A DNA stretch of 64,000 nucleotides, taken from positions 65,381 through 129,380 of the forward strand of contig PS015122.1 in assembly GCA_048213135.1 (NCBI GenBank). Reading direction: 5' to 3'. Position numbers and translations under genes: made by a program. Within the stretch, counting starts at the first letter, position 1, and every line of letters starts with the position of its first letter. The stretch comes from Reclinomonas americana ATCC 50394. Its lineage: Eukaryota. Below the pieces are notes generated by a model. That model did not search any database. It was not told the origin of the DNA and saw nothing but the letters and a program-made list of their open reading frames with translations. Below are positions 1 through 64,000 of the stretch, in pieces.

Positions 1-997
1 GAATCCACGCAAAACCACCGACAAGCGCAGATGGATGACGCCCTCGGAGATGGTGTGCAGTCGAAAGCGATCTTCGCCCGTCACCACCACATCTTCGTTC
101 ATCAGCCGCGGTGCTCCACCCAGAAAGATCGCTGCATCGCCACAACAGTCAGTGCGAGCAGGGACGTACGCAATCAGGAGGCAAGGCGACGCACTGCGCA
201 GAGTATCGCCCAGACTGCCCATGGGTCTCCACGTCGGACACTCGATCTCGTAGTGCCCGGGCGCGCATGGAACCGTGCACGTACCATACGACACTGTCAC
301 GCACTGTCGGCGACACAGCGCGCACGCACATCCGCAGCGACAAAACAACTCACCAAACTGATTGCGCCCGAAGAAATCCTGCGTCCACACCTTGAAGAAG
401 AAGCGCGGCCAGCCCTCCACCGAGTTGCACGCATAGTACAGATCAACAGGGTGCGACCACACAAACAGCGATCCATCCTGGAACAAAACAACGTCACTTG
501 TCTGCCTCCTCACAAATCGCTCTGTGTGTCTCTCTCTCTATCTCACCGATGGACAGTCAGTGTGCGTTGTGCCTCGATCATCACCCGCCAACAGCGTCCA
601 CGAGTCCTTTGGACTGATATCATCCATGAGAGTGCCTCCAGGCGCTGACTGCTCACCAACACCAGTCGATGAAGATGAGGCGCCACTGTGTGAGGCACCA
701 CCAGCACCTGCTCCAAGAGTGAGTGAGCGAGTGTGTGCGTGTGTGAGCGAGTGAGTGTGTGTGTGTTGTGTACGTACCTCCTCCTGCTCCACCTGGCTGG
801 TGCAGCTCATTGCCGGCCAACACTCGCCACTCACACAGCAAGTTGCTCTTGCCGTTGAAGAGAGTGGCGCCGACGACCTCGCCAATGATGTGTGCCTCTG
901 CGCGCTGCTCGTGCTCAGGCACCAGAGGTGGTGCGGGTGCCAGCACACCCGAGGCCACAGTGGAGGCGCCACCAGCAAGTGCGCCGCCTGCGCTCAT
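1..997 (-). CDS. B9D2: B9 domain-containing protein 2 (ciliary transition zone), multi-exon; 3' end runs off the window
   Basis: Spliced translation gives AEAHIIGEVVGAT..LLCEWRV, WTLLAGDDRGTTHTD, VWSHPVDLYY..EGWPRFFFKVWTQDFFGRN, CPTWRPMGS and FLGGAPRL..DRFRLHT, collinear with B9D2; there is a Gly/Ala/Ser-rich insertion after the first strands. Confidence 0.9.
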
Positions 998-1163
998 TGT
1001 GGAGAGATAAGAGAGAAGAGCGGGAAATTTGGTGATCAGCAGGCAGTTTCACGATGTTTCTGGAAAAGTGACCGGCGTGGCGAGGAGTACTTGGTAGTGG
1101 CAGCTGTGAAGGATCAGTAAGAGAGCGGAAGACTGCAACTGCAGCAGGGGGATCTGCACATCA

Positions 1164-1204
1164 CGATCGATCGCGACTTCGAAGTCGCGACGTCGACGTC
1201 GACG
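1164..1204. promoter_or_regulatory. Cluster of perfect palindromes in a divergent intergenic region
   Basis: tcgcgacttcgaagtcgcga (1171-1190) is a perfect 20-bp palindrome, flanked by cgatcgatcg (1164-1173) and cgtcgacgtcgacg (1191-1204); lies between divergent starts at 997 and 1405. A regulatory role is inferred. Confidence 0.4.
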
Positions 1205-1404
1205 TTTTCCGGCCCGGCCCCTCCTTCCCGAGAGCGCATGCCTTGTAGCAGTAGTTCACTGCCTCTCCCTTGCACCTGCTGCGTACAGCGCCCAGTCGAT
1301 GCAGCGATGGCATCGGAACGTGCATGCAGAACTTCGAATTCGCCGGCGCCACCGATTGTGCATGAATTGCCGGTCTTCCGCTCCCTCTCTCTTCCGGATC
1401 CACC

Positions 1405-2712
1405 ATGGCCAGGTACACAACTACGCTCCGTGCACTGCCTCCCTACCCGGTCAGCCTCAGCTGTGTCCCACTCGTCATTTCACATTCGTTTTCTCGATCT
1501 CATGTTGGGCGCGTTGGCAGTGTGGCGTGGCGAATCAGTCTTCTACTGGAACGACTTGTCGAGCGTTCCTCGCCACATTCTCGAGTTGGACGCCATTGTG
1601 CTGGTGTGCACACTGCTGGCGCTGCTGCATGCGTTCAAGCATCGTCGGTTGGTGCGTCATCACAGATGATGACGAGATGTTCCGCGCGACATGCATTCAC
1701 CCCCTCTGCCTCTCTCTGAGCAGAGCGACATCTTCGCCTTCTTCTTGCTGGCCTTTGTCACCGAGCAGGCATCTGTGCGCAGCGGCACGCACTGCCACGC
1801 CGAGGCCACTGTCATGATTTCGCAATGCAGCTCCCTCAACTCGGTGGTCTTCTACGTGCCCTGGTTGTACTTTTGCCAGCTGACGGCCGAGCGTCTGCGT
1901 TTGCATCCGCTGGCGCGTCCGTTTGTGGCCGGTCTGCTGCAGCACGCGTTCTGTGCTCCGTATGAGATGCAGGGTCCGACGGTGGGCTACTGGCGGTGGC
2001 CGGCGGCCGATGGATTGCTGGCTGGTGAGGTCGACAACTTCAACGGCATCCCCGGCGTGCAGCGTGCTGGCGAGCCTGGCCTGTATGCGCTGGATCATGT
2101 ACAGTTTGCGCTAAAGGAGCGCGTGTTTGGCGCGCCCATCATGGTGCGTCGAGTCACACTCCTTCCTCCCGCTCGTCTCCTCTTTCTCTCTCTCTCTCAT
2201 CGCTTGATCCACAGGCGCTGTACTTCCACGCCGCCCTCGGATTCAGTATTGCTGTCTGCCTGGCCGTGGGCCGCTACCTGGCGCCGCGCCGCCGTCTGGT
2301 GCACCTGCTGCTGGTGATTCTGTTCTGCTGGCCCGTGGCACTGCTGTGGGACGGCCCGACGACGCTGCTGGTGTTCCGCGGCGTCTCACGTCTCGTCTCT
2401 GTGCCCACCATCATGGCGTTGATGGTGTGGCCGGTGGTGGCGACGAGCTTCCCGCCGCAGCAGCACGAGGCCGCGTCCAGCAAGGGTGGCGAGTCGCGCG
2501 ATTGGATTGCCGCGCTGGCTGTGCTCCTGCACCACGGCCTGTTCCTGGTGTCGCCGTTCTGGCTCCAGCATGGCGTGTCACTCGAGCTGTACCTCATCAT
2601 CAGTGCGCTCACCCTCTTCAGTATCACGGTGCACTGGCGCGCCTGCCGTCTGCCCGTGCCGCGTGCGACCGAGGTGGCCGCCAAGCCCAGCAAGGGTCGC
2701 AAGGGCGACTGA
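1405..2712 (+). CDS. Multi-pass membrane protein of unknown function (resembles DUF7802/CruF-like families)
   Basis: Several exons with many hydrophobic helices; motifs HCHAEA, PFVAGLL..APYEMQGP..YWRW and ERVFGAPIM|ALYFH; basic C-terminal tail KGRKGD*. Confidence 0.65.
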
Positions 2713-2805
2713 GCACGCGCACACGAAAGTTTATGCTCACATTCTATTCTTCCTCTCGTCCACTTGCAAAGTAGTGAACGACGCTCTCCCATTCTCTTTC
2801 GTTTT

Positions 2806-3889
2806 TTACAAACCCAGTGCCGCAATCTTTTCCTCCACCTGCCGTGTCACCTCCGCCAGGTGCTGCTTGGACTCCTCCAGCGTCACCCGCGCCAGAGCCA
2901 CGTCTGGTGGCAAATCGAAAAACACTTTCAGCTGCGAATCGCGCGACGACAACTGCTGCTCCAGCTCCGCCAGCTCCTCGGCCAGGTGCACAATCGAACG
3001 GTGTGTTGTGTCCTTGTCGACGCCGCTCTCGCTGACTAGTTGCTGCGCACGACTGCGTCAGCCAACTCCCTCCCACCAATGTCTTCTTCATGGCTTTCGC
3101 TGTCACCCACCTTCAGATTCTGCACGGTGACCTCGTACTGCTGCTGCTTGCCTCGCAGGTAATCCAAGTTCTTTCTGCGCGTCTCCATGGTAGTCTCCAG
3201 ATCGTCGGTCAGCGACTCGATCTCCGCCGCCTGCGATCGCACGTGCGCCAACTCCTCGGTCGCCGTGTGTCGCGCAGCGGCCTGTAATGAGCGCTGCGTG
3301 GCGAGTTCGGCCACCTCTGCGTCCTCCACCTCGTCCATCTCCTGCAGCAGGTCGGAGAGTGCCACCAAGTACCTGCACTCACGAATCAGCAAACACGAGA
3401 CGAAACGCAGGGTGACGTGGGCGCTCCCGCGAAACGTGTTCACGCTGGCGTCCTTGACTTGCAGCGCCACTCCCAGTGCCGTGAGCGTCTCCAGATCGCG
3501 CAAGGCATCCTCGCTGAGATGCTCGTGTGGCACATACCCAGCGTGCTCAATCATGGTCGCCAGTCGCGTGCCTGTGATCGACGAGGATGAGGAAGGAGCA
3601 GAGGGACCCGATGACGATCGCGCAACTCTCTGCGCGATACTCGGCGGCCTTGTGTGCCAGATCCTCCATGATGATACTGTGCTCCGCACTCGCATGCTGC
3701 TGCCTTCGTTGCAGTTCGAGGAGAGCGGGAATCGTCACCTGTCGCCGATCACACAGGATGATGATGATGATCATTTCGCGCCAAAATGAACACAGCGCTC
3801 ACCTCGCTGTCCATCTCAAAGTCGGGAACTCGCTGCGTGTGCAGCACACTGCGCAGCCATTCGTTCACCTGTGCGATCTTGCCGTCCAT
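2806..3889 (-). CDS. HAUS1: HAUS augmin-like complex subunit 1
   Basis: N-terminus MDGKIAQVNEWLRSVLHTQRVPDFEMD, coiled-coil body, and the characteristic C-terminal LKVFFDLPPDVALARVTLEESKQHL. Confidence 0.85.
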
Positions 3890-4031
3890 CTCTCTCGAGG
3901 ATGAAGAAGACTGATTTAGGACAACTCGCTGCGGCAGGACCAGCGCCTGCTTCCACCACGACGATCTTCACCACACTTCTGCTTCTCGTGAAGGGCGACC
4001 ACAAGCTGTGCATCTACCATAGTTTGCTTTA

Positions 4032-7000
4032 TCAGTCTTGCTTTCCAGCAGCCTCCTTTTCTTGAACATGCACCTGCGCCGTGCGGCGACGGCAACAGCA
4101 AGCGCGACAGCAGAGGCGCATCAGTCGCCACACGAACGCCAGCAACTCGGCGAGCAAGCTCGCTGTGCATAGGCCGAGCAGCGGTGTCTCCCACATGACA
4201 CGTAAACCGTACGCCACCATGAAGAACGAAGTCATGGCCGTGGCGAAGAGCATCGACAGCAAGAACACTGGCCACACCAGCAGCTGCCAGTACCATCGGC
4301 GTGACCACGGCCAGCCCTGTTTCACACCAGTTGAGCTGCAGCGAGAAATAACAAGCGAAAGTGGCTGGCACACGGCGCACGAACCTCATGCCAGGTGACG
4401 AGAATGAGCAGCGGCACATACAACGCAATAAACATGATGGTCACAAAGAGAAGACCATTCCACGTGAAAGTCGCCGAGCTGAACGACAGGATGAGTGCAT
4501 AGCACCGCGAGAGACGATGGCGGGAATGGGAGATGAGGCGAACCGTCCCGACACGAGCCAGCCCCACCAGAAAATGTGCACCCAGTTGCCGCGGAGGATG
4601 CGGGCTGTGCATGCGCAAAATGTGAGGATGGAACGTGTACCTGCTGCTGGCGTCAACAGAAACTCACCTGACAGCAGCGGCGCAAACCAAAAACTGACAC
4701 CGGCGACCGTCAGCAGCGTAAAGTGGAGTGGCGACAATGCCGGTGCAAAGTTCTGCACGGTGTGTGAGATGCATGGAGGCAACGAAAAGCCTTTTCCTCG
4801 CACAGCACGCAACTGCCAACCACAAGAACCGACCTGGAACCAGCTTGCGCAGCAGCGTGGGCAGCATCACGAGGCCGACGAACGTGCAGAGGTAGGCCAC
4901 CACAGCCACGGTGCCGATGATGTGCCGGAACTTGAACTGCTGCAGCAACTGAGGCCACGATGTGAGGCCGCCCCATGCTGCGCATGTGTGCAAAAGAAGA
5001 GCGAGTGTGAGCGGTTTCAACACGGGGGAAGCACCAGTAGCGAGACAGCACGCAACCGAATTGTTTCGGCTTGTGCGAACAGTGGATGGTTCGCGTGCTG
5101 CACGAATGAACGCGCTTCTTGTCCACCGTTGCGTCGACACACACTTGCACTGTGTGCTGGCGATCCATGTCGGCCTCGGTGGCGCACAGCGGCTGTGCAC
5201 GATCGCCAGTGCACAGGAACGCTCCCGGCTTTGATTCGTCATGCAGTGAGCACGACAATGGTGACGTCTCGCTCGAACCGTCCCACACGGCGGTGGCGTG
5301 CACCGGCTCGTCGGAAGGCACAAACACCAGCGCACGGACCGTCGACAACTGCAACACATCACTCAGCGCCACCGCTCAACCGAGTGACACAACAGCAGCA
5401 GCATTCGTACCTCCTTGTGTGCCGTGTCGTCGTCAAAGACAGATGCGTGGCGCTCGTCAAGCGGATGTGTCACCAAGATCACTGTGTGCAAGCAGGCGGT
5501 GTGTGAATGGAGGAGCTATTGTAGCCAGCTGTATATCACACGCACCTGGCCACTCATCCATCTTGGTCTCGACTGCCGACCACGATCCTCGATCGAACGC
5601 CATCACGCGGAACATTTGTGACTCTGTGACAGCACGTCAGCACGCGGAGGACGTGAGAAAAGCAGGTGCTGGGCACGAAACTCTTGAAATCCGGCAACTC
5701 CATCTCATGCACCGACTGCACGAACACCACACCCCACATGTCAATGTTGTCTTTGTGTGTAGGCGCAGGTGAGCGACACGAGACTCACCGGTGCCACACG
5801 CAGCACATTGAACATGCGATGCAGGTGCACGTGTCCGTTGAGGACGAACGACACTGGGTGTGCTTGCATCAGCTCGTCAAGTGTCTCGCCGGCCGACGTG
5901 GTCTCCGCGTCGATCTGCATGCAAGCCGTCAGTCCCCACTCTGCACACCCGACGCCACCAGTTCTCGCTCACCGCACACCACGGCCAGTGCATCAGCAGC
6001 ACATTGTGCCGGTACTTGCCGTTCTCCTTGAGCAGAGCCGCCAGCACATCCTGCAACACACGACGCACAATCAGGTCGCAGCGGGGAGAGAGAAGAGTGG
6101 TGTGCGATAATTCGCTCACCATCGTCCCCGTGTACATGTGACCGATGATGGAGCTGAACGGTGCAATCACACCGGGCTCGTTGGCCAGATCGACCGCAAT
6201 GAAACGCACATCGTCGTGCACCGCCACATACACACGCTTGCGATCCAGAATCGGTCCCCACACCGAGTGCCGCGCCACGAAATCTGCAGGCAGATCTGAG
6301 ACACGACTCTCGCAGCGTGTCGAACGACACCCCCTTCCTCCTTACCATATTGACTGTCGACACCACGTGTCGGAACTCCGTACGCATCGTGATTGCCGCG
6401 AATGTCCAACCTGCTCGATACACGCACAGGTGAACACGCGTCACTTCCCGACAAATGTGCATGCAAGACAACTCAACACTTTGCTGGGCGAAAAGAGCCC
6501 GTTGGTCTCCAACGCTCGCCGGTACGCCATGGCCTCCTCCTCCACCGAATGCCCATGCGTGAACTGCTCAAAAACCCTCACCATCTCAGCAAACGAAAAC
6601 TCAAAGGAAAACACGTGTCGACAGTCGACACTGACCACAATCTTGCTGTCGGTCATATCGCCAGTGACAGTGATCAGTCGCGGATGAAACGTGCGTGCAA
6701 GCAGCTCACTCAGATGCGCAAAACGACGCTGCGTGTCGACCTCGAACACATTCAGGTGCAGATCGCTGACCTGTGTGTCACAAACATGCACATTAGCAGA
6801 AGTCGTGAGGAGAAGGCGGCTGCCCCCCAAAAGCAACTCAACATGGATAAACCACCACAGATCGCTCTTCTCCTTGGGTGCAGCAGCCTCCAACCAAGGC
6901 ACCTGCACACCTGCATAGACACTGTCTGTGCGCCACTGCCACTCGCGACTGTCGACATTGCGCTGAAGCACTGCTGGATCAGTGCTGCCAGTCGCACAAG

Positions 7001-7046
7001 TGGACACAGCGAGGAGGCAGAGGAGACAGGCAATGAGTGCGCGCAT
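4032..7046 (-). CDS. TMEM62: TMEM62-like metallophosphoesterase with C-terminal transmembrane region, multi-exon
   Basis: Signal peptide MRALIACLLCLLAV; calcineurin-like motifs SDLH, VTGDMTD and DIRGNHD; LLMHWP; ELPDFK; then a beta-rich region and several TM helices ending in AGKQD* at 4032. Confidence 0.8.
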
Positions 7047-7098
7047 GTGAATGCAAAGAGCGTCGAGGGACACCACGGGACTCTCTTCGTTTTTTGCA

Positions 7099-7750
7099 AT
7101 GTCAGAGAAGCCAGCACCGAGTGATCCCTATCAGGTGCGCGTGTGTGTGCAAGGAGAGTGTGTGTGTCAAGTCTCAACTTGCTCGCAGAATGTTCGCGTG
7201 GGGCGACTCAAGCTCAAGGGCGAGTTGCTGAAGGAGGTCAATGGCGATGGGAGCAAGTTGCGCGCTCTTTCCCCTCGGTTTTTATGTGCATCGCACAGTG
7301 GCTCACTGTGCGCAGAGTGCGACGACGCAAGAAGCGCGACATTCAAGAGATCTCTGCTGACGCGCAGATCCTGACTGCGGCCGACTTTGAGGAGCAAGAG
7401 GAGGCCGAGAAGCAAGTGCGCACACTGGTCGCTTTTCTTTGTGTGCGAGAGTGTGGCTCTCTCACATGGTGTTTATGTGTGTGTGTTGCGTCTCCGCCCG
7501 CAGGAGTTCATGGAGATGAAGCGGCAAAAGACCGAGGCGGAGCTCAAGTTTGAAAAGGCGCGCAGAAAGAAGGAGAAGGCCGAGGCCAAGAAGACGGCCT
7601 CCAAGTCGTATCGTGAGCGCATTCAGGAGTTCAACGCGCACATCTCGCAGCTCACAGAACATCACGGTGCGTCCGCATGTTTTCGCATGCCGCCACTGAT
7701 TCGAGTGACTCAACTTGCCTGCAGATATCCCCAAGGTCGGCCCTGGCTAA
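7099..7750 (+). CDS. FAM32A: FAM32A / DUF1754 family small nuclear protein
   Basis: GRLKLKG, KTEAELKF and SYRERIQEFNAHISQLTEHH|DIPKVGPG*; four short introns. Confidence 0.9.
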
Positions 7751-7901
7751 CCGACAGGCCACGCTGCCTTCCCGGCTTCCCGCTCTCAGAGAAAACGCCA
7801 ACACACTTCAGTCTTTTATACAGCTGTCAATCTTATCGTTCCACCCACCGCCGCACACTTATTCTCGCCTCTTTTCTTCTGCACCTCTATCCCCCCCCCT
7901 C

Positions 7902-9882
7902 TCAGTCAAACTCGTTCAGGACGTCCCGCACGGCCTCGGACGAGGGTCGCGCCACGCCGGCTGGCGGGATGTACCGACAGAATGCTGGTGGGAGGAACTT
8001 GTAGTTGCGCGGATCCGTGTCCTCGTGCGGCACCGGCGTGAACTTGGTTGGTGGATCCGAGTAGCGCGCGGCAAAGTACGGTCGTCCACCCGGCATTGTG
8101 GCGGCCATCCCACTTGATGGCTCCAGATGCATCGTGTTGGGTGCGTACTGCTGCATCGAGTTCATCTGGCACGGGCACGGGCACTGGTGCAAGTGGAACT
8201 GAGCGTGATCACGCGGCGCCGTGCACGTCAGCGGTGTTCCCATCCAGGTGTTGCAGAGGGCATGTTGATGCGGATGGTATGCCGACGATGGCGGCTGCAT
8301 CTGTGGTGTCGGCGCTCCATAGTACTGCGCAGGTGGTGGTGGTGCCATTGACGGGTGTCCCTGGGCGAGCGGCATACGCGGAGNNNNNNNNNNNNNNNNN
8401 NNNTTGCCGGCCGCGCCCACGTCGGTGCAACACATTGTCCTTCATCTGCGGCGGGCAAGAATCAGTGCGCATGGCGGGGAGAGAGAGGGAGTGTGTGCGA
8501 GGCGCATTTTCACCTGGTCTTCTGGTGGCCACGAGTTGAACGACTTGAACTTGTCCTCCTCCGGAATCGGGTACCGATTGCCTTGGCCGTACGGATGGAA
8601 CGGCTGCTTGACGCCACGGCGATTGGCCACCATCGACTGCAAGTAGCCCGGTGCGCCAGCCACATCGGCATCGTCACTGGGGAGATGAAGCGTGAGTGAG
8701 TGAGTGAGTTCGTGACGGGTGGTGGGGGGAGGAGGAAGAACGAAACTGTCCGTGAGCGGCACGATTGGCGTTCTCAGCATTGGGATCGCGCGATGCTCCT
8801 GCGCCCCCCGCATGCCCGTGGTGCTGGCGATGTCCCGACGGTCCCTCGTCATCCGAGGCCTCACGAGCGTCCCACTCTGCCTGCGAGTACGGATGGTACG
8901 AGCCGGGTGCCGGATGCTGATCACCGTACGATTGCTGCAGCTGCTGCGGATGTTGCTGCTGCTGCTGCGACTGTGGACCCAGTCCCTGCTGACCTCCCAG
9001 ACCCTGACCACCAACGCCACCACCGCCAAACGCCTGCTGCGTTCCAAACAACACGCCAGCACCCGACGCTGCTGCAGCACCGCCTCCTCTGGCAAATGCC
9101 GACGCCACCAGCCCATCGTTCGGCCCACGTCCCAGTGTCGACTGCCTTGCCGAGCTCTCCAGCAGCAGCGAGACATGCGCCGGCACCGATCGCAGATCGC
9201 CCATGGTAAAGTACGTGTACTGCGGAGTACGTCAGCGACTGTGGGTGGTGACGCGGGACGAGGAACACACACACACCTGATCGCGATGCTCAGTCGACCA
9301 GCGACCAGCCACTGTCAGTCGCTGCCGTCGGCCACTGCCGTTGCTGCCACTGCTGGCGAGCGAGTCCGAGTCGGTCTGTGTTGACGGGCGCGTGTGATCG
9401 TGAGTGAGTGAACAATGACGATCAATGACGACGCTTCTCTCTCGTGCATGGCGTGTGTGCGCAGAGTTGACTGGGAGATGAAGGCGAAGAGCAAGAGAAA
9501 GAGAGAGAGAGGAAAGCAACACAGACAGAGCGCGTTCGATTTTCGCTCATCATCATCGTCCGTTACAAACCTTGGTCCGACCATAGTAAAGCGGCTTTGG
9601 GGGCTCTGGCGCGCATCGCTCGCTGGCCGCTGCGTGCACCAGTGGTGCACACCGACACGCGTACATCCCTCCTCCTCCTCCTCCTCCTCCTCCTCCACAG
9701 CGACAGCACTGCTGCTGCTGTTGTTGTTGTTGATGAAGTTGGGCGGCCAATTGCAGCTGCTGAGCAACGGCGACCGCGGGCGAGATTTGACGCTGCGACT
9801 GGTGCGCCCAGTAGTCGGAGGGGGCGCAGCAGTGGATCAGGTGCTGGCCATTAGGGCAGCCACAAGTGCACCCCGACGACAT
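7902..9882 (-). CDS. Low-complexity Gln/Gly/Pro-rich protein with a CCSAP-like motif (possible microtubule/cilia protein); contains a small N gap
   Basis: Exons join in frame through GT-AG sites: MSSGCTCGC..YYGRTK|TDSDS..WSTEHRDQ|YTYF..KQPFHPYGQGNR..KSFN..; ends VRDVLNEFD*. Confidence 0.55.
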
Positions 9883-10023
9883 TTGCAAGAGAATTCGGAT
9901 CATTTTTGGTCGGCTGGCGATCCAATGATGAACTCATCCATCCTCGTCTCGGGAGACAAGTGCACAGCAGTCGGCCATTGCGTGCACGAGAGAGGACAGC
10001 AAAGTCGCGAGAGAATCAATTCA

Positions 10024-11636
10024 CTATCTTACATCACCTTCTGCAAGCAACTGCTGTATCCTCTTTCCCATCTCACCCGGAACTTTCCACTCGCTATCGA
10101 GCCCGGCGCGTCGCTGCGTCTGCGCCACCAGCCGCGCCGCCGAGTCACCGTCAAACGACACCGACGAGCCTCGCCACAAGCGCGTGAAGAACTCGTTGTC
10201 CCACGTGTTGTGGCCGTGGTATGTGTACGTGTACAGCACTGGCGCGTCAATCACCAGGATGTTGTTGTGTGCCAGCAGCACCTCCACGGCTTCCTTGTCC
10301 TCGTCCCGATTCTGCGCCGGGTACGCGGGCATGCGGGAGCGCAAGCACAACAGCGAGTTCTCCCAGCCATGATTGCTGGTCACATGCAATGAGGGTGTCA
10401 CGTGAGGCTGCGCGAGCTGCAAACGGCGCAGCATGACGGCCGGTGCAGGCGTGGCAAGAACGCCCTCCTGCTGCTCCTGATGTTGGTTCACCATCAGCAG
10501 CGCGAACAGTTGCACGTGGATGCGATCGCGGTCGTACACATCGTCGTCGTCCCACACCATCACGTAGTCGCCCGAGGCCTCGCGTACGGAGAGGTTGCGC
10601 ATGTCGCCCAGTGTCCTCGAGCTTGCTAGCGCTTCCGTCGCTACCACCACGCGGATGCCGGCTTGTCGTTGCAGCTCGCTGTTGCCGACGACCACGTCCA
10701 ACACTCGTTGTAGGCCAGGTGCGCTCTCGGGCGAGGCCACGATCAACAGCTCTCGTGCCGCGTACGACTGCTGCATGTACATGTAGATGGCGCGCGCCGC
10801 AAAGGCCAACCGCTCCGGGCGTGAAGAGATCATCAGACAGGAAACACGCAGTTGCGTGCCATCAGTCGCGACCGGTGGCGGGAAGAAGAAGCCCGGGGAG
10901 GCGACGACACTGTCGTCTGTAGCCACGGGTGCCACCAGCACGTATGGAATATTGCTGAGTGCTGCACACAAAAAAACAGGAGTCAGCGCAGGGAGAGCAT
11001 GTGAACGCTGCGCGCAAGTGGCGGGAATGCAAACCATGGCCTTCGTCAACAGACTTGTAGCGACAAGGCACCGACATGGAGATGAGCAGCAGAGGCGCGT
11101 GTGTTGCTGCAGAGAACACGCACTCACCCACTCTCCAGAGATCTCGCCCAGTGACGGGCACAGCTCACTCGCTCGCTCCTGCTCCTCGCGCGAAGCCAGT
11201 GTCCAGATTCCTCTCTTCTTCGGAAGGAAACTGTTGATGTTGTTGCGCCGCATATCAGCAGCATCCACGCACTTGAAGAGGAGTACGTGGCCAGTCTCTT
11301 CATCCAGGGAGCACCACAGACGACCGCACGAGCGGAGAGCAGAAGGATGCGACAGGTCGGGGCATCGACAACTCCGTCGCTGTTTGCGCGCGAGTGTGTG
11401 ACAGGGTGAGAGTGAGGTATAATGAGTGTGTATGCACGTACTTCGTCGCCAGTTGAGGTGAAAGCGGAATACTTGGCTGCATGTGTGTGTGTTTTTGGTG
11501 AGTGACTGTGCGCACTGCAGAGTTCATCCAGTGAGTGCTGCAGCACATATGCATGCTCACCATTGAAACTCCACACATGGATGCACTGTGTGAGAAGCAC
11601 GAGTGCAATGAGGAGCGTGGTGAGACGCGTCCGCAT
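10024..11636 (-). CDS. GT2/GT-A glycosyltransferase, array copy 1 (signal peptide + Cys-rich domain + catalytic exon)
   Basis: RVSCLMIS..QQSY..ELLIV..TLGDMRNLSVREASGDYVMVWDDDDVY..WENSLLC..ED..LYTYTYHGHNTW; signal peptide MRTRLTTLLIALVLL. Confidence 0.9.
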
Positions 11637-11875
11637 GGACAAGAAAGTGAGAGCGAACAACATTCCAGTTCGTCAATGGCATTTTCGGAGGAGGACGCGC
11701 TGCTGCTGCATGCGCACGGGATGATATCGCACGCATGACATTTTTGTCGACTACCGCAGCAACTGCATCTTGCACCGTGTACAAAGGGGGCGGTGTGCCC
11801 AAGCCCTCCCTTTCCTCCACTTGTGCTCACTGGCACACTGCCTTTCTAGATCTACACGATCTTGCCAACAATACA

Positions 11876-13556
11876 CTATCTTTCATGATCATCACCGATC
11901 GCGAGTGCAACTCCTCCGGATCCGGATCCTGCAAGCACGAGCTGTATCCTCCTTCCCACCTCACCCGGAACCCCCCACTCGCTGTCGAGCCCCGCACGTC
12001 GTTGCGTCTGCGCCACCAATCGCGCCGCCGATTCACCGTCAAATGTCACCGACGCGCCTTGCCACAGACGAGCAAAGTGCTCGGCGCCCCACGTGTTGCG
12101 ACCGTGGTACATGTACGTGTACAGCACCGGTGTGTCGATCACCAGCACGGCGCTCTGCTTCAACAACTGCTCCACGGCGGCCATGTCCTCGCTGCGGTTC
12201 AGCGAGGGGTATGCGGGCATGTGCGAACGCAAGCACAGCAGCGAGTTCTCCCAGGGGCGGTTGAAGGTCACATACAGTGAGGGCGACACGTGAGGCTGTG
12301 CGAGCTGCTGGCGCCGTATAAAACAGGCCACTGCTGGTGCGCCCTCCTTCGGGCCTCGGTCACTGTTCACCGCCAGCAGCGAGAACAGTTGCACGTGGAT
12401 GCGGTCTCGACTATACACATCGTCGTCGTCCCACACCATCACGTAATCGCCCGAGGCCTCGCGCACCGACAGGTTGCGCATGTCGCCAAGTGTCTGCGAC
12501 TCGGCGTCTGTCATTACCACAACCCGGATGCCAGCTTGTCGTTGCAGCTCATCGTCACCGACCACCACCTCCAACACTCGTCGCAGGCCAGGCGCACTTT
12601 CGTGCGAGGCCACAATCAGCAGCTCTCGTGCCGCGTACGACTGCTGCGTGTACATGTAGATGGCGCGTGCCGCAAACGCCAGTCGCTCCGGGCGCGACGA
12701 GATCATCAGACAGGAGACACGCGGCTGTACGCTGTCGTCTCGGCCGTCGTCGGTTGCACTTGCAATCGTTGTTGCTGACAACAACGGTGGTGACAAGAGG
12801 CCCGAAGAAGCGACGCGTGAACGCGTGAGTACCGGCGTCACCAGCACAAACGGAATTTTGCTGAGCGCTGCATACGAAGTGAGTCAGCGAAGATCTAGAG
12901 ATAGATCGCAAAGTGAGGAGTGTAAACAAACCATCACCATCATCGATCAGCTGTGCAAACACCGACATGAGCACACCAGAGAGGCACGTGCGCTGCAGAG
13001 AACACGCACTCACCCACTCTCCAAAGCTCTCCGCCAGCGACGGGCACAACTCGTTCGCTCGCTGCTGCTCCTCGCGCGAAGCCAGTGCCCACACACCATT
13101 CTTCGTCTCAAACAAGTTGCTTCCGCGCCGCACATCGGCAGTGGTCACGACGCCGTCCACGCACTTGAAGAGGAGCATGCGTCCAGTCTCTTGGTCCAGG
13201 AAGCACCACAGCCGACCACACGCGCGGAGGGCAGAAGGAAGAGAGTGGTCGGGGCACCAGCAATATCGTCGCTGCGCATGCGCAGCGCAATGCATGTGAG
13301 ATGACGACAAGGGGAAGAGAGAGGGAGAGAGGGAGAGAGGGAGCGACGTGTGTGTGTGTGTGTGCACGCACGCACTTCCTCTCCTGCTGAAGTGAATGCT
13401 GGATACTTGTCTGTGCGTGAATGCATGTGTGAGAGGCCAATTATTGCAAGTGTGAGCTGTGTGCTCCGACAACACAGCATGTTCACCACTGAAACTCAGC
13501 GCACACTGTGCAAGAAGCACGACTGTGATGAGAAGTGCGATGAGATGCTTCCGCAT
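11876..13556 (-). CDS. GT2 glycosyltransferase, array copy 2
   Basis: Same motifs and exon layout; start MRKHLIALLITVVLLAQC; 19-nt microexon at 12932-12950. Confidence 0.9.
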
Positions 13557-13963
13557 ACACAACGACGCAAAAATGCGGACATACTTGACGATTTTTCACA
13601 GTAGACTCCTCGCTGCGTTTCGACAAACAGGGCAACTCAGAACCGACGATTTCGTGACAACAAGCTGCGACTGGTGGTGTATGCAACGCCACCACTTGCA
13701 CACGTGCACAAACACAAGCCTGCATTGAGGTGTAATGGACACTGAACTAGAAGAGAGACTATGCGGGTTTGACTTCGAGATGCATGCATTGGAGCTGTGC
13801 AGTAAGCGAACTTGTGGTGAGTGACCGCACTCCTCCTCCCTTGTGTGGCACGGAGACGGGAAAGTAAGAATGAGATGCATCCGCGCCCTCATTCACCATC
13901 CTCTCCTCGCGCGCCTTCTCTTGCTCGGCTTCCCTGTCCCTCAACACACTGCATGCACGTTTA

Positions 13964-15698
13964 CTATCTTTCTGCAAGCAGCACCCGCTGTATCCTCTCT
14001 CCCACCTCACCCGGAACCCGCCACTCACTGTCGAGACCGGCGCGTCGCTGCGTCTGTGCCACCAGCCGCGCCCCCGACTCGCCGCCAAATGTCACCGACG
14101 AACCGTGCCACAAGCTGTTGAAGTGCTCGTTGCCCCAGGTGTTACGGCCGTGGTACACGTACGTGTACAGCGCTGGCGCGTCGATCACCAACACGGCGCT
14201 CTGTGCCCACAGCTGCTCAGCGACTGCCGCGTCCTCGCTCCGATTCAGCGACGGATAGATCGGCATGTGCGAGCGCAGGCACAGCAGCGAGTTCTCCCAG
14301 CCCTGCCGATTATGGGTCACGTGCAGCGAGGGCGACACGTGAGGCTCCGAGAGTTGCAATCGGCGCAGCATGACAACCACTGCTGGTGCGGCGAGGACGC
14401 CTTCCTGCTGCTGTTGATATTCGTTCACCGCCAACAACGCGGAGAGTTGTACGTGGATGCGATCGCGGTCGTACACATCGTCATCGTCCCACACCATCAC
14501 GTAATCGCCGGTGGCCTCACGCACCGATAGGTTGCGCATGTCGCCAAGTGTCTGCGACTCGGCGTCGGCCATAACCACGACACGGATGCCGGCTTGTTGC
14601 TGCAGCTCGTCGTCGCCCACCACCACCTCCAACACTCGTCGCAAGCCTGGCGCACTCTCGTGCGAGGCCACAATCAGCAGCTCCCGCTTCGGGTACGACT
14701 GTTGCATGTACATGTGTATGGCGCGCGCCGCAAACGCCAGTCGCTGTCGGTGCGACGAGATCATCAGGCAGGAGACATGCGGCGGCTGTTTGTTGTCGGC
14801 ACCCGCCATCGACAGTGGTGGTGTGAGGAAGCCAGAATATGCCGACGCCGGGCCGGTAGGCGTTGGGGCCGACAAGACGTATACGTACGGAATGTTGCTG
14901 AGCGCTGTACGAGGGTCAGCGCATGGTCTTCGACAGGGAGCGTGAATTCTCACACAAACCATGACCGTCGTCGATCAACTGTGTGCGAGAGAGGGGGCAG
15001 CAAGCAAACACGACTTGTGCGGTGAGTACCAGAGACGCATGCATTACAAAGAGTACACACGCACCCACTCTCCAAAACTCTCCGCCAGCAAAGGGCACAA
15101 CTCGCTCGCTCGCAACTGCTCCTCGCGCGACGCCAGTGTCCACACACCATTCTTCGTAACAAACAAAACACTTCATTCACCACATTCCAGTAATGCGACA
15201 AATGTCCACAAATCCCTTGCCGACGATGACCACAACTGATTGCCACGGCGCCGCCTGTCAGCCGCAGTGACATTGCCGTCGACGCACTTGAAGAGAAGCA
15301 TGCGTCCAGTCTCTCGATCCAGGGAGCACCACAGTCGGCCACAAGAACGCAAAGCAGACGGATGAGACTGGTCGGGGCACATGCAATATCGTCGCTGTTT
15401 GCAGCAATGCACGCATTAGGAGGGAGAGTGCATGCGAGAGAGAGAGAGAGAGAGACGAGTGTGTATGCACGCACTTCCTCTCCGGCTGAGGTGAATGCAG
15501 GATACTTGGCTGTGTGTGTGTGAGAGAGAGAGCGAGAGAGAGAGAGAGTGCATGTGAGTGAAACATTGATATCGCAATTGGTTGTGTGTGCACAGCACAG
15601 CACAGCATCCACTCACCACTGAAACTGACCACGTGAGTACACTGTGCGAGAAGCACAACTGCGATGAGAAGCGCACTGAGCAGCAGCGTCTGCCTCAT
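13964..15698 (-). CDS. GT2 glycosyltransferase, array copy 3 (72-nt insertion with an in-frame stop in the Cys-rich exon; possibly disrupted)
   Basis: Catalytic exon is intact; start MRQTLLLSALLIAVVLL; insertion at 15164-15235 is absent from the sister copies. Confidence 0.8.
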
Positions 15699-16093
15699 TG
15701 TGTGCTCACGGCCAATGTGAACGCGTGCTGTTCTTCTTGCGTGACACGACGTGCATGCGTGACCGACGAAGTGGCCGCTGCGAAGTGCACAAAGGCGCGT
15801 GTGGTAGCAAATGAACTCGATGCATCCGCTTGCAAACTGGCTGTACGCACATGTGAACAGCAGTTTGCTCCCAACGTCGAAGTCGATCAATAGCAACAAA
15901 GCGTGCAGCAGTTGGTGCGCATGCGCGCTCCTCATGCACATTCTCAGAAAGACAAACCAACACTATCCTCAACCCCCTCTCTAACTCTATGTGTCCCTCT
16001 CCCCACGAACGCAGGGTGCTCTGTCTTCCGGTATCGATCACGTACTAAAACTGCATGCAGGTTCACTCTTGTGACGTCTACAGCGCAAGCACA

Positions 16094-17704
16094 TCAGGTC
16101 CGCTGTATCCTCTCTCCCATCTCACCCGGAATCGCCCACTCGCGGTCGAGCCCCGCACGTCTCTGCGTCTGTGCCACCAGCCGCGATGCCGACTCACCGC
16201 CAAACGTCACCGACGCGCCTTGCCACAAGCTTGCGAAGTGCTCGTTGCCCCAGGTGTTGCGACCGTGGTACATGTACGTGTACAGCGCTGGCGCGTCGAT
16301 CACCAGCACGGCGCTGTGCGCCCATAGCTGCACAGCGACTGCCGCGTCCTCGCTCCGATTCAGCGACGGGTAGACCGGCATGTGCGAGCGCAAGCACAGC
16401 AGTGAGTTCTCCCATGCATGATTGTGCAGCACGTGCAGCAAGGGTGACACGTGAGGCTGCGAGAGTTGCAATCGGCGCAGCATGACGGCCACTGCTGGTG
16501 CGGCGAAGACGCCTTCCTGCTGCTGGTGATATTCGTTCACCGCCAACAACGAGAACAGTTGTATGTGGATGCGATCGCGGTCGTACACATCGTCGTCGTC
16601 CCACACCATCACGTAATCGCCAGTGGCCTCACGTACGGAGAGGTTGCGCATGTCGCCAAGTGTCTGCGACTCGGCGTCGGCCATAACCACGACACGGATG
16701 CCGGCTTGTTGCTGCTGTCCGAAATCGCCCACCACCACCTCCAGCACGCGCGCCAGGCCTGGTGCACTCTCGTGCGAGGCCACAATCACCAGCTCTCGCG
16801 CCGGGTACGACTGCTGCATGTACATGTGGATGGCACGCGCCGCAAAGGCCAGTCTATCCGGGCGCGACGAGATCATGAGACAGGAGACACGCGGCGGCTG
16901 CAGCTGTTTGTTGCCTACGTCCGCCATCGACGGTGGTGGTGGTGGTGTGAGGAAGCCAGAAGACGCCGTTGCCGGACCGGTAGGTGTCGGAGTGGACAAG
17001 ACGTATGGAATGTTGCTGAGAGCTGCACAGGAGTCATTAGCGCAGGGATAGCAAGAGAGCGGGGGAGTGCGCAAGAGACACAAACCATGACCGTTTTCGA
17101 TCAACTGCGCGAACAATGGCAACAAGCACGACTTGTGCGGTGAGTACCAGAGACGCGCGCATTACCAGGAGTACACACGCACCCACTCTCCAAAGCTCTC
17201 CGCCAGCAAAGGGCACAACTCGCTCGCTCGCAACTGCTCCTCGCGCGACGCCAGTGTCCACACACCATTCTTCGACACAAACTGATTGCCACGGCGCCGT
17301 CTGTCAGCCGCAGTGACATCGCCGTCGACGCACTTGAAGAGAAGTATGCGTCCAGTCTGTTGATCCAGGGAGCACCACAGTCGGCCGCAAGAACGGAAAG
17401 CAGACGGATGAGTTTGGTCGGGGCACATGCAATATCGTCGCTGTTTGCAATGCACGCATTAGGAGGGAGAGTGCATGTGTGTGTGAGAGAGAGAGATGTG
17501 TGTGTGTGTGTGTGTGTGTGTGGATATACGCACTTCCTCTCCTGCAGAGGTGAATCCGGGGTACTTGGCTGTGTGTGTGTGTGTGTGTGAGCAAGTGGCT
17601 TCTGCGCGCTTGTGTGCATCGCGCTCACCACTGAAACTCAGCACATTGATGCACTGTGTGAGAAGCACGAGTGTAATGAGAAGCGCGAGGAGCAGCACTC
17701 GCAT
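16094..17704 (-). CDS. GT2 glycosyltransferase, array copy 4
   Basis: Same motifs; start MRVLLLALLITLVLL; slightly shorter C-terminus (RIQRT*). Confidence 0.9.
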
Positions 17705-17903
17705 GAGTGAAGAAAATATGTCGACGAACTTTTCATACTTTCCATTTCGTGCAATAATGCAAGCTGCTGAGCTTGTTTTAGTACATCATTGGTGAGAAGA
17801 GAAAGCTTGTTGAACAACGTTATCGGACGGCACTGCGACAAGAGGTGCAGCCTGCCTCTCTTTCTCTGCAGGCCAAGTAACACTGGCTGCACATGCACGT
17901 TCA

Positions 17904-19551
17904 CTATCTTTCATCGCCTTTTTCTGCAAGCAGCACCTGCTGTATCCTCTCTCCCACCTCACCCGGAACCCGCCACTCACTGTCGAGTCCAGCACGTCGT
18001 TGCGTCTGTGCCACCAGCCGCGCCGCCGGCTCACCGTCAAACGTCACCGACGCGCCTTGCCACAAGCTTGCGAAGTGCTCGTTGCCCCAGGTGTTACGGC
18101 CGTGGTACATGTACGTGTACAGCGCTGGCGCGTCAATCACCAACACGGCGCTCTGTGCCCACAGCTGCTCAGCGGCTGCCGCGTCCTCGCTCCGATTCAG
18201 CGACGGGTAGACCGGCATGTGCGAGCGCAAGCACAGCAGTGAGTTCTGCCAGCCATGATTGCTGGTAACATGCAGCGAGGATGGCACGTGAAGCTGCGAG
18301 AGTTGCAATCGGCGCAGCATGACGGCCGGTGCTGGTGCGGCGAGGACGCCTTCCTGCTGCTGCTGTTGATATTCGTTCACCGCCAACAGCGCGGAGAGTT
18401 GTATGTGGATGCGATCGCGGTCGTACACATCGTCGTCGTCCCACACCATCACGTAATCGCCGGTGGCCTCACGCACCGATAGGTTGCGCATGTCGCCAAG
18501 TGTCTGCGACTCGGCGTCGGCCATAACCACGACACGGATGCTGGCTTGTTGTTGCTGTCCGAAATCACCCACCACCACCTCCAACATGCGCGCCAGGCCT
18601 GGCGCACTCTCGTGCGAGGCCACAATCACCAGCTCTCGCGCCGGGTACGACTGCTGCGTGTACATGTGGATGGCACGCGCCGCAAAGGCCAGTCTATCCG
18701 GGCGCGACGAGATCATGAGACAGGAGACACGCGGCGGCTGTTTGTTGCCTACGTCCGCCATCGACGGTTGTGGTGGTGGTGTGAAGAAGCCAGAAGATGC
18801 CGACACCGGGACGGTAGGTGTCGGGGTCGACAAGACGTATGGAATGTTGCTGAGAGCTGCACAGGAGTCATTAGCGCAGGGATAGCAAGAGAGCGGGGGA
18901 ATGCGCAAGAGACACAAACCATGACCGTTTTCGATCAGCTGCGCGAACAATGGCAACAAGCACGACTTGTGCGGTGAGTACCAGAGACGCGCGCATTACC
19001 AGGAGTACACACGCACCCACTCTCCAAAGCTCTCCGCCAGCAAAGGGCACAACTCGCTCGCTCGCAACTGCTCCTCGCGCGACGCCAGTGTCCACACACC
19101 ATTCTTCGAAACAAACTGATTGCCACGGCGCCGCCTGTCAGCCGCAGTGACATCGCCGTCGACGCACTTGAAGAGAAGTATGCGTCCAGTCTGTTGATCC
19201 AGGGAGCACCACAGTCGGCCGCAAGAACGGAAAGCAGACGGATGAGTTNNNNNNNNNNNNNNNNNNNNTGGTCGGGGCACATGCAATATCGTCGCTGCGC
19301 AATGCACGCATTAGGAGGGAGAGTGCATGTGTGTGTGTGAGAGAGAGATGGGTGTGTGTGTGTGTGTGGATACACGCACTTCCTCTCCTGCAGAGGTGAA
19401 TCCGGGGTACTTGGCTGTGTGTGTGTGTGTGAGCAAGTGGCTTCTGCGCGCTTGTGTGCATCGCAGCGCGCTCACCACTGAAGCTCAGCACATTGATGCA
19501 CTGTGTGAGAAGCACGAGTGTAATGAGAAGCGCGAGGAGCAGCACTCGCAT
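17904..19551 (-). CDS. GT2 glycosyltransferase, array copy 5
   Basis: Same motifs; 5' half nearly identical to copy 4; WENS is WQNS here; small N gap in the Cys-rich exon. Confidence 0.9.
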
Positions 19552-19867
19552 GAGTGAAGAAAANNNNNNNNNNNNNNNNNNNNNNNNNNNNNNNNNNNNN
19601 NNNNNNNNNNNNNNNNNNNNNNNNNNNNNNNNNNNNNNNNNNNNNNNNNNNNNNNNNNNNNNNNNNNTATGTCGACGAACTTTTTCTGACCGACGTACTT
19701 TCCTCCATTTCGTGCAATAATGCAAGCTGTTGCAGCTTGCTTTAATACATCATTGGTGAGAAGAGAAAGCTTGTTGAGCAAGGTTATCGGACGGCACTGC
19801 GACAAGAGGTGCAGCCTGCCTCTCTTTCTCTGCAGGCCAAGTAACACTGGCTGCACATGCACGTTCA

Positions 19868-21190
19868 CTATCTTTCATCACCGACTCCTGCGAGCACGAG
19901 CTGTATCCTCTTTCCCATCTCGCCCGGAACCGCCCAGTCGCTGTCGAGCCCGGCACGTCGCTGCGTCTGTGCCACCAGCCGCACCGCCGACCCACCGTCA
20001 AATGTCACCGACGAGCCTTGCCACAGGCTCGTAAAGTGTCGACTGTCCCACGTGTTGCGACCGTGGTACATGTACGTGTACAGCGCCGGCGTGTCAATCA
20101 ACAGCACGGTGCTCCGTGCCAACAGCTGCTCCACCGCTCGCCTGTCCTCGTTGCGATTCAGCGAGGCATACACAGGAATGTGTGAACGCAGGCACAGCAG
20201 CGAGTTCTCCCATGCACGATTGTGCAACACATGCAACGAGGGTGTCACGTGAGGCTGCACGAGTTGCAGGCGGTGCAAGATAGAGGCCACGACAGGCGCT
20301 GCTGATGCACCCTCCTTTTGCTCTTGCTCTCGTTTCACCATCAACAGCGAGAACAGTTGCACGACGATCCGATCTCGGTCGTACACATCGTCGTCGTCCC
20401 ACACCATCACGTAATCGCCCGAGGCCTCGCGCACCGATAGGTTGCGCATGTCGCCAAGTGTCTGCGACTCGGCGTCGGCCATAACCACGACACGGATGCT
20501 GGCTTGTTGCTGCTGTCCGAAATCGCCCACCACCACCTCCAGCACGCGCGCCAGGCCTGGTGCACTCTCGTGCGAGGCCACAATCACCAGCTCTCGCGCC
20601 GGGTACGACTGCTGCATGTACACGTGGATGGCACGCGCCGCAAAGGCCAGTCTATCCGGGCGCGACGAGATCATGAGACAGGAGACACGCGGCGGCTGTT
20701 TGTTGCCTACGTCCGCCATGGTGTGAAGAAGCCAGAAGATGCCGACACCGGGACGGTAGGTGTCGGGGTCGACAAGACGTATGGAATGTTGCTGAGAGCT
20801 GCACAGGAGTCATTAGCGCAGGGATAGCAAGAGAGCGGGGGAATGCGCAAGAGACACAAACCATGACCGTTTTCGATCAGCTGCGCGAACAATGGCAACA
20901 AGCACGACTTGTGCGGTGAGTACCAGAGACGCGCGCATTACCAGGAGTACACACGCACCCACTCTCCAAAGCTCTCCGCCAGCAAAGGGCACAACTCGCT
21001 CGCTCGCAACTGCTCCTCGCGCGACGCCAGTGTCCACACACCATTCTTCGAAACAAACTGATTGCCACGGCGCCGCCTGTCGGCTGCAGTGACATCGCCG
21101 TCGACGCACTTGAAGAGAAGTATGCGTCCAGTCTCTCGATCCAGGGAGCACCACAGTCGGCCGCAAGAACGGAAAGCAGACGGATGAGTG
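19868..21190 (-). pseudogene. GT2 array copy 6: chimeric and frameshifted; 5' exons hidden in the N gap at 21191-21210
   Basis: 16-nt deletion at about 20719 relative to copy 5 breaks the frame just upstream of the catalytic domain; 5' half matches copies 4/5 and 3' half matches copy 7. Confidence 0.65.
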
Positions 21191-21401
21191 NNNNNNNNNN
21201 NNNNNNNNNNTGTATGTCGGCGAACTTTTCATCCTTTCCATTTCGTGCAATAATGCAAGCTGCTGCAGTACATCATTGGTGAAGAGAAAGCTTGTTGAGC
21301 AACGTTATCGGACGGCACTGCGACAAGAGGTGCAGCCTGCCTCTCTCTCTCTCTCTCTCTCTGCAGCAGGCCAAGTAACACTGGATGCACACGCACGTTC
21401 A

Positions 21402-22971
21402 CTATCTTTCATCACCGACTCCTGCAAGCACGAGCTGTATCCTCTTTCCCATCTCGCCCGGAACCGCCCAGTCGCTGTCGAGCCCGGCACGTCGCTGCGT
21501 CTGTGCCACCAGCCGCACCGCCGACCCACCGTCAAATGTCACCGACGAGCCTCGCCACAGGCTCGTAAAATGTCGACTGTCCCACGTGTTGCGACCGTGG
21601 TACATGTACGTGTACAGCGCCGGCGCGTCAATCAACAGCACGGTGCTCCGTGCCAACAGTTGCTCCACAGCTCGCCTGTCCTCGTTCCGATTCAGCGAGG
21701 CATACACAGGAATATGTGAACGCAGGCACAGCAGCGAGTTCTCCCATGCACGATTGTGCAACACATGCAACGAGGGTGTCACGTGAGGCTGCACGAGTTG
21801 CAGGCGGTGCAAGATAGAGGCCACGACAGGCGCTGCTGATGCACCCTCCTTTTGCTCTTGCTCTCGTTTCACCATCAACAGCGAGAACAGTTGCACGACG
21901 ATCCGATCTCGGTCGTACACATCGTCGTCGTCCCACACCATCACGTAATCGCCCGAGGCCTCGCGCACAGAGAGGTTGCGCATGTCGCCGAGTGTTCGCG
22001 ACGTGGCGTCTGTCATTTCCACGACGCGGATGCCAGCTTGTCGTTGCAACTCGTGCCTGCCGACCACCACCTCCAGCACTCGTCGCAGACCGCGTGCACT
22101 CTCGTGCGAGGCCACGATCAGCAGCTCGCGCTCCGGGTACGACTGCTGCATGTACATGTAGATGGCGCGCGCCGCAAACGCCAGTCGCTCCGGGCGCGAC
22201 GAGATCATCAGGCAGGAGACACGCGGCAGCACATTGCCGATTTCGTCCGTGATCGACAACTGCGGTGAGAGGAAGCCGCCAGAGGAGGACCTGCCGTTCT
22301 CGTGCGCAGACGCTCGTGCCTCCAACACGTACGGGATGTTGGTGAGTGCTGCACACGAGTCAGCGCGCGTAAAAGACAACACGCAAGCGAGCATGCAAAC
22401 CATGACCATCCTCGATCAACTGACAAGCATGACATGAGAGGCGCACAAAAAGGGGGGTCACTGCACACGCACTCACCCACTCTGCAAAGCTCTCCACCAA
22501 CGAAGGACACAGCTCGCTCACTCGCGCCTGCTCCTCGCGCGAGGCCAGCATCCAATGACCATTTTTCGGCAGAAATCGATTTCCTCGACGCCGCACTTCG
22601 GCCGCTGTCACTGCGCCGGCGACGCACTTGAAGAGAAGCGTGCTTCCACTCTGTCGATCCAGCGCGCACCAACGCGCCTGGCAGGCCCGGACAGCTGCCG
22701 GATCCGGCGGCGATTGGTCTGGGCACCAGCAGAATCGACGCTGTTTACTTTGACGTGAGAGACATGAAGGGAAAGAGAGCGTGCGCATGTGTCTGCGCAT
22801 ACCTCCTCGCCAGTGGACGTGAATGTGTGGTGATTTGCTGTGTGTGTGACAATGAGTTATGATCAGTCTGCGCGTGTGTGTCGCATTGTGTTGCTCACCG
22901 CTGAAGCTCAGCACCACGATGCAGTGTGTGAGGAGCACGACTGTGATGAGCAGCAGCAGCAACACTCGCAT
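21402..22971 (-). CDS. GT2 glycosyltransferase, array copy 7 (most divergent N-terminal part)
   Basis: Start MRVLLLLLITVVLLTHC; RFCWCPDQ..CQARWCALD..FKCVAG..ELCP; intact catalytic exon. Confidence 0.9.
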
Positions 22972-23176
22972 GAGTGAGCGCGCGAGTTTCGTTGACTGGT
23001 GGTCTGACTGTGTGCCTTCAACTCGACGTGGTTGAACTCATGAGCGCGGCTGGTGGTGCAGAGAAGAGAGGGTGAGTTTGTGCGTGTGTCTATGTGTGGA
23101 AGGGGAGAGAGTGAGGGGGAGAGAGCGGGAAAGAGAGAGTTGAGGTGAGTTGAGATGGTGACCAAAGTGCATGAAA

Positions 23177-23208
<32 letters not shown>

Positions 23209-23415
23209 ATGTGTGTATGTCTGTGTGTGTGTTGTGCATGTAAGGAGGGCGAGGTAGGAAAGAGATAGAGAGAGTGGAATGGACAAGTGGCGCCAAATGT
23301 GTATGTGAGTGAGAGACAGAGCGTATTCACCTGCACTCTGCATGTATGCACTGTTGTTTAGCGAGGGATGTAATGTGCATTCATTGACTTTCATCTCGCA
23401 GTGTCAAGCGACGCG

Positions 23416-24569
23416 ATGGCGAAGTCGCTGCCGACCTTTTCCGAGTTGCATTCCCCGCTCTCCTCCTNNNNNNNNNNNNNNNNNNNNNNNNNNNNNNNNN
23501 NNNNNNNNNNNACACTGTACTTTTCTCGCGCAAGTCCACATTCATTGCGCGTGCTGTTGCAGCCGACACGCCTGGCGTGGCGCTTGCCATATGTGGCCGC
23601 TCAGTTCTCGATGCCACCTGCCACGCTGCCGGCCTCGGCGGGTGTGGACACGAAGCGGCCGTATCTGTGGCTGCGCGTGCACATTTTCGTGAACCACCAG
23701 CCGCCGCGGTTTGCACTGTCGCCGGCTTTGCGGGTGCTGGTTCCTGGCATTGACCACGGCTCCAAGGCCGACATTGTGGAGGCTGTGTGGACGCACCTCA
23801 AGCAGACGCAGCAAGTGGACTTGACCGGTGACGGAGACTGTGTGATCCAGGTGGCCAGCGAAGCATTCCAGCAGCTGTTTGGTGGCCGCACCGAGATTCC
23901 CGTGTCGCGGCTGGTGGCTGAGGTTGAGAGGCACCTCACGCCACTGCCGCCCGTCACCATGGAGCTGTGGTATTCGTGAGTCGCTGTTGGGGGTGTTGTC
24001 TGCGCACTGTGGCGGCTGACCTGTGAGTGTTTTTGCCAGGCACTCGATGAATGCGCCCGACAGCAAGAAGCTGGAGACCAGCATCTACACGACGGGTGTG
24101 TCGACCGTGGAGGACGATCCGCGAACGGAGCAGGAGGTACGCATATGCAACCGCCGGCCTGCCCGTACGTGTTAGCTAATGTTTGTGATGTGCCGCAGAT
24201 TCGCGAGCTGAATCGACAGATTGCCGCCGACATTGAGACCATTACGCAGCGACGGCAGCGGCGAGCGTTCCTGTCGCAGTTTGCCGAGTCACCGGTGCAT
24301 GTGTTGGAGAACTTTGTGGTGCAACAATCACGTAACTTGCAGGTTTTGTGGTGGCGCGTGGGGTGGAAGGAGGCGTTGCAAGTGTCTGGCTGACCGTGGT
24401 GTGTTTCTTGTTTTGACAGGCTTTCCAGGATCGCGAGAGAGAGCTGATGCGCCGGAGTGCACTGTTCACGAAGCCGTGGATCATGGACGCTGTCTCGCAC
24501 TACGCTGCCGTTGAGCGGCAAAAGCGGAAGCAGCAGCAGCAGCAGCCACCACCACCACCACCGCAATAG
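23416..24569 (+). CDS. SWIB/MDM2-domain protein, SMARCD/BAF60-like (N gap near the 5' end)
   Basis: HQPPRFALSPAL..SKADIVEAVWTHLK..FQQLFG..HLTPLPPV (SWIB domain); RRAFLSQFAESPV..FVVQQSRNL; RRSALFTKPWIMDAVSHY, all typical of the BAF60 C-terminal half. Confidence 0.85.
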
Positions 24570-25054
24570 TGCAATTGTGCCGCGTACGAGTGCATGACCA
24601 TATAATGAAGAGAGAAGCACACGGAAACCGGACCCAATATTATTTGACACGCAGGGTACAGTCACAAATTGACACAAAAACTACATGGCGGAAGCAACAG
24701 ACCACAACCGACACGATGGCACACGAGTTCGTGCGCACAAGACGCGCGNNNNNNNNNNNNNNNNNNNNNNNNNNNNNNNNNNNNNNNNNNNNNNNNNNNN
24801 NNNNNNNNNNNNNNNNNNNNNNNNNNNNNNNNNNNNNNNNNNNNNNNNNNNNNNNNNNNNNNNNNNNNNNNNNNNNNNNNNNNNNNNNNNNNNNNNNNNN
24901 NNNNNNNNNNNNNNNNNNNNNNNNNNNNNNNNNNNNNNNNNNNNNNNNNNNNNNNNNNNNNNNNNNNNNNNNNNNNNNNNNNNNNNNNNNNNNNNNNNNN
25001 NNNNNNNNNNNNNNNNNNNNNNNNNNNNNNNNNNNNNNNNNNNNNNNNNNNNNN

Positions 25055-25240
25055 GAGGGGGCAAGGGTGAGGGAGAGGGACAGGGAGAGGGGGCAAGGGT
25101 GAGGGATGGGGAGAGGGGGCAAGGTGAGAGAGAGGGGGCAAGGGTGAGGGATGGAGAGAGTGGGCAAGGGTGAAGGATAGGGAAGGGTGAGGGATGGGGA
25201 GAGGGGGCAAGGTGAGGGAGAGAGGGGGCAAGGGTGAGGG
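25055..25240. repeat. Purine/G-rich minisatellite (about 18-25 bp units with core ggggcaagggtgaggga) next to an N gap
   Basis: About 7-8 degenerate copies of gggcaagg(g)tgag are directly visible. Confidence 0.85.
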
Positions 25241-25844
25241 ATTGGACAGAAGGGCGAGCGCATACAGTTACAAGATTTGCTGGTGGAAGAACGGAACCCC
25301 GTAACAACGGAAGGAGGAGAGGAGCGCAGCAGCAGACACTGGATGCAGAGAGTCTGAGAAGACAACTTGCTGCAGCGAGCATCACCCACATCGGCAGAAT
25401 CACACAGCATGAAGACACACATTTGCTACAAACAGAGCACAAGACGCAATCCCTTGCAACACAGACAGCCCAGACAACAACCCACGTGACATTCATGCAT
25501 CCGAGAATGAGAGCGAATCACACCGGTGATGCAAAACACCACGAAATATGCCCTCCTGCCAAGCATCTCTCCACCAACAGCACACACCACTCTCTACTAG
25601 TGCGCTCGACGACACACACGCACACACACACGAACGGAGTTGAGGAGTGACCACGGTGCTCAAATCCGTTGAAACAAGCAACAAAGAGATGTGCCAACTC
25701 CTCACGGACAACAACAAGCACACAACACACTGTGTGCGCTACGCCACCAAAAAACACACAACAGCAGAGAGGACAAGGAGGAGCCCCGACAAGTCCGTCT
25801 TTTGCGCGACGACATGACCACTCTATTTGCGCGTGTGACGCAAC

Positions 25845-26403
25845 ATCCAACTCAGCGCGCGACTCATGAATGCGGTCCTCGTCGCTCGTGTCCACCAAGA
25901 ACACAATAGCATCACATGTAGCAAAGTACGACGGCCACAGGCGGCGAGCTGAAGAAAAAAGAGTGAGAGACATGTTTGTGCGCGACTCAAGTCACACACA
26001 CAGAGAGAGAGAGGGAGAGCCGACCTGGTCCATGGCCACCCATGTCCCACGCGTTGAACTTGATGTTGCCCATGGAGAACTCCTCCTCAGCTGCCACGCA
26101 CAAGGTATCAGTCAGTCAGCATTAATGTCATCTGTGAATGTCTCTCAGTGTCTGTGTGTGTTTGCGCAACTTGGATGTGCGGTGGGCATCGCCTGCACCT
26201 TTCGATCATCCTTCAGTGTGTGCAACAGTGTCGTCTTGCCGGCATTGTCGAGTCCCAACAGCAAAATCGTTCCACTCTTGCCATACAGACCTACACACAG
26301 CAACAAGAGCTCTCAGAAGTCTCACTCTTATTGAGAGGTTCCACAACACGTGAGGCTCACCAAGTGCGGTCAGCAGGCTGTAGAACCATCGCACCAGAAA
26401 CAT
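25845..26403 (-). CDS. SAR1: Sar1-family small GTPase, partial (C-terminal exons probably in the gap at 24749-25054)
   Basis: [78 protein letters not shown]; the NKxD exon is not visible. Confidence 0.85.
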
Positions 26404-26782
26404 CTTCTCTCTGAAGTGTGAGGTGTTAGTTGACGCGTGTCATACTCATGAGTCACACAGTTGTCTCAAGCACACGCGGGAGACGGAGGTACACACACAC
26501 AGAGAGAGAGAAAGAGAGGGGAGCGAGAGCAGAAGGCGTGCGCGTGTGTCACACAAGAGAGACAAGTCAGAGATGGCACGTGGCATAACAACTTGCGCGC
26601 GCACACGCTCTCTTTCACACACGCGCATACACACACGAGCGCGCACATAAAGAGAACACACATACGCAGACAGAGAGGCCAGGCGCGCAACTTCTCTTCT
26701 CACGTCCAACGCGAAAGTATGTGTGTGCACCGTTACTCGCCGATCGACCGACCGGAGCACCTATCCAACTTCAATCGGGCAG

Positions 26783-27840
26783 ATGCGGTTGCTCGTTCCC
26801 GTGGCGCTCACTGGCGCTGGCGTGGCGGCCTCTGCGCTGCTTCTGCACAACGTCGACGTCACGGCGCCGATGCTGCGCGCGTCGTTTGCGTCCTCGTGCC
26901 CCGCGCACTTTGATGATGTGCCGCGCTCGGCCGTGCATGTGTGGGCCGCGCTGGCCATGCGTCCTGCGTGGCAGCCGCACATCGCGCAGCACGTGTCGCT
27001 CACAGAGGCGTATGGGCATTTGTTGAATGAGGACGATGATGTCGATGAGTGCAAGCAGACAGCGTCGACGTCGCTGCTGTGCACGCTGGCCAAGGTGCAG
27101 CATCCGCGCATGTTTCTCACAGAGCAAGGTGCTTGCGTCTACGTGCGTTTCCTTTTTATATTGCAGTTTCCTCATATCCGCCACCAGCGCTTTTACTGCA
27201 GCAACTGCGCGAGTGTGGGACGCCGGCAAGCGACCGCGTGCTGGCCGTCAATGTGGCGCATGAGGTGTTGGAGGGCGAGCCGAGCCCGTTCACGCTCTCC
27301 GCGCTCCGTCACGTCTACGACCGCGCGTTGCAGCACGAGACCGATCCGCAGCCCTTTGCGCAGCTGGCGGCCACCGAGACGCGACGCGTGGCCTCGGGCG
27401 CTCTCCAGTGCGTGCGCTACGAGTTCACTCCAACGCAAGTCATCGTGCGTCTCCACGAGGCCACTGCCGTGTGGGATTTGCGCGACTGCCTCGTGCCCAT
27501 GACAGCCGCCACCGTCACTGCGCAGTTGACTGCGCTGCTGTGCCGCCCACCGCTGCCGCAGCGCAGCCTGTGGCTCTCGCTCATGTGGTTCACCATTGCC
27601 GGTCTCGGCTCCTTCATCGCACAGCGTGTCGCCGTGCGACCCCTGGCCATGCACGTGGCCGGAGCACACCCGGAGCCGGGAACCCCTCGCGCGGCCGCCA
27701 CCGATGCCGCTCGCCTCACCGCGCTCCCTCTGCTGACGCTCCTGCTCAGCCGCGCGAGTGTTCCCATGGCCGTGGCCTCACTGTGCGCAGTCGCCTGGGC
27801 CGAGTTCGGCGCTCCCTGCTCAGTGACCTCCAGTTGGTGA
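26783..27840 (+). CDS. Hypothetical membrane protein, 2 exons
   Basis: Hydrophobic N-terminus MRLLVPVALTGAGVAASALLL, GC-rich coding-like sequence, 2-3 hydrophobic helices near the C-terminus; no family recognised. Confidence 0.55.
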
Positions 27841-28344
27841 GCCGCGCTCAATGCGCACTCGCGGCGACGGCGATCGTGCCGCCGTGGCGGCTGGTGCTTT
27901 CGTCACCAATGAGCGCTGTGACAGCAAGCCACCACGTCCACGAAGCATTGACTGCGCGGCGGCCGCAGAGGACACTGGCGCCGCCGCTGTTGTCGACGAG
28001 GAGGACGATGCCATGAGCGGAGGAATGAACTCGTCCTCGCCATACATCGCTGCTGATGACGATCCCGGCCCGCTCAACCCCAACAGCAAGAGGAACTCAT
28101 CAAAGTCAAGTCGCTCTCGTGACTGCAACCCGCGTGCCGCACGCAGCATCTCAAACTTCTCCTCCGGCACCCCGGACAGCGTCCACAGAATGTGTCTCAA
28201 AGCCGCCTGTGAGTGTGTGAGAGTGTGAGAGAGACGGCACTCGCGCGCGTGTGTGTATGTATATGCACTGACCACATCAACAAGCCCATCGGAGCCGGTG
28301 AGCAAGCTGAGAGCTTCTTGTGCGCGGTCTCGTGGCGTGCCCAT
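27820..28344 (-). CDS. Small protein with a degenerate EF-hand-like pair and a low-complexity tail
   Basis: MGTPRDRAQEALSLLTGSDGLVDV|AALRHILWTL..ERLDFDEFLLLL, with one GT-AG intron. Confidence 0.5.
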   Translation of the reverse strand: MGTPRDRAQEALSLLTGSDGLVDVVSAYTYTHARECRLSHTLTHSQAALRHILWTLSGVPEEKFEMLRAARGLQSRERLDFDEFLLLLGLSGPGSSSAAMYGEDEFIPPLMASSSSSTTAAAPVSSAAAAQSMLRGRGGLLSQRSLVTKAPAATAARSPSPRVRIERGSPTGGH

Positions 28345-28394
28345 GGACAGTTGTCGCTGCGTTGCTCGCGGGCAGTTGATTAATTTGTACACAG

Positions 28395-31300
28395 ATGAGT
28401 GAGCGCGGACCTCTTGTGTCGCTTGTGTTCGAGCGTGTGGATGTGCTGCGACCGGCGACACTACCGCCTCCACCAGTGATTGCAGAGGAGCAACAAGTGG
28501 AACAAGAGCAGGAGGGAGAGGGAGAGGAGAAGCAAGTGGAGGAAGAGTCGCCTTCTTCTTCTCCTCCTCTGCCACCACCTCTCACTGGCACAGTTGCGCT
28601 GTCTGTTGCTCAGTCGCTGCTTGCTCTTCTCTGTTGTTGACTGTTGTTGTTGATGTTTCATAGTCGGTGTATGCCAGTGGTGTGTTGTATGAGGGAACGG
28701 TGGCGAGTGAGGCGGGTGTGCCGCACGGGCATGGTGTGTTGACGTGGCCGGATGGGACGCGGTATGAGGGGCAGTTGGTGAATGGGCAGCCGACGGGCGA
28801 GGGCGAGCTGGGGTGGTGAGTGGAAGGGAGAAGGGAGAGAAGGGAAGGGAGTGGAAGCGAAGGGAAGGGAGGGAAGGGCGATGAGTGAGAAAGAGAAAGA
28901 GAGCAGACCGATTTACGAGCACCGTGCACTGAGAGAGAAAGCGATCTGGCATCAGAGAAGCGAGCAAGTCCGCTGAGCGACAGAGGGAAACGACGGCAAG
29001 GAGGACAGGCCGACCGATGCTGCGTCGATAGAGCAACGAATAGGGGGAGGAAGCAGGCTGATACGAATGCAGAGAGACCTGGCTGGCGTCAGAGACCGAC
29101 GAGCGAGAGAATGGGGAAAGAGATAGACCGTTAGGCATCGTGCAAGATTGCAGCATTGTTGTAGAGTTTTGGTCAGTAGAAACAGAAGCACTGTGGGAGA
29201 CCGACTGATCTGCAAGGAAGCGATGAACCGAGAGCAGGCAGCAGACGCTGATAGAAAGAAAGGCAGAAAGATTGACAAGTAGCATCCGAGACTACTATGA
29301 GGGAGAGGTCTGCTGAGACGAAAGACTGCCAGCACGACGCGGAATGCGTGAGACAGTGAGAGAGACTGGTTGACAAGCACTCAGTAACGGGAGGCGAAGA
29401 GCAGAACCGAAAGCAAGCAAACATGCTCTCTTTCTTGTCCTTTCGTGTGTCTTATCCTTCTCCCTCCCCCTCCTCCCCCAACAGGCCCAACGGCTTCACA
29501 TACCGCGGCAGTGTGTTGAAGGGACAGCGGCACGGCTGGGGTCGCCAATTCGCACCCGACGGTGGAGTGCTGTACGAGGGCGAGTGGGAACTGGGTTTGC
29601 GACACGGGCGCGGCAAGTTTGTGTATCGCACGCCGAATGGGGACCACACGTACGACGGCAAGTGGCAGCACGGGCAGCGACACGGGCGTGGCGTGATGAC
29701 CTACAGCACCGGCAATGTGTACGACGGCGAGTGGACGCACGATTGCATCACGGGTCACGGCTGCATGTCGTGGGACGGTGGGCGAGTCACGTTTGATGGC
29801 GAGTGGCTGAATGGCATGCCACACGGCGTGGGAGTGCACACGGAGCAGCGCGGTGTCTCGGGCTCCGGGGGCAAGTCACTGGCCAATTGCTACAATGGAG
29901 AGATGGTGCACGGAATGCGCGAGGGCTCTGGCACGATGAAGTACGCCAACGGTTCATCGTACACGGGTGCATGGCGCCAGGATAAGAAGGTGCGCCACGC
30001 GTCAAGCGCCCTGTTGGATTGATGGTTGTTGCTCACACGTGCGCTCTGGTCGCAGCACGGTTTCGGGTCATTTATGAGCGAAATGGGAGCGCTGAGTCGC
30101 GGCATGTTTGAGGAGGATCGCTTCCAGTACAGCTGCGAGTCGCCAGTGGCGGCGTCGCTCGAATCGCCCCCGCACGACTCGGACGACACCTCTGGTGCCG
30201 TACCGCCGTCGACTGCCGCCTCGGCGCCAACGATTGCGTTTGTCGAAAACACCCCACGAGCACCCAAACCACCACCAGCACCATCAGCAGCAGCATCAGC
30301 AGCGGGAGACCAACACTCCAGCCGCAAGGCGGCAGACGACAAGAAGAAAGCCTCGTCCACCAAGAACACGGCACGCTCCGGTAATCCGAGCGCACCGCCC
30401 TCGGCTGCACCGTCCACAGGCACCGCTGTGGTGGCCGTCACCACCAATTCGCCTTCAGGCACACCCGTGGTGCGCGCCACGGATTGTGCGCGTGCGGTCG
30501 GTCGTCTTCGCACGCAATTCATCGCACTGGAGGTATCCGATCTGCTGCCGCCCGGCACCAGTTCCAGTGCCGTCGACATGGTGCGCAATGTGCTCTCGCA
30601 AAACTACGGTGAGCACGCGGGAGAGGGGGATTCTTCTGTTTTTCATCATATCTTCATAGCCTTCTCACTTCTTCCTCCTATCTGCAGATGCACTGCGCGC
30701 CCTGTTCCAGTTCTTTTCGTCCAAGGATCTGGCCGGTTCTGTAGCATCGGCACGCTCGCCCTTCCAGCGTCGTGCTCGATTCTCGCCCGTGGATCCCACC
30801 ACATTCAGCATGTCGGCGACGGCCGAGAGCAAGTTGGTGGCCCTCGCCGCCATTCACATGCCGTGTTTGCCCGATGAATCGCTGCGATGCTCGCTGCAGG
30901 GTCCCGGCAGCGCCACACCACCAGGAACGGCGCTCGAGTTGTGGCAGTCGTGGTTGATTTTCCGTCGCGCGGGAGTGCAGGATCAGAACACAAGTATTGG
31001 TGAGGAGACGGGCGGGAGAAGAGTGTGTGTGTGTGAGCAGCAAAAGGCAAGAAGCTCACCCCCTCCCTTTTCATGTTCGCAGCTGTCGTCGATCGCATCC
31101 TGTCACGCATGGCGCACGATCGACTGATCGATACCAAGCGCAACGACGCCACCGCACACGCTCCGGTGATGCAAGTGTCGTTCCGCCAGTTTGCCGAGTC
31201 GCTGGTGCGACTGGCACATCACAAGTACTCGCAGTCGGTGTACACGATGCAACCGGATCGTATGCGCAGCGAGGACGCAGCTCCACTGCACGAAAAGGTG

Positions 31301-32064
31301 GCGATGCTGTTTTCACAGCACTTGCAGTTGGTGGCCGAGAGGTTGCCGCCCGCCAAGTCGTCGGGTCAGTCGCCGCCGTCTTCCAGCGGACCACCCATCA
31401 CCGACGAGCCGGATCCGGTGGTGGACGCCATTGAGAATGCCATCATGGACGATTTTGAGGCGGTGATCCCGATTTTGTCGCGCACGTACGATTCGTGTGT
31501 GCACCGCATGCGCGAGCTGCCGGCCGAGCACACGAACAGCACGCCGTGTGTCACGGTACGCATGTTCCTGTCGCTGCTGAAGGTTTGTTGGTCGGACGAG
31601 TGACAAGAAGAAGCATCATCATCGATCGCTGTGCACGTTCCTCACGCGTTGGTGCGATTACAGGAGTGCAAGGTTATCGATGACGTCCTGTCATTGCGCA
31701 CCGTCACCTCGTGGTTCGAGCGTCTGTTTGTCGCCCCTCCGGTCGCCTCAGCAGACGACGAGCAGCATACTGTGTCGATAACCGCCGGCGATCGGTCGCG
31801 CATCATGTCTTTCGAGGTGTGTGTGTGTTGCCATCGTCAACGAGCGCGGAGCAATGGACCCCCTGCTCACATCCCTTGTCTCCTTCACAGTTGGTGTTCC
31901 CTGATTTCCTGGAGGCACTGCTGTGGTGCACGTTCTTCCGAGCGCTGGGTGCCGCTCGTCAGTCGGCATCATCGGCCCGTGCCGCAGCCATTGCAGCGAC
32001 CGCCGATCGCGCACGGAAACAGTGGATGAGCATGGTCGAGGCCCTGGATATGTGGTCAATGTAA
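28395..32064 (+). CDS. RSPH10B: MORN-repeat protein, radial spoke head 10B-like
   Basis: About 9 MORN repeats (YEGEW..G.RHGRG) followed by LRALFQFFSS, SFRQFAESLVRLAHHKY, FLSLLKECKVID and ELVFPDFLEALLWC, matching the RSPH10B layout. Confidence 0.75.
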
Positions 32065-32113
32065 ACGAGTACAGTTGTCCTCGTATCGCGTCCTTTCTAT
32101 TTCATCGACGAAA

Positions 32114-34457
32114 ATGGCGAGCGATGGCCAGCAGTTGTCGCTGGCATGGCTGGTCATGATGGCCATGCCCTCTGTGCTGATTGTTATCGCGGTGGTCTCC
32201 CTCGTTGCCACCATTGTCAAAGTGGTGCTCTCTGTGCTGCGCACTGGCAGCAGAGCAAGCAGGAGACATCGACCACCAGCACCGATTGATCGCCCAGCTC
32301 TCCTTGGTGAGCATGCGCACACACATGAGAGAGAGAGAGAGAGAGAATGATGTGCATCTCACTGTGCCACACAGCGCGGTATGGTCTGTCGGCGGAACGC
32401 GGTCTGCTGCCTGTCGCATGCAATGCATCGCTGCCTGCTGAGTTTGCTGCGTGGGAGCGCTTGTCGGAGGAGTTGCCACGACTGAATCGCGAAGGACGAC
32501 TGCGTGACTATGTCGACCAGCACTTGCCGGTGCTTGAGGCCACGTCGGAGTTGCTGGAGAGCGATGAGCACGCACGCAGGTCGTTCATTGTGCTGGGACA
32601 GGTGTGCCGTGTTCTTCCTTTCTGCATGCGACGACTGGTGGCGGCTCATGCATGCACGCCCTCGCAGTTCGTGCACTCGTATGTCAATGGAGCACAGGCT
32701 GCGTGGGGGCTGGTCGGAGGCACCACTGCGGCGACGGAGCGAGTGCTGGTCGTTCCACCGCAGCTGGCCGTGCCTTGGAATCAGGTGGCGTGTCACTTGG
32801 GTGTGCCGACGGCGCTGACATCGGCACTGGACTTGTGGAACTGGCGACTGGTGGATCCGGCGGGCGCGTTCGAGCCGCACAACCTGACGTGCCTGTCGAC
32901 GATGACGGGCACAGAGTCGGAGGTCGCCTTTCACATGATTCCGTGCAGCATGCAGCAGGCGGCGGCGCATCTCATGTTGGATCTGGTGACGGCGCCTGAG
33001 CATCTGGTGGCCACGCAAAACGCCGTGGCGTTGACGTCGTTGCTGTGCGAGCTGACGGCAGTGCTTGTCGAGTGCAAGAGGCTCTTTGACACGGTGGACG
33101 AGCTGGTGAAACCCGACATTTTTTACTCGGTGTACCGCCCGCTGCTGTCGGGTTGGTGGCCGAGCGGCCTGGTGCTGCGTGGGGTGCCGCCAGACGCACC
33201 ACTGGCTCCGCTGTGCGAGCGTCGCGGGGATGGCACGGTGGTGTCCGCGGCCAAGGGCCCGAGTGCGGGACAGAGCACGCTGATTGCGCTGATCGATGCG
33301 TTCCTCGGGGTCGCGCATCACGGCGAGGCCAGTGAGTTTCAGAGCGAGATGTGTCGGTTCTACATGCCGCACTGGCATCGCCAGTTGTTGGTAGATTTTG
33401 CGGAGAGTGTGAGGGAGAATGGCGCGGTCAAGGTGCGTGGGAGGGAAAGGGGGAGAAGAGAGAAGGGAAAGGGGAAGGGGGAAGTGGGAGAGAGAGATAT
33501 CTTCAACGTGATATCGTCTTCCGCTCTTCCTTCGCGACGCTTTAAGAAGTGTGGTGGCAGTGAATGTTGTTGTTCTAGAAGGAGACACCGATCGGGTTGC
33601 CTTGGGGCTCATTGCAGCGGGGAAAGAACGACAAAAGAGAGAAAAATGCAGCGAGACGATTGCGTCTGAGCACAGCAGTGTGGTGGCAGCGAATGTTGTT
33701 GTCTGCGAAGGAGACACAAATCGGGTTGCCTTGCAGCTGTGGCGTTGCAGCGGAGAGAGAAGAGAGAGAGATAATTGCAGCAAGACGATTGCGTCTGAGC
33801 GCAGCATATGAGATTCAGGTCGGGTTACTCGGGGCTGTGAGTAGAAGAGAGACTGCTGGTTCCACCTTTGTGCAACCATCGTGCAGCAGGCTTGTAGCGG
33901 CGGTGGCGGAGAGACAACTGCAGCATGAGTTTCTCCTTGCGACTCTTTCAGCGGCCTGGAATGCTGTTGTTGGAGAATGAGGTTGTGAGAGAGACTGCTT
34001 CAGTTTTCCACCTTTGTGGTGGGCAGTGTCAGCAGCGTCACATTGGAAGAGTGAGCAACTATCATGGAGTAAGCTCGCTACGTGGCGGAGTCCTCCTTCG
34101 CGTCTCTCGAATGTGGGTGGCAGACAGCGACTGCTTTGAGAAGGAGATGCAGATCGGGTCACCTTGTGACTGTGGGGAGAGAGAGCTTTCCCGCTGTTGG
34201 ATAGTACTCACCTCTTTCTGTGTGTGACTCCGCTGACACCAAGTGCACCGATCACACAGGACCTCGTCAGCACCATCGGCAACGAGAGCCTGGAGAAGGC
34301 CTACCAGCAGTGTGTGGCTGCGCTGGCCGACCTGCGCGTCTTCCACTTGGGTGTTGCCACACGGTACCTGCGCATGGCTTCGCACGGCACTGGCGCGAGT
34401 GACTTTCGCCACATGCTACGCGAGGCCATTGACGGCACACGCGAATCTGTTAAATGA
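32114..34457 (+). CDS. IDO: Indoleamine 2,3-dioxygenase family heme enzyme with an N-terminal hydrophobic helix
   Basis: YGLSAERGLLP, VPPQLAVPW, LWNWR, FYSVYRPLLSGW, GPSAGQS, YMPHWHR, LRVFHLGVATRY (proximal His) and GTGAS. Confidence 0.9.
33548..33806. repeat. Two tandem copies of a 129-bp unit in the long IDO intron
   Basis: agtgtggtggcag..gaaggagacac..atcgggttgcctt..gacgattgcgtctgagc starts at 33548 and again at 33677. Confidence 0.85.
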
Positions 34458-34593
34458 ATCAAAGCAGCGCTCTGTTCAGAACAGGTGGCAAACAGAGTTG
34501 TACAATCGTCCAGTCCGATGCACACGAGAAGCGGAAAATGTACAGGAGGCGGGGGTGGGAAAACACACGAGCGAGGAAGAATACCACAGGCGC

Positions 34594-35794
34594 TCACGCA
34601 TCGTCGTCGACGTCGAGCGCGCCCTTGGCCTGCATCATCTTGAACGTCTGATACTCGTTGTAGTGTTGCTTTCGTCGCCTCTTGAATTCGTCACGCCGCC
34701 GCTTTCTCTCTTCAGGAGTGAGACCGTCGTCCTCCTCGTCACCGCCATGCGCATCGCCACCGCTGCCACCGGCAGCGGATGATGAACCGTGGTGGGGGCG
34801 ATCTTCGTCAGAGTCTTCACTGGAGACGTCGTCCCATCGCTTGTGTACTGTGAGGGGGAGAACAGGGAAAGGGGGTGAGAAGGGTGATAGAGGGAGGGAT
34901 AACAGGAGATGGAGCGTATGGAGGAGAGTACGCGAGTGAGCAACAGGCATAAAGAAGCGAGACGAGAGAAGAGCAGGTGTATGTGGGGAAAAGTGAGTCG
35001 ATGTTGCGGATACAGAGTGAGCACAATCGAGTGACTGACATGAGGAACAGAGGCGATTGTGCGACGATAAGCAGATGTAAGTTGGCGAGATGGAACAGAA
35101 GCGATAGAAAGCAAAATATGGCAAAGATGCGAGTGAACGCATCTAAACAATCAAGCACACCAACCTTCCGACTTCAACGCGCCACCATGCTCTGCCAGTC
35201 GCGCCTCCAATCCCTCAAACGCCGTTGCAGACAGATCCATGGGCACACTCATGCTGCTGCTGCTGCTGCTGCCGCCGCCGCCGCCGCTGCCGCCAGCCGG
35301 ATTAGGCGAGCGCGGTGTTGTCTGGTCCTCATCGCTGTCGGCTGCGAGAACAGCAAGAACCAACAGATGAGGAAAGGGAGCACGATCAGTCGACTGTGTT
35401 CTCTTCGTGTTCCCTTGCTTTCACATGTGAAAGTGACAAGCACACATGCATAGACGCTGCTTCTGGAAGTGCAAGACGCTTCTTTCATCGTGCACCTGCT
35501 CTGCTCGAGTACACCAATAGACACGATGTTTCTGGTCATACAGTACGCTCATCGCTGACCAGCAAAGCTTGACAAACGAAGCGAGAACACAACAAGCACA
35601 CATGCTCAGCTCTCTTCCCTGTCTCTCATTCATCGCCACACCTGCTCTGCTCGAGCACGACGATGGAGAAGGAGAGACAAGCACACATGCTGTCGTTGCG
35701 CCTCATGCATCGCTGACCAGCAAAGCTGGACAAGCGCAGAGAGAGCACAACACACATTGCTCTTTCCTACTTTCCGTCTGAGTGCATGCGGCCA

Positions 35795-35833
<39 letters not shown>

Positions 35834-36656
35834 CAGCGTACACGACATGCCACGCTGCCTCTTGTAGATACGCACCGTGCAAGATGCACATCTTTCTGCG
35901 TGTTCGAGTGCAGACGACGAGAAACAGAGAGAACGACATGGCACACAGACACCGCTTCTTTCGACGTGCATGCATCGCTGACCAGCAGGGCTTGACAAAC
36001 GCAGAGAGACAATGCTCTGCTCTCTTCCCTGTTCGCCGTCGGAGTGCATGCGGCCAACGAAGAGAGAGAAAGAGGGAGAAGAGCACTTACTCTGCTTCTC
36101 CTCTCCGTCTCTCCTTCCACTGCATCTCATGTGCTATACGACCAACGAAGAGAGAACCGCTGACTCTGTCTCCTCCGCCTGAGTGCGACAACATTCTCTC
36201 CCCTCATTCTCACTTCCCCTTTGCTCTCCTCCACTCACCTTCCGTGTAATGCACATAGGGCGTCTTCGGCTCATCAATCTTCATCGTCGCCGACTTTTGC
36301 GCCTCATTCGTCATCAAATTGGCCTCATCCCACACCACAGCTCTCCTGCTCACACACGCACACACACACGCACGCACAAGAGTGATGAGTGATGTCATTC
36401 TCTCATTGAACACACACACACACAAGTGAGACCTTGCTCTCTCGCGTTTCGGCTTTGCCTTCGGTCTCTCTGCATCCCCACCAGCAGCTGCTGCTGTTGC
36501 TGCTGGAGGAGGAGGAGGAGGTAGTGTTGCTGCGCCTGCGCCATGCTCCACCACTGCACTCCCCTCTCCTCCTTCTGCGCCACTCATTCGCACATCGTCG
36601 TCGTCGTGCGCGTGCACAATCAGAATGCCCTTGGGCGGTCGCGAGGAAGATGCCAT
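34594..36656 (-). CDS. PPP1R2: Protein phosphatase 1 inhibitor-2
   Basis: KGIL motif, [18 protein letters not shown] and [11 protein letters not shown], the diagnostic inhibitor-2 motifs. Confidence 0.92.
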
Positions 36657-36819
36657 TGTTGCACACACTGCACAAAACGAAGAAGAGTGATATGATTGAG
36701 GAGCTGCTTGGTTGATCGGAAGATGCGCATGAATTCGCTCGAGTTGCAAGCTCACGTATCCGAGTCCGCTGGTTTGCTGTGGACGGGATCGGCTGCAGGG
36801 AAAGCACGGGCGAGGAGAG

Positions 36820-37017
36820 GAATTCGAGTTCACGGTTTGCGAATTCGCAAAGGTTGACCTTGAAGTTGGAAGTTGCAGTGTGCATGCGCTGTGAATCTGG
36901 CAGGTTCACGGACCCGTATCCCGTACATCTGTCTCGAGCGAAGGGTGGGCTCCAGCGGGTCCGGAAAAGCATGCAAGCGCATCTGCATTTGACTTCGGGA
37001 AATTTGAACTCGAATTC
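36820..37017. other. About 200-bp foldback element with 13-bp perfect terminal inverted repeats
   Basis: gaattcgagttca (36820-36832) pairs with tgaactcgaattc (37005-37017); internal 16-bp palindrome tttgcgaattcgcaaa at 36836-36851. Confidence 0.5.
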
Positions 37018-37353
37018 GATGGCGAAGTCGGGATCCACTGGTTTCTCAAATGCAAAGCTGCTCGTACAACACAGATCCGCTGCAGCTGCCCTTCACCGCA
37101 CAGACGGACAGAAAGCCGAGCCGCGACCAGATCCAATATTGATATTTGCGTTCTGTCGTCCGTCCGCCTCTGCATCCTTATACCCAGCGAGCTGCCCGCA
37201 GAATCCTCTCTTCCACTCGCCACGCCCTCCGCTGCAAGCAACAAAAGAAAGCCTCTCCTTTCTCCTCTTTGCATGAACATTCGTCGACTGGCAATCCGAA
37301 CTGAGCTCGAATTCACCGCACACACCGCGACACACACACAGAGTGAGTGAGAA

Positions 37354-37768
37354 ATGGCGTTTGTGGACTTTGTGGCACCGGCGCTTGAGTTCGCCAAGAA
37401 GGCGGTGGCGGACGATGAGGCCAAGGACTACCCAAATGCCTTTCAGAACTGTTGCGCGCACACATACACACACACATCTGACATTCTCTCTCTTTCACTC
37501 ACTGTGTGTGTGTGTAGACATGCGTTCCTCTGAGTACTTTCTCACGGCGATCAAGCATGAGAAGGCAGAGGCGCGCAAGCGGCAACTGGAGAGCAAATTG
37601 AAGGAGATTGTCACGCGCATGGAGGCCATTCGGGAGTTCCTCGATAAGCAGGCGCAGGAGGGCAGTGGCAGTGATGGAACGGCGATGAGGTGTGGAGATG
37701 ATGATGTACTCTTGTGTGTGTGAGGGAGGGAGAGGGAGGGAGGGAAGGGACGTGTGGGGCCGGACAAC

Positions 37769-37864
<96 letters not shown>

Positions 37865-39255
37865 NNNNNNNNNNNNNNNNNNNNTGCCGCAAGACGTGTC
37901 AAGACCGAGTTTCTGGTGCAGGTGGGTGCGAGGGTGTGGGGGGAGGGGAAGGGGATGGGTGGAAAGAGAGAGAAAGCAGGAAGGATCTTGATCTTGTGGG
38001 TGTTTGACTGATGTCTCATGGATCATGTTTCTATGCGTTTCTGAGGCTGTCCTCATTGGAGTCCTGTATGTGTGCATGTGTCTGCGTGTGCTTGGAGTTT
38101 GTGCGTGGTGATTTGTGTGTCATGTCTCATGGATCATGTTCTATGCGTTTCTGAGGCTGTTTTTATTGGAGTCCTGTCTGTGTGCGTGTGTCTGCGTGTG
38201 CTTGCGTGTGCTTGGAGTTTGTGCGTGGTGATTTGTGTGTCGTGTGACTTCATGTGGTGTCTTGTGTACGGACGCACCATTTGATTTGCGGCTGTCGTGT
38301 GTTCCCTGAGGCGATGACGCACCCGTGTGTCTGTGTTTGTATGTGTGGGTGTTTGTTTGCTCTCATGTGTTTCATCTGGGATCGCGTCCCTGGGGTTTGT
38401 GGGTGCTTGGCTGATGTTTATGTGTCGTACATCTGCGTTTGCGTTCTTTCGATCTTTGCTTCCCTCTCTCATCACCCTTCCCATCGTAACTTACACTCAT
38501 CATCCTAAATCTCGAACCCCCATTCCTTCAGGCGCACATTCGCTCCTCCATCGCTCCTCTCCCCTCTCTTTCCCATTCATTCTTCCCCTCATCACCCTTT
38601 CCCTTGTCTCATCACCCTTCCCCCTTCTTCCCCTCGTAGATGCAAGGTGTCGGCAAAACCAACGACGGCGTGCTGGTACTGGGCGCCACCAACCTTCCAT
38701 ACGACCTCGACCCGGCCATCAGGCGTCGTTTCGAGCGGCGTATTTACATTCCGCTGCCCGATCACCGCGCCCGCATGCGCATGTTCGAGATCCACATTGG
38801 GAGCACACCACACACGCTGAACATGGAGGATCTGGAGCGCTTGTCGGAGATGTCGGAAGGGTACTCGGGTTCCGATATCTCCGTGCTCGTGCGCAACGCG
38901 TTGATGGAGCCCATCCGCACGTGCCGAGTGGCCACACACTTCAAGCGCGTCGACTGTCCCGATCCCGCCAACCCCTCGGTGATGCTGCGCGGCAAGTACG
39001 TGCCGTGTTCGCCGGGCGATCCGCAAGGTACCGAAATGACATTGATGCAAGTGCCACCAGCGGATCTGTTGTGCCCGCCCGTCTCCATGGTTTGTTTCTC
39101 CTTCTCCTCTTTCTTCTTCTTCTTCTTCTTCTGTGCCTCACCGCGCAATGCAGGACGACTTCTTGAAAGCGGTTCGTACCGCCAGACCCTCGGTCAGTGC
39201 CAAGGACATTGAGTTGCACGATCGGTTCACGGAGGAGTTTGGCCAGGAGAGCTGA
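37354..39255 (+). CDS. VPS4: Vacuolar protein sorting 4 AAA ATPase (Walker A/B region missing in the N gap at 37865-37884)
   Basis: MIT domain (AKKAVADDEAKDY..EYFLTAIKHEK), RRVKTEFLVQ|MQGVG, VLVLGATNLPYDLDPAIRRRFERRIYIPLP, PCSPGDP and FTEEFGQES*. Confidence 0.95.
37772..37864. repeat. (AG)n microsatellite ending at an assembly gap
   Basis: Direct observation; similar tracts at about 54763-54813 and 58780-58833. Confidence 0.95.
38009..38240. repeat. Two tandem copies of a 112-120 bp unit in a VPS4 intron
   Basis: atgtctcatggatcatgtt..ctgaggctgt..ttggagtcctgt..cttggagtttgtgcgtggtgatttgtgtgt occurs twice. Confidence 0.9.
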
Positions 39256-40025
39256 GCACGCACGACGCGGAAAGAGAAAAACCTGTTTGACTGCTGTTTG
39301 TTTGAGGATGAAGACAATCGTGTACAGATTCGTGGGCAGAGTGGCAAGTGGGTTTTTCTTGACTTTACTTATTGATAGTCGACATGCGCTCGAGAAACGC
39401 ACCTACTGCCCGCGGCTGCAGAGCAACATCACACGGGTATTGCGGTAGATGCGTCGCCCTGTGCGACGACGTAACGAAGAGCGGAGAACGACAGACGCAA
39501 ACACAGGAGAGAGAGGGAGAGAGACTGACAGACAAACTTAACACGACGAGGAGCGCGCGCACGCACACACAAAAAACAAACACACACACACACACACTCA
39601 GAGACGCACGAAGAACGCGACTGACCATCCACGCACAACACGCGCCACGGACAGATTGATGCGCCACAGCGAAAATCCGCGAACGAGCTTGTGCCGATCG
39701 ATGCCTTGACGTGGGTGGGGGGGTCGAGGATCCTCTCCCACAACCACAACCACCACGCAAATGCCGCAACAANNNNNNNNNNNNNNNNNNNNNNCACACA
39801 CACACACATACTTGAGGCGCGCCACACTGCTCAAGAAAAAACGAGAGAAAGAGCGATAGGAAAGGAGACAAAATAGGTTATGGATAGATCGCAGAGAAGC
39901 ACAGAGATTAGGAATGCATCGCAACGTGTGTCCCGGCATAGCACGGGCACAGACACACACACACACACAGAATTGTTTCTTTTTTTGGTCCCCAAGGACC
40001 ACCACCATCACCACACGCCAACATA

Positions 40026-42743
40026 TTAGTCTACGGTGACCATGGCAGCTGCACTGGCTGCTGAAGACAGCTCCGCCAGCCCACTGCCGGCACTCATCTG
40101 GTGCACACCTTCGCGCACAACGAGCGCGTACCCGGCACCGAGTCTGGCCTCGCACCGTTGCAGGGCCATGTCCAGGTTGGCGACAAACAGATTCATGTCG
40201 GACCAGCCCTCCTCTTCCACCAACACCTGGCACACGTGCTGCAGGCCACGCGCCGACCAGCAGTACTTGAGGGCGAGTCGGTGCAGGAACAGCCGCGTGT
40301 CGGTCGCACCCGGCACAAGCGGGGCACTGTCCTCAAAAATGCCACTGCCCGAGGCCTGTGGCGGGTGAGGAGTAGCAAGTGAGAAGAAGAAGAAGAAGAA
40401 AGAGAGAAAAAAGAGAAGGGTNNNNNNNNNNNNNNNNNNNNCGGGAAGGACGAGTCGGAATCCGAGTCGATGCCATCGCCCTGCTGGGCAATGGCCGCCG
40501 CTGCACGGCTCTTGGACTGGCGTTTCGGCAAGCGACCAGAGGCGGCCGGACCGAGACCCAGCGTCATCGAGGGCGCACGCTGCTTCTTGGTGGAGCTGCT
40601 GACATTGTTTGGTGACGGAGCCGTCTGTGGACAACTCGAGTCAGCGCCAAGTGAAGGAAAGAAACGACATCAGATTCCCCTCGGCGACGACAAGTAGACA
40701 ACTGACAGCAACTCCCCTCTATCACGCCTCCCCCATGTCTCGCGCACAGCAGTTGGGGGCAAGAGAGAGAGACAGACAGAGAGAGAGAACGGCGGGAGAC
40801 CACTGTTGTGATGCGAAATTGCAATCGGACACGAATGCAAGACGGCCTCTCTGCATGCGTCGGGGCGAGATGGGCGACCCCCACAGCAAGACAACTAGCC
40901 ACACCTACTCTTCCCCGCCTCAACTCATCGCAACTGCCCTACTCGGTGCGTGTCGGATAAATACACCCAAATGCACAAGTGGTTTGCACAGCACATGTGC
41001 GCGCGTCCCCTCATTCTCTCCCGCCCGCGCCCTCCCCCTCCCCAGGGAATCTGCACACGCAACTTGCCGCGACGGCGTGTTCTTGAGCTGTGTCAGCGAC
41101 GCCATGGCCTCCAGGTCGCTGGTGGTGATCGACTGCGCGTGTCGATACGGGGAAAATGTCGCCGCCACCACGTTCGCCGCCTCGAGCACATCGGGATCGT
41201 GCTGCATCATAAACGCCGGCGACGCAGAGGACGAGACCGACATGTTGATAGTGCCGCCGGCCAGCATCGCAGTGGCCGAGGGCGATGCAGAAGGAGGTTG
41301 CATGACGGGTCGAGCCGGAGGCGATCCGCCATTGCGGAGTTGCGTGGCGTAGCGTTGCGCGTACGAGATCAACTCGCCGAGCGTGTCGTGCGAGATAACC
41401 TCGACACGCGCCCCTCCACTGCCGCCCTTGCGAACCACAATGCTGCAGACGAAGGAGAAGAAAGAAGAGTCAAAAACACGCGCGCACAATGCCACGAATG
41501 GTCAACCCGAGATTCCCCCACGCTGTCTCGGGTATTTCGACCACGCACCAGTTCTCGTTCTTGAGCTTCTCGCGCAGCGTCAGCGACAGGTCCTTGTACT
41601 GAATGAACTTGGTGTTGACCGATGTCGACGTGGCGATGCTCTGCAGCTCCTGCGCCGCACGTTCCCACTCACTCGCCGAATCGAGCCCACCGAATTGTTG
41701 CGCTGCAGACAAAAAAACATGCAAAACACACGGCGCCTACAAGTCAGCTCCATCATGAACGCAACTTGCACACACACCAAGAAAGTGGAAAGGCAGTACA
41801 CATAAAAGTGACGCTGAACAGAACCAAAATGCACATCAGTGACGCGTGCAGACACCCACAGACACACACAGACACGCAACACACGCGATGCTCGACATGC
41901 GCACAACACGCAAAAAGCGACACAAACACAAAGTCAAAAGAGAAGGAGAGCATCGGAACTTGTGAGGAAATGCAACTCGAATATCAAACACGGCGAAACG
42001 AGGCACGCGAGAAAGACACACAACAGGAGCAACACATGCAAACGCACGCGAGAGAACCGAGCGCGTTTGTGTGCTTTTTTGTGTGTTTGCACCAGAGATC
42101 ATGGTGGACATCTCGCGACGCACTCTTTTTTGTGTTTGCCCACACACACACGCACGTGTGCGATGCAAAACGCTCTTGTGTAAAGGGGAGTAAACGCACC
42201 TCTTCTGCGCGAGCCTCCACTCGGCTGTGGCATGTCGTAGTCGTCGGCACCGGCGTCCGCATCGTCACTGCGCGTTGTCTGTGTGTGTGTTAAGGCGCAC
42301 CTCTAAGTGTGTGAGTCGTCGGGAGAATTTGACTGGGCGCTTGTGTGTGCTTGCGCGCAACATCAAAGTGCTGGTGGTGCATGTGCGTGCGAGGGCGCAG
42401 GTCGAACTCGGCCAGCACGACGGCCTGGCGTGGGTCGAGTGGTGGAAGTGGAGGCAGTGGCGATGCGCGATCGTCTGCCAACACCGACACCCCGCTGTTC
42501 ACTGCTGCTGCTGGTGGAGGTGGAGGTGGAGGCGGTTGTTGTGTAGAGGCAGAGGCGGCAGCGCTGTTTGCGGCGTTGATGAATGCCATGATGGCGGGTG
42601 AAGGCTGCATTTGGTGCAGGAGGCCCGTAGTTGGAGGCGAGTGGCCAGTCACCAGCATGCCTGCGGTTGTGGTGGTAGTGGAGGAGTGGGAGTGGTGGTG
42701 TGATGGAAGCGTTGAAAGGCCGGGGTCCGAGGAGCTCGCCATG
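40026..42743 (-). CDS. Hypothetical multi-exon protein (low-complexity N-terminus, two globular-looking segments)
   Basis: Coding-like exons bounded by GT-AG: MASSSDPG..AEFDLRPRT; EWERAAQEL..NENWCVVEIPETAWGNLGLTIR; RLFLHRLALKYCWS..VREGVHQM. No family recognised. Confidence 0.6.
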
Positions 42744-43006
42744 CTCATCGCCTAGACACACACACAAACGCGCTACACCGCCGATCGCTCTGTGGCAAAG
42801 TGAGTGCGTGGGATCGGTGTGCGGAGTGTGTGTGAGGTGCGGTGCGCTCACCAAAACGAAGAGGAAACCAACAGACAAAGGGTGGGACGGACAGTGACGG
42901 TCAACTGCGGGTTTCGTTTGCCGTCAATGCGCCCCGTTCAACACACAAATGCGATCGATGTATGTCGTGGACAACTCGACGTGAGCGAGCATCGGAAAAT
43001 AAAATT

Positions 43007-46000
43007 TCATTTTGCGTTTCCCGTCGTTGGATCGTAATGCACCACCTCGGGCTCCCGCTGCAACCGCAACCTCCCTTCTTCTTCTTCCTCCCACACCTCC
43101 ACCGTCAGCACACCGCGCTCGGCCTGATCGTCGGACCGCACCACACGCCACGGTCGGCCGTTGCGTGCGATGCGCACCGGTACACCGGCCAGCAGGCCGC
43201 GACCATTGTCGACGCGCAACGAGTACGCCAGCGGGGCGACGAATTCGGCTCCGTGCAGTGCCCGCTGATCAAAGGCCCACCAGCTGCCTTCGTCGGCGCG
43301 GTCGTGCAGCGTGACCGAGGCCAGGTGCTCACGGCTGGTGCGCAAGCGGACGTGCAGGAGGAGGCCACCGCGACGGGCGCGCAGACAGCAAAAGCCCGGC
43401 GGCGCGTGTGGCGGCGTCGGTTCCAGTATCCACTCGCTGCCGTCGCTCGGAGCGCCGCCCTCGTCCAGTTGCACGAGAGCTGTCTCGTCCAACTTGCTGC
43501 GCGCCTTGGACTGCCGCACGTGCAGGTAGCGACCGGTGAGCACATTCCGTACAACCACGACCATTTTCTCGTCCGCCGACGACGCGGATGGTGCATGACG
43601 CAGCGGTGCCTCTATCGCCCACTGACCGGCGCCGCCAATGGTGCACACGGCGGCGTCGTTGACGTCGGCGTGCGCCACATCCAGCTGATCGCGACCCAGA
43701 TCCACTCCCGTGCTGGTCACGGTTCGCGCCACGCCGACCAGCGCACGCTGCTCGCGCGCACAGCGCAAGGCGCACACGGCACCCATTTCCAAGTAGCCGT
43801 GGACACGGATGCTGAGCGCGAAGGCGTCGAGACACCACATCTCGTCGTGGCAGCGCAGCTCACCAGCGCGCGCCAAGTAAATGTGCGGCGTGACCTCGGC
43901 ACGCCCGTCGGGACGGTGCCGGAGGCTGATGTGAAAGTGCGGACCACACAGTCGGCCGTTGCCCCAGTCGTCGTGCAGAGGATTGTTCGCCTCGAAGCCC
44001 ATGAGCTTGACGCGCCCGACCACGGTGGGGGTGACCCAGTTGGAGTCCAGCAGCGCCTCGCGCGCGGCAAACATCCAACTGTGAGCGGCCGCGGCCTGCA
44101 CAGCCAGCGCCTGTGCGTCGTTGTTTCGCAACGCGCCATATCCGCCGGCCGTGCGCGGCGCCCACCATGGTTCCGCCGGCGTGCGATGCGCCACAAAGTG
44201 TTCCACTCGCGTGAAAATGTCGGCCGCATTCTCGCGCAACATGGTGTGCACCTCCACCGCTCCCCACGGTCCTCGGTAGGACGGAACGCGTGGCGGTCGC
44301 CCGCTCAGTAGAAGCGGTACACTCGCCTCGACCCAACCGTCTTCGCCATTCGGCGTCAAGTGCATCGACGTGCGCTGCCGATACTCGGGTCCACTGCTCC
44401 ACACCAACTGCAGCGGCTCGTCGTTCCACCGCAGACGAATGTTGGCGACGGCCGCGTCGTGGCGGAACCCGACGAGGAAGAACACCAGTTCGTGGTCCGA
44501 AAGAATGGCGTACTGGAAGGCCGAGGCGCGGAGTGTGGCGGCGTCGGGGAGGCGCGAGACGAGATTACGGTCGGCGAGGAACAGGCGCAGGGAGTGTGTG
44601 TCGATGACTTCGATTTCGGGGCCGTCGGTGTCGGGGTCAGCGGGTGGGGCAGCGGCGGCGGCAGTGGCTGCAGAAGTGGTGGTGGTGCTGGGGCGGATCA
44701 CGCGACAGCATTGCCAGTGGACGCTGGACGGAGAGAGAGGGAGGGGTGAGGGAGGAAGAAGGACAAGGAGAAGGTGAACCATCAAGTAGAGAGAGGCACG
44801 CAACTCTGCATCGGTGAATCCTGGCGGAGAGAGAACCTGCGGTGGTGGCAGCGGTGAGTGCTTACACTACATTGGCCTGTGCGTCGCGTCACAGGAGACG
44901 AGCTCACCAGCGGTGAAAACGTCTGCGGAGCAACAAAGCACCAGTATCAGTACAAGCAGAGTCGATAGACAACACTCGACACATTACGCACGGCTTTGTG
45001 TGTCGGCGATCCACTGGTGACGTACTCCAACGATGCACCACGCTGCTTCATCACCAGCAGAAAGTTGTACGTGACATCGGCGAGAACCTCGGAAGCGATC
45101 TCTGAAGAGCAGAGGGTGGGCGCAGGGAGACAACTGCCAGCTCGTCACGGCCACCACCCACGCACCGTGCAACAAGGCCTCGCCCAGTCCCGTGACACAC
45201 GCACCATGCGAGACGAGAAGCAGATCGTCGTCGGGGAACGCACGCAGGAGCTCGTTGAGTGTCGCAAGCGCCCGGGCGCTGCATTCATCGGCGGTCTCCG
45301 CCGCAAACGGCTTGTCCACAACGCTCATGTCGACTGGCGGCGGCATGTCAGTGACCAACGAACGCCCCTTCACGGAGGGAAAGATCGATCGCCTCACCGC
45401 CAGCTGGAAACGGCGTCCACTCGGGCTCGTTGGGCACAGTCGCCGAATCCAGCGTGGGAACACCTTTGCGGAACATCAGAGGCGTAAGCAGCTCCCCAAT
45501 GCCCTGCGAGCCACACCATGAGTTGTCCGCCAAACAACAAGGATCGATACAAACAAGCACGCAACTCGCGCCAAGTGTGCACCAATCACATGCACATTCG
45601 CCGCTGCAGCTTGCCATGAGGACGAGAAAGAGAGAGAGAGAGAGAGAGAGGCTATGAATAGGCGCGCAACGATCGATAGCAGAGAGCACGGCAGTGGCGG
45701 TGTGTCGTGTGCGCAGGAATGGACTGCAGATGAGACGCAGTGGTCGAGGGGAGGAGGCCTCGTGGTGAGCGGCGAGAAGGGAGCGGATGACGTGGCCCAT
45801 GTGGAGACTGTGTCTCTCGCCGCGCTCGGTCATGGGAGTGTCGTCTGTCGTGGCAAGAGTGAAGAGTGAGAGCGGGAAGAAGAGAGATGCATGATGTGTT
45901 TGTGTGTGACTGGCGCACAGGGGTGTGGTGCCTGGTACTTCCATAGGTGGTCGATGTGGTCGCGTCGCTCTCCGTGGCGGAGGATGAACACCAGGCGGCC

Positions 46001-46009
46001 GTCGCTCAT
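43007..46009 (-). CDS. Fusion gene: histidine phosphatase (RHG) + unknown His-rich domain + beta-trefoil/ricin-B-like module
   Basis: MSDGRLVFILRHGERRD, ICSPFLRT, GIGE and LLLVSHG, joined in frame through introns 44923-44991, 44837-44907 and 44724-44804 to the 1.7-kb exon 43007-44723. Confidence 0.75.
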
Positions 46010-46465
46010 GGTGGAAGGGACGACGGAGGAAAAAAGGTGGGCGAGGACAACAGCGGAAGGGACAAATGAGGGTCAGCTTGGCAGACATCAACGAGCTTCG
46101 CTGGCAGGCACAGCGCGGGGTGGATGCTTGACTGTTGCCTGCGATCGCCAGCGACGTGCTGCAACAAGGATCGAGTACGAAATTGACTCAACCAATGCAT
46201 CACTGCGACTTCTCAAGCTCCTTACGCGACGCTGCGCCTCGGATGAGTGTCACTCTGCTGTGCTGCACAGATGCCGTCTCAAGGCATCGATCGCTGCAAC
46301 ATCAGGATTGGTTTTTGAGTGCGATCGCATGCGATATCGATTTCAATGAGGTGTGCGCTCTGCTGCTGCATCCGGATCCTGCAGAGTGGCTGGTGGCGTG
46401 AGGCTGCACGGAAAGGGCGTTCCATGTGTGCTGCCGTCGATCGAAAACACCGGGTGGGAGGCAGG

Positions 46466-46792
46466 CTATGCATGGGTGTCGATTTCACGATCGATATCGC
46501 AGCGAGTGAGTTTCACAAGGAGCTGCGATCGTGATGTACGTGCGGGGAACACCACCCATCCACGCACCAGCATCACCACAGTGTCCTCCTTGCCGTCGAA
46601 CTCACGTGCACTGTCGTCGATGAGCGAGAAGCCACTCGTCGAGCCCAAATCACGATCGCGATGGTCATGGAGAGCCCTCTTCTCCGGGTTGATCCGCTTC
46701 GTGTACCGCACGCAACGCACCGGCAGAACTTTGCGAAGAGCGTCCATCTGGTCGCCACGAGTGGTGCAGCTAGTTGTGTCACGCTCCGCCAT
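46466..46792 (-). CDS. Possible small hypothetical protein (may be spliced and extend further)
   Basis: Open frame MAERDTT..MDALRKVLPVRCVRYTKRINPEKR..DTVVMLV with coding-like composition; no homology recognised. Confidence 0.25.
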   Translation of the reverse strand: MAERDTTSCTTRGDQMDALRKVLPVRCVRYTKRINPEKRALHDHRDRDLGSTSGFSLIDDSAREFDGKEDTVVMLVRGWVVFPARTSRSQLLVKLTRCDIDREIDTHA

Positions 46793-46997
46793 GACTGAGA
46801 AGTTTACACAAGAAACGGCGACGGCGACGGACAACTGGCTGTCGACGTTTGCAGCGTGCTCCACCACCACGCTACTGCTCCACTTCTACAGTCTCCCACC
46901 AACACATCGCTTCGCTCCACGCAACTTTGTTTTTTCCGACCCAGCAGGACAAATCAATTTTTGTTCCGACATTGTCGCACGCCAAGACAACCCCACC

Positions 46998-48667
46998 ATG
47001 TTCCACGACTCGCCCTCCTCCTCCGACACTCAGACGCCGCCACCTCCACCTCCACCCGCCACTCCGCCTCCATCAGGACGCCCTCCCACTCCACTGGCCC
47101 TTCTCTTTGGTCAGCGCGGATCATCGCCCTCTGTGCACTCACCGGCCCCCACAGCCAGTGCCACCGGCCCTGCCACGCCATTCTCCCTGGCGCACCTTCG
47201 CGGTCAATCGCCGGCCGCCACACCGACGCAGAACACCAGTGGAGGTGGGTAATCGTGCGCCAATTGAAGTTGTACACCAATCCAGTTTGTTCATTGGCCG
47301 ACAATGAAAATGCAGCGGCGGCGGCGGCGGCATCGGCGGCGCCGGCGGCCAATTCAACTCCGTCCTTCTTTCGGCGTGTTCCGCAGAGGTGAGACGGAAG
47401 CCAGAAGAGAGAGAGAGTACAGGAAAATTAGTCAGAAAGGAGACAAGTCTTGACTCCTCTTGTGTTTCCACCAGTCTGAACTCTACATCTCTTCCTCACT
47501 TGCTCAACAATACTGTTGCTCTCAATCGACCACAACACCCACTTCACTTCTGTCTCCTCTCATCCCCCTCTCGTCACTCACAACAACCCCTCCTCCTCCT
47601 CCTCCATATCCCCCTCACCAGCCTCGGCATGCCACCAACCTCCGTGCCGAAGAACAGCTTCTTCCTCAACCGCCTCCGTCAGCCCCCGCCCCAGCCGCAG
47701 GAGCAGGAGCACGCGGAAGATGAAATGGACGGCGGCGGGGACAGCGACGTCGTCGTCGTGCCGCAGTCGCCGGTGCTGCAACGCGACCAGGTGCCTGTGC
47801 AAGTGGCCGCACGCTCTGTCGGCCTGCGCCCACCGATGCAGATCCCCACAACTCGCAAGCGCACCTCGGGAGACGCCTTCGGCTCCGGCAGCGACAACGA
47901 AGACGACGACGACGATGAGTACGACGGAGGTGTCGACGGTGGCGACGACGGCGACGAAGGCCGCTCGATGGATGGCCACGGCAGCTACCCCGCCTCGCCG
48001 GTCGTCAGCATGCGGGTTGACACGCCGGAAAAGTTGCGTCCATGTTCGGCAGTCGTTGCCGGTGATCTACCTTGCACTCACCATCACACAATACACACAG
48101 ACCGGCCATTCGAGCGCCAGCGCCGCCCAAGAAAGCAGTGCAGCCGCTGCGTCCCACGTCGGCGCCAGCACCTCCACCTCCGCCTCCGCCTCCGCCGCAA
48201 CGACGGGTTCCCCAGGCACCGCAGCAGCAGCCTGTGCAGAAAAAGTCGGCACCCGTGGCCAGCAAACCAGCACCACCGCCACCGCCACCGCAACAGGTGG
48301 TCATTGCCAATAGTGCCACGCGTCAGCGCGAGATGGAGGACGTGGAAGATGCCGCCGGCCAGGCAAGCACGACATGACACTCCGTGCAACACTCACATTT
48401 CACCTGACACGATCACACAGGTGGAACACACTGTCGGTCACATGCGCAAGCAGCAGGCGCAGCACAAGCAGGAGGTGCGGGCGTTCCAGAGTCGCCACAA
48501 TGACCTCTTGCGCTTCGTTGCCGAGTCCAAGGCACAGCTCGTCGAACTGAACAGTGCGTACTCACACCCCCATACTCCGCCGCCCTCACTCGCTCACTCA
48601 CCGAAAAACAGTGACCATGGTACGCCTCGACCGCCGCCTCTTGGCACTCGTGTCCACGGCCCCGTGA
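46998..48667 (+). CDS. Hypothetical Pro-rich disordered protein with a C-terminal coiled coil
   Basis: MFHDSPSSSDTQTPPPP.., acidic tract, RQREMEDVEDAAGQ|VEHTVGHMRKQQ..KAQLVELN; boundaries approximate. Confidence 0.55.
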
Positions 48668-48838
48668 TTACCCACGGCGACAGAAGAATGCAAGAAAGGA
48701 GCAGAACAAGTATACACACGCACACACACATCCTACAAGATACCAACACACATTCACTGTTTCACACACACACACACACAGACGTACACCTATTATCACA
48801 CCGAGAAGGAAAAAACATCAGTCACAACTACAAATATT

Positions 48839-50447
48839 CTAATCACGCGCCGCTACTTGGCGGCCGGTACCGATCAAGCGCGGGGTCACTCTGCTTCCAC
48901 AGCGATAAGCATCACCATTTTCAAAAGCGCACAGAGGATGAAAATGACGCAACGTTCTTGATGGCGGTCGAGAACTGGCGCGCGAGCTAGCACGTGAGCT
49001 GGATCGCCGCGCAGACACTAAATCGGCATCCGTAATCACGGGTATCGGTCTCTCGAGGCGCATCACCAGCCCATGATTCGTGCGCTCCTGCATCTTGAGC
49101 CACGCCTCACTGCCGTCAGGCGCCTCCATCACTACGGAGAAAAAGTGATAAGCAAGGGTCTTGCACGCACACACACACACACATCACCCGAGACGCAACA
49201 TTGTTTCCGCTGACTGGCGGCAAATGCTCGCGTCCGGGAGTGGTGCGTCGGAGACGCGTGCGAGGCCGGTGCGTGCAACTGCAGCCCAGGCCGGGATCCA
49301 TTGGAGGGCGATATTACGGGCAAGTTCACGTGATCGTCCATGTCGGCAAACTCGTACTCGTTGTAGTACGAGTGCTGCTCGTGAGTGCCGTGATAGTCGT
49401 CGTCGTCGTCGCCGCCATGGTCGTCGTCGCCTCGATCGTCATCGTCGGCCTCGGTAAGCGCAGGTGTGATGAGACTCGGATTGGCGGCCACCGACTGGCT
49501 CGAGGCAGTCCACCTCGTCGACGATGCGTTGCGCGAGGCATTGGTCGGGCTGCCCCACACAATCTTCGGAGCGGCGCCGTGCACGTGATGGCGCTGGTCC
49601 TGCCGCTGATAACGCGACTGCGGCAACCCAGCAGTGGAGGCAGTGGGGATTGAGGTCTGCGTCCTGCCCGAATTGCTCATGGACAGCATATCCCGCAGCA
49701 CAGTGACCGACGGCGTGGCCGCGGTGGAGACCGACGACTTGACCCAGGTGCGCGGCGTCGCCTGCACATCATCCTGCGCAGCCTCCGGCACCCGCCCCGT
49801 CACCATCCACCGATGCAGCGACTTGCCGCCCTGCACGCGCGCCGTCCGCACCAGGTCGCGGAGTTGCGATAGTGACAGATTGCGCGCGGCCACCATTAGC
49901 TCCTCTGGTTGCACGGCGGAGCCCGCCAGCACATCCGACGTCACATCCAGCACGTGATGCAGTGACTGCTCGCGGTGACTGTGGGGGCGGTCGGGTGAGC
50001 GCAGCGGCAAATTGCAACATTGACTTGACAATCGATTCATACCTTGCCGAGTTCGACAACAGCGATGCCGATGCCGTCTGCAAGTCGAGGGATGGCACTC
50101 CGGAGCGCGGTCGCGCATGCCGCTGCGTGCCAGTCAGAATCACATCCGACACGGCCGGCGCGAGAGTGAACAGCGGATCGCCCTTGTCGCGTTTCGATGA
50201 GCGTGCCCATGTGGTGGGACTGTGCGAGTGCAAGTGTTAAAATTCGCAAAGGGAAGGAGAAGGGAATGAGAAGGCCTCGAAACTTGCAATAGTGCCCGAT
50301 TCGATCTGTTTCCACAATTTTCTTGCGCTGCCGGTCGACATGGTGGATGCGATAGTGGTGCGACTGGTTGAGGAACTCGGAGAGCGACTCGTCGTGCCCG
50401 GCGGCCAGGCGCTTGCGGTGAAATGTGCTGGGGTCGCGAGCGAGCAT
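48839..50447 (-). CDS. Hypothetical multi-exon protein; 5' end uncertain (may extend to about 51.3 kb)
   Basis: Coding-like exons: ARDPSTFHRKRL..ETDRIGHY; EELMVAARNLSLSQLRDLVR; EAWLKMQERTNHG..VAARD*. Confidence 0.5.
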
Positions 50448-50559
50448 GCTGGCGTGGGATGGGGCGAGTGGTTTCTGCGGGAAGGGGGAGGAGGGGAAGG
50501 GTGAGGAGGAGGGAAGGAGAAGAGGGGAAGGCGATGACAGCAGCAGGATGTGAACGAGC

Positions 50560-50975
50560 AAGAACACGAAGGTGCTGAGAGGAAGGGGACACGGACGGTG
50601 ATGATCTGGTGAGAAGAACACGTTGGTTGCGAGGAGAACGGTTGACGACTGTGAGCGGAAGAAGATGGGGGAGCCAGCAACAGCAGCAGCAGCCAAAGAG
50701 ATGGTGGTGATTTGGTGAGAACGGCAGCAGCAGCAACAGGTTGCGAACGAGAAGAATGACAGGAACACGAAGGCGCTGAATGGAAGAGGAGACGGAAACA
50801 GAGAGATGTCGATGATGTGGTGATTGGTTGAGAAGAGAACGGCAGAAGCAGTAACAGAAGCGGGGTGTGAACGAGGAGGACGACAGGAAATCAAGGCGCT
50901 GAGCGAAAGAGGAACAGTCAGAGAGATGTTGATGATCTGGTGAGAAGAACTTGGAGAACGGCAGAAACAGAAGAG
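50560..50975. repeat. Degenerate purine-rich tandem repeat (3-4 mosaic copies)
   Basis: aagg(t/c)gctga..gatgat(c/g)tggtga..gagaacggcag recurs at about 50569, 50770 and 50893. Confidence 0.7.
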
Positions 50976-52940
50976 GAGGCAGGATGCGAAGAGGAGCATT
51001 AAGAATCCGAGTGAAAGAGGAGACCAGATATCTGCGGCAAGGTCACATGAACCGAGACGAGGGAGAACAAGAACAAAAACTGATGGAAAGAAAGTGAACA
51101 TCATCAAACGACCACAGTAGCAACAATGAGCGAGACTCCCTGCGATGCAGTGATTCGCTTTCCCCTTCCGTACATCCCACCGCATCTCACCGGTGCATTG
51201 TGCTGCAACCCGGACGCATCCACCAACGACACATTGCTGGCGTTCCGATCAAACGACGCCGGCGCAATTCCCTTCACAGCATTCTGCGCAGCAAAGCAAT
51301 GAGGCAATAGCAGAGAAGCTCAACAATGGGACAAAAGCAACGCAACCCCATCGGCGGCATCGCACTTGAGAAAGTCCCACGCTTTCTTCTGGTGAGCGGG
51401 ATTCCCTGCAAGAAAGGAAAAGAGAGTAAGAAACAGAATGTACGATCTCGCAGTCTTTGTCTACACTGCAGACTCTGCAGCTTCTCTCTCTTGCTCACAG
51501 CTTCTTGCTTCCGATTGTGCCTCTGCACTCTCACTACTTCACAATGTTCAGTCTCTCAGTTGCTTCCTGATTCCGCCTGCCTGTCTCTTCCCTCTGAGCC
51601 ATCTCTTCCGCTCTCGGGTTGGTTCAGCCTGTGCCTGTGTCAGCATTCTCCCTCGCTCTCTCTGTGTTGCTTCTCGAGTCTGCCCGCGCGTCTCAGCCTC
51701 TCACATTCTCATCAGCCTGTCTCTCTATCTCGAGCCTGGTTCTTCTTCTGTCTGTCTCTCTCCCTCAGAGTCGATCTCTCTTCTTCTCTCTCTACACTGG
51801 CTCGGCTTGAGCCTCTGTGCGCTTGCTCTGTGCTCTCTCTTTCTCTCTCTTGCCTCTTAAGTCTGCCTCTTCTTCTGTCTGTCTCTTTCCCTTGGTGTCG
51901 TTCTCTCTCTTCTTCTCTCTCTGCTCTCTCCCTTCTCCCCTTCTCTCTCTGTGCACTCCCTCACCTCTTGGCAATCGATGCTGGCCTCCATTCAACGCCT
52001 AACGGATACCAATAAAAAGGCAAGAGAGAAAGGGAAAAGAGCGAGATGCGACGAGTGCAAACCGCACATTAATCAAACACACACGCACACAGAGTGAGTT
52101 TCACACACACAAACACACAACACACTTTGTGTGTGTGTGTGTGCAGTAACATACCATTTCGGAGGTTGAAAGCGACTTGCGACTCTCACAATAAAAAAGT
52201 CGGAAGTTTTTCCCTGTGATTGCTGCGAGTTGCTGCTCCTTCTCCTCTCTCACACACTATGCACACACAAACACACGCACGCACGCACAGAGAGTGTGTG
52301 TGCGTGTGTGCGAGTGATTGCGGTCAAAACGGCGCGTGGCGGGACACGTGACGTTCGATTGCTGTCCGATCGTCGTGATCGATCTCGGCAGCGTGGACGC
52401 GCGTGCGGCTCTGCGCATGGTAATGGCTGCATTGTGGTGTTGGTGTGCTACTTCTCTTTTTTCCCTTGCCTTTGTTCGCGACGTCGACGTCGTGGTTCGC
52501 GGCCGGCCGACGCGCGCTGTGAGTTCGCGTACACCAGAATGATATGCTCTGCATTGTAGAGAACGATGGGCCGTGCTGTAGCCATGTCAGCGACGAGTGC
52601 CACGTCGAAGCTGCGCGAAGATCGTCGTCGTCATGATCACGAAAAGTCGCTGCGAAATCCACCGCGCAATTCCGCAAAGCGCAAAAGCCAGCCCACTACA
52701 TCCGCTGCCTCCAGTTCGACTCCATGTATGTTTTTCTCGCTGCTGGCAACAATTTGTTGCAGAACCGCAATCTACATCGCGATCGAGAAAACTGCATGCA
52801 ATCCAATATCCGGACACGCAGTTTCTTTCGAGCTCTCGAGCTCGCAGCAAGCGAGTGGCCACTCCCACACGAGTGCACGCATGAACACAACTACTTATAC
52901 GCACAGGACAAAGCATGCGCAATCCTCAATTCCATCACCA

Positions 52941-54757
52941 ATGCAAACGCAAAGATTACCTCTTTTCCTCCCTCTCCTTTGTTGCATCATCCTCGTGAGT
53001 GTCAGTCAATGTGCACTCGCCGGCACCTCTGTGGGCGTGACTGAGGTGTGCTTGGACATTGTTGGGCGCGGAGGAGTGGTGGATCCAGTGGCGCCTCCGC
53101 GCGGATTGCCTGTGACCTCGGCCGCGTGCAATGACCCCACAGAGACATTCATGTTGGCGTGGTACCCGGCGGATGATGGAGATGTGAAGTTGAGGGAGAG
53201 GGAGAGAGAGAGAGAGAGGAGAGATGAGATGAATGACAATGCATCTCTGTCTGCGTGTCTTTCTTCGCGTTGCATGCGTCTCAGTCTGTCTTTCTCTCTC
53301 TCTCTCTCTCTCTCNNNNNNNNNNNNNNNNNNNNGAGAGAGAGAGAGAGAGAGAGACAGAAAAGGAAAGAAACAGCACAAAAACATCGAGAGTGCGGCGA
53401 GTGTGTGCAGGAAGCAGAGAGCACAGACGACCAACCTGCTGCGTGACGACGGTGTTGGGATTGTTCGAGGCGTCAGTGGAGAAGAAGAGTGGCCGAGTGA
53501 ACAGATCCGATGTGTCGAGTTGCAGGCCACTCGGTGCCATCCAAGCATCTGCGAGGCGGTGAGTGTGGTGGTACGACGAGGAGAGCAAGAGCGAATGTCA
53601 CGAAACCGTAGATCACAGTGGCGACCAGGCGCTGATCCTTGAAGAGGTACGGTCCGTTGCCGAATGTCGAGGTCAGGTAGGCGCACACCTGACGAAGGGA
53701 GGCTGTTAATCGGAGATAGAAAGAGTGCGAGATAGTGCGTGACGATATTGATAACCACACCTTTTCTACAATCGCTTGGTAATTCTGTGGCTGCGGTCCA
53801 ACCAGTGCTGCACAAACCACCAGCCACCGTCAACACCCACAAACTACGCGTGACAATCACCAACATAAAACGCAACGCAGAATGCCAAACGAGCACTCGG
53901 GCAAGTCCACGCCACTGGCGTAAAACGCCGACAAGCCACCGAGTCCGTGACCCAGCACTGTCTCACACACACAATGAGTACTCTTTTCTTTCTCCCATTT
54001 GAAGCACCTCTCCCCCTTTTGCAACACACACCTGTAACCACAGCACCGGGATCCACCAGCTCCTTGAACCACGACGGATCGCCGTCGTGCTGCGAGAACG
54101 GCAGGACTCGATTGATGGCCGCGATAATGTCCAGCGGGCGCCACCACAGTGACTTGAAGTAGTACTCGTACCACAACTCGGTGAGCACCTGCGGCAGGCG
54201 GAAGCACCCATCCAACAGCGGATTCGCCGCCCAATCCAACTGCGACGACCCGTAGTGATTCGGCGCCACCACCACGTAGCCCTGCAGGGCGAGGTACTCG
54301 CCGAGGAAGGCGTACATGGCCGGCTGCGAGCACGAGTCGTGTGAGAGCGCAATCAGCGGGTAGCGGCGGCCGGATATCGGGCGCGCATTGAAGCGCGCCG
54401 TGCCGCGGTAGTCGAGCAGCGAGGTGATGTTGAGTTGCATGCGCTTGAGGGCGAGCTCGTAATCGCGTTGCAGGTAGGAGAAGAGGGGGGATCTGTGGTG
54501 AAGGGAATAGGGATTGGTGAGTGGGTGAGAGAGGCACAGGCAGGAGAGGAAGCATCCTCGTGCTCTGTCGCTGATTGCATGTGAGTCTGACTCTGTCTCT
54601 TTGAAGACAAGAGAGAAGAGAGAAGAGGAGAGACAGAGAGAGAGAGAGGAGGGAGGAGAGACAGAGAGACACAGAGAGACAGAGTGGAGGCAAGAGGANN
54701 NNNNNNNNNNNNNNNNNNGTCTCTCGTCTCGTCTCGTTCTTCTCTCTCTCTACTCTA

Positions 54758-54819
<62 letters not shown>

Positions 54820-55975
54820 CCCGTGCACTCACCGCTTTGTCGCCATCCACAGCGCTACAGCGACATCTCGCAGTCACAACCGAATCTACCCAAGGCCGAG
54901 GTGATTCTCAACGACGGCGGCAACCGTCTCTTCACCGACCTGTGTCAGCTTCCGCAGTCGGTGCGCACTGACCCGCAAGCATCGAGATTCATCGGTGACA
55001 CGAGCTTCTGCGACAAGCTGATGACGGACATTGGCACCTATTACAACGCGATCCAGGTGAGGGCGTCAATCCGCCTCCATTCGCACTGATCTCTCTTTCT
55101 CCACGCTTTCCCGGTCACTCTTTTTATTGTTGCTCTCTCATTCCTTCTGCTTGCTTATGGACGCCATGACGCAGTTGCCGCTGCTGGTCTTCCACTCTCT
55201 AGATCTGTTCTGGTCTCTGTTTCTCACTCCTTGTATCTGATCACTTCTGCTGCTTGCTTCGCACCTGCGAAATCTGTCTCTTTCTCTCTCCATTTAGTTC
55301 ACCACTCCTTCTGCTTGCTTGCATACCGCATCACGGGTTTTGCTTCATCCCCCTCCTGTCCATTCCTGTCACTCTGCTCTGCCTGCTTGCTTCCTCGCCC
55401 ACCACTCATTCAGCTTCCTTTGCCTTGTCTTTCCTTCCCACTCATTTTGCTGGCTCCATATCTCTTCCTCATGTCCTCCTTCTCCCTTCCGGCAGACCAA
55501 AACCGACAACTGGGCGGAGATCTTTGTGCGCCAGAACGTGGCGCTGGCGCGCGACATGTCCCTCCCCAACCTCGCCCAACCGGCGTCCGCCATCAGCAGC
55601 GCGACGAGCTCGCACGTGGCCGAGCTGGCCGAGGTGACGAGCATTGATTTCCGCGTCGCTTTCATTGCCACCACCTCGACGGCCTTTGCCATCATCGCCT
55701 GCCTCACTCTGTTTATCATGTGCTGCGAGCGTGGTGGAACGCACGCCGACTGGTCCAAGGTGGACGACGACTCGGACGTGGACGATTTTGCTGAGGACGA
55801 CGACGACGACGAGGACGACGGAGTCGACAACGACGCCACAGAGTTGGGCATTGCGGGGCTCGACGAGGAAACGGCGGCGGCGCTGCCAGTGGCCAACTCG
55901 ACTGTTGATTATGGCACAGATTCGCCAGCGCACCACGGTCGGGGGGCGACCCTGCGGCGCACTGGCAAGTCATGA
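52941..55975 (+). CDS. Type I membrane alpha/beta-hydrolase-fold protein (PAF-AH/dienelactone-hydrolase-like), probably catalytically dead; middle exons (53436-54492) lie on the minus strand between two gaps
   Basis: Signal peptide; LAWYPA; RYPLIALSH..YAFLGEYLALQGYVVVAPNHYGS; RPLDI; VLGHGLGG; C-terminal TM helix AFAIIACLTLFIMCC and acidic tail. Splice phases match at both junctions if 53335-54698 is flipped. Confidence 0.75.
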
Positions 55976-56155
55976 AGAAATATATAGGGAGGTAGTTGGC
56001 GAGGATGGCTGCGCAATGAATACATCATGGAGAATAGGTTGCATGTCATGCAAGTTTCAACCAGTTGTGTTTTATTCACAGAAAAGAAAACAAGGGGGAG
56101 CACGCCACAGCGGCCACATGTGTACAGGAGGGGGAAAAAGTTGTTTGTTGTGTTT

Positions 56156-56637
56156 TTACAAAGCTGGGCCACGCAGGCGGCGGTCGACCATGGCACGGGA
56201 GTGGCTCGCGCGCTCCTCAAACTCAGCGGCAATCTCCGCCATGCGCTGCTGCATCTCCCGCAGGCGCTCCACAGCCGCCACACGCTCGTCACCGAATCGT
56301 GCCACCACGCGATCAATGGCCTCGTCGAACGTCACTTGCAGATCGCGGAGACGCTGAATGGCGTCGGCGCGCTCCGGGTCCGTCAACCGCACTTGCACGG
56401 CAAACGTCGCCGCATCCACGCGCTCCTGTGTCGCGCGCATGCGCTCCACGGCATGTTCGCGATCCTCCTCCTCCTCCTCGTTCGCCTCCTCCTCCTCCTC
56501 CTGCTCGTCAAACTCGATCAGAGCCGCCGGCAAAGTGGTGACCACCGGCGTCTCGCACGTGCTGCCGTCGTGCGTCTCAAAGCACTCGCACATGCGCTCC
56601 AGCGGGTCGTACACGCCATTGTGGTTGCACTCGGCCG
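56156..56637 (-). CDS. 3' part of a gene: EGF-like Cys motif, acidic tract and coiled coil (5' part in the N gap)
   Basis: AECNHNGVYDPLERMCECFETHDGSTCE followed by poly-E and heptad-rich helices. Confidence 0.6.
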
Positions 56638-57210
56638 NNNNNNNNNNNNNNNNNNNNNNNNNNNNNNNNNNNNNNNNNNNNNNNNNNNNNNNNNNNNNNN
56701 NNNNNNNNNNNNNNNNNNNNNNNNNNNNNNNNNNNNNNNNNNNNNNNNNNNNNNNNNNNNNNNNNNNNNNNNNNNNNNNNNNNNNNNNNNNNNNNNNNNN
56801 NNNNNNNNNNNNNNNNNNNNNNNNNNNNNNNNNNNNNNNNNNNNNNNNNNNNNNNNNNNNNNNNNNNNNNNNNNNNNNNNNNNNNNNNNNNNNNNNNNNN
56901 NNNNNNNNNNNNNNNNNNNNNNNNNNNNNNNNNNNNNNNNNNNNNNNNNNNNNNNNNNNNNNNNNNNNNNNNNNNNNNNNNNNNNNNNNNNNNNNNNNNN
57001 NNNNNNNNNNNNNNNNNNNNNNNNNNNNNNNNNNNNNNNNNNNNNNNNNNNNNNNNNNNNNNNNNNNNNNNNNNNNNNNNNNNNNNNNNNNNNNNNNNNN
57101 NNNNNNNNNNNNNNNNNNNNNNNNNNNNNNNNNNNNNNNNNNNNNNNNNNNNNNNNNNNNNNNNNNNNNNNNNNNNNNNNNNNNNNNNNNNNNNNNNNNN
57201 NNNNNNNNNN

Positions 57211-58777
57211 CTAACTACCGCGGGCTAGCAGCACTGCGAGTACGGCGATGATCACCAGGCCGATCATTGCGGGGAGCAGAAAGGAACTGCTGGAGGAGCC
57301 GGCAGGTGCCGGTTTTGCAGAGGAGGAGGAGGATGATGACTGTGGAGCGGTGGCGGAGGATCGAGAGGCCGCCGAGGGCGTGGCAGACGAGGCGGAGACG
57401 GTCGAGGCTGGTGTGGCGACCGCCAGGTCGACCAGCTGGCCGTAGAGCGCAGTACCCGGGCTGCCTTCTGCGGAGTAAAGACACATGAGTTTGAGCGTCT
57501 CTCATCTCCTGCAATTCCCCCCCACTCACCATGCTCGACGAGCTGACCCGAATGTGTGCCGGTGCGTTCCGTGAGTGGGTGGTTCTCAGCAGTGGCCGCC
57601 GAAATGCCACGCAGACCCAGCAGCTGTTCTAGTCGCTCGCCCATGACCTGCAAGCGCGCCAGCGTGAGAGGCGAATCGCTCCCATAAGTCAGGAAGAGAG
57701 CGCAACATCCATCGAGTCGTCGACAAACAGGTGATCGTTGCACGTCACTTGCGGGATGCCGGAATCGACAAACACTCGGCGCGCCAGCGGATACACGAAA
57801 TCGGTGTCTGCATGGGAGGAGGATAAGGAGACGCACAATCTACTGCCTCCTGAAGCACGCCTGACCTTCGCGTTTCCGCAAATCGACTGCCGGTCGCTCA
57901 TCTTCGCCAACACCGCCACCGGCAAGGTGCACTCGCCACTGCAGTGTGGCGCACAAGTCGTTCTTGACGCACTACACAGACGGCGCCTGAGTGCTCATGC
58001 ACATGGAAGAGGGAGAGAAACAAGTGCCGACACCAACCTGCACGGCGTCGGCCACGCTCACTTTGCCGTCGACAATGCACAACGAGTTGGCACACAGCTG
58101 ATATCGACACGTGCCACGTGTGGGTTGATTGCTCGCGGCGTCGAAACCCACATGGGGGAGCATGGGGTCGCTCGACAGCAACTCCACCGTGTGCTGCGTG
58201 GAGAAATCAGTCGCTTCTATCGCCATCCGTTCTTGCATGTCCACACCAACCTGCTTGGCACGACCAAGCTCGTCCACTGTCTTGCCGTCTTGCGCGACCT
58301 CGCCGTCAATCAGCGCCACCATGGCCTGAATGCCGTCGCAGTACATGCGTACCACACGCTGCGTGAAAGGAGTCAGCAATTGATCGCGCAAGTGTCGCAC
58401 TGGAAGCATGTCAAACCTCCAAGTGGGCGTCGATGGCACTGCAACGTGGAAACGCGCAAGTGAGTGTGCAACAACCGCGCAAAATCTGCGGGAGAATCAC
58501 GCAACGCTGCCGACGTCGCCGACGCCAACACCGGCACCACCAGGTCGATTTCCAACCGCGACACCAGATGCTGCATCTTGGCCGTCACCGACTGCTGTGT
58601 TTTCCATGCAGCGGGTTGCAGGGCCACCGCGTTTGGGGGCGCAGCACTCTTCAGCGTTACTCTGTGAAAGGAGAACGGGGGAGAGGGCGGTGTGAGGATC
58701 ATTGTCAACCAACTTGCACTCACTGAATTGTATAAGCTTCCCTCTGCTCATGTGCAACTCACGGATTGAGTGGGCCG

Positions 58778-58838
<61 letters not shown>

Positions 58839-59942
58839 GAGGAGGAGGAGGAGGAGGAGGAGGAGGAGAGGAGGAGAGAAACAGAAGAAGAACAACAACA
58901 ACACCGACAGAGAAGAGCGCGCGCGCTCTCTCTCTCTCTTCTACTCGGTCCAACTTGTCCAAGTGCAACAAGAGACATGTCTCTGTCTCAACTCTCACTC
59001 TGGCTCCCTTCCCTCAAGGGCACCGTCGCAGTGTGCTCAAGCACCACTCGGGGAATGCCGCCTTCCAACATGCGCACGTGCAACAGAAATGCACGAGTTC
59101 TCTTCTTCCTTTGCACCATCGAAGCGAGCTTCTGTACAGTGATGATGCATACTGTCTGCGATCGCTCCTATCTCCCTTCTCCAGCTTGCATACGTACATC
59201 TGGTCTCCAAAAGCGCACGGAGAGTTGCCTCACTCTCCTCTCTTGCACCCCCTCTCCCTCTTTAACATGCATCAATCCATCTTGCACATGTCGACGGAGA
59301 GCTCTCTCTCGCTTGCTCGCTCTCCTCCTCCTCCTCCTTCTCCCCTCCACCGTCCACCCAACTTGCGCGTATGCTGATGCATGTGCAACACATAGAACGG
59401 ATGCTCCCGCGCGGCCGGACACTCCACTCGCACATGTCGCAGCAGCTCCGACAAGTACTGCGCATTCTCGCGAAACACATCCGTGTACGTGACCACATAC
59501 ACTCCCACGACCGGCACACCTCCGGGAAGCAGTCGACTCGCCTGTGCTGTGTGCGTCACGAGACAAGAAAGAGACAGTGGGAAGACACATGTATGTAAAA
59601 AGGGTACCTCGCGGACATGTTGTGCGACCCAGTGTGGTGTCAGAGTCGAGAATGAACGCTCAGCAGCACCTGCATGTGCATTCATCAATCACACGCTCTC
59701 TCTCTCTTTCTCTCACTTGTCACACTCACCTGAGGGCGGTGAGGGTGACGGAGCCACGTGGAAGCACACATGGCGATCGCCCAGTGCCTGTGAGGAGACA
59801 AGTGAGTGCGCGTGTGTGTGTGTGTCAGTCACATGTCACTCACCTGGCCAACGAGAATGCCCACGTCAAAGACGGTGCCAGCGCGACACAGGTCTTCTAG
59901 TACGGTGGACACAAGTCGCTGATCGCCGACAAGAGTGGCCAT
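57211..59942 (-). CDS. ODR4: ODR-4 homolog (tail-anchored ER protein)
   Basis: VGILVGQ..DRHVCFHVAPSP, HWVAQHVREV|ASRLLPGGVPVVGVYV, PLARRVF and a C-terminal TM anchor LLPAMIGLVIIAVLAVLLA. Confidence 0.85.
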
Positions 59943-60264
59943 TGCGTGTGTGTGTGAAAGAGGCAGAAGACAGCTACTGTAGACCGCGTTCGGGTTCGTT
60001 ATGTAGACGACTCTTTGCTGCTTGGGCTCGACAACAACAGCGACTTTGGCAATTCCAAACAGCAGCAGAGGTGTAGAATGATCACCATCTTGAGTAAGCG
60101 CCAGAAACAGAGACATTCCAGACGCTTTACGAGAGAAAATCGAAAAGTCATGTCAAGACTGGTGTTTGCGCTGATGCTTTGTTGTTGGCATCCTGCGAGC
60201 ATCTGGAAACAAGCACATACAGTCTACAGCAACATGTATTCCGTCTTCTTCTTCTTCTGGAGCC

Positions 60265-62119
60265 TCACTGTTGCGGGTACCGATCGCGCCAGTACGTGAT
60301 GCCGTCGGAACTAATGTACGTCATGAGCGTGGCTTCGTAGGCGACGGCCTCTTGCGGTGTGCGCCCGCACTGCTCCTTGAAGACGCGCGGATTGCCTACC
60401 GTGCATCCGGCGACCGTCAGCGATTCGAGGGCCAGTGGTGCGAGAATCTGTGCACGTAACGTGAGAGGCAGCTAGCGCACTCCGTTTTTGGTGACACCAT
60501 CGACACGCACCTTCTCAAACAAGTGACGCGATCGTGGCACGTGGTGGTGGCTGGTGGCCACCAGTACGTGTCGCAGGTTCTTCCAGCCGCGCGACTGTGC
60601 CATGTACCGCACGCAGCCTGCGTTGCCATATGTGTCGGGTGAACGGTCCTCGGCAATCACGTGCCCATCCTGTGCGTGCCGCAGTGAGCTCAGAAGCTGC
60701 AGAAGCCAGTGCTCTCATCAGTGGCGCAACTCTCGGCGCATGCAGCTGCTCGTGCGCGTACTCGCACATCATCTCGGCCTCGGTGCGTGGTAAGTTCTGC
60801 GCTCCCTTGGTGAGAAAGAATCATGAACGAGGAAGTGCGTCAGAGTCACCAACCCGCGGATTGCCGCCCGACATGATCAGCACGGCACCGTTCTGTCCGT
60901 AAATGTACCTCGCCGATCGCCACGCCGACACGCCGAGACGCACGCGGCACTCCAACGCTTGCGCCATGTGGCAGTCGTGCCCCTCGCCCAACAACGCCTG
61001 TCCGAGCACGACCACCGCCATTGTCGGACCTTCGTCTGCCTCCCCAAAGTCAGCGCGGAGAAACAGGAAACAGAGTGCCTCCCTTGCCAGCACACACACA
61101 CCATCAGAGCTCGGCATCGGCGGCGGCACCGAAAAGTCCCACTCCACGCGCTCCGTGTTGCCATTCTCCACGCGATGACCGAGCAGCGTCTGCAACACAT
61201 ACGAATGCGTGACCACGAGTATCACTCGCTCCGGACGGCGACTCAACCAGGTGCGGAAGCCCTGTGCCACGCGCATGAGGAACACTTCGTCGGGCTCCAT
61301 GTCGCACCGCAGCGAGCGATCCACGGGCGTGCCGTCGTCGAACCACCTGAGACGCAAAAAATCAGTCAACAATCGAGCAGAGAAGGCGAGGAGAGGCCGC
61401 CGCACCATTCGTCGGCCCACGTCTCCATCTCGTCAAAGCTAAAGTGTGGGAACTGCACGGGAGAGGGTGGTTGATACGCATGTTGACAGGAGTGAGGCGA
61501 GCTTCGGCGCACTGACCTGTTCTTTGAGCACCGACAAGGGCGTGCCGAAATCGTGCGAGGAGCAGCGTCGCTCGGCCGCCAGTGGACACACCACCACGGG
61601 AATGCCCGAGTCGGGGTTGTACACACTCTGTGGAGCGTGCGTGGTCTCAGTCGGTGAGAGAGAGAGAGAGACAAGAGAGGCGAGTCGCGAGTACCTCGGT
61701 AGTGGTCTGCAGACACCGCGTAAACGGTGACGTGACAATGAGCTGCGGCGGCTCGGCACACGTCGCCACCTCTGTCTCGTACCACTCACGGATCTTGGTT
61801 GCTTGCTGAGAAAAGGTGAGGAAGAGAGAGAGAATGTGAGAGTGTGGATCACTTCACCTCCTTCCCGAGGTGATCGAGCCCAGCGTCTGGCATAATGACA
61901 AAGTCCTTGCCAGTGCGACCAGGCAACTCGGCAGCGATCGCCTGATCACACACATTGTAAGTTGCATGCACGCACACGTGGACACGCACATGCACATGCA
62001 TATGCATTCAATCGACTCACTCGCGACAGTTGATTGTACACCGACTGGCAGTGGCGCACAAAGTAGATGGTCTTGCGATGACTGGCATCGCTGCTCCCAC
62101 TGCCACTTGCCTCGCTCAT
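60265..62119 (-). CDS. Fusion gene: histidine phosphatase (PGAM-like) + DUF218 (YdcF/ElyC/SanA-like) domain
   Basis: KTIYFVRHCQSVYN, IVTSPFTRCLQT, PLAAER, DFGTP and ILVVTHS, then AVVVLG..LECRV..LIMSGG..TEAEMM..EDRSPDTYGNA..VATSHHHVPRS; the two parts are joined by a short in-frame intron near 61035-61100. Confidence 0.8.
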
Positions 62120-62630
62120 CTCGCGCGCTTTTGTGATTGGTGTATTTTCGGCTCGATATCCGAACACGACGATGCACGTGTGAAGCACGCAGACTGGCGT
62201 GCCCCACTATCGCCCTGATCATGAGTGTTATATATTCTTGCACTCTTGTGTTCACCGTGACAGTTGGCGACAAGTGCAAGTTGCACATTGAAATGTGGCA
62301 CGCGTCTGTCGTCATGGTTGTACAAGGAGATTGGTTGTCGATTATTTGGCGCGCGCGCGCGCGCGCTCCTGATCTGCTGTGTGGGTGCGTGGCATGCACA
62401 CCAGAAGGAGAGGGGGTGCCACGGGAGAGGCACAGCATCGANNNNNNNNNNNNNNNNNNNNTGTGTGTGTATGTGTGTATGTGTGCAAGCAGCTGCGTGT
62501 CTCAAGTACGGATCCGCTTACTCCACTCTCTTACACCTCTCGCGAAAACGATAAAAACCGATCTGGGACGACCGTCCGTTGTCGCTTTCGGCTGCCACTG
62601 TCCGGAGTGCGCCGACCGATCGGATGCACG

Positions 62631-64000
62631 ATGGAATCGCGAGTTGCATATTTCTCCGCTGCCAAGGTGCAATGCCCCCTCCGTTGCAAGTCACAAAGGG
62701 AATCCTCACTGGTGTCTCACTCTCCTTCTGTCTGTTTGTGCGTCTGCATTTGTGTGTCCGTGTTTTGTTGTTTGCACATGTCTTGGCAGATGACCAGCAC
62801 CAACGCGTCCTTTGTGCAGACCAAGCGGTGAGCTCCTTTCTTCCTTCTCTTCCTCGTCACTAGTTAACCTCACACACTGTGTGGTTGGGGGGAACAACAG
62901 ATTCGTCGATGCAGTGCGTCTGTTGAACGAGTTGGAGACTGACGCGACGATTTTGGCGGGCGTCATTACGCACCTGTGCGGAAGCATTCACCTGTCTCTC
63001 GGTGCCGTGACCAAGGACGATGACAGGTGCACACACTCACTCACTCTCACACACACTTGCACACACACACTCTCTCACTCTCACTCACTTGCACACTCTC
63101 ACTCTCCCTCACACCCTTCCCTCTCTCTCCATGCACACCCTTCCCTCCCTCCCNNNNNNNNNNNNNNNNNNNNNNNNNNNNNNNNNNNNNNNNNNNNNNN
63201 NNNNNNNNNNNNNNNNNNNNNNNNNNNNNNNNNNNNNNNNNNNNNNNNNNNNNNNNNNNNNNNNNNNNNNNNNNNNNNNNNNNNNNNNNNNNNNNNNNNN
63301 NNNNNNNNNNNNNNNNNNNNNNNNNNNNNNNNNNNNNNNNNNNNNNNNNNNNNNNNNNNNNNNNNNNNNNNNNNNNNNNNNNNNNNNNNNNNNNNNNNNN
63401 NNNNNNNNNNNNNNNNNNNNNNNNNNNNNNNNNNNNNNNNNNNNNNNNNNNNNNNNNNNNNNNNNNNNNNNNNNNNNNNNNNNNNNNNNNNNNNNNNNNN
63501 NNNNNNNNNNNNNNNNNNNNNNNNNNNNNNNNNNNNNNNNNNNNNNNNNNNNNNNNNNNNNNNNNNNNNNNNNNNNNNNNNNNNNNNNNNNNNNNNNNNN
63601 NNNNNNNNNNNNNNNNNNNNNNNNNNNNNNNNNNNNNNNNNNNNNNNNNNNNNNNNNNNNNNNNNNNNNNNNNNNNNNNNNNNNNNNNNNNNNNNCTCTC
63701 TCTCTCACCTCACTCTGCATTCCTCTTGCAGGCTTCGCGCTGCACTGGATGTCTCCGAAGACGACGGCGACACGATCCTCGACACATGCCGCTACATTAT
63801 CGAGGAGGCCGCGTATCATGCCATGCGACCGGCGGTGTTGAGCGAGAAGCTGGCGGCCGCCGGACTCAACCAGGACAAGGCCGAGCTGTTTGGTGGGGTG
63901 TGGGAGCGCGAGGGAAGGGATGTGCTGGCGGCGTTGCGGTCACGGGGTGTGGGATCGTTCCCGCGTCTCGTGTCGTCGTCGTGGTCGTTGACGGTGCATT
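62631..64000 (+). CDS. COMMD10: COMM domain-containing protein 10, partial (internal gap; runs off the window)
   Basis: RFVDAVRLLNE; LRAALDVS..ILDTCRYIIEEAAYHAMRPAVLSEKL..QDKAELF..VW..LVSSSWSL. The start may instead be at 62790. Confidence 0.85.

Follow-up and report, generated by a model that had tools for sequence, protein, structure and literature searches.

A tandem array of predicted secretory-pathway GT2-type glycosyltransferase genes in the protist Reclinomonas americana

Structures have been solved for several GT2 enzymes with a GT-A fold, including the K4 chondroitin polymerase of Escherichia coli (2z86/2z87), the heparosan synthase 2 of Pasteurella (8vh7/8viw) and SpsA of Bacillus subtilis (1qg8), all of which are cytoplasmic bacterial polysaccharide enzymes. 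In eukaryotes, the polypeptide GalNAc-transferases (CAZy family GT27) are secretory GT-A enzymes, the catalytic domain of which also matches the Pfam family PF00535, and which are characterized by a C-terminal ricin-type lectin domain and a DxH motif. Furthermore, protists have lineage-specific tandem families of glycosyltransferases, e.g., the Golgi glycosyltransferase arrays of kinetoplastids. The gene array of Reclinomonas americana described here has features in common with all three systems. With the solved enzymes it shares the predicted GT-A fold and the position of the DxD motif (profile E-values 4e-20 to 6e-12, Foldseek TMq values of 0.50-0.54), but the identity over the structural alignment is only 14-18%, and because of this large distance the substrates of the solved enzymes cannot be transferred to the R. 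americana proteins. The likeness to the GT27 enzymes lies in the predicted secretory targeting, the GT-A domain and an extra non-catalytic module. However, the R. americana proteins have a DDDD motif, lack the lectin domain, and carry an orphan Cys-rich module at the N-terminal side. As in the kinetoplastids, secretory glycosyltransferases seem to have been amplified in tandem in one lineage, albeit from different glycosyltransferase families.

The analysis covered a stretch of 64,000 nt, in the following called the window. A preliminary description had reported seven co-oriented paralogs at a spacing of 1.5-2.1 kb, and this number was obtained in three ways. The start-to-start spacings of the seven direct-repeat units were 1888, 2046, 2115, 1837, 1961, and 1534 nt, a tblastn search of the window with the catalytic exon of copy 4 retrieved seven minus-strand loci, and a sequence encoding WDDDD occurred seven times on the minus strand and zero times on the plus strand. 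The ends of the array are exact, 10024 belonging to the stop codon of copy 1 and 22971 to the ATG of copy 7. It was also verified that the array is embedded among eukaryotic genes that are not related to it: HAUS1 and a weak match to a SWIB domain are directly adjacent, and MORN, IDO, and IPP-2 genes are located farther away. The features are as follows:

Copy 1, 10024..11663, minus strand: intact five-exon gene, CDS 1347 nt
Copy 1 exons (gene model), minus strand: e1 11561-11663, e2 11442-11476, e3 11128-11379, e4 11035-11053, e5 10024-10961
Copy 2, 11876..13556, minus strand: intact, CDS 1374 nt
Copy 2 exons (gene model), minus strand: e1 13487-13556, e2 13376-13410, e3 13014-13271, e4 12932-12950, e5 11876-12867
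Copy 3, 13964..15698, minus strand: e3 with 72 extra nt including an in-frame stop codon
Copy 3 exons (gene model), minus strand: e1 15617-15698, e2 15475-15509, e3 15065-15394, e4 14960-14978, e5 13964-14904
Copy 4, 16094..17704, minus strand: intact reference copy, CDS 1317 nt
Copy 4 exons (gene model), minus strand: e1 17629-17704, e2 17534-17568, e3 17183-17440, e4 17086-17104, e5 16094-17022
Copy 5, 17904..19551, minus strand: five exons visible, interrupted by gap
Copy 6, 19868..21190, minus strand: partial hybrid copy with e4, e5, and a fragment of e3
Copy 6 crossover breakpoint, 20429..20435, minus strand: located by maximum chi-square
Copy 7, 21402..22971, minus strand: intact, CDS 1338 nt
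Copy 7 exons (gene model), minus strand: e1 22899-22971, e2 22803-22837, e3 22477-22740, e4 22401-22419, e5 21402-22348

As assembled, four of the seven copies (1, 2, 4, and 7) are open, copies 3 and 6 are not, and a gap disrupts copy 5. Three N-gaps are present inside the array, in or next to copies 5 and 6, so that the true structure of these two copies is only partly readable. The preliminary description had overlooked the gaps as well as the disrupted frames of copies 3 and 6. In copy 5, 20 Ns lie within e3 (19249-19268) and 104 Ns just upstream of the ATG (19564-19667), and the third gap (21191-21210) hides the first two exons and the beginning of e3 of copy 6. In addition, e5 of copy 6 has a deletion of 16 nt in a CCA-rich tract of the stem-coding part, which leads to a frameshift. 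The frame of copy 3 can be restored by the removal of a GT...AG interval of 54-66 nt that ends at 15171 (e.g., 15171-15233), and the 72-nt insert may be an extra intron or else a disabling insertion. At the protein level, e5 of the various copies is 71-89% identical to that of copy 4. The lowest value belongs to copy 1, the most divergent copy, which has a second in-frame ATG nine codons into e1. The C-terminal tail of copy 4 is shorter than those of the other copies.

A common exon order was found, i.e., e1 with the predicted signal peptide (70-103 nt), e2 (35 nt), e3 with six cysteine codons (252-264 nt, longer in copy 3), e4 (19 nt), and the catalytic exon e5 with WDDDD (929-992 nt). The complete plan is present in the four open copies, it is also recognizable in copies 3 and 5, and copy 6 retains only part of it. 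All 20 predicted introns of copies 1, 2, 3, 4, and 7 have GT...AG borders and lengths of 52-107 nt, and in all five copies e2 and e4 have exactly the lengths given. The mean pairwise identity was 0.64-0.75 for exons versus 0.43-0.51 for introns. The proposal of one shared exon plan was thus confirmed across the array, with splicing as predicted from the sequence. As exemplified by copy 4, the signal peptide would be encoded by e1, the six-cysteine module by e3, and the stem together with the GT2 domain by e5, a single long exon without introns that encompasses the whole GT2-type domain with its predicted GT-A fold.

Copy 6 turned out to be a crossover hybrid of copies 5 and 7. Its identity to copy 5 amounts to 98.4% in the 5′ part, and that to copy 7 to 98.6% in the 3′ part. 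Read in gene orientation, the breakpoint follows shortly after the conserved stretch encoding WDDDDVYDRDR. The maximum chi-square value of 252.5 at 338 informative sites was reached in none of 2000 permutations. The location of copy 6 between copies 7 and 5 is the arrangement that is expected from a single unequal crossover. Therefore, the array does recombine, as had been suggested. The identity of copy 5 to copy 4 also differs between its two parts (5′ part 97.5%, 3′ part 92.8%).

The predicted proteins of about 440-457 amino acids are composed of a predicted signal peptide, the short conserved segment AKYPAFTSAGEE, the Cys-rich module, a fast-evolving stem rich in Pro, Ser, and Thr, and the GT2 catalytic domain. 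The N-terminus starts with one to three residues including Arg or Lys, followed by a Leu/Ile/Val core of 12-14 residues (mean Kyte-Doolittle value over 12 residues of 2.7-3.6) and a polar stretch. The latter ends with SFS exactly at the end of exon 1 in five of the six readable copies, and with S-F-N in copy 1. Judged by composition, a signal peptide, as had been claimed, fits all six readable copies, and a phase-1 intron lies exactly at the predicted cleavage site. We infer that exon 1 exactly encodes a signal peptide of the cleavable type, which would be removed and would direct the proteins to the lumen. The Cys-rich module has about 86 amino acids and six cysteines, which are invariant wherever e3 is assembled. 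It had no match in any of the collections searched and is, by sequence comparison, an orphan module.

The claim that the genes encode a GT2-type GT-A enzyme with an intact DxD motif was corroborated by several approaches. PF00535 matched all seven catalytic exons (E-values 2e-7 to 4e-4). Five copies exceeded the gathering score of 23.3 bits (25.1-31.6 bits, e.g., 25.8 for copy 2 and 27.8 for copy 4), and copies 1 and 7 were just under it with 20.8 and 22.0 bits. The only Pfam families found in the catalytic exons were PF00535, PF13641, and PF10111. An AlphaFold2 model of e5 of copy 4 had a pLDDT of 92.4 and a pTM of 0.91, and its top Foldseek matches in the PDB, i.e., PmHS2, SpsA, a Leptospira glycosyltransferase, and K4CP, were all GT2 enzymes with a GT-A fold (probability 1.00, TMq 0.49-0.54). 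A profile search against PDB sequences retrieved the K4 chondroitin polymerase at 4e-20, and its D-S-D-D aligned with D141-D144. In an alignment of 54 sequences ten columns were invariant (Q70, G122, R125, W140, D141-144, Y247, and N255), and all ten residues are kept in all seven copies, so that W140-D141-D142-D143-D144 is found in 54 of 54 sequences. For E224, D225, H252, and G253 the conservation is at least 90%, and all seven copies have E224-D225. The catalytic exon is thus predicted to encode a GT2-type enzyme with a GT-A fold. By homology, the DxD of W140-DDDD144 would serve as the binding site for a nucleotide sugar and a divalent metal, and the transfer would be inverting, with the conserved E224-D225 region, by analogy, as the putative base. 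It would take place in the lumen of the ER or the Golgi onto some acceptor. A polypeptide GalNAc-transferase was rejected, as Pfam revealed no ricin-type lectin domain and the motif is DDDD rather than DxH. Likewise rejected were the named bacterial GT2 equivalogs WcaA, TuaG, AglG, EpsD/E, and PglI, as the best NCBIfam score was 28.6 bits versus cut-offs of 370-496 bits.

The database searches yielded 2183 cluster representatives with E-values of 1e-3 or lower, none of them above 44% identity. According to sequence comparison, the catalytic domain is a member of a GT2 subfamily that is large, dominated by bacteria, and so far uncharacterized, and with which it shares 31-44% identity. The organism names on the matches were all bacterial; names were attached to a minority of matches, and the collections covered included none restricted to eukaryotes. 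Candidate stretches in bacterial species genomes encoded relatives in 518 of 548 cases. The members have the signature (Q/V)WDDDD ... ED ... Y-x-Y-x-x-HG-x-NT and are either stand-alone proteins of about 250-300 amino acids or occupy the middle position in fusions of several glycosyltransferase domains, e.g., Gly_transf_sug + GT2 + Anp1 in Streptomyces hygroscopicus (L003, 5101-7758) and Azospirillum oryzae (L008, 5176-8760). None has a curated name, and NCBIfam gave only weak sub-threshold matches to WcaA, TuaG, and AglG. All invariant residues and the predicted GT-A fold are shared with the window copies. In contrast, the bacterial proteins are devoid of the signal peptide, the Cys-rich module (best profile E-value of 1.1 among 280 homologs), the introns, the 12-residue insertion at about 161-175, and the conserved C-terminal LVAQTQRRAGLD segment. 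The combination of signal peptide, Cys-rich module, and GT2 domain was not found in other organisms in the collections searched. In the phylogenetic tree the window copies formed one clade (SH-aLRT 100) with a long stem of 0.92 among bacterial and viral sequences, and no single lineage was supported as their sister group. We infer a bacterial origin of the catalytic domain.

The array could in part be a product of decay or assembly, with copies 3 and 6 as pseudogenes, with copy 6 itself, or the similarity between copies 4, 5, and 6, caused by mis-assembly at the N-gaps, and with only four or five functional genes. The in-frame stop codon in copy 3, the frameshift in copy 6, and the three gaps would fit, as would the 100% identity of copies 6 and 5 over about 600 alignment columns, covered by seven consecutive sliding windows. 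However, copy 6 has seven private substitutions, and in the matching halves there are 12 differences from copy 5 and seven from copy 7. Moreover, excision of the copy 3 insert as an intron would keep the frame, and catalytic core dS values of 0.15-0.59 separate copies 1, 2, 3, 4, 5, and 7. This explanation is regarded as unlikely. Because of the dS values and the private substitutions the array is real and not an assembly artifact, though the structure of copies 5 and 6 is incomplete due to the gaps. The preliminary description had also proposed a glycan-diversification locus. If this were adaptive, positive selection would have driven the paralogs to different acceptor or donor specificities and thereby varied a surface glycan. 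The presence of seven diverged copies, the mosaic evolution, and variable segments would be in accord with this, i.e., the lineage-specific insertion of 12 residues mentioned above and segments 181-200 and 221-240 in the C-terminal, acceptor-side half. Yet the dN/dS values of the catalytic core were 0.20-0.37 in all 21 pairs and thus never near 1, although these were pairwise Nei-Gojobori estimates, so that a few selected sites could have escaped. The values for the Cys-rich exon were 0.20-0.46 in all six pairs. In addition, the positions that vary between the paralogs are mostly variable in the whole bacterial family, with the exception of 221-240, which lies in a moderately conserved stretch. 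All copies are under purifying selection; therefore, adaptive glycan diversification is not supported, and we consider it the least probable of the alternatives.

A different view of the location is that the proteins are type II membrane enzymes of the Golgi with an uncleaved signal anchor, in which the Cys-rich module and the Pro/Ser/Thr stretch would form the stem, and that they are neither soluble in the lumen nor secreted. Golgi glycosyltransferases usually consist of an anchor, a stem, and a GT-A domain, and the uncharged N-terminal runs comprise 19-24 residues in copies 2-5. As the run is 24 residues long in copies 4 and 5, an uncleaved anchor is conceivable. However, no more than 12-14 residues make up the strongly hydrophobic core, which is followed by polar T, Q, C, H, and N residues, and the S-F-S at the exon 1 boundary is a small-x-small site in five of six readable copies. 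The type II topology appears rather doubtful, but somewhat less so than the other alternatives.

Taken together, the locus is best explained, with good though not full confidence, as a tandem family of secretory-pathway glycosyltransferase genes with at least six members, and seven as assembled. In our reading, a bacterial-type GT2 enzyme was domesticated, became part of the secretory pathway, and was multiplied in tandem. The catalytic domain would most likely have been acquired once. Thereafter it would have gained a signal peptide as well as the Cys-rich module, and unequal crossing-over would have amplified the family, with the copies kept by purifying selection. It is tempting to speculate further, albeit with low confidence, that a bacterial or virus-borne cytoplasmic polysaccharide GT2 enzyme was captured once and targeted to the lumen by an added signal-peptide exon and a newly evolved six-cysteine module, and that ongoing unequal crossing-over generates paralogs with different acceptor specificities for a lineage-specific extracellular or cyst-wall glycan.

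In this intron-rich protist, an enzyme class that is already known has undergone a lineage-specific but rather ordinary expansion, and the locus bears on no open question of long standing. Glycosyltransferases are commonly expanded in tandem, and therefore the locus is mainly of descriptive value as long as its substrate and location have not been established. If our reading is right, the array would be a clean example of how a prokaryote-type cytoplasmic glycosyltransferase can become a secretory enzyme when an orphan disulfide module and a signal-peptide exon are added. In addition, it would illustrate how a small gene family is built by tandem duplication and unequal crossing-over, and it would provide concrete candidate enzymes for a lineage-specific glycan of this protist.

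The window has about 58% G+C, 14 runs of N and genes with short GT...AG introns, and a repeat search located seven units in its 10.0-23.0 kb section. The units (copies 1 to 7, numbered by increasing coordinate) are spaced start-to-start by 1888, 2046, 2115, 1837, 1961 and 1534 nt. The catalytic exon and the Cys-rich exon of copy 4 were used as tblastn queries and each retrieved seven loci, exclusively on the minus strand. The codon pattern for WDDDD has seven occurrences in the window, all of them likewise on the minus strand and none on the plus strand. The exon plan was derived by alignment of the seven units, anchored on conserved splice sites.

Predicted exons of the array genes
e1: 70-103 nt, ATG and hydrophobic N-terminus, ends in phase 1
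e2: exactly 35 nt, encodes (A/D)KYPAFTSAGEE and variants
e3: 252-264 nt, encodes six cysteines
e4: exactly 19 nt
e5: 929-992 nt, catalytic exon, extends to the stop codon

The plan is supported, as a prediction from sequence alone, by three features. All 20 introns of copies 1, 2, 3, 4 and 7 are of the GT...AG type; the lengths of e2 and e4 are invariant, with introns ranging from 52 to 107 nt; and the mean pairwise identity is higher in exons (0.64-0.75) than in introns (0.43-0.51). The seven co-oriented copies with a common exon plan claimed in the preliminary description were thus confirmed by repeat search, tblastn, motif count and splice-anchored alignment. The intron following the 19-nt exon has the donor GTTTG(T/C) in all seven copies, which is conserved and weak-looking and lies beside a micro-exon, and the remaining three introns have donors of the GTGAG, GTGCG, GTACG or GTATG type.

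11035-11053, minus strand, 19-nt exon e4 of copy 1
12932-12950, minus strand, e4 of copy 2
14960-14978, minus strand, e4 of copy 3
17086-17104, minus strand, e4 of copy 4
18920-18938, minus strand, e4 of copy 5
20862-20880, minus strand, e4 of copy 6
22401-22419, minus strand, e4 of copy 7

Introns 1 and 2, around the 35-nt exon, consist mostly of (CA)n and (CT)n tracts whose length varies (in several copies, at 13300-13440, 15420-15560, 17460-17600 and 19300-19440). These tracts likely explain the length differences among the copies as well as the assembly gaps.

Open reading frames of 1347, 1374, 1317 and 1338 nt were obtained for copies 1, 2, 4 and 7, respectively. Exon e3 of copy 3 contains 72 extra nucleotides including an in-frame stop codon; as the frame would be regained by removing a GT...AG interval that has its end at 15171 (54-66 nt), the insert is possibly an additional intron. 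In copy 5, a 20-N gap interrupts e3. In copy 6, e1, e2 and the beginning of e3 are hidden behind a 20-N gap (21191-21210), and e5 is frameshifted by the loss of 16 nt from a CCA-rich stretch. Copies 1, 2, 3, 4, 5 and 7 differ from one another by a dS of 0.15-0.59 in the catalytic core, and thus could not have been invented by the assembler. Copy 6 shares 98.4% identity with copy 5 over its 5′ part (12 mismatches, 16 gap columns) and 98.6% with copy 7 over its 3′ part (7 mismatches). Because of these mismatches and of 7 private substitutions, copy 6 looks like a real seventh unit, though it is located between gaps.

The Pfam family PF00535 (Glycos_transf_2) matched all seven catalytic exons, five of them above the gathering score of 23.3 and two just below it (copy 1, 20.8; copy 7, 22.0). 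The seven exons were aligned with 47 short single-domain homologues, 6 from a word-indexed cluster search and 41 from 150 listed HMMER matches. Ten columns are invariant in this alignment and kept in all seven copies, i.e., Q70, G122, R125, W140, D141-D144, Y247 and N255, and conservation reaches at least 90% at E224, D225, H252 and G253. An AF2 model built on the alignment had a pLDDT of 92.4 and a pTM of 0.91. Its best PDB matches, all with a probability of 1.00, were heparosan synthase 2, SpsA, a Leptospira glycosyltransferase and K4 chondroitin polymerase (TMq 0.49-0.54) as well as AvpGT and TarP/TarS (TMq 0.43-0.47). In addition, the alignment profile matched K4 chondroitin polymerase with 4e-20, and the D-S-D-D of the latter aligned with D141-D144. 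From the conservation, the structural matches and the profile match it follows that the catalytic exon encodes a GT-A, GT2-type domain with an intact DxD motif, and the enzyme class had been recognized correctly before. An inverting, metal-dependent mechanism would follow from what is known about the family. Identity with a named bacterial equivalog was rejected, as no NCBIfam equivalog came near its cut-off.

The e1 product has a basic start (MR, MRK or MRQ). This is followed by a Leu/Ile/Val core 12-14 residues long, with a Kyte-Doolittle mean of 2.7-3.6 in the best 12-aa stretch, and by a polar segment closing with S-F-S (S-F-N in copy 1), and the phase-1 intron lies exactly at that point. 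This is the composition of a putative signal peptide, in agreement with the secretory-type N-terminus proposed earlier, and the hydrophobic segment may also be an uncleaved anchor. The e3 product has 86 amino acids, with six cysteines that are invariant in every assembled e3, and its dN/dS of 0.20-0.46 indicates that it is under constraint. Pfam yielded no family at E ≤ 10 for three of four copies and a noise match (RET_CLD1, E 0.087) for the fourth. None of 51 candidates among longer proteins was a homologue at E ≤ 0.01, the ESM Atlas contained no usable match, a profile search against 280 stored GT2 homologues gave no match (best E 1.1), and none of 122 pattern matches in JGI metagenome contigs was confirmed. 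An AF2 model from the seven paralogue sequences was unreliable (pLDDT 53.1). By these searches, the Cys-rich product is an orphan module. The first approximately 40 residues of e5 are rich in Pro, Ser and Thr and vary more than any other part of the protein (75-80% of positions varying; dN up to 0.65; dN/dS 0.19-0.75 in pairs without copy 6), which fits a stem region. At the other end, six of the seven copies share a conserved acidic-Arg terminus, (D/A/V)(E/R)R-stop, which differs from the classical KDEL/HDEL signal; the C-terminus of copy 4 is cut earlier by an indel.

10024-10035, minus strand, C-terminus GDVR of copy 1
11876-11890, minus strand, C-terminus DDHER of copy 2
13964-13972, minus strand, C-terminus LAER of copy 3
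17904-17915, minus strand, C-terminus GDER of copy 5
19868-19879, minus strand, C-terminus GDER of copy 6
21402-21413, minus strand, C-terminus GDER of copy 7

The array had been described as actively recombining and diversifying, and only the former was borne out; the function ascribed to it, building or varying a surface, cyst or extracellular glycan, is a candidate one. In sliding windows copy 6 is at first 100% identical to copy 5 and then 99-100% identical to copy 7, with a maximum chi-square of 252.5 at 338 informative sites, a value reached in none of 2000 permutations. The breakpoint (20429-20435) lies directly after the WDDDD-coding stretch. Along the direction of the genes, copy 7 is followed by the hybrid copy 6 (5′ part from copy 5, 3′ part from copy 7) and then by copy 5. 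As the hybrid sits between copies 7 and 5 in the predicted arrangement, it would be the expected remnant of a single unequal crossover in which copies 5 and 7 took part. Significant mosaic signals were also found for copies 3, 4 and 5 (0 of 2000 permutations each); the identity of copy 5 with copy 4, for instance, falls from 97.5% in the 5′ part to 92.8% in the 3′ part. Diversification had been over-stated: the core dN/dS was 0.20-0.37 in all 21 pairs, which is purifying selection and not demonstrated diversification. The segments that vary among the paralogues mostly vary in the bacterial family as well or are missing from it, most clearly a lineage-specific insertion of 12 residues at about 161-175. 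An exception is segment 221-240, which is variable among the paralogues (0.70) but moderately conserved in the bacterial family (0.47), while segment 281-300 is conserved across the paralogues and not in bacteria.

The array is embedded among eukaryotic genes that are unrelated to it, and MORN, IDO and IPP-2 genes lie farther along.

3036-3734, minus strand, HAUS1-like ORF (38.2 bits, just below the 40-bit cut-off)
23374-23979, plus strand, weak SWIB-domain match (22.2 bits, below the 25-bit cut-off)
32329-33669, plus strand, long open frame that strongly matches indoleamine 2,3-dioxygenase (IDO; PF01231, E 1.1e-49), about 10 kb from the array

Bacterial contamination was ruled out by the spliceosomal introns and by the eukaryotic genes on both sides (HAUS1, SWIB, MORN, IDO, IPP-2).

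A word-indexed search of 5.8 billion clusters with the catalytic exon yielded 7 proteins with at most 38% identity. A HMMER scan of 1.84 billion representatives yielded 2183 matches at E ≤ 1e-3, of which 960 also reached E ≤ 1e-10 and 31 reached E ≤ 1e-30, with identities of 31-44% among the 150 listed of the 2183. All 20 top matches scanned contained PF00535; eight also had the OCH1-like Gly_transf_sug domain and four Anp1, and others had GT28/EryCIII or GT41-TPR, so that they represent bacterial multi-glycosyltransferase fusions. Wherever organism names were attached, they were bacterial (Bauldia, Caulobacteraceae, Caulobacterales, Pseudolabrys, Thermodesulfobacteriota, Verrucomicrobiota). 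Contigs of one bacterial or archaeal genome per species encode at least 518 relatives (518 of the 548 candidate stretches among the matches listed); the best 80 are 31-39% identical and stem largely from Streptomyces, Azospirillum, Chloroflexota, Acidobacteriota and cyanobacteria. In two of these loci the relative occupies the middle of a larger protein with the order Gly_transf_sug-GT2-(GT4)-Anp1, and these fusion proteins appear to be uncharacterised.

5101-7758 of locus L003 (Streptomyces hygroscopicus), GT2 fusion protein
5176-8760 of locus L008 (Azospirillum oryzae), GT2 fusion protein

The OCH1-like and Anp1-like domains fused to it belong to families known above all for mannan synthesis in the fungal Golgi. 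In metagenome contigs, none of 28 pattern matches to the copy 4 catalytic exon was confirmed as a close relative. No paper pairing WDDDD with a glycosyltransferase was found, and the available portions of the literature on tandem GT2 arrays, the Golgi, protists and horizontal gene transfer contained none on this GT2 family.

The catalytic domain lies within one intron-free exon of 0.93-0.99 kb, whereas the approximately 130 codons upstream of it are interrupted by four introns. Together with the bacterial nature of every named relative, this suggests that a prokaryote-type GT2 was acquired once. Alternatively, vertical inheritance could be hidden by poor sampling of this protist's relatives. 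An origin from giant viruses was also considered. On viral contigs, including a few giant-virus bins, 290 of 371 pattern matches encode relatives. However, the best 80 of these 290 are only 23-36% identical and thus no closer than the bacterial ones (31-39%). A quick maximum-likelihood tree was calculated from all copies of the array except the hybrid copy 6, i.e., six, together with 24 bacterial and 13 viral loci taken from the best 80 of each. The six copies formed one clade (SH-aLRT 100) that is set off by a long stem (0.92). It lies among bacterial and viral sequences, with no supported sister, and was not placed inside the viral groups, so that an origin from giant viruses is not supported. 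After a single acquisition of the prokaryote-type GT2, exon-level additions and then tandem amplification would have led to the present array.

Taken together, the kind of enzyme is known, and what is new is the architecture, i.e., a predicted signal peptide, an orphan six-cysteine module and a bacterial-type GT2 domain that were amplified in tandem. A finding of this kind is unsurprising, and the locus is of interest to the biology of this lineage.
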